A stretch of 39,700 nt of DNA, from positions 1 through 39,700 of the IMG/VR virus record IMGVR_UViG_3300020045_004042. One strand, 5' to 3'. Each line of letters begins with the position of its first letter. Position 1 is the first letter of the stretch. The translations under genes and the position numbers were made by a program. This DNA comes from a virus. Its lineage: Duplodnaviria; Caudoviricetes. This document shows, one piece after another, positions 1 through 39,700 of the stretch. Under the pieces are notes generated by a model. That model was not told the origin of the DNA and did no database searches. It saw only the letters and a program-made list of their open reading frames with translations.

Positions 1-121
1 AGGGTGTTGATGGCAAGCTTGGCGTTCCATTCGGGTAAGCTGAGAATCTATATTGTGGCTGTGGCAATCCCACATCTCTGTACACCGTTGCAGACTTACT
101 TCCTCCTGTGCTATTAAGACA
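1..121. repeat. Terminal direct repeat (copy 1), circular-assembly overlap
   Basis: 1-121 is identical to 39580-39700, and a CDS reads seamlessly across the junction. Confidence 0.95.
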
Positions 122-1588
122 ACCATAAACGCCGGAGCTTGGGTTAATAAGAGTTACTGTTCCACCTGTATACAGACAGTTTTCCTTGAAGTAGCTATGA
201 AATGCATGAGTTGAGTACCAACTAATTTGACTGTCTGTAAGTTGCCAGTCAGAAGTCCACGTACCAGTGAGAACCGGATAGTTTTTTACTGCGTAGTCAT
301 AAGCTGCGCAAGCATCAAACTTACCCCAGCCCTGACAATTATCCCGTACTGTTTTATTATTCGCTACTCTAGTTGAGTTGATTGCAACCGTCATTGCTTG
401 ATCTGCTGTTATTCCCTGTCTTCTAGCTATGTCTGCTAGAACATTAGCAACAGGAGCTACAGCAAAACTAGAGCCAATAACACCTACATAACCAGAAACT
501 GGGTCAGGTACTGAAACTTCTGCAAACTCATTCACCATGTCTACACCAATTCCACAGGAAGTTACAATGTTCGGAGTAAATGTACCATCTACAGTTCCAA
601 TAGTTTTTTGACCTACCACTAGGACATCATGATTCGGATCAGCTAGCGACTCCATTCCTAATGGCGGTATTGGTGAGTCAGGCTTCCCATGAGAAGTAGC
701 TGCAACTACCAAGGAATTATGTATGTCTCTACTCAAGGCTATAGCTTGTAAAGCATCTGCATTTTCCACATTTGCTGCAAGTGGAATAGTAGGAGTAAAC
801 ATCATTGGGTAATAAGCAACTGCTGTTTGTGCTGTACCATTAGTATGACCATTTGATACTGCTTCGTTTATTATCTCATAAATACTAAACGGTACGTGTA
901 CTGCTCTGGAATAAATATAAGGGTTACCTACCTGCATTACAGCCCAAGCCACATTGTTGGGGTGGGGATACTTTGGGTCATTACTTTTCAGCCAGTTCCA
1001 GTAGCTTGCCGGCAGTCCTCCGTCATCTATCTGATCCCAAGTAACATCGCTATCATAGTATTTATTAGCTCTGTTCCCATCAAGACTAATAAGTTTAGGA
1101 CTTGTCGCTCCTGGAACACCATCTCCTTTATATTGAGCACATGACATTCCTATGTTATCTGTCCAGGCATTTGAGTAGTATGGCCCATCAGTAGCTTCTT
1201 GAAAGTATAATCCAACCACCTCAGACTCAATCTGCCTGAAATGTATGCAAGTAGCAGTAGACAGCGAGCCTTCTATAGTAGCTGTCTGCGCGTTCCATTG
1301 CGCTTCTGTTGCTTGAGGATCGGCCATCAAAGCTTTTACCTGTGCAGAATAGGTATTGTGTACTACTGACAACTCTCCTAAATTATCTTCGAATCCTGAC
1401 AAAGAAACAAAACTAGCAGGTTTCCAACCTAGGCTGTTAAGCTGATCCAAGCCTTGCTGTACTGTACAGTTGGGGAGCAGACTTACACTAATAGAACCAC
1501 TGTTACTATCTGCAACCGCTGGAACACTAAATACACCTAATGCTAGCAACCAAAACACCTTCAACTTCTTCTTTAAGTAATTTCTCAT
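1..1588 (-). CDS. Secreted subtilisin-like (S8) serine peptidase, divergent, 529 aa; stop codon lies across the circular junction (39578-39580)
   Basis: Not in the ORF track. Manual translation from ATG 1588 (GGAG RBS at 1597-1600) is open to base 1: MRNYLKKKLKVFWLLALGVFSVPAVA|DSN signal peptide; ISLDG (D170), PHPNNVA (H209), LVVAATSHG, DVLVVG, IGSSFAVAPVA (S374) and QGWGKFDACAA occur in subtilase order. Confidence 0.75.
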   Translation of the reverse strand, partial: MRNYLKKKLKVFWLLALGVFSVPAVADSNSGSISVSLLPNCTVQQGLDQLNSLGWKPASFVSLSGFEDNLGELSVVHNTYSAQVKALMADPQATEAQWNAQTATIEGSLSTATCIHFRQIESEVVGLYFQEATDGPYYSNAWTDNIGMSCAQYKGDGVPGATSPKLISLDGNRANKYYDSDVTWDQIDDGGLPASYWNWLKSNDPKYPHPNNVAWAVMQVGNPYIYSRAVHVPFSIYEIINEAVSNGHTNGTAQTAVAYYPMMFTPTIPLAANVENADALQAIALSRDIHNSLVVAATSHGKPDSPIPPLGMESLADPNHDVLVVGQKTIGTVDGTFTPNIVTSCGIGVDMVNEFAEVSVPDPVSGYVGVIGSSFAVAPVANVLADIARRQGITADQAMTVAINSTRVANNKTVRDNCQGWGKFDACAAYDYAVKNYPVLTGTWTSDWQLTDSQISWYSTHAFHSYFKENCLYTGGTVTLINPSSGVYGCLNSTGGSKSATVYRDVGLPQPQYRFSAYPNGTPSLPSTP

Positions 1589-1602
1589 GTTTGCAGCTCC
1601 TG

Positions 1603-2145
1603 TTAGTCCATACCAAGATAAAACACGGAGCCAGTTTCGCCTGCTGCTGGAACTGGAATCGGTACCACCGCATAGCTAGAGGTCCAGCAGTACACAACCA
1701 CCTTGTAGGCTTCAGTAGGAGTACTTACATTTGCGCTTTTGGTAACCGCTACTGTGTAAATACCGGCGCCGCCTTTAGCTGCTGGTGTAAAGCTTGAACT
1801 GGTGTCACCATCAGTGGGATCAAATGCAGATTTAACTGTTATTGCATTCTGTGTTTTTGAAACAGCTACCGCAAACAATCCCGGCAAAGCTGGTGCTTCG
1901 TCAGTAACATTAGCCCCTATCATGTAGGTCCCAGTCGGACAGTTCACTTGATAAGTGTCGGTGAGAGTACCGCCTTCAGGAAGCGTGCCGTACAGATACA
2001 CTAACCCTGGCCCCCAAGAAGGTGAATACAAGATGTTGTCAGGGGCAGCTTGCGCCTTACCTACCGGTAGTACCAATGCAAGTACTCCTGCCAATGCCAA
2101 TGCTACCATTATGCCGTTCTCGAATCTGATCTTTCTTCTTAACAT
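1603..2145 (-). CDS. Secreted beta-rich protein with Sec signal peptide (bacterial-type, 2 Cys)
   Basis: 180 aa; basic N-terminus, hydrophobic core and AQA|AP cleavage motif; TDTYQVNC...DPTDGD...GGAGIYTVAVTK...YC. Confidence 0.75.
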   Translation of the reverse strand: MLRRKIRFENGIMVALALAGVLALVLPVGKAQAAPDNILYSPSWGPGLVYLYGTLPEGGTLTDTYQVNCPTGTYMIGANVTDEAPALPGLFAVAVSKTQNAITVKSAFDPTDGDTSSSFTPAAKGGAGIYTVAVTKSANVSTPTEAYKVVVYCWTSSYAVVPIPVPAAGETGSVFYLGMD

Positions 2146-2216
2146 AACATTTTCTCTCTTTAGCTAGTTGCCGTAAAACTGTCCGGCTCAGTACTACGTG
2201 AAACCAGTTGCCTGCT

Positions 2217-4271
2217 TTAAATCGCTACTCTCGACCAAGTTGCAGAGCCGCGAACATAGGCTCCTACTCCTATGCCAAACGCGGCATTGTTGTTGTAGAA
2301 ACTAGCCCCAGGTGCATGATTACCAACAGTTGCATCCAGCGTTGCACCATCAAGAGTAAAGTTATTCATAATGACATTACCGCCCAGTTGTAAGACTGCT
2401 GATGCGTTTTTAGTGAATGTATTGTTGTTGGCATTACCACTGGCAATAGATAGTTTAAGCGTGAGGTTAGCGCTATTCAGGTTTCCCAGTGAGGCGCCCG
2501 ATACAGAGTTTACGTTCCCTACTGAAACCTCTACTGTTTTAGCACTACCAGGATATAAGTTAAATAAGCCTTTAGCTGAGCTTCCACGGCACACGTAATT
2601 ACCGACTTGAAGTTTACAGCTTCTATCGCTTTCAAGTAAAAACGTGTTACTTCCAGACGTTGTTAAATCCTGATAGGAGTCAACAGATACAGAGTGCCCA
2701 TCTAAAACCAAACAAGCAAACGCGCCTATATTGGGGCCTATCCCTGAGTAACTACCAATATGCGCATAAGAAGCCGCGCCGGTATTATTTAGCCTAATGG
2801 CTCGATGCACTATCGCTGTGCCAACTGAATTAACAGTTAGATTACCAACGTTAATATTGTAGTTTCCACCTGCGCCAATACATTCAATTGCGCCGAAAGA
2901 ACTACCCGCTCCTAAATCAACATCATGGTGTAAATTGCCTATATTTAGCGTGGAGTTAATATTGCTTTGATTCATATAAACAAGGTATTGCCGTGCTCCG
3001 TTAGTGCCAGCTTTTGCCCTTCCTGTGATAGACCCAATATTAACTTTAGCCGTCATAGTAGCAGGATAATTACTACCTACTGCAATCGGCCCAAATGTCG
3101 TTGTATCCATTTCGGCAATCACCGATCCAATGTTACAAACTACTGTTGTTGCCTCTCCGGAAACTGTGTCTAATCTAAGTGCTGGCGTTTTTGCATTAGC
3201 ATAGGCATAGATGGAGTCAATAGTTGCGTCTATTCCACCGGCCGCACTGCCTGCCAATAATATGCCACGTGTTTTCTGCTTATTAGGTGCGCTGTGTTTA
3301 ATATGTATGGATTTAACAGGGCCATTTGAATTAACCGTAGTATCGGCGTCTTTTAAATCAAGCTCAGTAAAGCCCACATTAGAAGTTGTAACAGCGAATG
3401 GATCGTCACTGGCACTTCCGCCAATTTCTTCCACTATGATATTTTGCGCTGGCCCTATGAACTGCACGGAATTTGAGGGGCTTTCTGCCATTGGCATAGA
3501 AACTACCGAATGTCCAGAGTTGCCGATATAACAGCCGTATTTAATAGCGTTTTTTGTTTTAATTGTCCAGCGGATATTGGCTACTTTGTTGAGAATTGCC
3601 CCCATAAGTTGTAGCGGACTGCCAGCTGTGGTGTTGTAGTCTATTACGCCATCACCTTCCACGATAATACTAGCATCCGCTTTGTAGATTATAGGAGTAC
3701 CGGCAAATGCACCCACGGGCGCCGCTCCATTAAAGCCGTACATATGGACTTTAAACTTACGGTTGTTAGTATCGGTGTTATCGATTGCCAGCACTTCATA
3801 AAATCCGTTGATCTGTTCTGCTGTGTCGTTTTTGATATAGGCGGTATCACCGACAACTAAGCCGTGCGCTACTGTTCCTGTGTTAAATGTTGCTGTAGTG
3901 GTTCCGGTTGCTCCTGCTCCAAGCACGTTGGTATCGTAAGCATAAGCGGCTGATACTAAAGCAACCTTATTGCTTTTCCAGTTCCGGTTAATGAACATGG
4001 AGCCTAGTACAGATATATCATTCAACAGGGTTACGCCTGCACCCAAGTAAATATTGGTAATAGGAGGCAAATATATCTTCGCGTTGCTGTCTGTTTCTGG
4101 GCCAGCACCAATGTTATAAACTCCAGGTGTAGTAATAACTATGGGGATATTGTCGTTAAGCGCTTCTTGTAGCGCAGTAGCGTTTTGCTCTCCTGTGTTT
4201 TCAGGTGATAATCCGCCGGACTCTTCGAATGGATTCCCCCGTGTAACAATATCTTTATATTCGACGCTCAT
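2217..4271 (-). CDS. Tailspike / receptor-binding protein, probable right-handed beta-helix
   Basis: 684 aa, rich in G/N/S/V/I; NATALQEAL..TPGVY start motif typical of pectin-lyase-fold spikes; follows the tail fibre. Confidence 0.7.
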   Translation of the reverse strand: MSVEYKDIVTRGNPFEESGGLSPENTGEQNATALQEALNDNIPIVITTPGVYNIGAGPETDSNAKIYLPPITNIYLGAGVTLLNDISVLGSMFINRNWKSNKVALVSAAYAYDTNVLGAGATGTTTATFNTGTVAHGLVVGDTAYIKNDTAEQINGFYEVLAIDNTDTNNRKFKVHMYGFNGAAPVGAFAGTPIIYKADASIIVEGDGVIDYNTTAGSPLQLMGAILNKVANIRWTIKTKNAIKYGCYIGNSGHSVVSMPMAESPSNSVQFIGPAQNIIVEEIGGSASDDPFAVTTSNVGFTELDLKDADTTVNSNGPVKSIHIKHSAPNKQKTRGILLAGSAAGGIDATIDSIYAYANAKTPALRLDTVSGEATTVVCNIGSVIAEMDTTTFGPIAVGSNYPATMTAKVNIGSITGRAKAGTNGARQYLVYMNQSNINSTLNIGNLHHDVDLGAGSSFGAIECIGAGGNYNINVGNLTVNSVGTAIVHRAIRLNNTGAASYAHIGSYSGIGPNIGAFACLVLDGHSVSVDSYQDLTTSGSNTFLLESDRSCKLQVGNYVCRGSSAKGLFNLYPGSAKTVEVSVGNVNSVSGASLGNLNSANLTLKLSIASGNANNNTFTKNASAVLQLGGNVIMNNFTLDGATLDATVGNHAPGASFYNNNAAFGIGVGAYVRGSATWSRVAI

Positions 4272-4549
4272 AACAATATATCCAGAATAGTAAGGTTCAA
4301 AACACCAGTCGATTCAATTTCAGAAATTTTTATGTCTGCTGATTCGGCTGATAATGTAAAGAAAAGTTCTTTGATTTGTTGGGCGAATACATTCCCGCCA
4401 CCGGAAAGCACAATTTCGTTAATAACTTTCTTCTTTTGCTGCTCGCTCAATAGCGCGTAACATTGGTCTAAATCAGCGATAGAGAAGTCACGCCATTTCG
4501 ACTCAATTATCCTTGATTTCAGTTTGGTTTTATTTTTAAGCTGAGCCAT
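4268..4549 (-). CDS. Hypothetical tail-associated protein
   Basis: 93 aa, translationally coupled between fibre and spike. Confidence 0.7.
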   Translation of the reverse strand: MAQLKNKTKLKSRIIESKWRDFSIADLDQCYALLSEQQKKKVINEIVLSGGGNVFAQQIKELFFTLSAESADIKISEIESTGVLNLTILDILL

Positions 4550-5574
4550 TATCTACACCTGAATACAACGCGCCAACTAGCGTTAGTAATGTTGTCAAAA
4601 TTATTAGTACTACGATTCAGTATATCAATATTCGTATTATAAAAGCCTATCGTTGTAGAATTGACAAAGAGCGAAGGCCTGGCCGCCCATTGTGCCGCTG
4701 ACGGGGCTTCGTCAATCACAAATTGAACTTCATCATCCACCGAATAGCCGAGATCAGTCGTCTTACAGCGAATAATAACAGAAGCCTCTTTGGGTATCCG
4801 TCCCAGCCCGTGCGAGACACTAAGAAGCGTATTGTTTGTTATGGTCTGCTCTGAGGATTCAAACCATCCGCTACTGCAAACAAAGGCCGTTGTGGCTATA
4901 CTGGTATCATTATCGCCAGCGGCTGGCGTTGGCGCCGTTGGGTTGCCGGTCAATGCTGGGCTTGCTAAGGGGGCATATCCAGGTGTTGCGACAAGTGAAG
5001 TCCCGTCTTGTTTTATGACATTAACACGGACAACCCCAGTGGAATCCTTATTGACAAAAATTCTATCACCGGCTGCGCAAGTATAACTGGCCCCGCCGTT
5101 TATATTTAAATTCGTGGCGTGGTGCGTCAAGGGCCAAGCCGCCGCCGCAATCAACTGCATTTGCTGGCCTGCGGTAATGGTAATTGCCGTTGTAGTGGTT
5201 GTCCCGGTTATAACAACGGTGTTTCCAGTCGCCGCCGTTAAATCTAAAGTAGTGGCCGAAGCGATAGCCGCAGCTGAAGCCAACTTAACCAGGCCGGTAA
5301 AAGTGTCTCCTGCTAAATTTGATTTCAAAATCAATTCGTCATATCTTACCGAATGCCCTGAAGAACTTCCCGCCGATAACCCCGTTAATTTATGGTTTGA
5401 CATGGGGATGTCATTGGCAACGCTGGATTGGCCATCGCAGGCAATAGAATTGGTTATCTCCGAAGCAATATCGTTAATAACGGAATTGTATTTTGTTTCG
5501 TCAATAATGGTATTGACGACCGCCGGGAATGAAGCACCTGGCGGATTGTACACCCCTGACCCGTTTCTACTCAT
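4549..5574 (-). CDS. Tail fibre protein
   Basis: MSRNGSGVY N-terminus and the APLASPALTGNPTAPTPAAGDNDTSIATTAFV fibre motif. Confidence 0.8.
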   Translation of the reverse strand: MSRNGSGVYNPPGASFPAVVNTIIDETKYNSVINDIASEITNSIACDGQSSVANDIPMSNHKLTGLSAGSSSGHSVRYDELILKSNLAGDTFTGLVKLASAAAIASATTLDLTAATGNTVVITGTTTTTAITITAGQQMQLIAAAAWPLTHHATNLNINGGASYTCAAGDRIFVNKDSTGVVRVNVIKQDGTSLVATPGYAPLASPALTGNPTAPTPAAGDNDTSIATTAFVCSSGWFESSEQTITNNTLLSVSHGLGRIPKEASVIIRCKTTDLGYSVDDEVQFVIDEAPSAAQWAARPSLFVNSTTIGFYNTNIDILNRSTNNFDNITNASWRVVFRCR

Positions 5575-7027
5575 TAATAACTCCTGCTGCTGCGGGTTGT
5601 GTTAAGCGCCGAACTATATCGGCAATCATTTCCTGTTTATCGTAGCCGCCTAAAAGCGCTTTTTGCACTGGTTTTGTTTGTCCTACCCATGCGGCCGGAA
5701 TTCCTATCGCCATTTTTGCCGCAGTTGCCGGATTGAAATAAGCCCCGGTTAATGCAGCGCCGGTTAATGTCGATCTTATTGCCGTGCCTGAATCATTCAA
5801 AGTATTGCCCAATACTTGAATTGCCGTTTCGGCGTCTTTCTTTAATCTAGCGGCTCCACGGCCAAAATTCGACTTATCCTTTTTTTTATCCAGTGCACGA
5901 ACTGCACTTAAAAGCTGTTTGCCTGAAAATTCACCCTCTCTTGCGCCTAAGGATGTAGCGGCTTTCTGCATGGTTTTGAATAACCCGTAATGCTGATCAA
6001 GCGCCTTAAAATCATTGGCCGCTTGTTCTGGGATTTTCTGTGAAATATACGTCTTAATGAAATTAGATGCTGATTTGAACGAATCCCCTATCTCCTTCTC
6101 GCTTGCCAATGGTGACGACAAATAACGCTCGCTCTTTGCGCGTAATGAAGAGGCAACAGAATTTAATTGATCCGCCGTTAAGTTACGCTTTGGAAGCGTG
6201 TCCAATTCAACTTGAATTCCCTTAGCTACCCCTGGATTAGCGCGAATTATGGAATTAATCTTGCTGTTAAATATCGAATCTTTGTTAATTACATGAGGAG
6301 AAAGCGTGTTTTTATAGGCGGCGCTATAAGTCTTTTGTAGTGAATCAATGGCCTTGCTTCCGGTCTCTCCGGCTGCCGATACGTTAAGACTTGGGACTTC
6401 TGCCTTCTTAACAATGGCGTGCCCCCACTCTGTTACCGCGCGGTCTCTAGCGTGCTCTATTGCCTGTCCTACCCCCGGTATGGATTTGGCCGCCTCTTCC
6501 ACCCTTCCGATCGTTTTGCCAAGTATGCCTGATTTATCTATTCCTTGGCCTACAGTGGGCTGAACACCCTCTGATATTAACTCTTTTGCGGCATCACTGG
6601 CCTTGAATCCTTTAATGGCATTAGCAATATTGCCGACAACAGCCGAACCTGCCGCGGTAGTTAATGCGTTATTTGCCCGTTCCTCCATGTCTCCCGGCGT
6701 TGTGGCACCGGATAGCAACCCTGACATGGCGGCGGTTTTGAGCACCCCGCCCGCTGGCAAAGCATAGTATGGCAATGAGGAACCGACCAACTTTCCGGCT
6801 CCGCCTGCAAAGCCTGTTGCATTCGACAAGCCTTCCTTCGCCATTTCGTTTAATGTTTCTGACCCGGTTATGCCACTGGCCGCCTTAAGTAGCTCTCCAC
6901 CTATACCGGAAGTTAAACGAGTAATTGGGCCTTTTTCTGGCTCAGAAGGGGAAGAGCTACTACCTCCTGCTTTTGCTTCTAATTCAGCTAAGCGCCTTAA
7001 AGCTTGTAATTCCTCTTTTTCGTTCAT
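5567..7027 (-). CDS. Internal virion / DNA ejection protein
   Basis: 486 aa, Ala/Gly-rich and helical; lies between the SLT protein and the fibre. Confidence 0.65.
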   Translation of the reverse strand: MNEKEELQALRRLAELEAKAGGSSSSPSEPEKGPITRLTSGIGGELLKAASGITGSETLNEMAKEGLSNATGFAGGAGKLVGSSLPYYALPAGGVLKTAAMSGLLSGATTPGDMEERANNALTTAAGSAVVGNIANAIKGFKASDAAKELISEGVQPTVGQGIDKSGILGKTIGRVEEAAKSIPGVGQAIEHARDRAVTEWGHAIVKKAEVPSLNVSAAGETGSKAIDSLQKTYSAAYKNTLSPHVINKDSIFNSKINSIIRANPGVAKGIQVELDTLPKRNLTADQLNSVASSLRAKSERYLSSPLASEKEIGDSFKSASNFIKTYISQKIPEQAANDFKALDQHYGLFKTMQKAATSLGAREGEFSGKQLLSAVRALDKKKDKSNFGRGAARLKKDAETAIQVLGNTLNDSGTAIRSTLTGAALTGAYFNPATAAKMAIGIPAAWVGQTKPVQKALLGGYDKQEMIADIVRRLTQPAAAGVINE

Positions 7028-8505
7028 TTTTTGAACCTTAATCTTAATTGCTCAAGCTCTTGCTGTTCTTCCGGGGTTAATCCAATATCCTCTTGTTCTT
7101 TTGCGCCCGTTATTTCTTTTATTTTAGCTTCTATATCTGATATGGCGTTATAAACATCGGTAATGTTTTGAGATGACTCTAAAATACCTTGTGCTCTTTC
7201 CAAATACGACCGATCAGCGTTTGATATTTGAGCGCCTAAACTTCCGCCGGTTGCCGCTAGTACCAATTGAGCGCCCAGCTTTTTAACTTGGGTTGTATTG
7301 GCTGTCAGTGGATCTTCTGTATTGCTATACTCATGATAAAGCATTCTCAGCCGATCAGCCGGACTCGCTCCCGTTATCATCTTTTCATCAGGCGGCACAA
7401 GTCGTCCCGTTTCGTCCCTGTTTATAACTGGATTTCCTGATTCGTCGGAAGGGTATAAATACCGATACATCTGATTTAATGTTTGCCCGGTAATCTTTGC
7501 GCCTTCTGTTCTTTTATTGCGCTCCTGTTCTATTTTTTGTTGGTTTTCAATGTCTGATACGGCTTGTTTTTCTTCGATCTTTATAGGTAATTCAGCCCGT
7601 GCTTTTGCTTCCGCTGCTTCGGCTGGACTTTGCCCCATCACTGGCCCTAAGACTTTTTCAGCATATTCATTCCCCGCCTGGCTATCAACATTACCTAATC
7701 CAGCGTTATAAGCGGCCAATCCTTTTTTCACATCGCCGCCATTTTGCTTGATCATGGCGCGTAAATAATCGGAACCAAAACGGATTTGTTCGTCTGGCGT
7801 ATTGCCTTGCATAGGCTGGACGCCATAGCCTGGATTTTTAGCCGTTTCGGGCATAATTTGAGTTAAGCCGGTTGCCCCCTTTGGAGAAACGGCATTCGGA
7901 TTTCCGCCTGATTCAACATTGATTAAGCTGCCAATCAAATTTTTAAAATCCCTTGGGTTAGCGCTATACTGAGTTGACCTGTACGGGTGCCCTTTTGCGT
8001 CGGTAAGTTCTACCCCTTTTTGCCCTTCTCTACCAGCCGTTATATTTGCTTGCAATTCTGGTGACGATCTTGACATTGAATACGGCAATTCCTCAATATC
8101 CGTTCCTCTTTTATTGACCCGTAACACGCCTTTTGTGGTATCCAGATAATCATAAACGGGGCCATCCTGCGCATTGGACATGCGCATTTTTATTGCTTCT
8201 TCAATCATTCCCGCTTTAGCCAAATCATTGGAGGCAGTCGGAGAAGAAAAATCTATCTCGCTTAATTGTTTTAGCCTTCTGGCTTGAATCGCGTCTTTTT
8301 CCTTGTCCGCCTTGTTTCCGATATAAGCGCCGCTTAATTGCTGTGCTATTTTACTGATAGCCGTTAATGGACTGACCGGCACCACATACCCGCCCGCTTG
8401 TTGATTGGTATCAATCGGCTCTTGTCCTTGTTGCATTAACATTTCGGCAATACGTTGCCTTCTGTCAATGGCGGCTTTTTCGGCTTGCATTTCTTCTAAG
8501 GTCAT
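7024..8505 (-). CDS. Internal virion protein with lytic transglycosylase (SLT) domain
   Basis: LINVESGGNPNAVSPKGATGLTQIMP and LAAYNAG SLT motifs. Confidence 0.85.
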   Translation of the reverse strand: MTLEEMQAEKAAIDRRQRIAEMLMQQGQEPIDTNQQAGGYVVPVSPLTAISKIAQQLSGAYIGNKADKEKDAIQARRLKQLSEIDFSSPTASNDLAKAGMIEEAIKMRMSNAQDGPVYDYLDTTKGVLRVNKRGTDIEELPYSMSRSSPELQANITAGREGQKGVELTDAKGHPYRSTQYSANPRDFKNLIGSLINVESGGNPNAVSPKGATGLTQIMPETAKNPGYGVQPMQGNTPDEQIRFGSDYLRAMIKQNGGDVKKGLAAYNAGLGNVDSQAGNEYAEKVLGPVMGQSPAEAAEAKARAELPIKIEEKQAVSDIENQQKIEQERNKRTEGAKITGQTLNQMYRYLYPSDESGNPVINRDETGRLVPPDEKMITGASPADRLRMLYHEYSNTEDPLTANTTQVKKLGAQLVLAATGGSLGAQISNADRSYLERAQGILESSQNITDVYNAISDIEAKIKEITGAKEQEDIGLTPEEQQELEQLRLRFKK

Positions 8506-9413
8506 CTGGCAAACCCTCTGTTGTACTTGTTCATAACAATTTGACCGGTCAATTTATTAATATTTCCAACCCTATCCGGTTGATTGTTCCGTATCATTTC
8601 AGCCAATTGGAGCTCTTTCTGCCTGGCAACTTCTTTTTCTTTACTTGGTTGGTAAGCTTTTGAAATATTGCTACGGTAAGCGTCATACTTATTGGCCGTT
8701 TTCGCTACATTCGCGGCTTTGCTTAATATCCCGGCAGGTGATCCACCCAATGAAGCTAAAGCAGGTGTTACCGCATTGGTGGCGGCTGCCGTACCCGCCG
8801 TGCCGAGTGTGCCAGCCCCAGAAGCCCCCGCAACACCCTGATAAGCGCCAGAAGCGAAAGCGGGCGTTATTGCGCCAGCCCCGACTAAACTACCTGTTGT
8901 TGTGCCTGCCGTTGCTCCTGCACCTGCTCCAATTGCGGTGGATTGAAACGCCGGTGTTATGGCGGCTGATCCCGCCGCTCCAAATCCCGCTGTTCCGCCA
9001 GCCGCGCCTGCACCGCCACTGGCTGCAGGCGCTCCTGCATTAGACGCGCCTGCCGCTGCTCCACCTGTTGCATAAGTTAATGCTGCAATCAATGCAATAT
9101 CGCCGCCATGATTGTTCCACCAGTCCTGATACGCTTTGTGTCTTTCCGGATCGACCTTGCTTAGCGTTTGCCGGATTGGATCGGCTTGGCCGAGTGTTTT
9201 GCTTTCAAAATTTAACGCCGGGGCAAGAACTCTATTCGCCCCAGTGATTAAATAATCCTCACCCTCATGTAATTTTTTCGATACTTCACCGATAACGGGT
9301 AATTTTTGCGTCAAATCTAACGCGCGAATCATTCCTACTACGGAGGATTTATTTTTATCCTGCCACCCTTCCCGGTAATCCGGTTGATTGCGCCAATCGC
9401 CGTAATCAATCAT
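8502..9413 (-). CDS. Gly/Ala-rich ejection (pilot-like) protein
   Basis: 303 aa with a long G/A/T hydrophobic tract; gene order. Confidence 0.6.
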   Translation of the reverse strand: MIDYGDWRNQPDYREGWQDKNKSSVVGMIRALDLTQKLPVIGEVSKKLHEGEDYLITGANRVLAPALNFESKTLGQADPIRQTLSKVDPERHKAYQDWWNNHGGDIALIAALTYATGGAAAGASNAGAPAASGGAGAAGGTAGFGAAGSAAITPAFQSTAIGAGAGATAGTTTGSLVGAGAITPAFASGAYQGVAGASGAGTLGTAGTAAATNAVTPALASLGGSPAGILSKAANVAKTANKYDAYRSNISKAYQPSKEKEVARQKELQLAEMIRNNQPDRVGNINKLTGQIVMNKYNRGFAR

Positions 9414-10252
9414 TATCTACTCAATGCTGCGCTACCTAAAGACCCTATCAAGCCCGCTCCAGCCGATAGGTTATTGTTGTAGTTTGCCTGTTGTTGGTTG
9501 TATTGATTTTGCTGGGCTTGCCCCTGCGCCTGAACTGCTCCTGCAATAGGCGCTGCCCCTACATTTGCACCAGGTTGATAACCTAAATTGCCGCTAAACG
9601 GACTCGATACTTGCGAGCCTGACAGCAAGGCGTTAATTTCATTAAGCGGAACTTGACGCTGTTGTAGCATTTCAAATATCGCTTGATTTCTCGCTTGCTG
9701 GTTAATAGCAAAATCTGTTTGCGCTGCCTGCGTCCCGCCAATAATGGCTTGCTGCCGTGCGTCGGTTTGTTTCCTGTCTATTAACCCCATTGCGCTATCG
9801 TAAGCGGTGGTTCCCGGCCTTATCCCTGCCGCGATAAGCTCAGATTGCTTTGCTCTTTTTTCGCCTTCTATATCGGTATTTACCCGCGACATCATGGCGT
9901 CTATTACATCCTGACGCGCTTGCCCGGCGTCTTTTGACTGTGGCCCCAACGTTGTGAAGTCTACCGGATTTGAGAGTGACCCTTGAACATTCTGCGCGGC
10001 ATTGGCCCCCGTCTCCGATAGGATTTCCTTCCCCCGGTTCTGCGCTTCAAATATCCTTTGCTGTTCAGGAGCAAGCGTTTGGGTTATCGTCGGTGTTTGG
10101 CCTTGCCAAGTGACCTTTTGAGTACCATATGGGTTATATATATTTGGATTATTAATTTTTCCCGTAGCAATGGCGGCTTGTAAATTGGATTCGCCCTGTG
10201 CTTTAGCGGCTCCTACATAATCCGGCGCTTTGGGTGCACTACTACCGCCCAT
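9413..10252 (-). CDS. Internal virion / DNA transfer protein
   Basis: MGGSSAPKAPDY start, Q/A-rich, glycine-rich hydrophobic C-terminus. Confidence 0.65.
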   Translation of the reverse strand: MGGSSAPKAPDYVGAAKAQGESNLQAAIATGKINNPNIYNPYGTQKVTWQGQTPTITQTLAPEQQRIFEAQNRGKEILSETGANAAQNVQGSLSNPVDFTTLGPQSKDAGQARQDVIDAMMSRVNTDIEGEKRAKQSELIAAGIRPGTTAYDSAMGLIDRKQTDARQQAIIGGTQAAQTDFAINQQARNQAIFEMLQQRQVPLNEINALLSGSQVSSPFSGNLGYQPGANVGAAPIAGAVQAQGQAQQNQYNQQQANYNNNLSAGAGLIGSLGSAALSR

Positions 10253-10715
10253 GGTAACTCCTTATTTTGTAATTCAATAATTTTGCGTTTTGCTTTGATA
10301 GCACCCATATGTTCATGTCGCTATCGGGTGCGGCGTCATGAATGACATGACTTAGGCAAAACCCTGCGTGCCGTGCGATACGATCGGGTTTTGAACCGGA
10401 TTGTGTTAAACAAATAATCATTTCCACGCCGCAAACGTTAAACGGATAATAAAATGCAAACCATAAAAACTCCCGTGTTACACACGCACCATTTGTTTTT
10501 GCAATGTGCATATGAATAGATTTGCCATTAAACCAGCCGTATCCGACCGCTGCTATTAATTCCCCGTCTTTTTCAAGACCGATACATATTTCTTCACAAT
10601 AAGAAGAAGCACCAGACTCTTTCATCCATTGCCTACAGCGGGCATAGTCCTTATCGACAATTCGATAGGTCATAGTAAACCGCCCGTTTCCAGGACATAA
10701 TCCGAAGAAATCCAT
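10242..10715 (-). CDS. GNAT-fold virion assembly protein (probable start ATG 10673, MTYRIV)
   Basis: IGLEKDGELIAAVGY...FYYPF...AGF pattern; directly after the tail stabilisation gene. Confidence 0.6.
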   Translation of the reverse strand: MDFFGLCPGNGRFTMTYRIVDKDYARCRQWMKESGASSYCEEICIGLEKDGELIAAVGYGWFNGKSIHMHIAKTNGACVTREFLWFAFYYPFNVCGVEMIICLTQSGSKPDRIARHAGFCLSHVIHDAAPDSDMNIWVLSKQNAKLLNYKIRSYHGR

Positions 10716-12244
10716 TGGACACTGATATTATTGCTGCTGATTTTTACCTTCATAGCCGCACAAAATCCGGGCCATTCATTGACGGATTGCCATTTTTGAA
10801 TAACGTTATTCAGTGATCCTGAACCCCACGTGCTCACACCCCATAACCCCACACCCCACAATGAACCGGAAGTTACCGAAGAACCGCTTGTCCCAACAAT
10901 TTCATTTTCTGCAAAATCTACGTCAATGTCAGACAGAAAATTAAGTGATCCATTGCACCTAAAAACTGGTCTGAACATTTTGAAGTGCTTTAAAACGTCC
11001 TTTCTGCCGAAATAATTAAACGCAGACTTCCCATAAGCAATGATATTAGCCCCATCATCTGAATTACCCGACCATGCCTTGATAACCTTTGTGGATTTGC
11101 AATAATAAAGCTCATTATTGAATACCTCCATATCCTCAGCGTCCCACCCGGTGAATTTGCACCATGCCTGCGTTATCGTGTTCATGGCATATTGATAATG
11201 GGTGCCGTCTTCCGCAATAGGTATATTTACTAATACCGCCGATTGAGCCGGATAAACCACCGCTTTCCAGCCAAAATTGCTTCCGTAACTTCTGGCCGAC
11301 GCGTTAAACTCATTTTCTATTTTCCTGGATACAGCGCTTGAATAATTTGAGCTTGTCGCCTGGACTATGCTATTAATAGAAAACGCGCCGTTTTGTGTCA
11401 GAATAACCAAGTCGGCACCTTGTTTTGCAATACACCGTCTCCCCAAAGGATTGCCTGTTTCATAGACGCCTACTAATCCCCATGTAGTAGACGAAGAGGG
11501 ATCAGTCCCTTGGTAAACGATAACCTCCCCTTTAGAAGTCACGAAAACCATTCTGTCATCCGGCCCGGATCCACTGTCAAGCGTCCATGATTCCATAGAC
11601 ACCAGATAGCCGCCTTTCTGTGCTACGCCGGATAGGTCAAATTTTGTCAGTGCCCCGCCTGCTGCGCCGGACGCCAAATACCAAAACGCCATTTGGTTGT
11701 TGGCAATGAACATTAAGCGGCCTTTGAAAATAGCCACATTGACAAGGTTTGTCGTCGTAATGCCGGTTAATGCCGGGGAAGACGCACCATCTACCGCCGT
11801 CCAGGTTGTTCCGTCATAATAGAGCGGTTTATCGACTCCATTCACCGCAATCAGCCATTGGTTAGTTCCATCGCCGAACATTTTCCATTGGTGTTTTCCG
11901 TTAGTTCTTGCCGCCACCGACGCGCCAACCGCCCCCGCTGAACTAACGTCATAAACGCCATTTTCGGTACTGCAAAACATTTTGCTGTTGCCGGATAGGT
12001 TGTTATAAACAAAAATGGTCTTGGCCGTCCCAGTCATGCCCGTAGCATGGGTAGCACTTCCACCGCGAATTTCACAGTAGCCGGGATTCGGGAACCAATT
12101 TTCCAAAATAACCGCGTCATTGGCTGGCATTTCCGCTAATGGATCGATCGCATTCCAGCCACCAATCGGCGCAGGATATGTCCTATGGTTAACTATCCGC
12201 TGTCTTTTTGGCGACTTAACGACTAATGGAACTCTCATATCCAA
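10670..12244 (-). CDS. Tail tubular protein B / packaged-DNA stabilisation protein
   Basis: 524 aa, beta-propeller-like W/Y/G-rich sequence; PAPIGGWNA start motif; podovirus gene order. Confidence 0.75.
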   Translation of the reverse strand: MDMRVPLVVKSPKRQRIVNHRTYPAPIGGWNAIDPLAEMPANDAVILENWFPNPGYCEIRGGSATHATGMTGTAKTIFVYNNLSGNSKMFCSTENGVYDVSSAGAVGASVAARTNGKHQWKMFGDGTNQWLIAVNGVDKPLYYDGTTWTAVDGASSPALTGITTTNLVNVAIFKGRLMFIANNQMAFWYLASGAAGGALTKFDLSGVAQKGGYLVSMESWTLDSGSGPDDRMVFVTSKGEVIVYQGTDPSSSTTWGLVGVYETGNPLGRRCIAKQGADLVILTQNGAFSINSIVQATSSNYSSAVSRKIENEFNASARSYGSNFGWKAVVYPAQSAVLVNIPIAEDGTHYQYAMNTITQAWCKFTGWDAEDMEVFNNELYYCKSTKVIKAWSGNSDDGANIIAYGKSAFNYFGRKDVLKHFKMFRPVFRCNGSLNFLSDIDVDFAENEIVGTSGSSVTSGSLWGVGLWGVSTWGSGSLNNVIQKWQSVNEWPGFCAAMKVKISSNNISVQWISSDYVLETGGLL

Positions 12245-12939
12245 GAGCCATTCGATATGAATATTCCAGGAGAACTAGGGCCGAAAGAATTGTCTGAACT
12301 TAAGACCTTTTGTCCGCCGTCCCTGCCAATAGCTTCCTTAATTTGGTGCTCATACGTATTAAACAATTCGCCATATGCCAGTCCTTTTTCTGCTGACCAA
12401 CGCCAACGCAGGCCTACCAGCAACAGTAACTCAGGGATACGGAAAGTGTCGGTATCCGCAGTAAAGGCATTTTTCGTTGTCGTGCCGTTTACGTCCAATA
12501 TCCAATTATTGGATTGATATTCAAAAGCAAGCGTATGACCGGCAGTCGGAACGGGACTGACCAGCAAATTCCCACCTCTTAGCCTAAATTGCAAGCTGAC
12601 GCCGGTTGAAGGGGAAGATTTTATGACTTGCCAATCTATGGAGTTTAACGGGCCTATTGCGGGAAGTTGCTCAGTTCTGTCCCATAACGTACTATTCTTG
12701 ATATAGTCATAACCCGGCGCAATCGTAGTTATTGCGCCTTGGTTTTCGTTCGCTATAGTCGTATGGGTGGCCTCCGTTGTAAGGCCTGCCCAGCCATGCC
12801 GACTGACAATATCCTCACCCGTTTCTTCAAGCAGGTGCATAACCTGCAAAATCCTGTCGTCAGTAGACCCATGCACCGCCGAAGGCGCAGGAATGCCTAC
12901 CCTATAACAAAATTTAGTGACTAACGCTAATAGATTCAT
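12235..12939 (-). CDS. Head-tail adaptor / tail tubular protein A
   Basis: 234 aa immediately upstream of the tube B gene. Confidence 0.65.
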   Translation of the reverse strand: MNLLALVTKFCYRVGIPAPSAVHGSTDDRILQVMHLLEETGEDIVSRHGWAGLTTEATHTTIANENQGAITTIAPGYDYIKNSTLWDRTEQLPAIGPLNSIDWQVIKSSPSTGVSLQFRLRGGNLLVSPVPTAGHTLAFEYQSNNWILDVNGTTTKNAFTADTDTFRIPELLLLVGLRWRWSAEKGLAYGELFNTYEHQIKEAIGRDGGQKVLSSDNSFGPSSPGIFISNGSWI

Positions 12940-13558
12940 CGTCTAAAAAATCAATGCCTGTCTCAAGAGGGGCTTTCATTTCAAGCATTTCCTCTACTCC
13001 TTGAAGCCTTGAAGTAAGGGTTTGTATGGTTTTTTTCAGACTTTCGTTTTCTTTTTTCAATGCCACCATTTCAAGGGTAGGCCGACCCCGTTTCGAAGCG
13101 GTTTGTAACCAGGCCGCCGCTTTTGTTTTCATATCTAATCCGCCCATTCCAAGTCGGCGAATCCCTTCGTCATTAATGACTGACAATTGCTCGACGGTCA
13201 AAATATGGAGCTTTATTGCGCTTTCTTGCTGCGCAGGTGAAAGGATAGCCCATCCTCGAATAGGGGTTCCCTCTAATGGCATTTCTTGGCCCTTTAGCCA
13301 GTATTCATAAGCCTTTTTATAGTCCTGAACCCATGATTCCGGTATTCTGTTGTTTCTTACGTCCTGATCCAGTTTCACGAACCAGTTTTTAACTTTATTT
13401 GGGATAACGTCCTTCGTGAATGGCGGGGTTATGTACACCATGTCCACGTCTGTTGCAACATACCGGCCTTCTTGTTGGCTTGCCACTGTGTTTTCAACAG
13501 CAACCCGCGCAAAGCGCACATAGGGGCGCTTGTAATCTTGTTCTGACAATATTTCCAT
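12914..13558 (-). CDS. Conserved phage hypothetical protein (C-terminal coiled coil)
   Basis: 214 aa; GTPIRGW...ILTVEQLS. Confidence 0.7.
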   Translation of the reverse strand: MEILSEQDYKRPYVRFARVAVENTVASQQEGRYVATDVDMVYITPPFTKDVIPNKVKNWFVKLDQDVRNNRIPESWVQDYKKAYEYWLKGQEMPLEGTPIRGWAILSPAQQESAIKLHILTVEQLSVINDEGIRRLGMGGLDMKTKAAAWLQTASKRGRPTLEMVALKKENESLKKTIQTLTSRLQGVEEMLEMKAPLETGIDFLDDESISVSH

Positions 13559-13571
13559 ATTACCGCCTTAT

Positions 13572-13598
13572 AAAAAAAGCCCCGCCGAAACGGGGCTT
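13572..13598 (-). terminator. Rho-independent terminator after the capsid genes
   Basis: AAGCCCCG-6-CGGGGCTT hairpin with a U7 run on the minus strand. Confidence 0.85.
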
Positions 13599-13605
13599 GT
13601 TAGGT

Positions 13606-14313
13606 TTAAGTGACTTGCCCTTGTGCGAATGGGAAATTGATAATTCCTGATCCGTACCCGGTATAAGTTCCGGTTAGCGTAATACTGCCGGTTGCTGTTG
13701 CCAGTTTATCAACAGTGCCGATAGCGGATCCCATACCAATCGTGCGACCATCTGCCGACAGAGTCGCAACAACAGTAGAAGCCGGAACACCCGTACCCGA
13801 GAGCGCCATTCCAAGGAAGAAGCCGTCATAGCCGGAAGTCGTTACAAAAGCGCTGCCATTAACTGTATTCGCTGTGACGGTTTTGGTTCCCGTTGCCGAC
13901 GTTACGTTACGACAGTTCAACAATTGCTTGCCGTTTGCAACCAATCCGCAAGTGCCCGCGCCGGTGATACCAATAACGGTATCCGCCGCAACGGTTGTGG
14001 TCGTTTTGTATACGCAACGGCCCGTCAACTGCGCCCAGAAATACGTCCCGGAAGCCGCAGGAGCCATTGCCACACCAAACGGAAAGCCTTGGCCCGCTGT
14101 GTTGGGTAACAGAACGGACGAAAACGTTTCATTGTAAACGACCAATGAGCCTTTCAATACGGCGTCATTAGATTTTAAATAGACGAAATCAGCGCCGCCC
14201 CAGTAAGGATCAATGGCTTTAACTACCAATCCTAAAGGGTGCCGCTGGGTTGTGTCGGGAAGAAACCAATCATTAAATGGCTGGGCTCCCGCATAGTTTA
14301 AAGGTGCAAACAT
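13606..14313 (-). CDS. Capsid decoration / minor capsid protein
   Basis: 235 aa, G/T-rich, directly after the major capsid gene and before the terminator. Confidence 0.65.
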   Translation of the reverse strand: MFAPLNYAGAQPFNDWFLPDTTQRHPLGLVVKAIDPYWGGADFVYLKSNDAVLKGSLVVYNETFSSVLLPNTAGQGFPFGVAMAPAASGTYFWAQLTGRCVYKTTTTVAADTVIGITGAGTCGLVANGKQLLNCRNVTSATGTKTVTANTVNGSAFVTTSGYDGFFLGMALSGTGVPASTVVATLSADGRTIGMGSAIGTVDKLATATGSITLTGTYTGYGSGIINFPFAQGQVT

Positions 14314-14333
14314 TTTTTTTACCTCAAGTTAAA

Positions 14334-15296
14334 TTACGGGATAATTACGCCTTGTTGTGCTCTGTTAGAACACACCAAATTGCCCATCCACAACAACGGA
14401 ATAACGCTACCGTCTTGATTAACGGGACGCTGTTCTGGCACTTCGGTCAAATCAGCATCTTTATGCACGACCAACTTCAAATACTCAGTATTGATCATGT
14501 AAGTGTGATTGGCTGGAATACCGCTATTGCCGTCATACATAACGTCAGCAGTCTTGTATTTGATTGATACCAGGCCGGCATTGACGCTATCAGAGCTTGC
14601 ATAACGTTTCAGCGAGGTTTGTGAGGCTTCAAAAAACTTATAGTGGTTATTGTCCATTACAATCAAATCCGGGCAATCATCCGCGCCGCGATCTAATTGC
14701 AACCACAAAGGAAGCATCGCGTCATTTTCAATGGTGGTTGCAGACAGCGTTACAGAGTTGACAGACAAATCGAATACCTTGTTTTGCCAAAATGACCAGG
14801 TTGTTGAGTCGATACCGCCCACAGTTCCGGTGTTATCGTCTGCAATAATGGCCTGCAAACCGTTAATCTGGTTGCTCAACGTGCCGTCTGAATACAAATC
14901 ACTGGAAAAATTGTTGTTAAACGTGCGGATTGCATTTTTCATTCTGGACTTTGCCAGATTGATAATGCGAGAATCACCGGAGTTTATCCGAAGTTCTCTT
15001 CCAGACGCTACGATATTGATAGCGATTTGACGCCATTGATATTCAGCTGAACTGATTACGTCCGAAGCGGAAATATTCAGCGTATCCCAGTCTGAATAAC
15101 GTTGATAGGTTCCATTTTGTGCATAATCTAACGGAGTGGCGATCGTTAAGCCGCCGTCTTCGAGCGAGTAGTTCCCTTTCTTCATAATGCGTTTTAATAA
15201 TGCATTACGATTAGAAACGTTGTCTTTGATTTCTTTTCTGTGCTTACGGAAGGTTGTTGATACCAGCTCCGTAAACGTACTATTTGGGCTTGCCAT
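14334..15296 (-). CDS. Major capsid protein
   Basis: 320 aa; LYSDGT...QINGLQAII...GGIDSTTWSFW; follows the scaffold; GAGG RBS. Confidence 0.9.
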   Translation of the reverse strand: MASPNSTFTELVSTTFRKHRKEIKDNVSNRNALLKRIMKKGNYSLEDGGLTIATPLDYAQNGTYQRYSDWDTLNISASDVISSAEYQWRQIAINIVASGRELRINSGDSRIINLAKSRMKNAIRTFNNNFSSDLYSDGTLSNQINGLQAIIADDNTGTVGGIDSTTWSFWQNKVFDLSVNSVTLSATTIENDAMLPLWLQLDRGADDCPDLIVMDNNHYKFFEASQTSLKRYASSDSVNAGLVSIKYKTADVMYDGNSGIPANHTYMINTEYLKLVVHKDADLTEVPEQRPVNQDGSVIPLLWMGNLVCSNRAQQGVIIP

Positions 15297-15402
15297 AGTC
15301 TGTTTACCTCAGTGTTGAATAAATAAATGCCTGTCGGCGTTTAATCATCCCGCGCTTTTGGTTGCCCTGTCAGGGGCCGGAGCTGGTTAGATTGTTATAT
15401 CT

Positions 15403-15425
15403 ATTGTAAACTGTCAGTTTACAAT
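15403..15425. promoter_or_regulatory. Perfect palindromic operator-like site upstream of the capsid gene
   Basis: ATTGTAAACTG-T-CAGTTTACAAT, 11-bp arms. Confidence 0.55.
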
Positions 15426-15459
15426 CGATACCTTTATAGACTTATTGTATACCATATTA

Positions 15460-16374
15460 TTAACTTGTCCGCATTTTGTTTATGACGCCCTGCATAGTTT
15501 CATCCCACGATCCAAGCGGCGAAACACTTTCTTTGTCTGTTCTGGCACGGTTAATATTAACAGACGAGGCTTTTTTTGCGGCTTCAGCTTCCTTTTTCTT
15601 GGCTTCGGATTGCGCTTGTGTTTGCGCCGCCATTTCTTTTGCGCGCGTAACAGGATTTGCCCATACAGCCCGTTCATAGGCCGATTGTAAATCGATACCC
15701 GCTTTCAGCATAATGGCAATATCTTCGCCTAATTCGTCAAAATATTTGTTTTTTGGATCACTTGCAAATTCTTCAACTTGGCGCTTTACATTGTTGAATT
15801 CACGTTCATTTATTTCTTGCTGGCGGCGCTTTTCTTGGTTTTCTATCCTGTTCAGACGCTCTTGAAGCTGCGTATATTGCGGATCAACTTCTTTGTCTTG
15901 CGGGATCAGTCCTGTTTGATAACCAATATGGAGGAATGCCTGTTGCCGCTCTTCCAGCGTACCTTTTGTAATGGCTCTATGGTGTGATAATAGATTGTAA
16001 ACGACCTCGCTATCAGGTATGCCAAACTCCTTTATATCGTCTCTGTATTGCTCAATAACGCCATTTAGTTCATTAGCATAACGAAAGCCGTCTTTATATT
16101 GCTCGATTCCGTCCAGCATTTGTTTTTCACGCAATTCAATGTAATTTTGCGCTTCGGGCGGCAACTTGGCCCAAACTTCATGCTGTTCTTTGGCCCATGA
16201 CGAAGGGGCTTGCTTTGTTTCCGGGATTACTTCTTCTTGTTCTTCTTTAACGGGTTCTTCGATAATTTCCTCAACGGGCTCCTCAATTGGTTCATTTACT
16301 TCTTCTGCTTCATTAAATCCCATGCTTTCCGCTATATCGGCAACGCCAGCGTCAATATCAAATTCGTCACTCAT
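15460..16374 (-). CDS. Scaffolding protein
   Basis: Acidic N-terminus, APSSW motif, coiled coil, DLQSAYERAVWANP; upstream of the capsid gene. Confidence 0.8.
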   Translation of the reverse strand: MSDEFDIDAGVADIAESMGFNEAEEVNEPIEEPVEEIIEEPVKEEQEEVIPETKQAPSSWAKEQHEVWAKLPPEAQNYIELREKQMLDGIEQYKDGFRYANELNGVIEQYRDDIKEFGIPDSEVVYNLLSHHRAITKGTLEERQQAFLHIGYQTGLIPQDKEVDPQYTQLQERLNRIENQEKRRQQEINEREFNNVKRQVEEFASDPKNKYFDELGEDIAIMLKAGIDLQSAYERAVWANPVTRAKEMAAQTQAQSEAKKKEAEAAKKASSVNINRARTDKESVSPLGSWDETMQGVINKMRTS

Positions 16375-16505
16375 TTTTTATCCTCATTTTGTTGGCTATT
16401 TTTAAGATCGGCGGCCTTTACACCGAAATAATCCTCGAATAAATTTTCCTCAAATCTTTTTATGGCCTCTCTTATTTTTGCCTTTATCTGTTCTAATTCT
16501 GTCAT
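16371..16505 (-). CDS. Small hypothetical protein (44 aa)
   Basis: MTELEQIKAKIREAIKRF...; ATGA overlaps at both ends. Confidence 0.55.
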   Translation of the reverse strand: MTELEQIKAKIREAIKRFEENLFEDYFGVKAADLKNSQQNEDKK

Positions 16506-16939
16506 ATACTACCCCGCGTAAATTCAACTTTATTTCCGCTTTCCAGTTCTTTGGATAGCAGTTCTTTTTTTGCTAACGGCATAGTCTCCAATTCTCTTTC
16601 TACCGTTTCCTCAACCATTTTGTCCAGCGCAATATCGGCCTCTATCACGCGCCGGTCAGCGTCTTGAACCATGCCCGGATCGTATTCAATACAGCCAGAC
16701 CGGGCTAAATCGTCTGACCTTTCCTTCATATTCCGGATAACCCGACCGTCAATAGGCGATTCATAGCCATTAAAATCATATCTCATGTGTTGCGGGATAG
16801 TGATCGTTGGCGCCCTTAATATCACTTGATTGGCGATAGCGCCACAATTGCACATAATCTTATTGCTATGGTTTTTTATGGACGTATGGCGCTCTATGAT
16901 TTTTGCGCTTAGTTCGCATTTATACTGGTACGTTGGCAT
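16502..16939 (-). CDS. FmdB-like zinc-ribbon protein
   Basis: MPTYQYKC...CNCG; YESPIDGRVI. Confidence 0.7.
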   Translation of the reverse strand: MPTYQYKCELSAKIIERHTSIKNHSNKIMCNCGAIANQVILRAPTITIPQHMRYDFNGYESPIDGRVIRNMKERSDDLARSGCIEYDPGMVQDADRRVIEADIALDKMVEETVERELETMPLAKKELLSKELESGNKVEFTRGSI

Positions 16940-18914
16940 TTTCTTTCGACTCGCTATTTATTTTTGCAATAAATATCTTTGTTTCCGCGTCAATCCGTGC
17001 TTTCTGCAACTCTATTTCAGCGTTGGCGGCCAATTCCATTTGCTTCATTTGCATTTGAGCGTTGATTTTCTCTTGTTCAATTTGCATTTGCTGCGATAGC
17101 TTTACTTGCTCCATTTGCATTTGCTGCGCCATTCTTTCTTGCTCCATTTGCGCCTTACCCTGTTCCATTTGCTGTTGCTGCTGCATTTTTGCTTGCTCTA
17201 ACTGCATTTCAGCTTCAGGATTGCCGTCTTGTGGTGGTGGCTGTGGCGGTTGCATTTGCTGGATGTATTCTTCGATTTCGTCCCCAAACTGAAACCGGCG
17301 GACAATGGCCATCATAAGCGCCTTGGCCCCTTCAAATGGGAATGATCCGTCTTGAATCAGTGGCGTTATGCCTTGCAAATATTGACCCAGTGCCGTCATG
17401 ACCTCACTAATGTTTTTCTGATCTTCCGCCGCTTCGGGTGCTATGGTCGAATTTGTCTCAACGTCTATTTTGTACGATTTATTGAGATCGTTTTTCAGCA
17501 ATCCCAATATTTTGTCCCATGACGGAGCTTGTAATATCTGTTGAGATTGCGGGTGACTGGGCATTGATTGCGCTTGTGCGATTTGTTCAGTCGTTACATA
17601 TTGCAGGCCGGTCATATTGGCCCATGTTTGCTCGCTAAACTTAGTGGCGGCTACCTCAAGCATAATTCTAAGCATATCCCTAGCATACGTTTGGACTGCG
17701 CTTTGCATACGCTTTAACCGCATGGTTCCCCATTGCGATTTGATACCCTGCGCGGTTGCCGTTTCGTTGGCGTCGGTCGAGCCCCGGATAATATCGCTAA
17801 TGCCGGTCACTTCATAGATAACCTGTTTGCATTGTTCACGACTATTTAACAATTCTGTCAAAACCCGTGACATTTCAACGATAGGCATAAACCAGATCGC
17901 GTTCTGGAACCCTTTTTCCGCCGCTAATGCACTGGATTTGTCCGCCGGAATAAATTGATTATCGTCCCCACGCATGAGGTTTTCAATGTCACTACCTAGT
18001 TCGGCGTCATAGATCCCCTTCGCCTTTATGGAGTTCGACAGCCGTATAATACGCGTTGATAGCGTGTTCAGTTCCTTGGCTTGGTTTTCATACAGCAAAT
18101 AAGGCGCGATTACCGTTAAATCATGGGATTTTTCGATAAACTCAATCGGTTTAGGGATAGGATAAAACCCGGACAATTCCAACGGATCGTCGTCAACCTT
18201 CAGGAAATCGTCTTTGTTTTGCGGCGATAGGTAACGCACCTTCCGGTTATCTTTGTCCCATATCTGGTAAATGCAAGCTGTTTTAATCCCGCCCTGCTTT
18301 TCTTCGGCTTCTTTGGGCGCGTTTTCGTCTTCGGTATTGTCGTCATTTTTCAAAAACTTTAGCTTTTTCGCTATTTCTTCACCAAACAGCCGAACAGCTT
18401 CCTTTTTGTCGATATGCTCTTCGAACGCTATCCATGGCACTGTAGACCATTTTTTGCTATAGCCAACTAACATTCGGTCCCATACGATACTGTCAATACA
18501 GACCAATTCGGACTTTTTAACGTCGTCCTGAATGTCCGCGTCATATTTGATCCGGGTTATCCCACGGCCCGGCAATAGAGCGTCTAATGTCGCATTACGT
18601 AACCCTTCGTCAAATGTTTCATAGCCGTCAACGCCCGTGTCTAACAGGTATTCAAGCATTTTCTGAGCCGCTTTGGCCGCCTCATGGGTTAGCGGATCAA
18701 CAGCATGTTTGAATCGCGGCTTGACCGTTGGCCTTGGCACGGCGGAATAGAGCGCAGGCAGTAGCGTGTCAGTATTGGCGTACAAAATGTTAAACGGCAC
18801 CTCTTTGTCGCAGGTGTATATCTCGATAATCCGCTTGCCGTCTTCGCGAAATTCTTTATCCCGCTTGCGTGCGTCTTCAATTTCGCCTATCCAATACTCT
18901 ATATCATTGCTCAC
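16920..18914 (-). CDS. Portal protein
   Basis: 664 aa after terL; IYEVTGISDIIRG...ETATAQ motif and Q/M-rich C-terminal helix. Confidence 0.9.
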   Translation of the reverse strand: MSNDIEYWIGEIEDARKRDKEFREDGKRIIEIYTCDKEVPFNILYANTDTLLPALYSAVPRPTVKPRFKHAVDPLTHEAAKAAQKMLEYLLDTGVDGYETFDEGLRNATLDALLPGRGITRIKYDADIQDDVKKSELVCIDSIVWDRMLVGYSKKWSTVPWIAFEEHIDKKEAVRLFGEEIAKKLKFLKNDDNTEDENAPKEAEEKQGGIKTACIYQIWDKDNRKVRYLSPQNKDDFLKVDDDPLELSGFYPIPKPIEFIEKSHDLTVIAPYLLYENQAKELNTLSTRIIRLSNSIKAKGIYDAELGSDIENLMRGDDNQFIPADKSSALAAEKGFQNAIWFMPIVEMSRVLTELLNSREQCKQVIYEVTGISDIIRGSTDANETATAQGIKSQWGTMRLKRMQSAVQTYARDMLRIMLEVAATKFSEQTWANMTGLQYVTTEQIAQAQSMPSHPQSQQILQAPSWDKILGLLKNDLNKSYKIDVETNSTIAPEAAEDQKNISEVMTALGQYLQGITPLIQDGSFPFEGAKALMMAIVRRFQFGDEIEEYIQQMQPPQPPPQDGNPEAEMQLEQAKMQQQQQMEQGKAQMEQERMAQQMQMEQVKLSQQMQIEQEKINAQMQMKQMELAANAEIELQKARIDAETKIFIAKINSESKENANVPV

Positions 18915-20304
18915 GTCTTGCCCTCATGCGGTCTAAATGCTGTTTTGTGATATCACCCATGCGTATCGATTGTATTGATTTGTTAATCAGGCCATGATCC
19001 ACTGGGATCGGTGCCGGCTGATCGTGCGCCTCACGCCATACTAACGACAGATAGCGCCACGCGTCGGCAGCGTGTGACGACCAGTCATGTTCCGGTGCTT
19101 TCGTGAAACATTTTTTTTCGTCGTCATATTTGTGGTGATAATGGCGCAATGCCTCCAGGCCGTCCTGACATTTAACAGAATCGAAACTACAAGCCGGGAA
19201 TGTTGCCCTGCCTGCCTGTATGCCCTGCTCTATGGAGACATTGGGCACCCGCTTGACCTTGCCTAGGCGGCCATGGGTTAGCTCGATAAACTGTTGCGCT
19301 ATGGTTTTGCCGCCCGCCGCTAAATGAGCGGCAAATGCGTCATGAGGTAGCCATTGCGAACTGTACAGATAAGGTTTGTCAGTCAAAATATTGACATAAT
19401 ACTCGATTGACCTATGGTTAGACTCATGGTAGTCGATAACGTTGATTTGCCTGCCGATCACCTGGAAAAACCATATCGCCGTTGCGTCTGAATTGCCGAG
19501 GTCATAAACGCAATTGACGGGGTACCGGTCATTGTAGGGTAACTCACGAATTGCACCGTTGGCCTGTAATTTGGCTATGCAATCCGCCCAAATAGCGCCT
19601 ATCTGTGCGGCGTCAAACGATACCATATACTCTTGCTGATACATTGCCTCACCGAAATCCTCACCGTATTGAGCGTGTAGCTCCTCCCGGATACGCTGTA
19701 ACTGGTCGTCGGCAAAAACCCCGGTATTAGTCACGTCACGGCAATCGTAAAACCAATCGTGGTTATCCTGTGCCATTAGACAGAGGCGGTAAAAATGATT
19801 TTTACCCCGTGGCGTGCTATTAAACCCTGCCCAGCCGTTATTTTCCTCGACAATCGGCATTAGATATGCCCAGGCCGACGGATTGCTAATGGCATACTCA
19901 GAAAACACTAATCCAACGGGCGGCGAACCTACCAAACTATCGTAGTTATCAGCTCCAACTAATTGTATAGTTGAGCCGACTTTTAGCGTTATCCGCATTT
20001 CTTGCTGATTTGTGGACGCCCGCAATATCTCCGGCACGATTGTGTCCAGTCGTTTTTTGCCGGTCTGTGGGTTAATGGCGTCCCACATGGATTTTCTGGC
20101 CTGTGCGTACTCGGGGAGCATGTACCAATAGTTTCCAACCCTCTCATGAGCCGCTATGCACATGTGATTGAGATACACGTCGTCTTTGCCAGCCCGCCGG
20201 TGATAACGGACTACTGAGCGTTTACCGCCTGATTGCAGGTAGTCCCATAATGGCCGCTGATATGATCGTGGCGTCCAGTTATTGGGTAGCGTGACGTTAA
20301 TCAC
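18904..20304 (-). CDS. terL: Terminase large subunit
   Basis: HRRAGKD Walker A, LVFSEY Walker B, STPRG, YDLG..D nuclease and HDWSSHAADAWRY. Confidence 0.95.
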   Translation of the reverse strand: MINVTLPNNWTPRSYQRPLWDYLQSGGKRSVVRYHRRAGKDDVYLNHMCIAAHERVGNYWYMLPEYAQARKSMWDAINPQTGKKRLDTIVPEILRASTNQQEMRITLKVGSTIQLVGADNYDSLVGSPPVGLVFSEYAISNPSAWAYLMPIVEENNGWAGFNSTPRGKNHFYRLCLMAQDNHDWFYDCRDVTNTGVFADDQLQRIREELHAQYGEDFGEAMYQQEYMVSFDAAQIGAIWADCIAKLQANGAIRELPYNDRYPVNCVYDLGNSDATAIWFFQVIGRQINVIDYHESNHRSIEYYVNILTDKPYLYSSQWLPHDAFAAHLAAGGKTIAQQFIELTHGRLGKVKRVPNVSIEQGIQAGRATFPACSFDSVKCQDGLEALRHYHHKYDDEKKCFTKAPEHDWSSHAADAWRYLSLVWREAHDQPAPIPVDHGLINKSIQSIRMGDITKQHLDRMRARREQ

Positions 20305-20366
20305 AAAATATATTAACTATATTGTCAATGATCGTTACGATTAGATCGATTATGTCCATAATGCAC

Positions 20367-20654
20367 CTATTGTTTACCCCCCTCCGATTGAGGGGTGCGA
20401 TAGATTATAACATTAATTGATCCGTCCACAGAACCGCTATGCTCAACCGCTTTTAACTGCGGGGCTAGATATTTGAGCAAATCGGTATAGATTCTAGCAG
20501 CAAGCGCGTCGTCTATGCCCTCCGCGCGTTTTGCAATATCAACTAATCGTTCGTCTGGTTTGCAACCCATTGCGGCAATTCGTTCTGACACATTAAATCT
20601 AGTGCCGCTCAACGCACCCTTTTTACGACCTGATTTTCCCGCTACGCCTGCCAT
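20367..20654 (-). CDS. terS: Terminase small subunit
   Basis: SGRKKG N-terminus and LLKYLAPQLKAVEHSG; upstream of terL. Confidence 0.75.
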   Translation of the reverse strand: MAGVAGKSGRKKGALSGTRFNVSERIAAMGCKPDERLVDIAKRAEGIDDALAARIYTDLLKYLAPQLKAVEHSGSVDGSINVIIYRTPQSEGGKQ

Positions 20655-20904
20655 TTTTTTAATTTATAAACTGTTGATTTACAATTGACCGAATTATGAC
20701 TTGATTATATACCAATAGTTTACAATCAAATCAAGTTTTTGTTTTTACGCAATCATTGCGCTGTTATTCCAACACTGTTTATATTTTTATAGTTCCATTT
20801 CAATTACTTAGTATTTATAGAAATATAAAACTATACAATTAATCAAAAATATGAAATACTATAGCCGTATTCAACAATTAACTTTTACCTAACTGGAGAC
20901 GAAC
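20655..20904. promoter_or_regulatory. AT-rich divergent control region between late (-) and early (+) arms
   Basis: Non-coding, very AT-rich, strand switch point. Confidence 0.65.
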
Positions 20905-21141
20905 ATGATTAGTGAAATAGATATGAAAGTTGTTGAAATGCAACGCATGGTAAGAAGAAATGGATATTCTTTACAAGTTTCAAGGAAAGGCCCCTCTTTT
21001 ACAGCATCGGTTTGGAACGGAGTAACGCAGCATGTTTGTTGTAAGGCTACGGGGCACGATAACCGTTTAGATGCAGCAAATGATGCATGGGATCAATTTA
21101 AAATTATTGCTAATGAATTAGACATTAAATTAACCGCTTAA
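20905..21141 (+). CDS. Hypothetical early protein
   Basis: 78 aa, GGAG RBS. Confidence 0.75.
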   Translation: MISEIDMKVVEMQRMVRRNGYSLQVSRKGPSFTASVWNGVTQHVCCKATGHDNRLDAANDAWDQFKIIANELDIKLTA

Positions 21142-21157
21142 CTACCTGGAGACTAAA

Positions 21158-21349
21158 ATGATCGGACTAAATGAAGCTAAAATGCACCTTAAATCAACTT
21201 TTGATAGCGCTTTTACCAAAAAATCAGGAACTAAAAAACAAAGGGCTGCAATGGCAAAATTTTGTTGCAGTAGGGTTCCAACTGAACAACAAGATTCCAT
21301 ATTATTATTATTGTGGGCGACTGACTATGCTAATAAATGGGTGAAATAG
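21158..21349 (+). CDS. Hypothetical early protein
   Basis: 63 aa, GGAG RBS. Confidence 0.7.
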   Translation: MIGLNEAKMHLKSTFDSAFTKKSGTKKQRAAMAKFCCSRVPTEQQDSILLLLWATDYANKWVK

Positions 21350-21370
21350 TTGACTTAAACTACGCATAAA

Positions 21371-21571
21371 ATGAAAACCTACAAAACAAAAATCAATGAC
21401 GTTGGCCTTATAGTTCAATACAACATGGATGCTGATGAATACGGGCCATTTTGTAACCTCATGAATATTTCAGCGGCTGATTCAGATATCGACATTATGG
21501 ATATATTAGACGAATCCGTTAAAATTGAAATAGAGGCCAATATTGAACACTATGAAAAACACGGAGCATGA
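21371..21571 (+). CDS. Small acidic hypothetical protein
   Basis: 66 aa, D/E-rich. Confidence 0.65.
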   Translation: MKTYKTKINDVGLIVQYNMDADEYGPFCNLMNISAADSDIDIMDILDESVKIEIEANIEHYEKHGA

Positions 21572-21572
21572 A

Positions 21573-21719
21573 ATGAAATACCTAATCACAGCATACAGGC
21601 CAATAAACGGATTACTGATAAAAGTCTGGTCAGCGGCCAATCTAACAGAACGCGATATGCTCGACCTGACTACCGGATCACCCTATATGATAGTAGTTGA
21701 GACAATGCTACCTATATAA
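21573..21719 (+). CDS. Small hypothetical protein (48 aa)
   Basis: MKYLITAYRPING...; GGAG upstream; fills the gap between neighbours. Confidence 0.55.
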   Translation: MKYLITAYRPINGLLIKVWSAANLTERDMLDLTTGSPYMIVVETMLPI

Positions 21720-21745
21720 ATTATAACACAATTGGAGATAACACT

Positions 21746-22075
21746 ATGAACGCAAAACAATTTTTCACACCACGCGAAAAGTCGAACGACTTTTTCATTG
21801 CCTATAACAATAGGAAAAATACCATAGCGGACGTTTTTGCCGCGTATGACACGCCTATCCAATACCTCATGCCCGATCAAATGCCGGAATTTGTCAACCC
21901 CTGCGTTAGAAATGATATTGCAAAATCAGACCAATACTACAATTACGTTTTAAACCGGTTAAAACTTTTAGTTTCTATTGGCGTTCCGACAGAAACAGAA
22001 ATCAGAAAAATATGGCCATTTATTTTGCATTTTGAAGAATGGCTCAAACTTAACCCGTGGGGATTGCTGTCATGA
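21746..22075 (+). CDS. Hypothetical early protein
   Basis: 109 aa, GGAG RBS at 21734. Confidence 0.75.
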   Translation: MNAKQFFTPREKSNDFFIAYNNRKNTIADVFAAYDTPIQYLMPDQMPEFVNPCVRNDIAKSDQYYNYVLNRLKLLVSIGVPTETEIRKIWPFILHFEEWLKLNPWGLLS

Positions 22076-22248
22076 ACCAAATCTATTTTTCAGCGTATCA
22101 GGTCGAAAAAGCCCGCCGCGCTGCCTTAGCCGCTCAAGAAGCCGAAATAGCCGCTTATGAACGCCGTGGGGCTTGTTATCTGGCATGGATTATTTACCTA
22201 TCAGTTATTATGGCTATTACATTTTTTGGATTTTTAATCGGGGAATAA
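22072..22248 (+). CDS. Small membrane protein
   Basis: MNQIYF... ATGA-coupled start; C-terminal TM helix. Confidence 0.6.
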   Translation: MNQIYFSAYQVEKARRAALAAQEAEIAAYERRGACYLAWIIYLSVIMAITFFGFLIGE

Positions 22249-22249
22249 C

Positions 22250-22405
22250 ATGACTAATGATGACGGCAAAAAACTATATGAGCTAGACTGCATAAAACGA
22301 CCAACTTACCACGACGGAGCTAAACGCAAAGCGTGGTCTCAATTGTCTACAATAGCAAAATGGTCTTGGTGCAGGACACTGTTAAAAGTGCCCAACGCGG
22401 AATAA
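22250..22405 (+). CDS. Small hypothetical protein (51 aa) ending in a degenerate att arm
   Basis: MTNDDGKKLYELDCIKRPTYHDGAKRKAWSQL...PNAE*. Confidence 0.6.
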   Translation: MTNDDGKKLYELDCIKRPTYHDGAKRKAWSQLSTIAKWSWCRTLLKVPNAE

Positions 22406-22590
22406 CGCAATTAGATAAACCGTTGCCGGCGCGGGCATGTGTGCCGGATGCAACCCAGCGGATTATGGTGGCATCATAGAAAAAATAACCGCGCACCATT
22501 GGCCGGGAAATCCTGGATTAGTGCTCCAGGCTGTCATAATGAGCCTCCGACCCGGTGCAATGGAACCAATAATATTTTTTTGTTTATGTA

Positions 22591-22618
22591 TTGACATTTA
22601 TTTATTTTGGTATATACT
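22591..22618 (+). promoter_or_regulatory. Sigma70-type promoter
   Basis: TTGACA-16-TATACT with an upstream T-rich tract. Confidence 0.7.
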
Positions 22619-22655
22619 ATAATCAACTTAACAAGAAATCAATCGGTGACACCCC

Positions 22656-22871
22656 ATGAACACAGAACAATTAAAATCAAAACTTGAAAACAAAATAGCC
22701 TTTCTTGATACATCGATGCTCTTGACAATTTGCAAAGAAATGAACCTAAAAACAGAGCCAGAAGAAATAATAATAAGCACGATGGTTGAAAGAGAGCTAG
22801 AAAAACGCCTAAGCACTCGCGATTTTTTAGCGTTAATGAATGAATTAGAAGCTGAACTGGACGCCGCATGA
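22656..22871 (+). CDS. Hypothetical helical protein
   Basis: 71 aa directly behind the promoter. Confidence 0.7.
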   Translation: MNTEQLKSKLENKIAFLDTSMLLTICKEMNLKTEPEEIIISTMVERELEKRLSTRDFLALMNELEAELDAA

Positions 22872-23071
22872 GCCACGGAGGCAAAAGAACAGGAGCAGGC
22901 CGCCCGCCTGCTTCTGTTGAACTAAAAAAACGTATGATTAGTATTCGGCTTCCTGGATGGTTACTAACCTGGATGGATAGCCAGAAAAACACTAACCGCG
23001 CAGTTTTAATCGAAGACGCGCTTAAAAAAGTGCATGAAATTGAACCGCCACACAATGTAGATGAAAAATGA
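22868..23071 (+). CDS. AT-hook plus ribbon-helix-helix DNA-binding protein
   Basis: HGGKRTGAGRPP followed by ISIRLP...NRAVLIEDAL. Confidence 0.7.
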   Translation: MSHGGKRTGAGRPPASVELKKRMISIRLPGWLLTWMDSQKNTNRAVLIEDALKKVHEIEPPHNVDEK

Positions 23072-23184
23072 ACGATGAAACAGAATGCTGCCTATGCGGC
23101 GAAACAATTGAAAATGGCAGTTATTGCGAGGATTGCCGTGACTCAGGTGACCTGGAAGACATTTTTGAGGAATTATTATGCTAA
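23068..23184 (+). CDS. Small zinc-finger protein (38 aa)
   Basis: MNDETECCLCGETIENGSYCEDCRDSG..., two CxxC. Confidence 0.6.
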   Translation: MNDETECCLCGETIENGSYCEDCRDSGDLEDIFEELLC

Positions 23185-23609
23185 TATCAATGAGACAATT
23201 TGCACGCATGGCCGGTATTAACCGGTACAGATTAGAGGTAATTTACGATATGCGACTGGTAAATGGGTTACCGGATAGATTTAAAGGGGATTGGAGAGGT
23301 TACAAGGTTTTTGGTGATCTCGCGGTAGAATTTCTCATAAAAAACGATCTCAAAACAGTTCGAACCACGTTTTACAAAAAACGCAACCCGAAACCGAAAA
23401 AATCCAAATATACACCAAGCATGCTGTTTTTGAAATCTATGGTAGATCGGACATATCACCAAAAACCCCACGAAACAGTAACACCCTATCGTGAAACGCT
23501 TGAGGAGCTACACACGGAATATAACAGGGCTGTCAACACTATTTCAGGGTTTTCAACGTATGGCGGCGAATTTAAACAGCCCCATACATTGGATTTTTCA
23601 TTCGTATGA
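23178..23609 (+). CDS. Hypothetical protein, possible N-terminal HTH
   Basis: MLISMRQFARMAGINRYRL; GAGG RBS. Confidence 0.6.
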   Translation: MLISMRQFARMAGINRYRLEVIYDMRLVNGLPDRFKGDWRGYKVFGDLAVEFLIKNDLKTVRTTFYKKRNPKPKKSKYTPSMLFLKSMVDRTYHQKPHETVTPYRETLEELHTEYNRAVNTISGFSTYGGEFKQPHTLDFSFV

Positions 23610-23767
23610 AATCGGCAATGGTTAGAGACGCGGAATGGCTGCTTGAAAATGGCCTAAAACACATTGATCCAGCTAGGTTTTGCGACTGGGTTACAAGGCT
23701 TTGGCATGACGGCATGTCTGAAAATGAGGCTAGGCTTTTTGTTTTAGAGCAAATGTTTAATGATTAG
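23606..23767 (+). CDS. Small hypothetical protein (53 aa)
   Basis: MKSAMVRDAEWLL...DGMSENEAR; ATGA-coupled. Confidence 0.6.
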   Translation: MKSAMVRDAEWLLENGLKHIDPARFCDWVTRLWHDGMSENEARLFVLEQMFND

Positions 23768-23787
23768 AATTGTAATATGCAACAGGA

Positions 23788-24006
23788 GTGAACGTGAACA
23801 TATACTTAGCAATGAAACACCCTGAACACCCGTACCAGCACGGCACGCATACCGAAGCCGGCACAGTTGAGAAGGCTTTTTATGACCGAAAAGCCGCTCA
23901 ATGTTTTGTTGACGATAAGAACACGCGTTCTTTAGCCAAATTATGGTCTGTGAAGGCTAAGAAGATTGATGGTGCATATGACAAAATAAAATTGAGGAAA
24001 ACATGA
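23788..24006 (+). CDS. Hypothetical protein
   Basis: About 72 aa, GTG start with AGGAG RBS. Confidence 0.65.
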   Translation: MNVNIYLAMKHPEHPYQHGTHTEAGTVEKAFYDRKAAQCFVDDKNTRSLAKLWSVKAKKIDGAYDKIKLRKT

Positions 24007-24230
24007 ATAAGGACCTTATTATTGAAGCGCTTGAGGCATTAATCGAAAAGAAAACGGCTGATATAGCGGAGATTTCTTTAGACAATAATTACCATTTCTC
24101 GGTATGGACTGCACTTATTGATTACATAGGCCAAAGAGGTGGCAAAAAAGAAATTAACGAAGCAACGGCCATGCTAAACGCTGACCATAAAAAACGACTG
24201 CAACGATATATAGATGAAAACGCTGCGTAA
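24003..24230 (+). CDS. Hypothetical protein
   Basis: 75 aa, GAGG RBS. Confidence 0.7.
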   Translation: MNKDLIIEALEALIEKKTADIAEISLDNNYHFSVWTALIDYIGQRGGKKEINEATAMLNADHKKRLQRYIDENAA

Positions 24231-24259
24231 TAACAGCGCATTAAATGACGGGGGTATAC
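24228..24259 (-). repeat. Decayed, internally deleted attC-like site
   Basis: TAATAAC..TTAAATGACGGGGGTATAC resembles the TTGAATGACGGGTTATAC arm of intact sites. Confidence 0.5.
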
Positions 24260-24263
24260 AATA

Positions 24264-24407
24264 ATGACTATTGATTTCAACGATTGGGAATATCACAAAA
24301 ACACACTAAAACCTATTTTCGGCAACCGAAAAAACTGGTATAGATTTTGTATTATCATGCAAAGATTGAGAATGAAAATAATGCTAGGTGTTACTATGTC
24401 GCGCTAG
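24264..24407 (+). CDS. Small hypothetical protein (47 aa)
   Basis: MTIDFNDWEYHKNTLKPIFG...; starts just after the decayed att arm. Confidence 0.5.
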   Translation: MTIDFNDWEYHKNTLKPIFGNRKNWYRFCIIMQRLRMKIMLGVTMSR

Positions 24408-24490
24408 TAAATCCTGTTAAACAATAGGTAGCGCGGCGCCCTTTTAAACGCCATGACAGAGGGCGTTAATACTCTGTTATCTCCTAACTT

Positions 24491-24517
24491 GCCCGGTGTT
24501 ATAACCGGGCTTTTTTT
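24491..24517 (+). terminator. Rho-independent terminator
   Basis: GCCCGGT-GTTATA-ACCGGGC followed by T7. Confidence 0.85.
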
Positions 24518-24523
24518 AACCCC

Positions 24524-24751
24524 ATGGACAGCGCAATGAGTGAGAAATTAACAAAAACGGCACTAAAAAACGAATTGACGCGGCGTATAGATAGGTTTGA
24601 ATCTATGTACCAATTCGGGGAAGGTAAGCCATGGCTTACACCCACGCCTGAAAACTCGCATTTATACGTAATGTATGGCCGATATTGCGCACTGAAAGAA
24701 ATGCGGTGGCAAATTAAAAACGGGTTGTTTATCCATGGGTTCAGTTTATAA
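24524..24751 (+). CDS. Hypothetical protein
   Basis: 75 aa; stop codon abuts a truncated att site. Confidence 0.65.
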   Translation: MDSAMSEKLTKTALKNELTRRIDRFESMYQFGEGKPWLTPTPENSHLYVMYGRYCALKEMRWQIKNGLFIHGFSL

Positions 24752-24770
24752 TCTAAACTAAGAGTTATAC
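24746..24770 (-). repeat. Truncated attC-like site
   Basis: AACTAAGAGTTATACA (24756-24771) is identical to 34347-34362 of an intact site. Confidence 0.65.
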
Positions 24771-24785
24771 ACGAGGTTTAAGGAA

Positions 24786-24965
24786 ATGCTTAGATATTTA
24801 ATGAAACATACGTTTAGAGATAAATACAACGGCTGTGAAGGTGTTGATTATTACACGATTGATGGCGATGCAGAACAAGTTGAGCATAGACTGAGAAGCG
24901 GAGGACGTGACGAAGAAAGCCACGAACGACACGAGCTTATAAATGTGGAAGTTTTAGATGTATAA
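24786..24965 (+). CDS. Cassette-borne hypothetical protein (59 aa)
   Basis: MLRYLMKHTFRDKYNGCEG...EVLDV*; flanked by GTTATAC and GTATAAC. Confidence 0.7.
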   Translation: MLRYLMKHTFRDKYNGCEGVDYYTIDGDAEQVEHRLRSGGRDEESHERHELINVEVLDV

Positions 24966-24995
24966 CGCGAAATAGACACCTAATCGGTGTATAAC
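24960..24995 (-). repeat. Array-terminal attI-like site, copy 1
   Basis: GTATAAC-GCGAAATAG-ACACCTAATCGGTGTATAA, 32/35 identical to 35715-35749. Confidence 0.6.
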
Positions 24996-25025
24996 AAATT
25001 ATTATGTTTTTTGTACTGGATCAAA

Positions 25026-25253
25026 ATGAATGGAATAGTAACCTGCGGACAATGCCGTCATTTTATCAGGCCTGAACCCAGATTCGAACCGAACAGCATG
25101 GGTTCGTGTGGGCTGTATGACGACTGGAGAGCCAAGTGGGGCGGTAAAACTATCCCGCTTCAGGCCGATAACCGGGTTAATGCTGAGCTGGGGAATAAGA
25201 TGTTTTTTACGGATATTGAGCGGTATTGTACAAAATTTCATAGCTTGATATAA
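25026..25253 (+). CDS. Cys-rich hypothetical protein
   Basis: VTCGQCRHF...GSC...RYC. Confidence 0.65.
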   Translation: MNGIVTCGQCRHFIRPEPRFEPNSMGSCGLYDDWRAKWGGKTIPLQADNRVNAELGNKMFFTDIERYCTKFHSLI

Positions 25254-25254
25254 T
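25226..25254 (+). promoter_or_regulatory. Sigma70 promoter of the replication operon
   Basis: TTGTAC-17-TATAAT with extended -10 TG. Confidence 0.75.
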
Positions 25255-25259
25255 TAAAC

Positions 25260-25360
25260 TGTTTTTGGTGTACCGAGTGCGAAACGTTAAACCAAAAACA
25301 TTAGTTTTTATATTAAACCCCGTAACTTCATTGTTCGCACCAATGAGGCCGGGGTTTTTT
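25260..25360 (+). ncRNA. Structured leader RNA: two hairpins with complementary loops, ending in a terminator
   Basis: Stem 25260-69/25291-300; loop GTGCGAA is complementary to loop TTCGCAC (25334-40) of the hairpin AAACCCCG...CGGGGTTTTTT. Confidence 0.65.
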
Positions 25361-25368
25361 ATTGGGAT

Positions 25369-25650
25369 TTGAAAATGAATAAGCAAGAATTAATTAGCAG
25401 GATAAATAAATCGAAATATTTAACAGCAAGTTGCTGGAGCACTTATCAGAAAGACGGAGATATCAATTGTATTTGGCTTCGCCCTAAAAATCATATGGGG
25501 CCATATTTTAATACATGGTGGGCCGATGATGAAAGATATGATCATACTCGAACATTATTCATAAAATGGCTAGATTCAGTTGGTTGGTGGATAGATATTG
25601 AAGATTACGGAACCTATATGCTAATCCATCAATGGAACAATAATGTATGA
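25369..25650 (+). CDS. Hypothetical Trp-rich protein
   Basis: About 91-93 aa, first gene after the leader, coupled to the initiator. Confidence 0.7.
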   Translation: MKMNKQELISRINKSKYLTASCWSTYQKDGDINCIWLRPKNHMGPYFNTWWADDERYDHTRTLFIKWLDSVGWWIDIEDYGTYMLIHQWNNNV

Positions 25651-26390
25651 GCGGTTGGATTTGCTTACATCGAGAAATAACAGATCATTGGATATGGACT
25701 GATTCAGAAAAATTAAAAGCGTGGGTTGACATGATTCTGCTAGCGAATCACGAAGATAAAAAGTTTCTTATAAAAGGCCAATTATTAGAATGCAAAAGAG
25801 GTCAGCTTGCATATAGTCAGGAATCTTTAGGTGAGCGCTGGAAATGGACTCGAGGAAAAGTTAGAAATTTTTTAAATATTTTAGAAAAAGACTCAATGAT
25901 TACGCACAAAAGCAACCATCTAACAACTATCATAACTATATGTAATTACAACAAATTCCAAGACAAACAACCAGATGAACAACCAGCTGAAAGCCAGCTG
26001 ACCGACATCTCAACGCCAGCTGAAAGCCAGCTGACCGACACAAACAACAATGTAAACAACTATAACAACTATAACAATGAAAACAATAAATATATATATA
26101 CTGAAAAATCTTCCCGAAAAGAAAAAAAACAAACAGAAATTGACTTACTGCATTCGGCCGGAATAGATGGAGAAATAGCAATTGATTTTATAACTCACAG
26201 AAAAGCTAAATCAGCCCCTATTACAAAAACGGTTATCGATGGTTATGCAAGAGAGGCTAAAAAAGCAAACATATCGCTAATCGATGCGGTACGGATTAGC
26301 ATTGAACGTGGATGGAGAGGGTTTAAAGCGGATTGGTTAAAAGAGGAAGCGCCAGAACCAAAAAAACCACATAGGGTTATATGGCAATGA
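25647..26390 (+). CDS. Replication initiator (lambda O-like)
   Basis: GWICLHREITDHWIW...KRGQ...ITICNYNKFQ N-domain, repeat linker, SIERGWRGF C-domain; upstream of the helicase. Confidence 0.85.
   Translation: MSGWICLHREITDHWIWTDSEKLKAWVDMILLANHEDKKFLIKGQLLECKRGQLAYSQESLGERWKWTRGKVRNFLNILEKDSMITHKSNHLTTIITICNYNKFQDKQPDEQPAESQLTDISTPAESQLTDTNNNVNNYNNYNNENNKYIYTEKSSRKEKKQTEIDLLHSAGIDGEIAIDFITHRKAKSAPITKTVIDGYAREAKKANISLIDAVRISIERGWRGFKADWLKEEAPEPKKPHRVIWQ
25971..26135 (+). repeat. Putative replication origin: iterons plus AT-rich tract
   Basis: 25-bp direct repeat 25983-26007/26016-26040; five CCAG(C/A)TGA units; A/T-rich run follows. Confidence 0.75.
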
Positions 26391-27664
26391 ACAGAGAAAC
26401 ACTGGAATTAATCATTGTCGGTATTTTGTTGGCATTCCCGAACGAAGCAACAAAAATTGATTTAGAGATCGAAGATTTTGCAACCCATCCTTGGAAGTTA
26501 GTTTTTCAGGCTATCCGGTCTGTTTTATCTGCCGGCCTGGAAGTCGATGTTTTTTCCGTAAAGGAAAAGGTTGGCGATATAGTTGATTTGTCTGATTTGG
26601 CTTACGCTCAAAAAGACGCCGCCTCACCTGCAAACATTGGCCACTATGCGGGACTGTTAAAAAAATACGGGCGGGAAGAAAGACTAAAGATTTTGTGCGT
26701 TAAAACATTGACTGCCATTGAAGACAAAAAAGATGTTGATAAAATCAAGGGCCGGTTATTGACAAGACTGTCTGAGATAGACGAAAGAGAAGAGCGGCTA
26801 GATTTAACAATGAAAGACCTTTCCAGGCTTGCTGTTGATTATATTGAAACTGCACAGGAGGCTAGAGACAACGGCAAAACAATAGGGATTCCAACGGGGA
26901 TTTATGAGGTAGATAAAAACTGCGGTGGCTTACATAACTCAAACCTTATCGTCGTAGGAGCAAGGCCTGGAATGGGAAAAACAGCTCTGGCATTGTCTTT
27001 GGCTGTCAATATGGGCAAAAAAGGCTTTAAAGTTGGGTTCGTCTCGACTGAAATGAGCGGAGTAGAAGTTGGCTTAAGGCTGATGTCGTTAATCTCAAAT
27101 GTTCCATCAGAAAAACTACGGAATGCTAACCTGTCAGAACAGGACTACAGCAAGTTAATGCTGGCATCAGGGAAATTAAAAGATTTGCCGATAAGGGTTT
27201 TTGACAGGCCATCCTGCACGCTTTCTGACATTATGGTTCAAGCAAGAGCTTGGATGCTAACCGGCGGTGTTGATGTCCTGATGGTTGATTATCTGCAAAG
27301 ACTGCAGTCAGACGTAAAACAAGATAGCCGCGTTCGTGAAGTTGGAAAATATGCTTCCGGATTAAAAACGGTGGCTAGAAGTATGAAAATCCCGGTTATA
27401 GCGCTATCGCAAATAAATCGATCCTCAACAAAAAGAGAGGAAAAAAGACCGACTATGTCCGATTTGCGGGATTCAGGAGAGATTGAGCAAGAAGCGGACA
27501 TGGTATGGCTGCTTCACCGGGAATCTGTCTATGACGATAACGCAAACAAAGAAGACGCCGAAATTATTATAGACAAAAACAGACATGGCCCGATTGCGAT
27601 GGTCAAAACATGCTGGAATCCTGAAATAATGAGATGGGGGAATAACGGTGATGATTATTATTAA
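26381..27664 (+). CDS. dnaB: Replicative DNA helicase, DnaB family
   Basis: GARPGMGKT, STEMS, VDYLQ, LSQINR, SDLRDSGEIEQEAD, KNRHG. Confidence 0.95.
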   Translation: MAMNRETLELIIVGILLAFPNEATKIDLEIEDFATHPWKLVFQAIRSVLSAGLEVDVFSVKEKVGDIVDLSDLAYAQKDAASPANIGHYAGLLKKYGREERLKILCVKTLTAIEDKKDVDKIKGRLLTRLSEIDEREERLDLTMKDLSRLAVDYIETAQEARDNGKTIGIPTGIYEVDKNCGGLHNSNLIVVGARPGMGKTALALSLAVNMGKKGFKVGFVSTEMSGVEVGLRLMSLISNVPSEKLRNANLSEQDYSKLMLASGKLKDLPIRVFDRPSCTLSDIMVQARAWMLTGGVDVLMVDYLQRLQSDVKQDSRVREVGKYASGLKTVARSMKIPVIALSQINRSSTKREEKRPTMSDLRDSGEIEQEADMVWLLHRESVYDDNANKEDAEIIIDKNRHGPIAMVKTCWNPEIMRWGNNGDDYY

Positions 27665-27788
27665 TTGTGCATAATAATATATCAGGAACCGCTTAAAAAT
27701 GACCATGGTTAAACGAAAAATAAAAAGCAATGGTATTTGATAGGTAAGTATAAAAACTAACGTACATAGCAAAAATAATTGGTGAAAA

Positions 27789-28244
27789 ATGACCACTCTA
27801 TTCTTAAGAAAAATCCACAACGTTTTTATCCCAGCCGACGCAATAACGCAGGCTGAAATGGAAACCATGCACGATTGCGAATATAAAGCGGAAGTGACGA
27901 AGCCTAGAAATTATTCATTCCTTAAAAAATTTTTTGCTTTGGTGAAAGTAGCGTTCGACGCATGGGAAGGGCCGGTAACCGAATATAAGGGTATGCCCGT
28001 AGAAAAGAATTTGGAGCGATTTAGGAAGGATTTACTCATTATGGCTGGGTATGGCTACCCTGTTGTAAATATCGCCGGGAAAGTCGCATTTGAGGCCAAA
28101 TCAATAGCATTCGGCAGTATGGATGAAGTGGAGTTTGAAGAATTGTACAGCAAGGTGATCGACGTGATTCTGGCCAATGTGCTGAATCACTACACGCGAG
28201 ACGATTTAGATGTGATGGTCAACAATATATTGAGGTTTAGCTGA
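27789..28244 (+). CDS. DUF1367-like nin-region protein
   Basis: KPRN..F.KKFFAL...FRKDLLIMAGY...AKSIAFGSMDEVEFEELY. Confidence 0.75.
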   Translation: MTTLFLRKIHNVFIPADAITQAEMETMHDCEYKAEVTKPRNYSFLKKFFALVKVAFDAWEGPVTEYKGMPVEKNLERFRKDLLIMAGYGYPVVNIAGKVAFEAKSIAFGSMDEVEFEELYSKVIDVILANVLNHYTRDDLDVMVNNILRFS

Positions 28245-28245
28245 T

Positions 28246-28428
28246 ATGAAATATGCAGTGATGGTAAAAGAGTTTAGGCAAAAAATGATATGCCACCACG
28301 GTGAAATATGGGTAAAGGACAAGGATTATACAAACTACGTCAATATAGACGAACGCGGCGTCTGGGATACCAAAGAGGAAGCCGAACAGGCGAAATTATA
28401 TGATGATGAAATAGTGGTGGGGGTTTAG
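28246..28428 (+). CDS. Hypothetical protein
   Basis: 60 aa; a decayed paralogue lies at 28585-28759. Confidence 0.7.
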   Translation: MKYAVMVKEFRQKMICHHGEIWVKDKDYTNYVNIDERGVWDTKEEAEQAKLYDDEIVVGV

Positions 28429-28674
28429 ATGATAAAAATATCAAGAAAGGAAATGACCCTGACAGAATATCTACGCACCTACAATAAATGGCGAAGAGGG
28501 GAATATGAAAATTATGAAATTCCTGATCCTAAAGAAGTTGGTGAGGCTATTGACGAAGTAATAGCGTTATTGGAGCAGCGCCGATATGCAGTAATGGTGG
28601 ATGATTATGTTCAAGACGAAATGTGCAGCCCTTCTGAATCCTGGGTAAAATTGGGAGTATTCGCATTACGTTAA
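28429..28674 (+). CDS. Hypothetical protein fused to the start of a duplicated gene
   Basis: LRTYNKWRRG...PDPKEVGEAID followed by YAVMV...WVK. Confidence 0.65.
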   Translation: MIKISRKEMTLTEYLRTYNKWRRGEYENYEIPDPKEVGEAIDEVIALLEQRRYAVMVDDYVQDEMCSPSESWVKLGVFALR

Positions 28675-28759
28675 TATAAACGAGCGTGGAGTTTGGGACG
28701 CCAAGAAGGCGGCGAGATAACATATACGTTTTGATTATGAAATAGTGGTGGAGCTATAA
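28585..28759 (+). pseudogene. Degenerate duplicate of 28246-28428
   Basis: YAVMV..WVK, then after a frameshift WEYSHYVNINERGVWDAKKAAR*HIRFDYEIVVEL. Confidence 0.7.
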
Positions 28760-28760
28760 A

Positions 28761-29069
28761 ATGCAAAAACGGAAACCTTACCGAAACAAAAAAATACTGG
28801 ATCATGCAAAAGGGCAGGAATGTCAAATCAGGCTTCCGGGTTGCTTGCACAATACCGAAACAACAGTAGCTGCTCATATACATGCCTATGAATTCGGGCA
28901 TGGTATGGGCCAGAAAGCGGATGATTTTGCCATAGCCTTCGTCTGTAGCAAGTGCCATTTGATACTAGACGGCGCGCATAATTTTGATGTCGACTGGCTT
29001 GAAGGCATGTTCCACAAAGCGAACACTCGAACAATTGGCATTTTGTTCAGGGACGGCATTATAAAATGA
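28761..29069 (+). CDS. DUF1364/YbcO-like zinc-binding putative nuclease
   Basis: AKGQECQIRLPGC...ETTVAAH...GMGQKADD...CSKCH. Confidence 0.8.
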   Translation: MQKRKPYRNKKILDHAKGQECQIRLPGCLHNTETTVAAHIHAYEFGHGMGQKADDFAIAFVCSKCHLILDGAHNFDVDWLEGMFHKANTRTIGILFRDGIIK

Positions 29070-29091
29070 AGCACAAAAAATAAAATACCTC

Positions 29092-29120
29092 TTGACATTG
29101 CTATAAATTTATAATACTAT
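29092..29120 (+). promoter_or_regulatory. Sigma70 promoter of the recombination/cassette operon
   Basis: TTGACA-17-TACTAT with an A-rich UP element. Confidence 0.75.
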
Positions 29121-29149
29121 AGCCACAAGCTATTAAACAGGAGGGGAAA

Positions 29150-29737
29150 ATGAAAAGCGAAAGCATAGCCGAGCTGGCTAAAGCGCTAAGCAAAGCGCAA
29201 GGCGATTTTGATCATGCAAAAAAAGATTCAGCAGGCCCATTTGCAAAAAGCTTTTATGCTGACCTTGCAAATGTTATTGATGCGGCAAAAAAACCGCTAG
29301 CAGATAACGGACTTGCGGTAAGTCAACTTATTGTTGCCGATGAAAACGGTAACGTAAATTTGGAAACGATATTAATGCACGCTTCCGGGGAATGGATTAG
29401 TGGTACTTATCCGATTCGCCCCGTTAAAACTGATCCTCAATCCATGGGTTCAGCGATAACTTACGCAAGGCGCTATTCTTTTTCGGCTATTACCGGCATA
29501 GCGGCTGATGATGATGACGGAAATGAAGCCAGCAAGCCAAAACCTGATAGACAAAGAGTTGATAAGCCAATTGAGAAATCCTACTGGCCGGAATCTAAAT
29601 TTAACGAAAAAAAGGAAGAATGGAAAGAAAAAGTGCTATCAGGCGAACGAACTGTAGAGCAATTATTGACTGTTATGCAAGTGCGTCATTTATTTACTGA
29701 GTCACAAAAGGGAGAGATTCAATCATGGGCACAATAG
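29150..29737 (+). CDS. erf: ERF-family ssDNA annealing protein
   Basis: YADL...GSAITYARRYSFSAITGIAADDDDG signature. Confidence 0.92.
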   Translation: MKSESIAELAKALSKAQGDFDHAKKDSAGPFAKSFYADLANVIDAAKKPLADNGLAVSQLIVADENGNVNLETILMHASGEWISGTYPIRPVKTDPQSMGSAITYARRYSFSAITGIAADDDDGNEASKPKPDRQRVDKPIEKSYWPESKFNEKKEEWKEKVLSGERTVEQLLTVMQVRHLFTESQKGEIQSWAQ

Positions 29738-30894
29738 CTCAAGACCATAAATTGATGGTATCGGCGTCGAATTGTCATAGGATAATGACGTGCCTGGATA
29801 AAGATTGCCTTCCGCCAGGCGCGATATCATATATCAGCGATATGTTTAATCTGTCTGATGATGATTTCAAAAATACCTATATGTCGGACGACATGATAAA
29901 CGGTGTTGAAAAAGAGCCGGAAGCACTTGACGCATTATCCGAATATTTGTGGCTTGATATACTATTCACTGGACACACACAAAAAAGGCTTTATGCCGGT
30001 AAAGATTATTATGATTTTTTATCCGCTCTACCTGACGGGATTATATGGTCACTTGATGATTTAATTTATAGTGTCGAAGTTAAATGTTTAAATGAAAAAA
30101 ACCACCAATTTGTTTGTGAGAATATTACAGACGGTGATCGGCTTAAAAAACATGACTATAAAAAATATTGCCAAGTACAGACGCAAATGCTTTGTGTAGA
30201 AAAATCATATATACAAGATTCTGTAGGAATCATTGCCTTTTACAATGAAATTTGTGAACCCCCCCTGCACATTGTATGGGTTGATCCCGATCAAGAATGG
30301 CGCGATAGACTTCATTCCCGGCTGGGCTTAGCTAAAAAACTCTACCTGGAAATACAGGGCGAACCACAAAAACAGGTAATCCCATTAGCGCACGATACCG
30401 AAATAATAACGCCGGATATGGTTAGCTCACTGCTTAGTGATCCAAAGTTTTTAATGGAAATGGTTTATGATCATTTTGGCGTATCGATAGTTGACGGGCA
30501 TTATACTGGCGGCGATATAATTGATTGCAGTACCAAGAAGGGCCGTGACCAGGCTATCAAGTTACGATCCAAAATAACCAAGGTCAGGACTGGCGCTGTT
30601 TCTATATCAAAAAAGCTGGTAGAAGAGTATAAGTTAAAATGCAAACAAGAGCTTGAATTCCGCAAAACCATTGAGGCCGACTGTAAAGCACTCAGTGATT
30701 ATCTATGCCAAACCCTGAACGCATGGGAATCTGGGCAAAAGCAAAATGTTGAAGTAAAAAAAGAAATTAAAGAAGCAGTCAAGGAAGATAACGTAAAAAA
30801 CGTACTAGACCCGATAAAAAATATGTTCGAAGCCGGTAAAATTGGCATAGCCGAGGCTTTAATGATGGCCTATCAAGCAGGATTGGACACATGA
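29725..30894 (+). CDS. YqaJ/lambda-exonuclease-like nuclease with long C-terminal coiled-coil extension
   Basis: SAS..GVEKEPEA..ALPDG..VEVKC..QVQTQM; adjacent to ERF. Confidence 0.8.
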   Translation: MGTIAQDHKLMVSASNCHRIMTCLDKDCLPPGAISYISDMFNLSDDDFKNTYMSDDMINGVEKEPEALDALSEYLWLDILFTGHTQKRLYAGKDYYDFLSALPDGIIWSLDDLIYSVEVKCLNEKNHQFVCENITDGDRLKKHDYKKYCQVQTQMLCVEKSYIQDSVGIIAFYNEICEPPLHIVWVDPDQEWRDRLHSRLGLAKKLYLEIQGEPQKQVIPLAHDTEIITPDMVSSLLSDPKFLMEMVYDHFGVSIVDGHYTGGDIIDCSTKKGRDQAIKLRSKITKVRTGAVSISKKLVEEYKLKCKQELEFRKTIEADCKALSDYLCQTLNAWESGQKQNVEVKKEIKEAVKEDNVKNVLDPIKNMFEAGKIGIAEALMMAYQAGLDT

Positions 30895-31049
30895 AAACAG
30901 ATAAATCGAAATCGTTACACATAAGCGAAAAAACACATAATCGGCTAAAGTTGTACAGTGTTCACGCTGGTAAAACTATCGGAAAGTTGGTCGATGAGTT
31001 TATTGTTTTTTGCCTTGATCAACTTGATATTGAGGATAAGAAAAAATAA
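30891..31049 (+). CDS. Ribbon-helix-helix DNA-binding protein (52 aa)
   Basis: KSLHISEKTHNRLKLYSVHAGKTIGKLVDEFI; ATGA-coupled. Confidence 0.65.
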   Translation: MKTDKSKSLHISEKTHNRLKLYSVHAGKTIGKLVDEFIVFCLDQLDIEDKKK

Positions 31050-31054
31050 ATGAT

Positions 31055-31072
31055 TTGAATGACGGGTTATAC
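31055..31072 (-). repeat. attC-like half site (right arm only)
   Basis: 31055-31074 is identical to 34027-34046. Confidence 0.7.
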
Positions 31073-31077
31073 ATATT

Positions 31078-31311
31078 ATGACTATTTATGAAAAACACAT
31101 TTCTCACATTGAGGCTGTTAACAATGCCAAAACCGTCGAAGAACATGCGGCATTAGATTTGTACCTAAGCGCATGGTTAACTGGTGTCAGGGATGCTGGC
31201 GGAGTACTAAGCCATATTGCGGCAGACATGTTTTATTTAGATCAAGGAATTGACAGGCCAATGTGTGGCGGAATATGGCTGGATTGGAAGCCAGAAAAAA
31301 CAGGTGTATAA
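31078..31311 (+). CDS. Cassette ORF, hypothetical
   Basis: 77 aa; GTTATAC before, stop inside GTATAAC. Confidence 0.8.
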   Translation: MTIYEKHISHIEAVNNAKTVEEHAALDLYLSAWLTGVRDAGGVLSHIAADMFYLDQGIDRPMCGGIWLDWKPEKTGV

Positions 31312-31394
31312 CGCAGAGCTAACCGGGCGCGGCCCGGAAAGCTAAACAATGAAACCGTACTATAACCGCGCTCCGGTTGAGCGCACTGTTAGGC
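31306..31394 (-). repeat. attC-like site (89 bp)
   Basis: GTATAAC GCAGA GCTAACC GGGCGCGG...CCGCGC t CC GGTT g AGC GCACT GTTAGGC. Confidence 0.85.
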
Positions 31395-31406
31395 TTGGAG
31401 AGTGAA

Positions 31407-31607
31407 ATGTATATACCAGAACCTGGAACTATTACGCATGGGAAATATAGAGAGCTTAGCGAATCAATGGGTAATCTCAATGTTGGGGAATGTCTTACTG
31501 TACCAATTTCTTTAAGAAATGGTAAAGGGATAATATCTAAGCGACTAGGTATAAAAGTTAAAACAAGAAGAAATGGCGATAAATTAGATATTTATAGAGT
31601 TTCATAA
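31407..31607 (+). CDS. Cassette ORF, small basic protein (66 aa)
   Basis: ATG 31407 with GGAG RBS; stop inside TCATAAC. Confidence 0.75.
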   Translation: MYIPEPGTITHGKYRELSESMGNLNVGECLTVPISLRNGKGIISKRLGIKVKTRRNGDKLDIYRVS

Positions 31608-31674
31608 CGCAGAATTAACGCGCGCCCGCGAGGACGCTGAAAATTGCTGGAAGAAATATAACACGGCGTTAGGC
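31602..31674 (-). repeat. Deleted/hybrid attC-like site including a 19-bp minimal site (31656-31674)
   Basis: Left arm nearly identical to the 35431 site; then ATATAAC-ACGGC-GTTAGGC. Confidence 0.65.
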
Positions 31675-31680
31675 GTGGAA

Positions 31681-31875
31681 ATGAAAACAGAATTAAAAGT
31701 CACTTGTAAGAAGTGCGGCGGCGCGATGGCGCCCGGCAAAGCAATGCAGCAAACCTGGACAGGATCGCTAGACTTTCCTGATGAAAAGCATTACGTGACC
31801 ATTTCGCCTGGCGGTAGCGGGAAGCTCATTGAATGCATGAAATGTAAAGGGTGCGGATGGAGCATGACTTTATAG
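31681..31875 (+). CDS. Cassette ORF, zinc-ribbon protein
   Basis: CKKCGG...CKGCGWS. Confidence 0.75.
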   Translation: MKTELKVTCKKCGGAMAPGKAMQQTWTGSLDFPDEKHYVTISPGGSGKLIECMKCKGCGWSMTL

Positions 31876-31901
31876 GCGTACAACATACCAAATTGTAACC
31901 A

Positions 31902-32351
31902 ATGACGATATTATCGATTGATCCCGGAATGAAATCAGGTGCCGCCATTTTCGACAACGGGCAATGTATATTTTTCAAAACATTGCGAGGGCCAGTCGAA
32001 ACAATAGATTTTATTCGTGCGCAAAGCCCTGCTTTAGTTATATGCGAGGATAGTCGCCTTCAATCACATGTTTTTACCGCGCCAAGCCTCAACGCTCAGG
32101 CCAGATTGAAAGTAGCGAGGAATATAGGAATGGTAGATATGTGCTGTTATCTGATACAGGCCGCGTGCGAAAGATTGCAGATCGGATACCTGGCCGTATC
32201 GCCAAAAGGGAAAGGGGGAAAGCTTGATTCAAAAAGCCTTCAAAAATTAACGGGTATCACATTATCAACTAACCAGCATGAGCGAGATGCTATCGTTTTA
32301 GGCTGGCCGTATCGTAATGAAAAAATGGTGGAACATGATCGAATTTGTTGA
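31902..32351 (+). CDS. RuvC-like (RNase H fold) Holliday junction resolvase
   Basis: ILSIDPG..SG, VICED and NQHERDA acidic motifs. Confidence 0.75.
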   Translation: MTILSIDPGMKSGAAIFDNGQCIFFKTLRGPVETIDFIRAQSPALVICEDSRLQSHVFTAPSLNAQARLKVARNIGMVDMCCYLIQAACERLQIGYLAVSPKGKGGKLDSKSLQKLTGITLSTNQHERDAIVLGWPYRNEKMVEHDRIC

Positions 32352-32442
32352 GGCTTTAAGCGCATTATCGTGGCCTGGCGCTTTTGTTTTGGGGTGCATG
32401 TTTTTAGCGATTACCGTTATTGGCTATACATATTTTAAGTGA
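32335..32442 (+). CDS. Small membrane protein (35 aa)
   Basis: MIEFVEALSALSWPGAFVLGCMFLAITVIGYTYFK. Confidence 0.5.
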   Translation: MIEFVEALSALSWPGAFVLGCMFLAITVIGYTYFK

Positions 32443-32756
32443 TGATGCAAACTTCAAAATCAGTTATTCGTTGGATGTGCCAATCTTGTGATTGGATAGG
32501 CGATGATGCAGAATTGCTGCGCGCACCAAGCCCGTTTGACGCGGAAGATACCATTGTCGGATGCCCTAAGTGCAAGGCTGTAGACGATTTTAAAAGCGCC
32601 TGTGATGAACCAGGCTGCGGACAAGACGCGACATGTGGATTTCCAGCGCCTGGCGGATACCGGCGCACATGCGGAAAGCACATGCAAAATCAATGGCCCG
32701 GTGAAGTGTGCAGAGGTCATAACGCAAAGCTACCCGGGCGCGGCGCGAATGATTGA
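32442..32756 (+). CDS. Cys-rich zinc-binding protein; C-terminus reads into an att arm
   Basis: CQSC..CPKC..CDEPGC..TCGKH; ends HNAKLPGRGAND. Confidence 0.75.
   Translation: MMQTSKSVIRWMCQSCDWIGDDAELLRAPSPFDAEDTIVGCPKCKAVDDFKSACDEPGCGQDATCGFPAPGGYRRTCGKHMQNQWPGEVCRGHNAKLPGRGAND
32717..32745 (-). repeat. attC-like half site (left arm only)
   Basis: TCATAAC GCAAA GCTACCC GGGCGCGG, a variant of the 31306/35131 arm. Confidence 0.65.
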
Positions 32757-32870
32757 ATAATGAGTTCTATGTCATGTGCGAGCAGAAATGCACCCGTAAT
32801 GGCCGGACACCGGGAAATTGGATACTTGGGATCGGCTGAGAGTATGCCGACAAATACCCGGCCACATGAC

Positions 32871-32959
32871 GCCTAACGCAATAATTAACGTGTCCGCACG
32901 ATGCGATCTGAACAAAACCTCTGAGATTTCCCGGCTCAGCGCTGAATAATGGGTTATAC
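32871..32959 (-). repeat. attC-like site, degenerate stem (89 bp)
   Basis: GCCTAAC GCAATAATTAACG...GCTGAAT AATGG GTTATAC. Confidence 0.7.
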
Positions 32960-32987
32960 ATTTAAATTAAAATAGGATAAACTGAAA

Positions 32988-33293
32988 ATGAAGATGCTGA
33001 CAATTGAAATGCCGGACGGAAGCAAATGGGGCGTGCCTGTGGAGGTTATTGCACGGAGCCGCGCCGCGCACTACGCGCACGAATTCGACGGCGATGTGGA
33101 GCGCTCGATGGCTGAGGACACGATGCCGCTGTTTAATAGCGATCACTACGAAATTGAAGACTGGGCGGCCAACAACATGAACTGGAGCGGCGTGTCGGAG
33201 CAAGCGAAGAAGCTGCAAGACGCGCCAGCGCCTGACTTTCAAGAGGCATGGATAAATGGCAAAAAGGCGGTAATCGAACAGGATGATTTATGA
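32988..33293 (+). CDS. Cassette ORF, phage hypothetical (acidic)
   Basis: MPDGSKWGVPVEVIA...EIEDWAANNMNW. Confidence 0.8.
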   Translation: MKMLTIEMPDGSKWGVPVEVIARSRAAHYAHEFDGDVERSMAEDTMPLFNSDHYEIEDWAANNMNWSGVSEQAKKLQDAPAPDFQEAWINGKKAVIEQDDL

Positions 33294-33427
33294 AAAAGAA
33301 AAGACCGAGACAGCGAAAACTTAGAAAATGTGAGCGAGGGATTAAAACAAAATCTTTCAATCGCGGATGCCGATATGTAATGACAAATAACGGTCTTCTG
33401 CCTCGAATGTGGGCTACTGGTAATTGA
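33290..33427 (+). CDS. Small basic ORF (45 aa), second ORF of the same cassette
   Basis: MKKKRPRQRKLRKC...; ATGA-coupled. Confidence 0.45.
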   Translation: MKKKRPRQRKLRKCERGIKTKSFNRGCRYVMTNNGLLPRMWATGN

Positions 33428-33428
33428 T

Positions 33429-33515
33429 GTATAACGCAGAATTAACGCGCGCCCACGACGAACTTTAAACAAAGCCGCGATGCTTCTGGGCGTCGCGTTG
33501 AATGACGGGTTATGC
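33429..33515 (-). repeat. attC-like site (87 bp)
   Basis: GTATAAC GCAGA ATTAACG CGCGCCCA...TGGGCG t CG CGTT g AAT GACGG GTTATGC. Confidence 0.85.
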
Positions 33516-33536
33516 GTGAAAACTTTGGAGATCATA

Positions 33537-33713
33537 ATGGGTGATACATGCGACATGGTAATCATTGAAACAGCCGACTTTGATATTTTGTGGGAATGCT
33601 CTGAATGCAAGACAGAACACAAGGCGACGAAGAAGTTCGAGAAGAATAAGGTATGTCCGAAGTGCGGGAAAGAGATTGCGAATTGGATTGGCTTGGATGA
33701 ATATGACTTATAA
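33537..33713 (+). CDS. Cassette ORF, zinc-ribbon protein (58 aa)
   Basis: GGAG RBS; WECSEC...CPKCG; stop inside TTATAAC. Confidence 0.75.
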   Translation: MGDTCDMVIIETADFDILWECSECKTEHKATKKFEKNKVCPKCGKEIANWIGLDEYDL

Positions 33714-33796
33714 CGCAGAATTAACCAGACCGCCCGCTGGATTTAAAACAACACCACGACTCGCGGCGGCGGGTCTGGTTGAATGACGGGTTATAC
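33708..33796 (-). repeat. attC-like site (89 bp)
   Basis: TTATAAC GCAGA ATTAACC AGACC...GGTCT GGTT g AAT GACGG GTTATAC. Confidence 0.85.
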
Positions 33797-33797
33797 G

Positions 33798-34034
33798 ATG
33801 TTTCATATTAGAAAAAACAAATATGGCAGGGCTTTTTGTCAGCCTAAAAGAGGTTTATCCATCTTTTCTATGTACTTTCGAGGATGGAGATCTTTCGGCT
33901 TGGGCGGATGGTGGAGCAAACCAAGCAAAAACCAGGGGCTAATTGAAAAAAACATGACGCATAACGCAGAATTAAGTCGCGCCGGTAGTGCGCCAAACGA
34001 AACCGCTGGCGTTAACAGCGTCGGCCTTGAATGA
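33798..34034 (+). CDS. Cassette ORF, basic; reads through the next att site
   Basis: MFHIRKNKYG...HNAELSRAG...GLE*; weak RBS. Confidence 0.5.
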   Translation: MFHIRKNKYGRAFCQPKRGLSIFSMYFRGWRSFGLGGWWSKPSKNQGLIEKNMTHNAELSRAGSAPNETAGVNSVGLE

Positions 34035-34044
34035 CGGGTTATAC
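33959..34044 (-). repeat. attC-like site (86 bp)
   Basis: GCATAAC GCAGA ATTAAG...CTT g AAT GACGG GTTATAC. Confidence 0.8.
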
Positions 34045-34272
34045 ATGACAGAACAAATCAGCCATTGGCAATTGCAAATAAGCGATCCGCAACGGTCATA
34101 TAAAAGCACAAAAGATATTCATGTGCTTGCCCCAGAAATGATAGATGCGGTTAAAAAAGTTGGCGAACTATATCCAAATGCTAGGATTTTTAATTGCATC
34201 CACAAAGGCACGTTTGAAGGCGACTTGTATGTGCGTCCTAAAAACGTTATTCGTGAGCAAGATAATGTATAA
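34045..34272 (+). CDS. Cassette ORF, hypothetical (75 aa)
   Basis: ATG immediately after GTTATAC; stop inside GTATAAC. Confidence 0.7.
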   Translation: MTEQISHWQLQISDPQRSYKSTKDIHVLAPEMIDAVKKVGELYPNARIFNCIHKGTFEGDLYVRPKNVIREQDNV

Positions 34273-34361
34273 CGCCGTGTTGATCGGCACGCCGCCGCAC
34301 GGAACTTTAACCGCGCAAATGCGCTAAATGGCGGCTTGTCCGCTTGAACTAAGAGTTATAC
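34267..34361 (-). repeat. attC-like site (95 bp)
   Basis: GTATAAC GCCGT GTTGATCGG..GCCGCC...GGCGGC..CCGCTT g AAC TAAGA GTTATAC. Confidence 0.8.
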
Positions 34362-34365
34362 AACA

Positions 34366-35136
34366 ATGATAAAGCTACTGCACGGTGATTGTAGGAAGTT
34401 TTTGTTTGATGGCACGATTGACCCGGATAGTATTGACTTAACCGTGACCTCTCCGCCTTATGACAATTTTAGAACTTACAACAATTCTTCCTCCTGGGGA
34501 TGGGCTGAATTTAGTGCGGTTGCTGCCGGATTGTGGAGAGTAACAAAACCCGGCGGCGTTGTGGTTTGGGTGGTTGGTGATGCCACCATAAAAGGTAGTG
34601 AGACCGGAACCAGCTTTGAACAGGCTTTAGCCTTTAAGAAAATGGGCTTTAACTTGCATGATACTATGATATATGAAAAAGGAGTAGTAGCTTTCCCTGA
34701 GAGCGTGAGATACAACAATAAAATGGAATATATGTACGTTTTTAGTAAGGGGAAACCAATCACCTTTAACGGTATAAAAGATCATAAAAATGTGTCGGCT
34801 GGTCGTAAAGTTACAGGCTATGACCGGACAAAAGAAGGAGGGCAGAAAATAAGATCGGGTGCTGGAAATATTTACCCTGATAATTCATTAAGGGGCAACG
34901 TCTGGAAAATGTGGAACCAAAGCCGAGGCGAACATACCCGACATCCTGCTACATTTCCTGAACAATTAGCACAAGATCACATAGTCACATGGAGTAACGA
35001 AGGCGACACTGTGTTTGATCCTTTTGTTGGCAGTGGCACAACTGGAAAGATGGCAAAACAACTAAATCGCAAATTCATAGGCGTTGAAATAGACACAGAG
35101 TATTTCAAAATAGCCAGTGAGCGAATTGGTGTATAA
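34366..35136 (+). CDS. Orphan beta-class amino DNA methyltransferase (N4-C/N6-A), cassette-borne
   Basis: TSPPY catalytic motif N-terminal; HPATFP and DPFVGSGTT SAM motif C-terminal. Confidence 0.92.
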   Translation: MIKLLHGDCRKFLFDGTIDPDSIDLTVTSPPYDNFRTYNNSSSWGWAEFSAVAAGLWRVTKPGGVVVWVVGDATIKGSETGTSFEQALAFKKMGFNLHDTMIYEKGVVAFPESVRYNNKMEYMYVFSKGKPITFNGIKDHKNVSAGRKVTGYDRTKEGGQKIRSGAGNIYPDNSLRGNVWKMWNQSRGEHTRHPATFPEQLAQDHIVTWSNEGDTVFDPFVGSGTTGKMAKQLNRKFIGVEIDTEYFKIASERIGV

Positions 35137-35223
35137 CGCAGAGCTAACCGGGCGCGGCCCGAATGGAGTTTGAACATGACAAAGAACCAAATGGCCGCGC
35201 TCCGGTTGAGCGTTGAGTTAGAC
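35131..35223 (-). repeat. attC-like site (93 bp)
   Basis: Core arms identical to the 31306 site; different loop and right spacer; ends GTTAGAC. Confidence 0.85.
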
Positions 35224-35236
35224 GTAGGATATTTTA

Positions 35237-35470
35237 ATGAGACAAGAAATTGAAGACCCACGCGAATGGCGCGTAAGCATGAGCGGCTTTAGCATCAAGA
35301 CCGGATGGGGCGACGAGAAAAAGATAATAGCCTCCTATCCTGGCAAGGCTCAGCCCCTAGATGGTGATAAATTTCAGGAATGGCTAGAGACCGCAGAACA
35401 TATCTGCCAATTGCACAATGCGACTTTGACGCCTAACGCAGAATTAACGCGCGTCCGTGAGGACGCTTAA
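35237..35470 (+). CDS. Cassette ORF; C-terminus reads into the att arm
   Basis: AGGA RBS; AEHICQLHN..PNAELTRVREDA. Confidence 0.75.
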   Translation: MRQEIEDPREWRVSMSGFSIKTGWGDEKKIIASYPGKAQPLDGDKFQEWLETAEHICQLHNATLTPNAELTRVREDA

Positions 35471-35517
35471 CAATGCCGCGATGCTTCCAGGCGTCGCGGT
35501 TGAATGACCTGTTATAC
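35431..35517 (-). repeat. attC-like site (87 bp)
   Basis: GCCTAAC GCAGA ATTAACGCGCG...GCG t CGCGGTT g AAT GACCT GTTATAC. Confidence 0.85.
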
Positions 35518-35531
35518 ATTTTAGGTAATTT

Positions 35532-35720
35532 ATGAACGCTATTGAAGAATTAAAGTTGGCAAGCGAAGAAGTTGCAAGGCAGAGAAAGTTGATTGAGTTA
35601 GAAATGGAAGAAAAAGGAAATAAAGGAAAATTATGGCAAAACGGCATGTGTAAAGCATGGCCTGATTACGAGAAGGCAATATCTAGGCAAGCGCAATTAA
35701 GAGAATTGCACGGTGTATAA
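35532..35720 (+). CDS. Cassette ORF, hypothetical (62 aa)
   Basis: AGGT RBS; stop inside GTATAAC. Confidence 0.75.
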   Translation: MNAIEELKLASEEVARQRKLIELEMEEKGNKGKLWQNGMCKAWPDYEKAISRQAQLRELHGV

Positions 35721-35750
35721 CGCTTAATATACACCTAATCGGTGTATAAT
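35715..35750 (-). repeat. Array-terminal attI-like site, copy 2
   Basis: GTATAAC-GCTTAATAT-ACACCTAATCGGTGTATAA; contains the TATACACC-5-GGTGTATA inverted repeat. Confidence 0.6.
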
Positions 35751-35773
35751 ATGTCAACTTATGAAATAACGAT

Positions 35774-35797
35774 GTTCCCGAAACGAATTTCGGGAAC
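35774..35797. terminator. Perfect hairpin at the convergence of early and late arms
   Basis: GTTCCCGAAA-CGAA-TTTCGGGAAC; no adjacent U-run, so terminator function is uncertain. Confidence 0.4.
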
Positions 35798-35819
35798 GCC
35801 GGTTATCTTGCTTATTTAA

Positions 35820-36203
35820 TTATGCTTCAGGTGGTGAAACAATATCCGGGTTCAGCTCATCAATTGATGTGTTAGCTGCGGCGGCTTGGGCAAGCGCCGT
35901 AGTGTTCGCCATCAATGATGCTTTCAAGGCGTCCAGGGCAGTTAAATCAATAGATCCCTGTGAATCAACCAAAGCCTTTACTTCGGCAAAGATTTTTTCG
36001 ATTTGGGTTTGAATGCTCGAAATCAAAGACGTATTGCCTTCAATTTCAACTGCTAATTCTGCTATTTTTGCGTCAAATTCAGCTTGTGTTGCCATTACAA
36101 TTTCCTCTAAGTGTTTAAGTTTAAGTAAGATTTCGCTTAGTTTTTCATCATTAGCATGGATGTTAATCGTAAATAGGCTCATTTTGTTAGTTCCATCACG
36201 CAT
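35820..36203 (-). CDS. Ala-rich coiled-coil hypothetical protein (start possibly 36182)
   Basis: Heptad pattern; last gene of the late operon. Confidence 0.7.
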   Translation of the reverse strand: MRDGTNKMSLFTINIHANDEKLSEILLKLKHLEEIVMATQAEFDAKIAELAVEIEGNTSLISSIQTQIEKIFAEVKALVDSQGSIDLTALDALKASLMANTTALAQAAAANTSIDELNPDIVSPPEA

Positions 36204-36370
36204 TTGTTATACTCAATAACCGCCTCTTTCAGGTCGATTAAAAAGTGTGGTAAACATTCAGCCGTACAGGGGAAAGTCCGCCCCTTTAGTATATCCTCTC
36301 CGACAATTCTACCCGCTACGTGCGCAATATTTCCGGCGGCCAATAGTGCTTTATGCTGATTTTCTGTCAT
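36179..36370 (-). CDS. Hypothetical protein
   Basis: 63 aa, coupled at both ends. Confidence 0.6.
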   Translation of the reverse strand: MTENQHKALLAAGNIAHVAGRIVGEDILKGRTFPCTAECLPHFLIDLKEAVIEYNKCVMELTK

Positions 36371-36921
36371 TTAGATGCCTGGATAACTCGCTTTTTTTTT
36401 ATATCATTAACGTGGTGTGTCAGTCGTTCTATTTTTTCATCAACGATTTTCTTTTCGACCTCAACCACGCGCTCTGAAACTGATTTTATTGCGTCATTGA
36501 CATAGTTAATGTCATTGGCGTTTTTTAACGCCGTGTCTCTGACTTCGGTGTATTGAATTAACGCCGTGGTTCCTACCGCAATAGCGGACGATGCGGCAAC
36601 CGTACCGATCCGGTTCCAAAATGCGAGTTTGCCGTTTATTTTAGTTTGTGCTACGGCTTCCTCAAGTTTATCCTGCGTGTATTTTCTTTCGTGCGCTCTG
36701 AACTGCTCATTTAGCAGGTGTAATTCCGCTGCTATTTGGTTATCTGATCGGGCTATGCTGTCTTTCTGATCGTTCAGGATATTAACAATGTCACGTATGG
36801 CATTGTTAATGTTTTTCATGAAGATCGCTAGAACTTTCGTTTCTTCATTGACCGAAGTTCGGATGACCTTGTCAAGATCATCGTCCACCATGTCATTTAT
36901 TCTTCTTCTGTTCTCTGTCAT
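36367..36921 (-). CDS. Coiled-coil protein with one hydrophobic segment (lysis region)
   Basis: 184 aa; ENRRR start; IGTVAASSAIAVGTTALI. Confidence 0.65.
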   Translation of the reverse strand: MTENRRRINDMVDDDLDKVIRTSVNEETKVLAIFMKNINNAIRDIVNILNDQKDSIARSDNQIAAELHLLNEQFRAHERKYTQDKLEEAVAQTKINGKLAFWNRIGTVAASSAIAVGTTALIQYTEVRDTALKNANDINYVNDAIKSVSERVVEVEKKIVDEKIERLTHHVNDIKKKRVIQASK

Positions 36922-37595
36922 TGCGCGGCGCCGTCCATAGGTTTATCGGTGGAAATGTCAACGCAGGCCACGTTATCGGTTTTACATAGGGATGTGATCC
37001 AGTCATAGGCGGTGTCTGCATAAAGACCTACTGAGTCGGCTCTATAGGCATCGGATATAATGAATTCCGTAAATTCTCTTGAAAGCTCGGATTCGTTAAT
37101 GGCTTCTTCAATAACGACACCGGCACCGTTATTTTTGGGCACTGGGCTTTGACAAACCTTTCGTTTGCGCACCCCACTATTAAGCAGCTTAAGATTATCA
37201 GCATGTAACGCGTTAATTTCATTCTCATGGCTCCTATTGATCATGTCAATCCGTTGAGAGAGATTATTGTATTTTGCAGTTTCTTCCATTGTTTTCCGTG
37301 TTGCTTCCTTCTGTTCAGCATCATATTTTATTTGCCATGCCTGATCGGCGCGGCGATATCCGTCATATTCAAGCGCGCCTATAACCGCGCCAATCAATAG
37401 CACGATACCTAGAAACTTAGCCGCTTGAATGTACGGGTGATCATGTCTTGCGCTTTTAAGCTTATCATGCAACATAAAACCAACCTTGAACACTATCGCG
37501 ATAAAAATCAATGTGAACAGAAACTGAGCTATTTTTACTGAATAAAAAACCAATGTGCCGACAATGTACCCGAATAAATACATGGCTTCAATCAT
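36918..37595 (-). CDS. i-spanin (Rz-like)
   Basis: N-terminal TM segments, GYRRADQAWQ, coiled coil, ELSREF..AYRAD; contains a nested lipoprotein gene. Confidence 0.7.
   Translation of the reverse strand: MIEAMYLFGYIVGTLVFYSVKIAQFLFTLIFIAIVFKVGFMLHDKLKSARHDHPYIQAAKFLGIVLLIGAVIGALEYDGYRRADQAWQIKYDAEQKEATRKTMEETAKYNNLSQRIDMINRSHENEINALHADNLKLLNSGVRKRKVCQSPVPKNNGAGVVIEEAINESELSREFTEFIISDAYRADSVGLYADTAYDWITSLCKTDNVACVDISTDKPMDGAAQ
37028..37228 (-). CDS. o-spanin lipoprotein (Rz1-like), nested in another frame
   Basis: AGGAG RBS, lipobox LIVG|C, Pro-rich CPKITVPVSLLKKP. Confidence 0.8.
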   Translation of the reverse strand: MRMKLTRYMLIILSCLIVGCANERFVKAQCPKITVPVSLLKKPLTNPSFQENLRNSLYPMPIEPTQ

Positions 37596-38008
37596 AACAA
37601 GAACAGCTCGTGTTCTAATTTGCGCTGCATAACAAGTTTGTTTAAAGGAATAGCTTGATCATAAATATACCTGCTAAAGCTGTTAGCAACGCCCTTCAAA
37701 TTGTTTTTGACCAATTCGCGCTTCATTGCCGATAATTTAAATCGCCATAGGCCTTCGCAGTATATAAACGATACCAGCGAGTCAAACTGGTTTTGATTCA
37801 ATTCAAACCCTTTAAGGTTTTCTTCTGCAAAATGCAAATCTTTTATTAGCAAATCAGTTGCTTCGTCTTCCGTTATCCCATCAGGATAACTTTCGTCACA
37901 TACATGCCCATAACCTATTTTTTCTTGACCTTTAGAATTAAAAAAGGACTTTTCCCTGAAAGGGACGAACATTTTAATTAGTTTAATTCCATTTTCTGAA
38001 GTTTTCAT
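37592..38008 (-). CDS. GH24 lysozyme homologue with substituted catalytic residues (138 aa)
   Basis: MKTSENGIKLIK..IGYGH..ITEDEA..LNQNQFDSLVSF..ELFL; true start ATG 38008 (ATGA overlap). Confidence 0.8.
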   Translation of the reverse strand: MKTSENGIKLIKMFVPFREKSFFNSKGQEKIGYGHVCDESYPDGITEDEATDLLIKDLHFAEENLKGFELNQNQFDSLVSFIYCEGLWRFKLSAMKRELVKNNLKGVANSFSRYIYDQAIPLNKLVMQRKLEHELFLL

Positions 38009-38682
38009 AATGTAACCCCGTTTGCAACGATTGGCTTCTTCGATAAGTCCCAATTGCCACATTTTAACATATCCTTAAAACACCGAGTACGATAAGTGCA
38101 GTTCCGCAATAGTTCATTAGTATGATTCACAAACCAGGCGTGACGAGTCTCTACATACTGTTGAAGCCATTTTTGTTCTTCGCCGCCATTGATCGGAACG
38201 GCTTCGGGGAATTGCCTTCTTAAATGGACGGGAACCGCCCCGGAATGAATAAACGAATCATACACGACAAGCAGCGCAAGTGCTGAAGTAAATCCATTCT
38301 CATTGCACCATTTCTTCGCGGGCTCATAATAATAACGGTCGAATATTAAATCCTGGCATTCGCGCATTTTCGGATCATTCAATCCGGCAAATCTAAGTGC
38401 GGCCTTAAAATTTTTATTATCAGCCAATGTCCATTTTCCTATTTGGTCAATACCCTTGGCTATCTCAGCCCGGTAAATGCCGTTCGCATTTTTATACAGG
38501 AGAAGCAGTTCTTTGAGCCTGCCAAACTCCGTTACTTGCGCCTTTCCATAGGTTACTTGCCGCTGTTTACCTGGCCCGTCTGGCAAGATAGTAACTTGGT
38601 GGTAGACCCCCTCTTTTTTTCCTGTTTCAAAACAGTTTATAACTTTATCGATTATGTCTTTTTGTTCGGGTGAAATTCTCAT
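38005..38682 (-). CDS. Chitosanase-like (GH46, lysozyme fold) probable endolysin
   Basis: VINCFETG...PDGPG..QVTYG..TEFGRL...YYEPA...YDSFIHSG...RT. Confidence 0.75.
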   Translation of the reverse strand: MRISPEQKDIIDKVINCFETGKKEGVYHQVTILPDGPGKQRQVTYGKAQVTEFGRLKELLLLYKNANGIYRAEIAKGIDQIGKWTLADNKNFKAALRFAGLNDPKMRECQDLIFDRYYYEPAKKWCNENGFTSALALLVVYDSFIHSGAVPVHLRRQFPEAVPINGGEEQKWLQQYVETRHAWFVNHTNELLRNCTYRTRCFKDMLKCGNWDLSKKPIVANGVTL

Positions 38683-38773
38683 CTTTATTAAATAGCAATA
38701 GAATCACGGAAATGAACAGTATAGCGGGCCATAATACAAAAATTTTGAATAGATAGAATGTAATTTCACTCAT
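38645..38773 (-). CDS. Small single-TM protein (42 aa), holin/antiholin candidate
   Basis: MSEITFYLFKIFVLWPAILFISVILLLFNKDENFTRTKRHNR. Confidence 0.5.
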   Translation of the reverse strand: MSEITFYLFKIFVLWPAILFISVILLLFNKDENFTRTKRHNR

Positions 38774-38967
38774 TCTTTGTTCGCCGCATATTTGAAATTA
38801 AAAGCTACGGCGTTAATGTATTGACGGAATTTGCCAAGAAAAGAACCATCCGGCGCGGGGGGGAAGAACGCGGCGATAATGGCCGAAAACCCGACGACCT
38901 TGGGCGCTAAATCAGTGAGCGCGTCGATTGTATTGGATACTACGTCGATAATCTCAATTAAGTTCAT
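38770..38967 (-). CDS. Holin candidate
   Basis: 65 aa; VVGFSAIIAAFFP..INAVAFN; upstream of the endolysin; GAGG RBS. Confidence 0.55.
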   Translation of the reverse strand: MNLIEIIDVVSNTIDALTDLAPKVVGFSAIIAAFFPPAPDGSFLGKFRQYINAVAFNFKYAANKE

Positions 38968-39136
38968 TATTTACCTCTTTGATAGTCACTACCTGCCCGG
39001 ATTTCATTTTGAATAAATCAGCCAATTTGTCTTTAACAAGGGAAGTGTAAACAATTCTTTCACCTTCTTTTATTTCTATCAGTATTTGTTTATCGCTTGG
39101 GACATACGCTTCGACGACTATCTCTGTTTCGTTCAT
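38954..39136 (-). CDS. Hypothetical protein
   Basis: 60 aa. Confidence 0.6.
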   Translation of the reverse strand: MNETEIVVEAYVPSDKQILIEIKEGERIVYTSLVKDKLADLFKMKSGQVVTIKEVNNELN

Positions 39137-39139
39137 GAT

Positions 39140-39334
39140 CTATTTTCCTGTATGGCAATAGTTAATAAATCGCTGCCACCATGCTTTAATTTCTTCAAGT
39201 TTGGCTAGACGTTGTTTCTGATAGGCAAGTGATCGTTCTGTTTGTGCAATGAAGTTTTTTGTCCAGGTTATCTCATGTTCCACTATGCCATTTTCTGGAT
39301 CGTGCCACGGCGCTCTACATCTAAGTCTAGTCAT
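39140..39334 (-). CDS. Hypothetical protein
   Basis: 64 aa, ATGA-coupled. Confidence 0.6.
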   Translation of the reverse strand: MTRLRCRAPWHDPENGIVEHEITWTKNFIAQTERSLAYQKQRLAKLEEIKAWWQRFINYCHTGK

Positions 39335-39429
39335 TCAATATCACCGATCAGAAAAAGCATAAGCAAGGCGGCGGCTACCAATGGCGTCATTGATAGGAGT
39401 ATGCTGGTTGTAAAGTCGTAGATTATCAT
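39331..39429 (-). CDS. Small membrane peptide (32 aa)
   Basis: MIIYDFTTSILLSMTPLVAAALLMLFLIGDIE; AAGGAG RBS. Confidence 0.5.
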   Translation of the reverse strand: MIIYDFTTSILLSMTPLVAAALLMLFLIGDIE

Positions 39430-39536
39430 GCGTGTGCAGTCTCCTTAAGTTCGCGAAGTCGGAACATCAGAAGTAAAACAGCCAGTACAATGATTGATGG
39501 TAAGACTAAGATTGATGCAACAAGTTTATAAATCAT
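39426..39536 (-). CDS. Small membrane peptide (36 aa)
   Basis: MIYKLVASILVLPSIIVLAVLLLMFRLRELKETAHA; AGGAG RBS. Confidence 0.55.
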   Translation of the reverse strand: MIYKLVASILVLPSIIVLAVLLLMFRLRELKETAHA

Positions 39537-39579
39537 AAGGAGACTCCTGGAAGGAATCTGATGTTGGTTAGTTGATGTT

Positions 39580-39700
39580 AGGGTGTTGATGGCAAGCTTG
39601 GCGTTCCATTCGGGTAAGCTGAGAATCTATATTGTGGCTGTGGCAATCCCACATCTCTGTACACCGTTGCAGACTTACTTCCTCCTGTGCTATTAAGACA
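39580..39700. repeat. Terminal direct repeat (copy 2)
   Basis: Identical to 1-121. Confidence 0.95.

Follow-up and report, generated by a model that had tools for sequence, protein, structure and literature searches.

The window analysed here, 39,700 nucleotides in length, is a complete phage record of 39.7 kb with terminal repeats of 121 bp. The minus strand carries the structural genes, whereas a PHROGs scan placed on the plus strand small early genes, an O-like initiator, DnaB, NinB, Erf-like and RecE-like genes (29150-30894), a resolvase and a DNA methyltransferase. With a PF00589 search and the PHROGs scan no tyrosine recombinase was detected in the phage genome, and these searches likewise revealed no integrase or intI gene, either beside the two sites described below or anywhere else in the genome. 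Among GenBank phages there was a match to the methyltransferase only, and a search of Rfam gave no match.

Two 35-bp motifs occur in this genome, referred to below as sites A (24960-24994) and B (35715-35749). A recount upheld what the first-pass annotation had reported about them: they are identical at 32 of 35 positions, lie 10.7 kb apart (10,755 bp), and stand in the same register with GTATAAC, the heptamer with which both open and in which the preceding ORF has its stop codon (ORFs 24786-24965 and 35532-35720, respectively). Two of the three mismatches fall in the spacer between the R and L boxes and one in the L box, and the flanks are unrelated. The whole record holds just these two copies, with no third at up to three mismatches, and none appeared in 100 shuffles of the sequence. 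As direct repeats, the sites flank the origin, O, DnaB and array 2. Read on the minus strand, copy A (24960-24995) consists of an R box (24960-24966), a spacer, an L box (24972-24978), an inverted repeat and a direct repeat, DR1 (24986-24995); copy B (35715-35750), on the same strand, has its R box at 35715-35721, its L box at 35727-35733 and DR1 at 35741-35750. As in attI sites, the R box conforms to GTTRRRY (core GTTATAC) and is accompanied a few bases away by a degenerate inverted L box, at the distance found in most intI-adjacent host sites and one base closer than in attI1. With regard to accessory repeats, DR1 is positioned at 29 bp (32 bp in attI1), and DR2 of the host sites is missing. 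The second copy of the core, which had been proposed at 29 bp from the first, is exact in site A but matches at only 6 of 7 bases in site B. Crossover is predicted to occur between 24966 and 24965 at site A and between 35721 and 35720 at site B.

Array 2 (31306-35517) contains eight full-length attC sites, five of which pass a strict scan that made no false calls in five random 40-kb sequences; in predicted structures, only four of the eight fold end to end. The attC have standard polarity on the minus strand, as shown by the additional base of their first L box, and all genes are on the plus strand. Because of this polarity site B heads array 2, and the earlier placement of the motif at the array head was thereby borne out; copies inside the arrays, which would count against an attI, were looked for and are absent. 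Cassette 1 (35437-35720, plus strand, 284 bp) carries the ORF 35532-35720, directed towards attI B, and its attC (35431-35517) has both R and L boxes, with a predicted minimum-energy structure that is not folded end to end. The attC at 35131-35223, 34267-34361, 33708-33796 and 33429-33515 pass the strict scan and fold end to end, those at 33959-34044 and 32871-32959 have mismatched arms, and the one at 31306-31394 is up to ~90% identical to sites in host-family genomes. The attC at 33429 shares 82-83% identity with the attC of inverted cassettes in the host integrons L034 and L039 (L numbers denote loci). Half sites at 32717-32760 and 31602-31640 retain the R'/L' side only, and one at the far end of the array (31045-31072) retains R''/L'' only; all of these sites are on the minus strand. 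The N6/N4 DNA methyltransferase gene (34366-35136, plus strand) is located within cassette 3 (864 bp). None of the cassette genes of this phage was encountered as a cassette elsewhere among the loci compared.

Array 1 is decayed, consisting of one cassette-like unit and two collapsed remnants, with no intact attC. The unit at attI A (24771-24965, plus strand) has an ORF of 59 aa (24786-24965) running towards attI, with its stop codon in the R box. One minus-strand remnant (24746-24770) has retained R'' and L'', its R'' agreeing with the attI A R box in each of the four variable bases; the other lies at 24228-24259 on the same strand. If a CALIN is taken as at least two attC within a few kb in the absence of an integrase, array 2 qualifies and array 1 does not. 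The statement that both arrays end in the motif stands for array 2, with its eight full-length attC, and has to be restricted for array 1 to collapsed remnants. For circles inserted at G/TT, R'' is expected to fit the leading R box better than the trailing one. In this phage the agreement of cassette R'' is 24/28 bases with the leading and 20/28 with the trailing R box, a difference that is small when taken here alone, and the units adjoining A and B agree with their own attI at 4/4 bases; in other phages the values are 41/48 and 29/48 (12 units, some of the attC calls being uncertain). Site B, with eight full-length attC, would be the more recently used entry point, and site A would serve the decayed row.

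Although a scan for sigma-70-type promoters remained at chance level overall (40 vs 44), its best match (11/12; 22591-22618) is found upstream of array 1 and a match of 10/12 (29092-29120) upstream of the Erf/exonuclease genes and array 2, both on the plus strand. The best matches lie at the far end and not at the attI end, where a complete integron has its promoter, and no intI is linked to either attI. Entry of new cassettes at the promoter-distal end, as had been suggested, would fit these promoter positions, but the operon runs on past site A, and a terminator-like hairpin (24491-24510) is situated between the promoter at 22591 and the site A cassette. Directly after attI B, between converging gene blocks, another hairpin (35774-35797) is a likely terminator.

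The relation of the motif to known attI sites was established with genomes from the family of a Methylobacter genome. An IntI scoring above the TIGR02249 cut-off is present in 104 of 201 family genomes, and in 26 of the 30 best intI loci a related site was found 147-201 nt upstream of the intI match, pointing away from intI; in longer stretches of these loci the site is followed by canonical attC arrays. Eleven of the 26 intI-adjacent sites form a subtype very close to the phage motif. A profile built from these 11 sites alone, a subtype picked after the phage motif was known, gave 26.6 bits for site A, 23.0 bits for site B and 5.5 bits for the next match in the phage genome. Among 200 random windows a best score as high as 23.7 was seen once and a second-best score above 10.6 never, and none of 126 other phage loci (46 terminase-related and 80 O-related) contained a match above 12 bits. 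A mixed profile of both subtypes yielded 15.7 and 13.1 bits, values matched by 1 and 3 of 15 random windows, and nhmmer E-values of the phage sites were only 0.01-2.1. Sites of the subtype number 75, spread over 43 of 346 family genomes (reversed control, 0), whereas the exact phage variant, at up to three mismatches, is found in 0 of 346; the array region as a whole is matched by 156 of the 346. The loop is 6 nt in 74 of the 75 host sites and 5 nt in the phage. Most host sites have two direct repeats, at +24 and +48/58, and attI1 (GenBank record) is alike in layout; the phage sites retain the R box, the L box and DR1, and lack DR2. This homology to the attI that accompanies a cognate intI identifies the 35-bp motif as a shortened attI of methanotroph-family integrons, and the host of the phage is likely a methanotroph of the same family. 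The phage sites could be weakened or dead, in view of the 5-nt loop, the missing DR2 and the lack of the exact variant in the family genomes.

An exact or near-exact motif was found in none of the viral contigs when phage sequences were searched as the first-pass annotation had advised; related motifs were obtained from other phages. A search with the phage attC type identified four viral loci, two of which (L004 and L006) end in a related motif, and within the examined parts of the other two (L003 and L005) no attI was seen. A pattern derived from L004 and L006 recovered the motif from further phages and from chromosome-like contigs, and when genomes were scanned with a degenerate pattern, the one match lay on a phage contig assigned to a Methylobacter MAG. 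Of the seven viral contigs for which the motif was the sole search criterion, five have an attC in matching polarity no more than ~420 nt away. The subtype site nearest to site B is that of L290, a phage-like contig of G234, and L090 and L091 hint that this attI family is not restricted to the family of the Methylobacter genome. At all of eleven other phage or prophage sites (L007, L008, L009, L010, L023, L089-L093 and L290), a gene on the phage-type strand ends at most ~30 nt from the R box. Antisense shadow frames of similar length also occur at some of these eleven sites. One cassette gene occupies different ranks in L007 and L008 (46% identity).

Insertion polymorphism at G/TT is seen for the site family. 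The core is the exact starting point of a 1561-bp stretch in which prophages L015 and L023 share 99.4% identity, and on the other side of the core the similarity drops to chance level (12-16/60); in five host pairs, chosen for similarity, identity breaks at the same core position. Junctions of the family, which it had been proposed to map, thus fall at the core in L015/L023 and the five host pairs, but for the phage itself searches of viral contigs and with the gene to the right of site B, the terminase and the O protein turned up no relative whose site is empty or filled in another way. The gene right of site B found no relatives, none of the 46 terminase-related loci had attI or attC in the retrieved flanks, and no attI was present in the best 80 of 157 O-protein-related loci. 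The one sequencing run examined matched the phage only in attC-like pieces and a portion of the methyltransferase.

The phage cassette genes run towards attI, whereas host cassettes run the opposite way. At 30 host sites of the subtype, the first ORF is in normal orientation in 22 cases and inverted in none, with no call for 8, and of 55 units scored in host arrays 22 are normal, 2 inverted and 31 unclassed. A few backwards-built cassettes nevertheless occur in host integrons. In the intI-linked array L094 the first cassette is inverted, encodes a Tad2-like protein (PF11195) and has an attC with 82% identity to the phage attC at 33429; as a Tad2-like protein, its product would act against Thoeris. 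In L049, also intI-linked, the first three cassettes are inverted, as recognised by eye after having been missed by the scanner, and one of these matches a phage nucleotide pyrophosphohydrolase family, and the inverted second cassette of L095 contains an HTH gene. These few cassettes point to a pool that is likely common to phage and host; the direction of flow between the two can be inferred at best.

Taken together, the homology with intI-adjacent sites, the attI1-like arrangement of R box, L box and direct repeat, and the polymorphism of related prophages and hosts, which starts at the core, support the attI reading of the first-pass annotation. By these sequence features the sites are real attI that would act like integron entry sites, and the whole is not a complete integron. 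We estimate a probability of about 80% that the motif is a shortened methanotroph-family attI, present twice in an integrase-less phage, at which host IntI inserts circular attC cassettes at G/TT during infection. An earlier paper restricts the recognition of attI to the cognate integrase (PMC2095811). Since the phage has no integrase of its own, the cognate IntI would be supplied by the host, in trans, and would bind the double-stranded phage attI; a cassette would then be inserted via the folded bottom strand of its attC, which is the plus strand here. Genes facing attI would be read from the phage early promoters at the opposite end (22591 and 29092), and, with this orientation and the promoters at the far end, each new cassette would land last in the row and leave earlier genes undisturbed. 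The hairpin after B would close the transcription unit, and recombination between attC repeats by the Erf system may add shuffling. The missing DR2, the decayed array 1, the four of eight attC that are not folded end to end and the hairpin upstream of the A cassette speak against full activity.

A rather improbable explanation is that the sites are attI by descent that are no longer used, having been acquired once together with cassettes, and that today's changes in the rows come from homologous recombination among attC repeats with the help of the Erf-like annealing protein. The absence of DR2, the 5-nt loop, the collapsed and half attC sites and the presence of Erf-like and RecE-like genes can all be understood in this way, as can the four of eight attC whose arms do not pair end to end, which is expected of hybrids. 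However, sites A and B were kept 32/35 identical despite unrelated flanks, phages L089 and L092 have a 5-nt loop as well, and L015 and L023 break exactly at the core, where no attC repeat is available for recombination. The homologous route and the IntI route can coexist. There is much less to be said for the view that the palindrome is a miniature attC in decay, or an operator bound by a regulator of the phage or the host. No part of the motif is better conserved than the inverted repeat, whose predicted folding is weak (-4 to -6 kcal/mol), but an R'' partner box is missing, no strong promoter match overlaps the palindrome, and bacteria have the same element next to intI, with sequence differences that begin at the core. 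A regulatory side role of the site is possible, as the host counterpart sits in the intI/Pc promoter region.

It is hardly credible that the motif is a Xer-like half site for host XerC/D, which had been put forward earlier. Site A does show an 11-bp arm followed, after 7 bp, by an arm that starts with TTATG (24984-25012), an arrangement that presumably resembles dif, and simple tyrosine-recombinase sites have 6-8 bp between the arms (PMC2095811). At site B, however, TTATG is 9 bp away, it is missing after the motif in eight other aligned sites, and the GGTGTATA element is the direct repeat of the host attI. Two arms around a fixed centre of 6-8 bp in all copies, as in Xer/dif sites, are not found, the centre being 7 bp at A and 9 bp at B.

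The preferred reading, a phage attI served by host IntI, places the sites next to the attI of the sedentary chromosomal integrons of the Methylobacter-genome family and attI1, the model site of class 1 integrons, with which they share the GTT core, a degenerate L box, a direct repeat ~30 bp away, the position at the head of the array and a change of sequence exactly at the core. They differ in the absence of intI, DR2 and a promoter region, in the presence of two copies per replicon, and in genes that face attI. In the covered parts of their paper, Qi et al. (2023; PMC9892861) described phage CALINs, i.e. attC arrays without integrase, with DNA methyltransferase cassettes, and recombination of phage attC with attI1. 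They also reported a Shewanella-type attI heading a CALIN in the cryptic prophage M16-3, which has a complete integron as well, and regarded arrays in phages as cargo that is carried from one bacterium to another; genes inverted relative to attC polarity, or a phage attI as entry point for phage genes, do not appear in these parts. A literature search, mostly outside subscription journals, produced no paper on an integrase-less phage with a host attI and inverted cassettes. This suggests that, where phage attC arrays and one prophage attI are already known, the new element is the backwards layout with a host attI in an integrase-less phage.

Integrons are regarded as bacterial tools, and chromosomal integron arrays are reportedly stores of anti-phage defences, according to a 2024 preprint (bioRxiv 10.1101/2024.07.02.601686). 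Tentatively, and at somewhat less than even odds, one may envisage that methanotroph phages of several unrelated types each took a host attI and operate a mirror-image integron with the IntI of the host, and that a phage-specific pool of backwards cassettes, including counter-defence genes such as the methyltransferase of this phage and the Tad2-like gene in the host array, moves both ways between phages and host integrons, with expression in the phage and silence in the bacterium; recombination between the two attI could even release the 10.7-kb A-B block as a replicating circle. If phages carry a working attI, they too obtain genes through the host enzyme, both accessory and counter-defence ones, and phage genes can be kept in host arrays. 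Both the site and candidates for its cognate integrase are known in the present case, which makes it directly testable. Cassette orientation would provide a simple marker of phage-born cassettes, and inverted arrays may well be a place to seek new anti-defence proteins.

Genomes in the family of a Methylobacter genome each carry several copies of attI, as in G096:C1, with four sites, and in G088:C1, G035, G169, G234 and others; L012, L014, L017, L018 and L020 are loci of this kind. Many of these copies have no full intI alongside, some being accompanied by intI stumps, and the cassettes at the multiple copies are in normal orientation, with genes facing away from attI. Inverted cassettes also occur in bacterial integrons. 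The first cassette of the intI-linked host array L094 (209-463; G037:C1) is inverted and codes for a protein resembling Thoeris anti-defence 2 (PF11195, E 7e-26). In L049 (438-1356; G066:C62) the first three cassettes counted from attI are inverted, and the next one has the normal orientation.

Among the phage and prophage loci L004/L008, L007 and L089, attI lies directly upstream of the prophage integrase gene; these integrases are related, and the attI subtypes differ among the phages. The GenBank virus Rctr41k (KX853513; 4495-5493, 8230-8360, 9120-9249) possesses a 'xerD' with 46% identity to the L049 IntI, together with minus-polarity attC that lie between plus-strand genes, with methyltransferases alongside.

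Within array 2 of the window (31306-35517), four of the eight attC have poorly pairing arms. The half attC at 31602 and 32717 share 25-27 of 29 bases with left arms of other sites; the poorly pairing and half sites look like hybrids. By eye, a decayed attC-like end of plus-strand (normal) polarity was spotted at 24414-24488, 3' of the ORF at 24264-24407 and followed by a terminator-like hairpin (24491-24510). Coding repeats of 33 bp lie close to the end of the portal gene (17034-17205).

The two attI copies of the window (24960-35749) are direct repeats. The iterons (25983-26040), the genes for O, DnaB and recombination proteins, and array 2 all lie between these two copies, and recombination of one copy with the other would excise 10,755 bp.

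Follow-up and report, generated by a model that had tools for sequence, protein, structure and literature searches.

Integron-type recombination sites with reversed cassette genes in a phage genome lacking an integrase

Genes and recombination sites of the array

The window analysed here, the whole 39.7-kb stretch of DNA, is a complete phage genome. Between positions 31306 and 35517 it carries ten attC-type hairpins, seven near-intact and three decayed or chimeric, interspersed with small genes and followed by an attI-type landing site (Table 1). Every callable gene of the array lies on the + strand. An ORF of at least 59 aa ends exactly on the junction TAA at six of the 11 junctions, and at the remaining ones the ORF ends earlier or runs into the hairpin. 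The initial annotation had placed the crossover at the stop codon (TAA|C); the AA|C position is borne out in related phages (see below), whereas its coincidence with a stop codon is limited to those six junctions. The phrog_17928 gene is hairpin-flanked in only one of six related loci, with no hairpin detected beside it in the other five, and the gene at 34045 has a relative in another phage locus (L013; 76% DNA identity) that has the same TAAC end but is followed by a different hairpin.

Table 1. Genes and recombination sites of the window arrays.
Feature	Position	Strand	Remarks
Collapsed site	24228..24259	+	following sequence 88% homologous to first cassette of the other array of G004
Collapsed site	24746..24770	+	right arm resembles that of 34267
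Second attI-type site	24960..24993	+	end of small decayed array
Collapsed site, right arm alone	31055..31072	+	start of first array; same in G004
Cassette gene, 77 aa	31078..31311	+	no PHROG match; stop is junction TAA
attC-type hairpin	31306..31394	+	bottom-strand layout; right arm has unpaired G and T; crossover predicted after 31311
Cassette gene, about 66 aa	31407..31607	+	no PHROG match; stop is junction TAA
Decayed hairpin	31602..31674	+	left arm kept, L'' box gone
Cassette gene, 66 aa	31675..31875	+	contains CxxC twice; has a relative in phage locus L234
Terminal half site GTACAAC	31878..31884	+	precedes Holliday-junction resolvase gene; array boundary common to G004
Holliday-junction resolvase	31902..32351	+	backbone gene separating two arrays, no cassette
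Decayed chimeric short hairpin	32717..32770	+	
Chimeric hairpin	32871..32959	+	has boxes; inner stem poor
Cassette gene, 101 aa, phrog_17928	32988..33293	+	
Intact attC-type hairpin	33429..33515	+	
Cassette gene	33537..33713	+	weak match, Lar-like restriction alleviation protein (E 6.8e-6)
Intact attC-type hairpin	33708..33796	+	
Cassette ORF	33798..34034	+	runs through junction into following hairpin
Near-intact attC-type hairpin	33959..34044	+	
Cassette gene, 75 aa	34045..34272	+	
Near-intact attC-type hairpin	34267..34361	+	leads methyltransferase cassette
Cassette gene, DNA methyltransferase	34366..35136	+	phrog_67, E 4.9e-60; stop is junction TAA
Intact attC-type hairpin	35131..35223	+	
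Cassette ORF	35237..35470	+	runs into following hairpin
Near-intact attC-type hairpin	35431..35517	+	
attI-proximal cassette gene, 62 aa	35532..35720	+	stop is attI TAA
attI-type landing site	35715..35748	+	array end; predicted crossover after 35720

The seven near-intact hairpins, of 86–95 bases, have the inverted R''/R' and L''/L' boxes of attC sites, as defined by 5–6 base spacers between boxes and a site length of about 55–141 bases. On the + strand, hairpin 31306 reads GTATAAC GCAGA GCTAACC ... GGTT[G]AGC GCACT GTTAGGC, with an extrahelical G in L'' and, further inside, a second unpaired base, a T, both on the arm opposite AAC. A structural detector applied to 31000–35800 recovered four hairpins over threshold, compared with none in 100 shuffles, and in all four the extra base lies on the right arm of the + strand, as the initial annotation had read it; its observation that the reverse complement of 31306–31394 has the canonical attC layout is likewise upheld. 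When the R boxes were forced to pair, the + fold was more stable than the - fold in eight of nine window hairpins, while the unconstrained lowest-energy fold on + gave the recombinogenic shape in only four of ten. An Rfam search of 22000–37000 at gathering score returned no structured-RNA matches, scans for promoters and terminators did not rise above chance, and blastn of one window hairpin against cultured phages gave nothing useful.

Orientation of genes relative to their sites

In attC sites, extrahelical bases opposite the AAC triplet mark the bottom strand (Nivina 2016, PMC5027507), and the layout of the window sites corresponds to the aadA7 bottom strand listed in Table S3 of Qi 2023 (PMC9892861). 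The + layout of the window sits opposite the genes at all nine sites detected in class 1 and class 2 integron controls. A model using sequence alone was built from 11 bacterial attC sites, each in gene-sense orientation. It placed 10/10 matches in a Vibrio control array on the gene strand, and all four in the window on the - strand (best E value 1.2e-4; the other three weak, at 0.098, 0.77 and 7.7). Model and detector agree in their strand call, and the reading of the ORFs as antisense to canonical polarity stands: canonical cassettes carry the gene on the top strand, ahead of attC, and express it from Pc, while the window genes are on the bottom strand.

This reversed layout is general within the site family of the window. 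An RBS-led gene just past the site was in sense orientation 70 times and antisense once among 155 viral sites, and among 168 bacterial sites 19 such genes ran in the phage direction and 34 in the opposite one. PHROG matches beside viral sites were found for 36 of 134 sense and five of 116 antisense genes. With a crude longest-ORF caller the bias was far smaller for genes of at least 100 aa (80 sense, 57 antisense), but this caller proved too noisy in GC-rich loci, so the RBS and PHROG tests were used instead. As the loci were gathered with patterns derived from the window's own site family, these counts describe that family and not all phage attC sites; the array of phage TJE1 has canonical polarity. 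In the cultured phage PH101, the GenBank genes lie on the strand designated bottom in Qi 2023 (PMC9892861), which was the more recombinogenic one with IntI1 in that study.

The mobile unit and its crossover point

With sites of normal geometry but reversed genes, the moving unit becomes a hairpin plus the gene that follows it. Viral pairs were compared in which one flank was at least 95% alike while the other was unrelated: the upstream hairpin was common to six of seven and the downstream hairpin to one of ten, the pairs not being mutually independent. Overall, a downstream hairpin was common to one of 16 informative viral pairs, and in that pair the L boxes differ; these counts leave out the many pairs of one Pseudomonadales array, whose near-identical repeats are uninformative. 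The proposal that each gene carries its upstream hairpin holds for recent exchanges and fails at 80–94% flank identity, where the upstream hairpin was clearly different in 20 of 22 pairs and homology often begins at the right-hand GTT box. One 97% pair (L235/L246) behaves like these more diverged pairs, and the hairpin upstream of gene 32988 differs between the window and L079 at 90% DNA identity. Over longer times, upstream hairpins are replaced.

Near-identical phages compared in three pairs (L445/L446, L447/L448, L450/L453) differ from each other at AA|C, one of the differences being an additional hairpin-plus-gene unit located after the last cassette and before attI. Recent junctions, attI included, lie on AA|C despite just 7–8 bases of homology, and in relatives, among cassettes other than identical copies of those in the window, the units that move are bounded by the G|TT (AA|C) crossover. 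In the related phage G004, homology with the window begins at the TAAC of 24960, and the upstream gene is different. Perfect pairing between the R boxes on either side of a gene was seen in 173 of 214 viral units, compared with 83 for boxes within one site and 56.5 after shuffling, and in bacterial arrays in 60 of 76, compared with 32; such pairing across genes is the expectation from circular intermediates. The extrahelical bases and pairing are kept although the hairpin sequence drifts. One sequencing run matched 5% of the words, with no RNA dataset listed as a match; its contigs yielded only short-sided joints with unknown middles, for which reason no excision circle is claimed.

attI sites and integrases

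The attI motif occurs twice in the window, compared with a shuffle mean of 0.025, and is the motif that precedes intI in Methylobacter, Methylomicrobium, Nitrosomonas and Pseudomonas loci; by this match, 35715 and 24960 are predicted attI sites, each at the top-strand start of its array. Across the Methylococcaceae family, 17 copies were found in nine of 151 genomes, with intI following six and attC upstream of 13. No match to TIGR02249 was found in the complete window genome, and the array is therefore a CALIN, an attC cluster without neighbouring intI, whereas intI does stand beside the array in related phages (G001–G003).

IntI relatives are encoded by 53 viral loci, and the R-K-H-R-H-Y residues are kept in all 39 aligned viral sequences. 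Thirty distinct intact IntI sequences, encoded at the 3' end of reversed arrays, group as a clade exclusive to phages (SH-aLRT 97 in a quick tree; 0.92 in a FastTree that included 39 bacterial IntI). In the 34 viral intI loci with at least 1.5 kb upstream, the bottom layout was on the intI strand at 45 upstream sites and on the opposite strand at none, and RBS-led genes were sense in 37 cases and antisense in five. With three queries, a second phage integrase was found behind intI in only 11 of the 30 clade loci, and no clade members with >60% identity were found among cultured phages. The strand counts and the phage-only clade support a distinct phage cassette pool, as the initial annotation had supposed, although the canonical array of TJE1 keeps this from applying to every phage array.

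Reversed cassettes in bacterial arrays

Hairpin 31306 is identical at 75 of 89 positions to one in a Methylobacter chromosomal array, and hairpin 33429 at 67 of 87 to one in a Methylomicrobium array; all five methanotroph genomes with similar hairpins encode IntI. Reversed cassettes with near-identical hairpins occupy attI-proximal positions in methanotroph chromosomal arrays, matching the orientation that had been predicted for capture by host integrons; Methylomicrobium sp. Wu6 has three of them next to attI. In this orientation, antisense to Pc, captured cassettes would be silent according to the initial annotation. As one of 11 reversed genes of bacterial loci matches a PHROG family, compared with five of 12 canonical genes, the case for their phage origin depends on hairpin likeness, size and two viral-locus matches. 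On this sequence evidence the reversed cassettes in bacterial arrays may have come from phages, and transfer could have gone either way.

Proposed mechanism and alternatives

The array is very probably an integrase-less, integron-type array of normal sites and reversed genes, in which a hairpin and its following gene form the unit and a host IntI is the likely cutting enzyme. Directly observed are the site anatomy and strand, the attI-type ends, the unit boundaries in relatives and the absence of intI from the window genome. The host, probably a methanotroph, would supply the IntI that cuts AA|C on the mRNA-sense strand, the + strand folding and being cleaved like any attC bottom strand. Recombination is favoured when the folding strand is the lagging-strand template (Loot 2017, PMC5371416). 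Cassettes would be excised in circular form and inserted at attI, apparently the distal end of a phage operon transcribed towards it. Such transcription would make a Pc promoter unnecessary and would account for the retention of reversed cassettes alone in these phages. The complete form would be that of temperate relatives, which have an intI of their own behind attI, and the chimeric and collapsed hairpins would arise by a second route, for example homologous recombination in conserved arms or R'' cleavage.

In an alternative account, the hairpins would be attC-derived boundary repeats used mainly by the phage's own homologous recombination proteins, and no integrase would be needed. Genes for Erf, a RecE-like exonuclease, NinB and the resolvase adjoin the array, some junctions fall inside or at the right arm, and both the chimeric hairpins and the lack of intI fit. 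We nevertheless consider this improbable, as the recent AA|C junctions over so little homology, the pairing of R boxes across genes, the persistence of extrahelical bases through sequence drift, and the intact IntI at attI in relatives all speak against it. It is less probable still that, with the geometry as described, recombination depends on a tyrosine recombinase other than IntI, acting in trans from another phage or element, given that the window attI matches attI next to true IntI in methanotrophs, and the window hairpins match those of methanotroph arrays. Least credible is that these are ordinary attC sites recombining through the - strand, with gene and downstream hairpin moving together and the inversion a misreading, for while less similar pairs often have a swapped upstream hairpin and a right-hand GTT junction, downstream hairpins are almost never shared, and three features, namely the extrahelical bases, the strand hit by the model and the position of attI, indicate that + is the bottom strand.

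Significance

Integrons are usually regarded as bacterial devices, in which the choice of strand serves to point genes away from Pc. Arrays of reversed cassettes like the one described here use the same recombination sites and offer phages a route to gain or swap small genes at an operon end, among them those for methyltransferases and for Mom-like, Lar-like and HNH proteins. This provides a rule for locating mobile anti-defence candidates in phage genomes, and pipelines that pair a gene with its downstream attC will mis-assign such cassettes. It also brings within test the use of host integrases by phages during infection, and the origin of new cassettes. Phages might even possess their own branch of integrons, with a phage-only IntI lineage, attI sites of their own, a mirror-image cassette pool rich in anti-restriction genes, the making of cassettes from ordinary phage genes, integrase lending and borrowing, and deposition of these cassettes in the chromosomal integrons of hosts, a broader proposal towards which we lean somewhat sceptically; if true, phages would be a source of new integron cassettes.

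Comparison with known integron systems

Canonical arrays contain isolated exceptions, lone reversed cassettes that bring their own promoter, toxin-antitoxin cassettes for instance. They too have a gene antisense to its own attC, with an antitoxin-like example at locus L113, but in these phages whole arrays are reversed.

CALINs in phage genomes have already been published (Qi 2023, PMC9892861), and, like the window array, are attC clusters without intI that include methyltransferase cargo; the PH101 sites, similar to those of the window, were recombined by IntI1 as folded single strands, with bottom-strand preference. The available portion of that text is silent on gene-versus-site polarity, and no earlier description of the inversion in phage cassettes was found in the literature searched. 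Checked here, the PH101 and MW202573 arrays are reversed and that of TJE1 is canonical. The two attI sites, the phage-only IntI clade and the reversed cassettes of methanotroph arrays are new here; reversed arrays ending in attI, a phage IntI clade and phage–phage cassette swaps are absent from that portion of Qi 2023 (PMC9892861).

Promoter-facing cassette insertion has been stated never to be observed in mobile or chromosomal integrons (Nivina 2016, PMC5027507), which, in the part available, concerns inversion of the whole cassette, whereas here the gene is reversed within a correctly inserted cassette. In the inverted integron-integrase group, such as that of Treponema, intI is flipped relative to attC (Cury 2016, PMC4889954). 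Co-orientation of intI with the cassette genes is common to that group and the phages, but phage intI is normal relative to attC and attI, the genes being flipped instead, and the viral intI loci are arranged as in ordinary integrons (45 sites to none).

As far as the sources go (Bouvier 2009, PMC2727003; Nivina 2016, PMC5027507; Loot 2017, PMC5371416), bacterial integrons share with the window sites the R and L boxes with their spacers, the extrahelical G and T, the AA|C crossover and the terminal attI, and, with the intI-bearing relatives, an intI located behind attI on the bottom strand. Unlike those of bacterial integrons, the phage genes are on the bottom strand and read towards attI and intI, each preceded by its site.

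Hairpin anatomy and strand

Ten attC-type hairpins, seven near-intact and three decayed, lie at 31306-35517, interspersed with small + strand genes. Read on the + strand, the left half consists of NNNTAAC, 5-6 bases, a 7-base L box and a variable stem, and the right half of an 8-base L box with an extra G, 5 bases and GTTRRRY; an unpaired T after the extra G is also on the right arm. This layout is that of the aadA7 bottom strand, the strand with the recombinogenic attC layout, as given in Table S3 of Qi 2023 (PMC9892861). It conforms to the bottom-strand rule that extrahelical bases stand opposite the AAC triplet, as set out in the available text of Nivina 2016 (PMC5027507) and Bouvier 2009 (PMC2727003). 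A structural detector returned four above-threshold sites in 31000-35800 versus none in 100 shuffles, and in class 1 and 2 integron controls 9/9 sites were oriented opposite to the window relative to their genes. A sequence model trained solely on gene-sense bacterial sites, which chose the gene strand in 10/10 cases in a Vibrio control, matched the window on the - strand (4/4, one a strong match). By extra bases, detector controls and model strand, the initial annotation was right that att polarity is inverted relative to the genes. Its interpretation holds in its main points.

Positions of array features, comparison loci and neighbouring elements
Feature	Position	Strand	Description
attI-type site closing the array	35715	+	AAC-GCTTAATATACACC-TAATC-GGTGTATA
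Second attI-type copy	24960	+	Motif as at 35715
Third array	24228-24993		Decayed; two collapsed sites, own attI
ATGs within hairpin loops	31346-31409; 33480-33540; 35178-35260		Open short or in-frame ORFs that cross the right arm and reach the next gene
Perfect 10-bp hairpin	35764-35808		Where operons converge; terminator-like on the - strand; TAAC and GTTA at its sides, extra base absent
Genes with signal-peptide-like starts	2-1588; 1603-2145		Adjoining tail genes, 0 PHROG matches; gene 2-1588 (529 aa) extends past the window end
Neighbouring candidate cell-wall enzymes	37592-38682		Lysis region; lysozyme-type endolysin and 225-aa protein without PHROG match
Reversed cassettes within bacterial arrays	L132:921-1868; L162:5720-6926; L089; L146		Cluster beside attI in Wu6 and the Methylobacter MAG
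Inverted array, phage PH101 (L053)	KR534323:75900-78000
Inverted array, phage MW202573 (L054)	2070-2702
Example of phage-clade IntI	L289:1906-2937

Generality of the inversion

Loci were gathered by viral, bacterial and metagenome pattern scans, the bacterial scan covering at least 137 of about 170 loci. In the loci used for this count, 70/155 viral sites had an RBS-led gene immediately beyond them on the bottom strand and 1/155 had one on the top; the corresponding figures were 19/168 and 34/168 for bacterial sites (among the matches listed), and 1/14 and 8/14 for control sites. PHROG families were matched by 36/134 sense and 5/116 antisense candidate ORFs, four of these five being integrase, portal or tail genes from the facing module; the sense cargo includes DNA methyltransferases, Mom-like, Lar-like, HNH and pyrophosphatase genes. 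A crude longest-ORF count gave a far weaker bias (80 sense vs 57 antisense).

Of three phages of Qi 2023 that were checked, PH101 and MW202573, two published phage CALINs (attC clusters without neighbouring intI), have inverted arrays, and TJE1 (L045) has a canonical one. Bottom strands were more recombinogenic in the PH101 assay described in the available text of that paper, and they are the strands bearing the GenBank genes. The text is silent on this coincidence of gene strand and bottom strand, which the figures or the Dryad annotation file may show. Prophage-like regions of Methylococcales and Azoarcus genomes (L122, L124, L161) also have inverted arrays whose sites belong to this family.

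Phages with their own integrase

Inverted arrays are accompanied by an IntI above the TIGR02249 cut-off in three viral records, where intI lies directly behind attI and is co-oriented with the cassette genes; these records also contain phage structural genes and, separately, a phage integrase. A query with one of them gave 53 viral loci. The phage-only IntI clade comprises 30 distinct sequences (SH-aLRT 97 in a quick tree; support 0.92 in a FastTree with 39 bacterial IntI), its closest bacterial IntI among 400 genomes of the class standing at 64%, and catalytic residues are intact in 39/39 viral IntI. Sufficient upstream sequence was present at 34 viral intI loci; all 45 sites there are on the strand of intI, and RBS-led genes number 37 sense vs 5 antisense. 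In loci L423-L475 (further examples being L267 and L344), intact phage-clade IntI and a conserved attI stand where inverted arrays end on the 3' side; in 11/30 phage-clade loci intI is followed by a phage integrase distinct from it. An IntI-like protein of virus Rctr41k (L523, KX853513.1), at 45% to the phage clade, is encoded within a row of co-oriented small genes.

Crossover point and mobile unit

Near-identical phage pairs (L445/L446, L447/L448, L450/L453) diverge at AA|C, one difference being an additional hairpin-gene unit that separates the last cassette from attI. These differences offer the best evidence for an IntI-type crossover. The crossover had been placed at the stop codon, TAA|C; the position stands, and the stop codon only in part, since the junction TAA is the exact ORF end at 6/11 junctions.

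It had also been proposed that a gene travels with its upstream hairpin. Two units common to loci L020 and L031 (98-99.5% identity, order different) span the upstream hairpin's TAAC to the next TAAC, with a different left arm in one; one further unit is common to L037 and L040. Flanks were compared over 639 distinct sites, using viral pairs in which one flank is alike and the opposite flank is unrelated. Where the matching flank was at or above 95%, the upstream hairpin was shared in 6/7 pairs and the downstream in 1/10, as proposed; at all identities the downstream hairpin was shared in 1/16. Against the proposal in its simple form, at 80-94% the upstream hairpin was clearly different in 20/22 viral pairs and homology often begins at the right-hand GTT; hairpins have therefore been replaced over time via some second route.

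Perfect R-box pairing was found across the gene in 173/214 viral units, against 83 within the site and 56.5 after shuffling, and in 60/76 versus 32 in bacterial arrays (among the matches listed). All seven bases of the window R boxes match across the gene in 5/11 cases and within the site in 1/10. Pairing across genes signals circular intermediates, polarity not being given by pairing alone.

Landing sites and probable host

Direct terminal repeats at the ends of the 39,700-base record mark a complete virus genome. By PHROG matches, the - strand carries the terminase, portal, major head and tail genes, while DnaB, NinB, Erf, RecE-like and resolvase genes make up a replication/recombination module of the + strand. 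An integron integrase is absent from this complete genome, and 0 of 60 window proteins scanned matched a phage integrase.

The two attI motifs in the window (shuffle mean 0.025) are the one that immediately precedes intI in loci of Methylobacter, Methylomicrobium, Nitrosomonas and Pseudomonas, among others. Within the Methylomicrobium family, 9/151 genomes hold 17 copies, with intI next in 6 and attC upstream in 13. Several Methylococcaceae genomes carry 2-4 copies, and 11/17 copies are without intI inside 1.5 kb (L506-L522). As attI is placed as in an ordinary integron read on the top strand, it is the sites that are normal and the genes that are reversed. Window hairpins are 75/89 and 67/87 identical to Methylobacter and Methylomicrobium array hairpins, and IntI is encoded in 5/5 genomes with window-like hairpins; we infer that a methanotroph host lends IntI.

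A related phage, G004 (86% over 29134-31050), matches the window from the TAAC of the second attI copy onward, the genes upstream of that point differing. Cassettes of its first array are wholly unlike the window's; that array holds the unit found at 24240 in the window.

Reversed cassettes in bacterial arrays

Methylomicrobium sp. Wu6, an isolate, has reversed small genes in the three cassettes beside attI and intI; the cassette after these is canonical, and housekeeping genes lie past intI. A Methylobacter MAG has reversed attI-proximal cassettes with window-like hairpins, three with clear RBS-led genes, and an Anaerolineae MAG contig carries a reversed unit 94% identical to a unit of phage locus L319, canonical cassettes alongside. 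A PHROG family was matched by 1/11 reversed genes of bacterial loci. The reversed cassettes in these arrays point toward attI, as the initial annotation predicted. Phage-like cassettes may have been captured by host integrons, MAG contigs being liable to misbinning.

Possible advantages and origin of reversal

The arrays would form part of + strand operons running toward attI, in which an upstream phage promoter could serve all cassettes and a new cassette would be added at the operon's far end with no gene broken. Long viral sites contain an RBS and ATG on the bottom strand in 79/245 cases and on the top in 6/245, bacterial sites in 8/143 on each (among the matches listed); given the viral bias, translation probably often begins inside the hairpin. 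If these genes were read in the direction in which the fork moves, the strand that recombines would be the lagging-strand template, a placement that raises excision according to the available text of Loot 2017 (PMC5371416).

Gene 32988 has hairpins at both sides in the window and in L079, and a site adjoining it was undetected in 5/6 related loci, a pattern which hints that ordinary phage genes might turn into cassettes. IntI insertion into short GWT genome sites is described in the accessible part of bioRxiv 10.1101/2022.09.11.507474.

Comparison with known integrons

In the searched literature, which covers few subscription papers, Qi 2023 was the sole paper found on phage attC arrays, and no paper turned up that describes cassettes reversed in phages or an IntI clade of phages. 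Integron background was drawn from the available text of Cury 2016 (PMC4889954), Ghaly 2021 (PMC8618304), Buongermino Pereira 2020 (PMC7370490) and PMC13366799. The window array is a CALIN with attI ends. Judged from its sequence, it appears to behave as an integron, yet its genes run against the canonical orientation; it is a variant, not previously described in the searched literature, of the known integron system.
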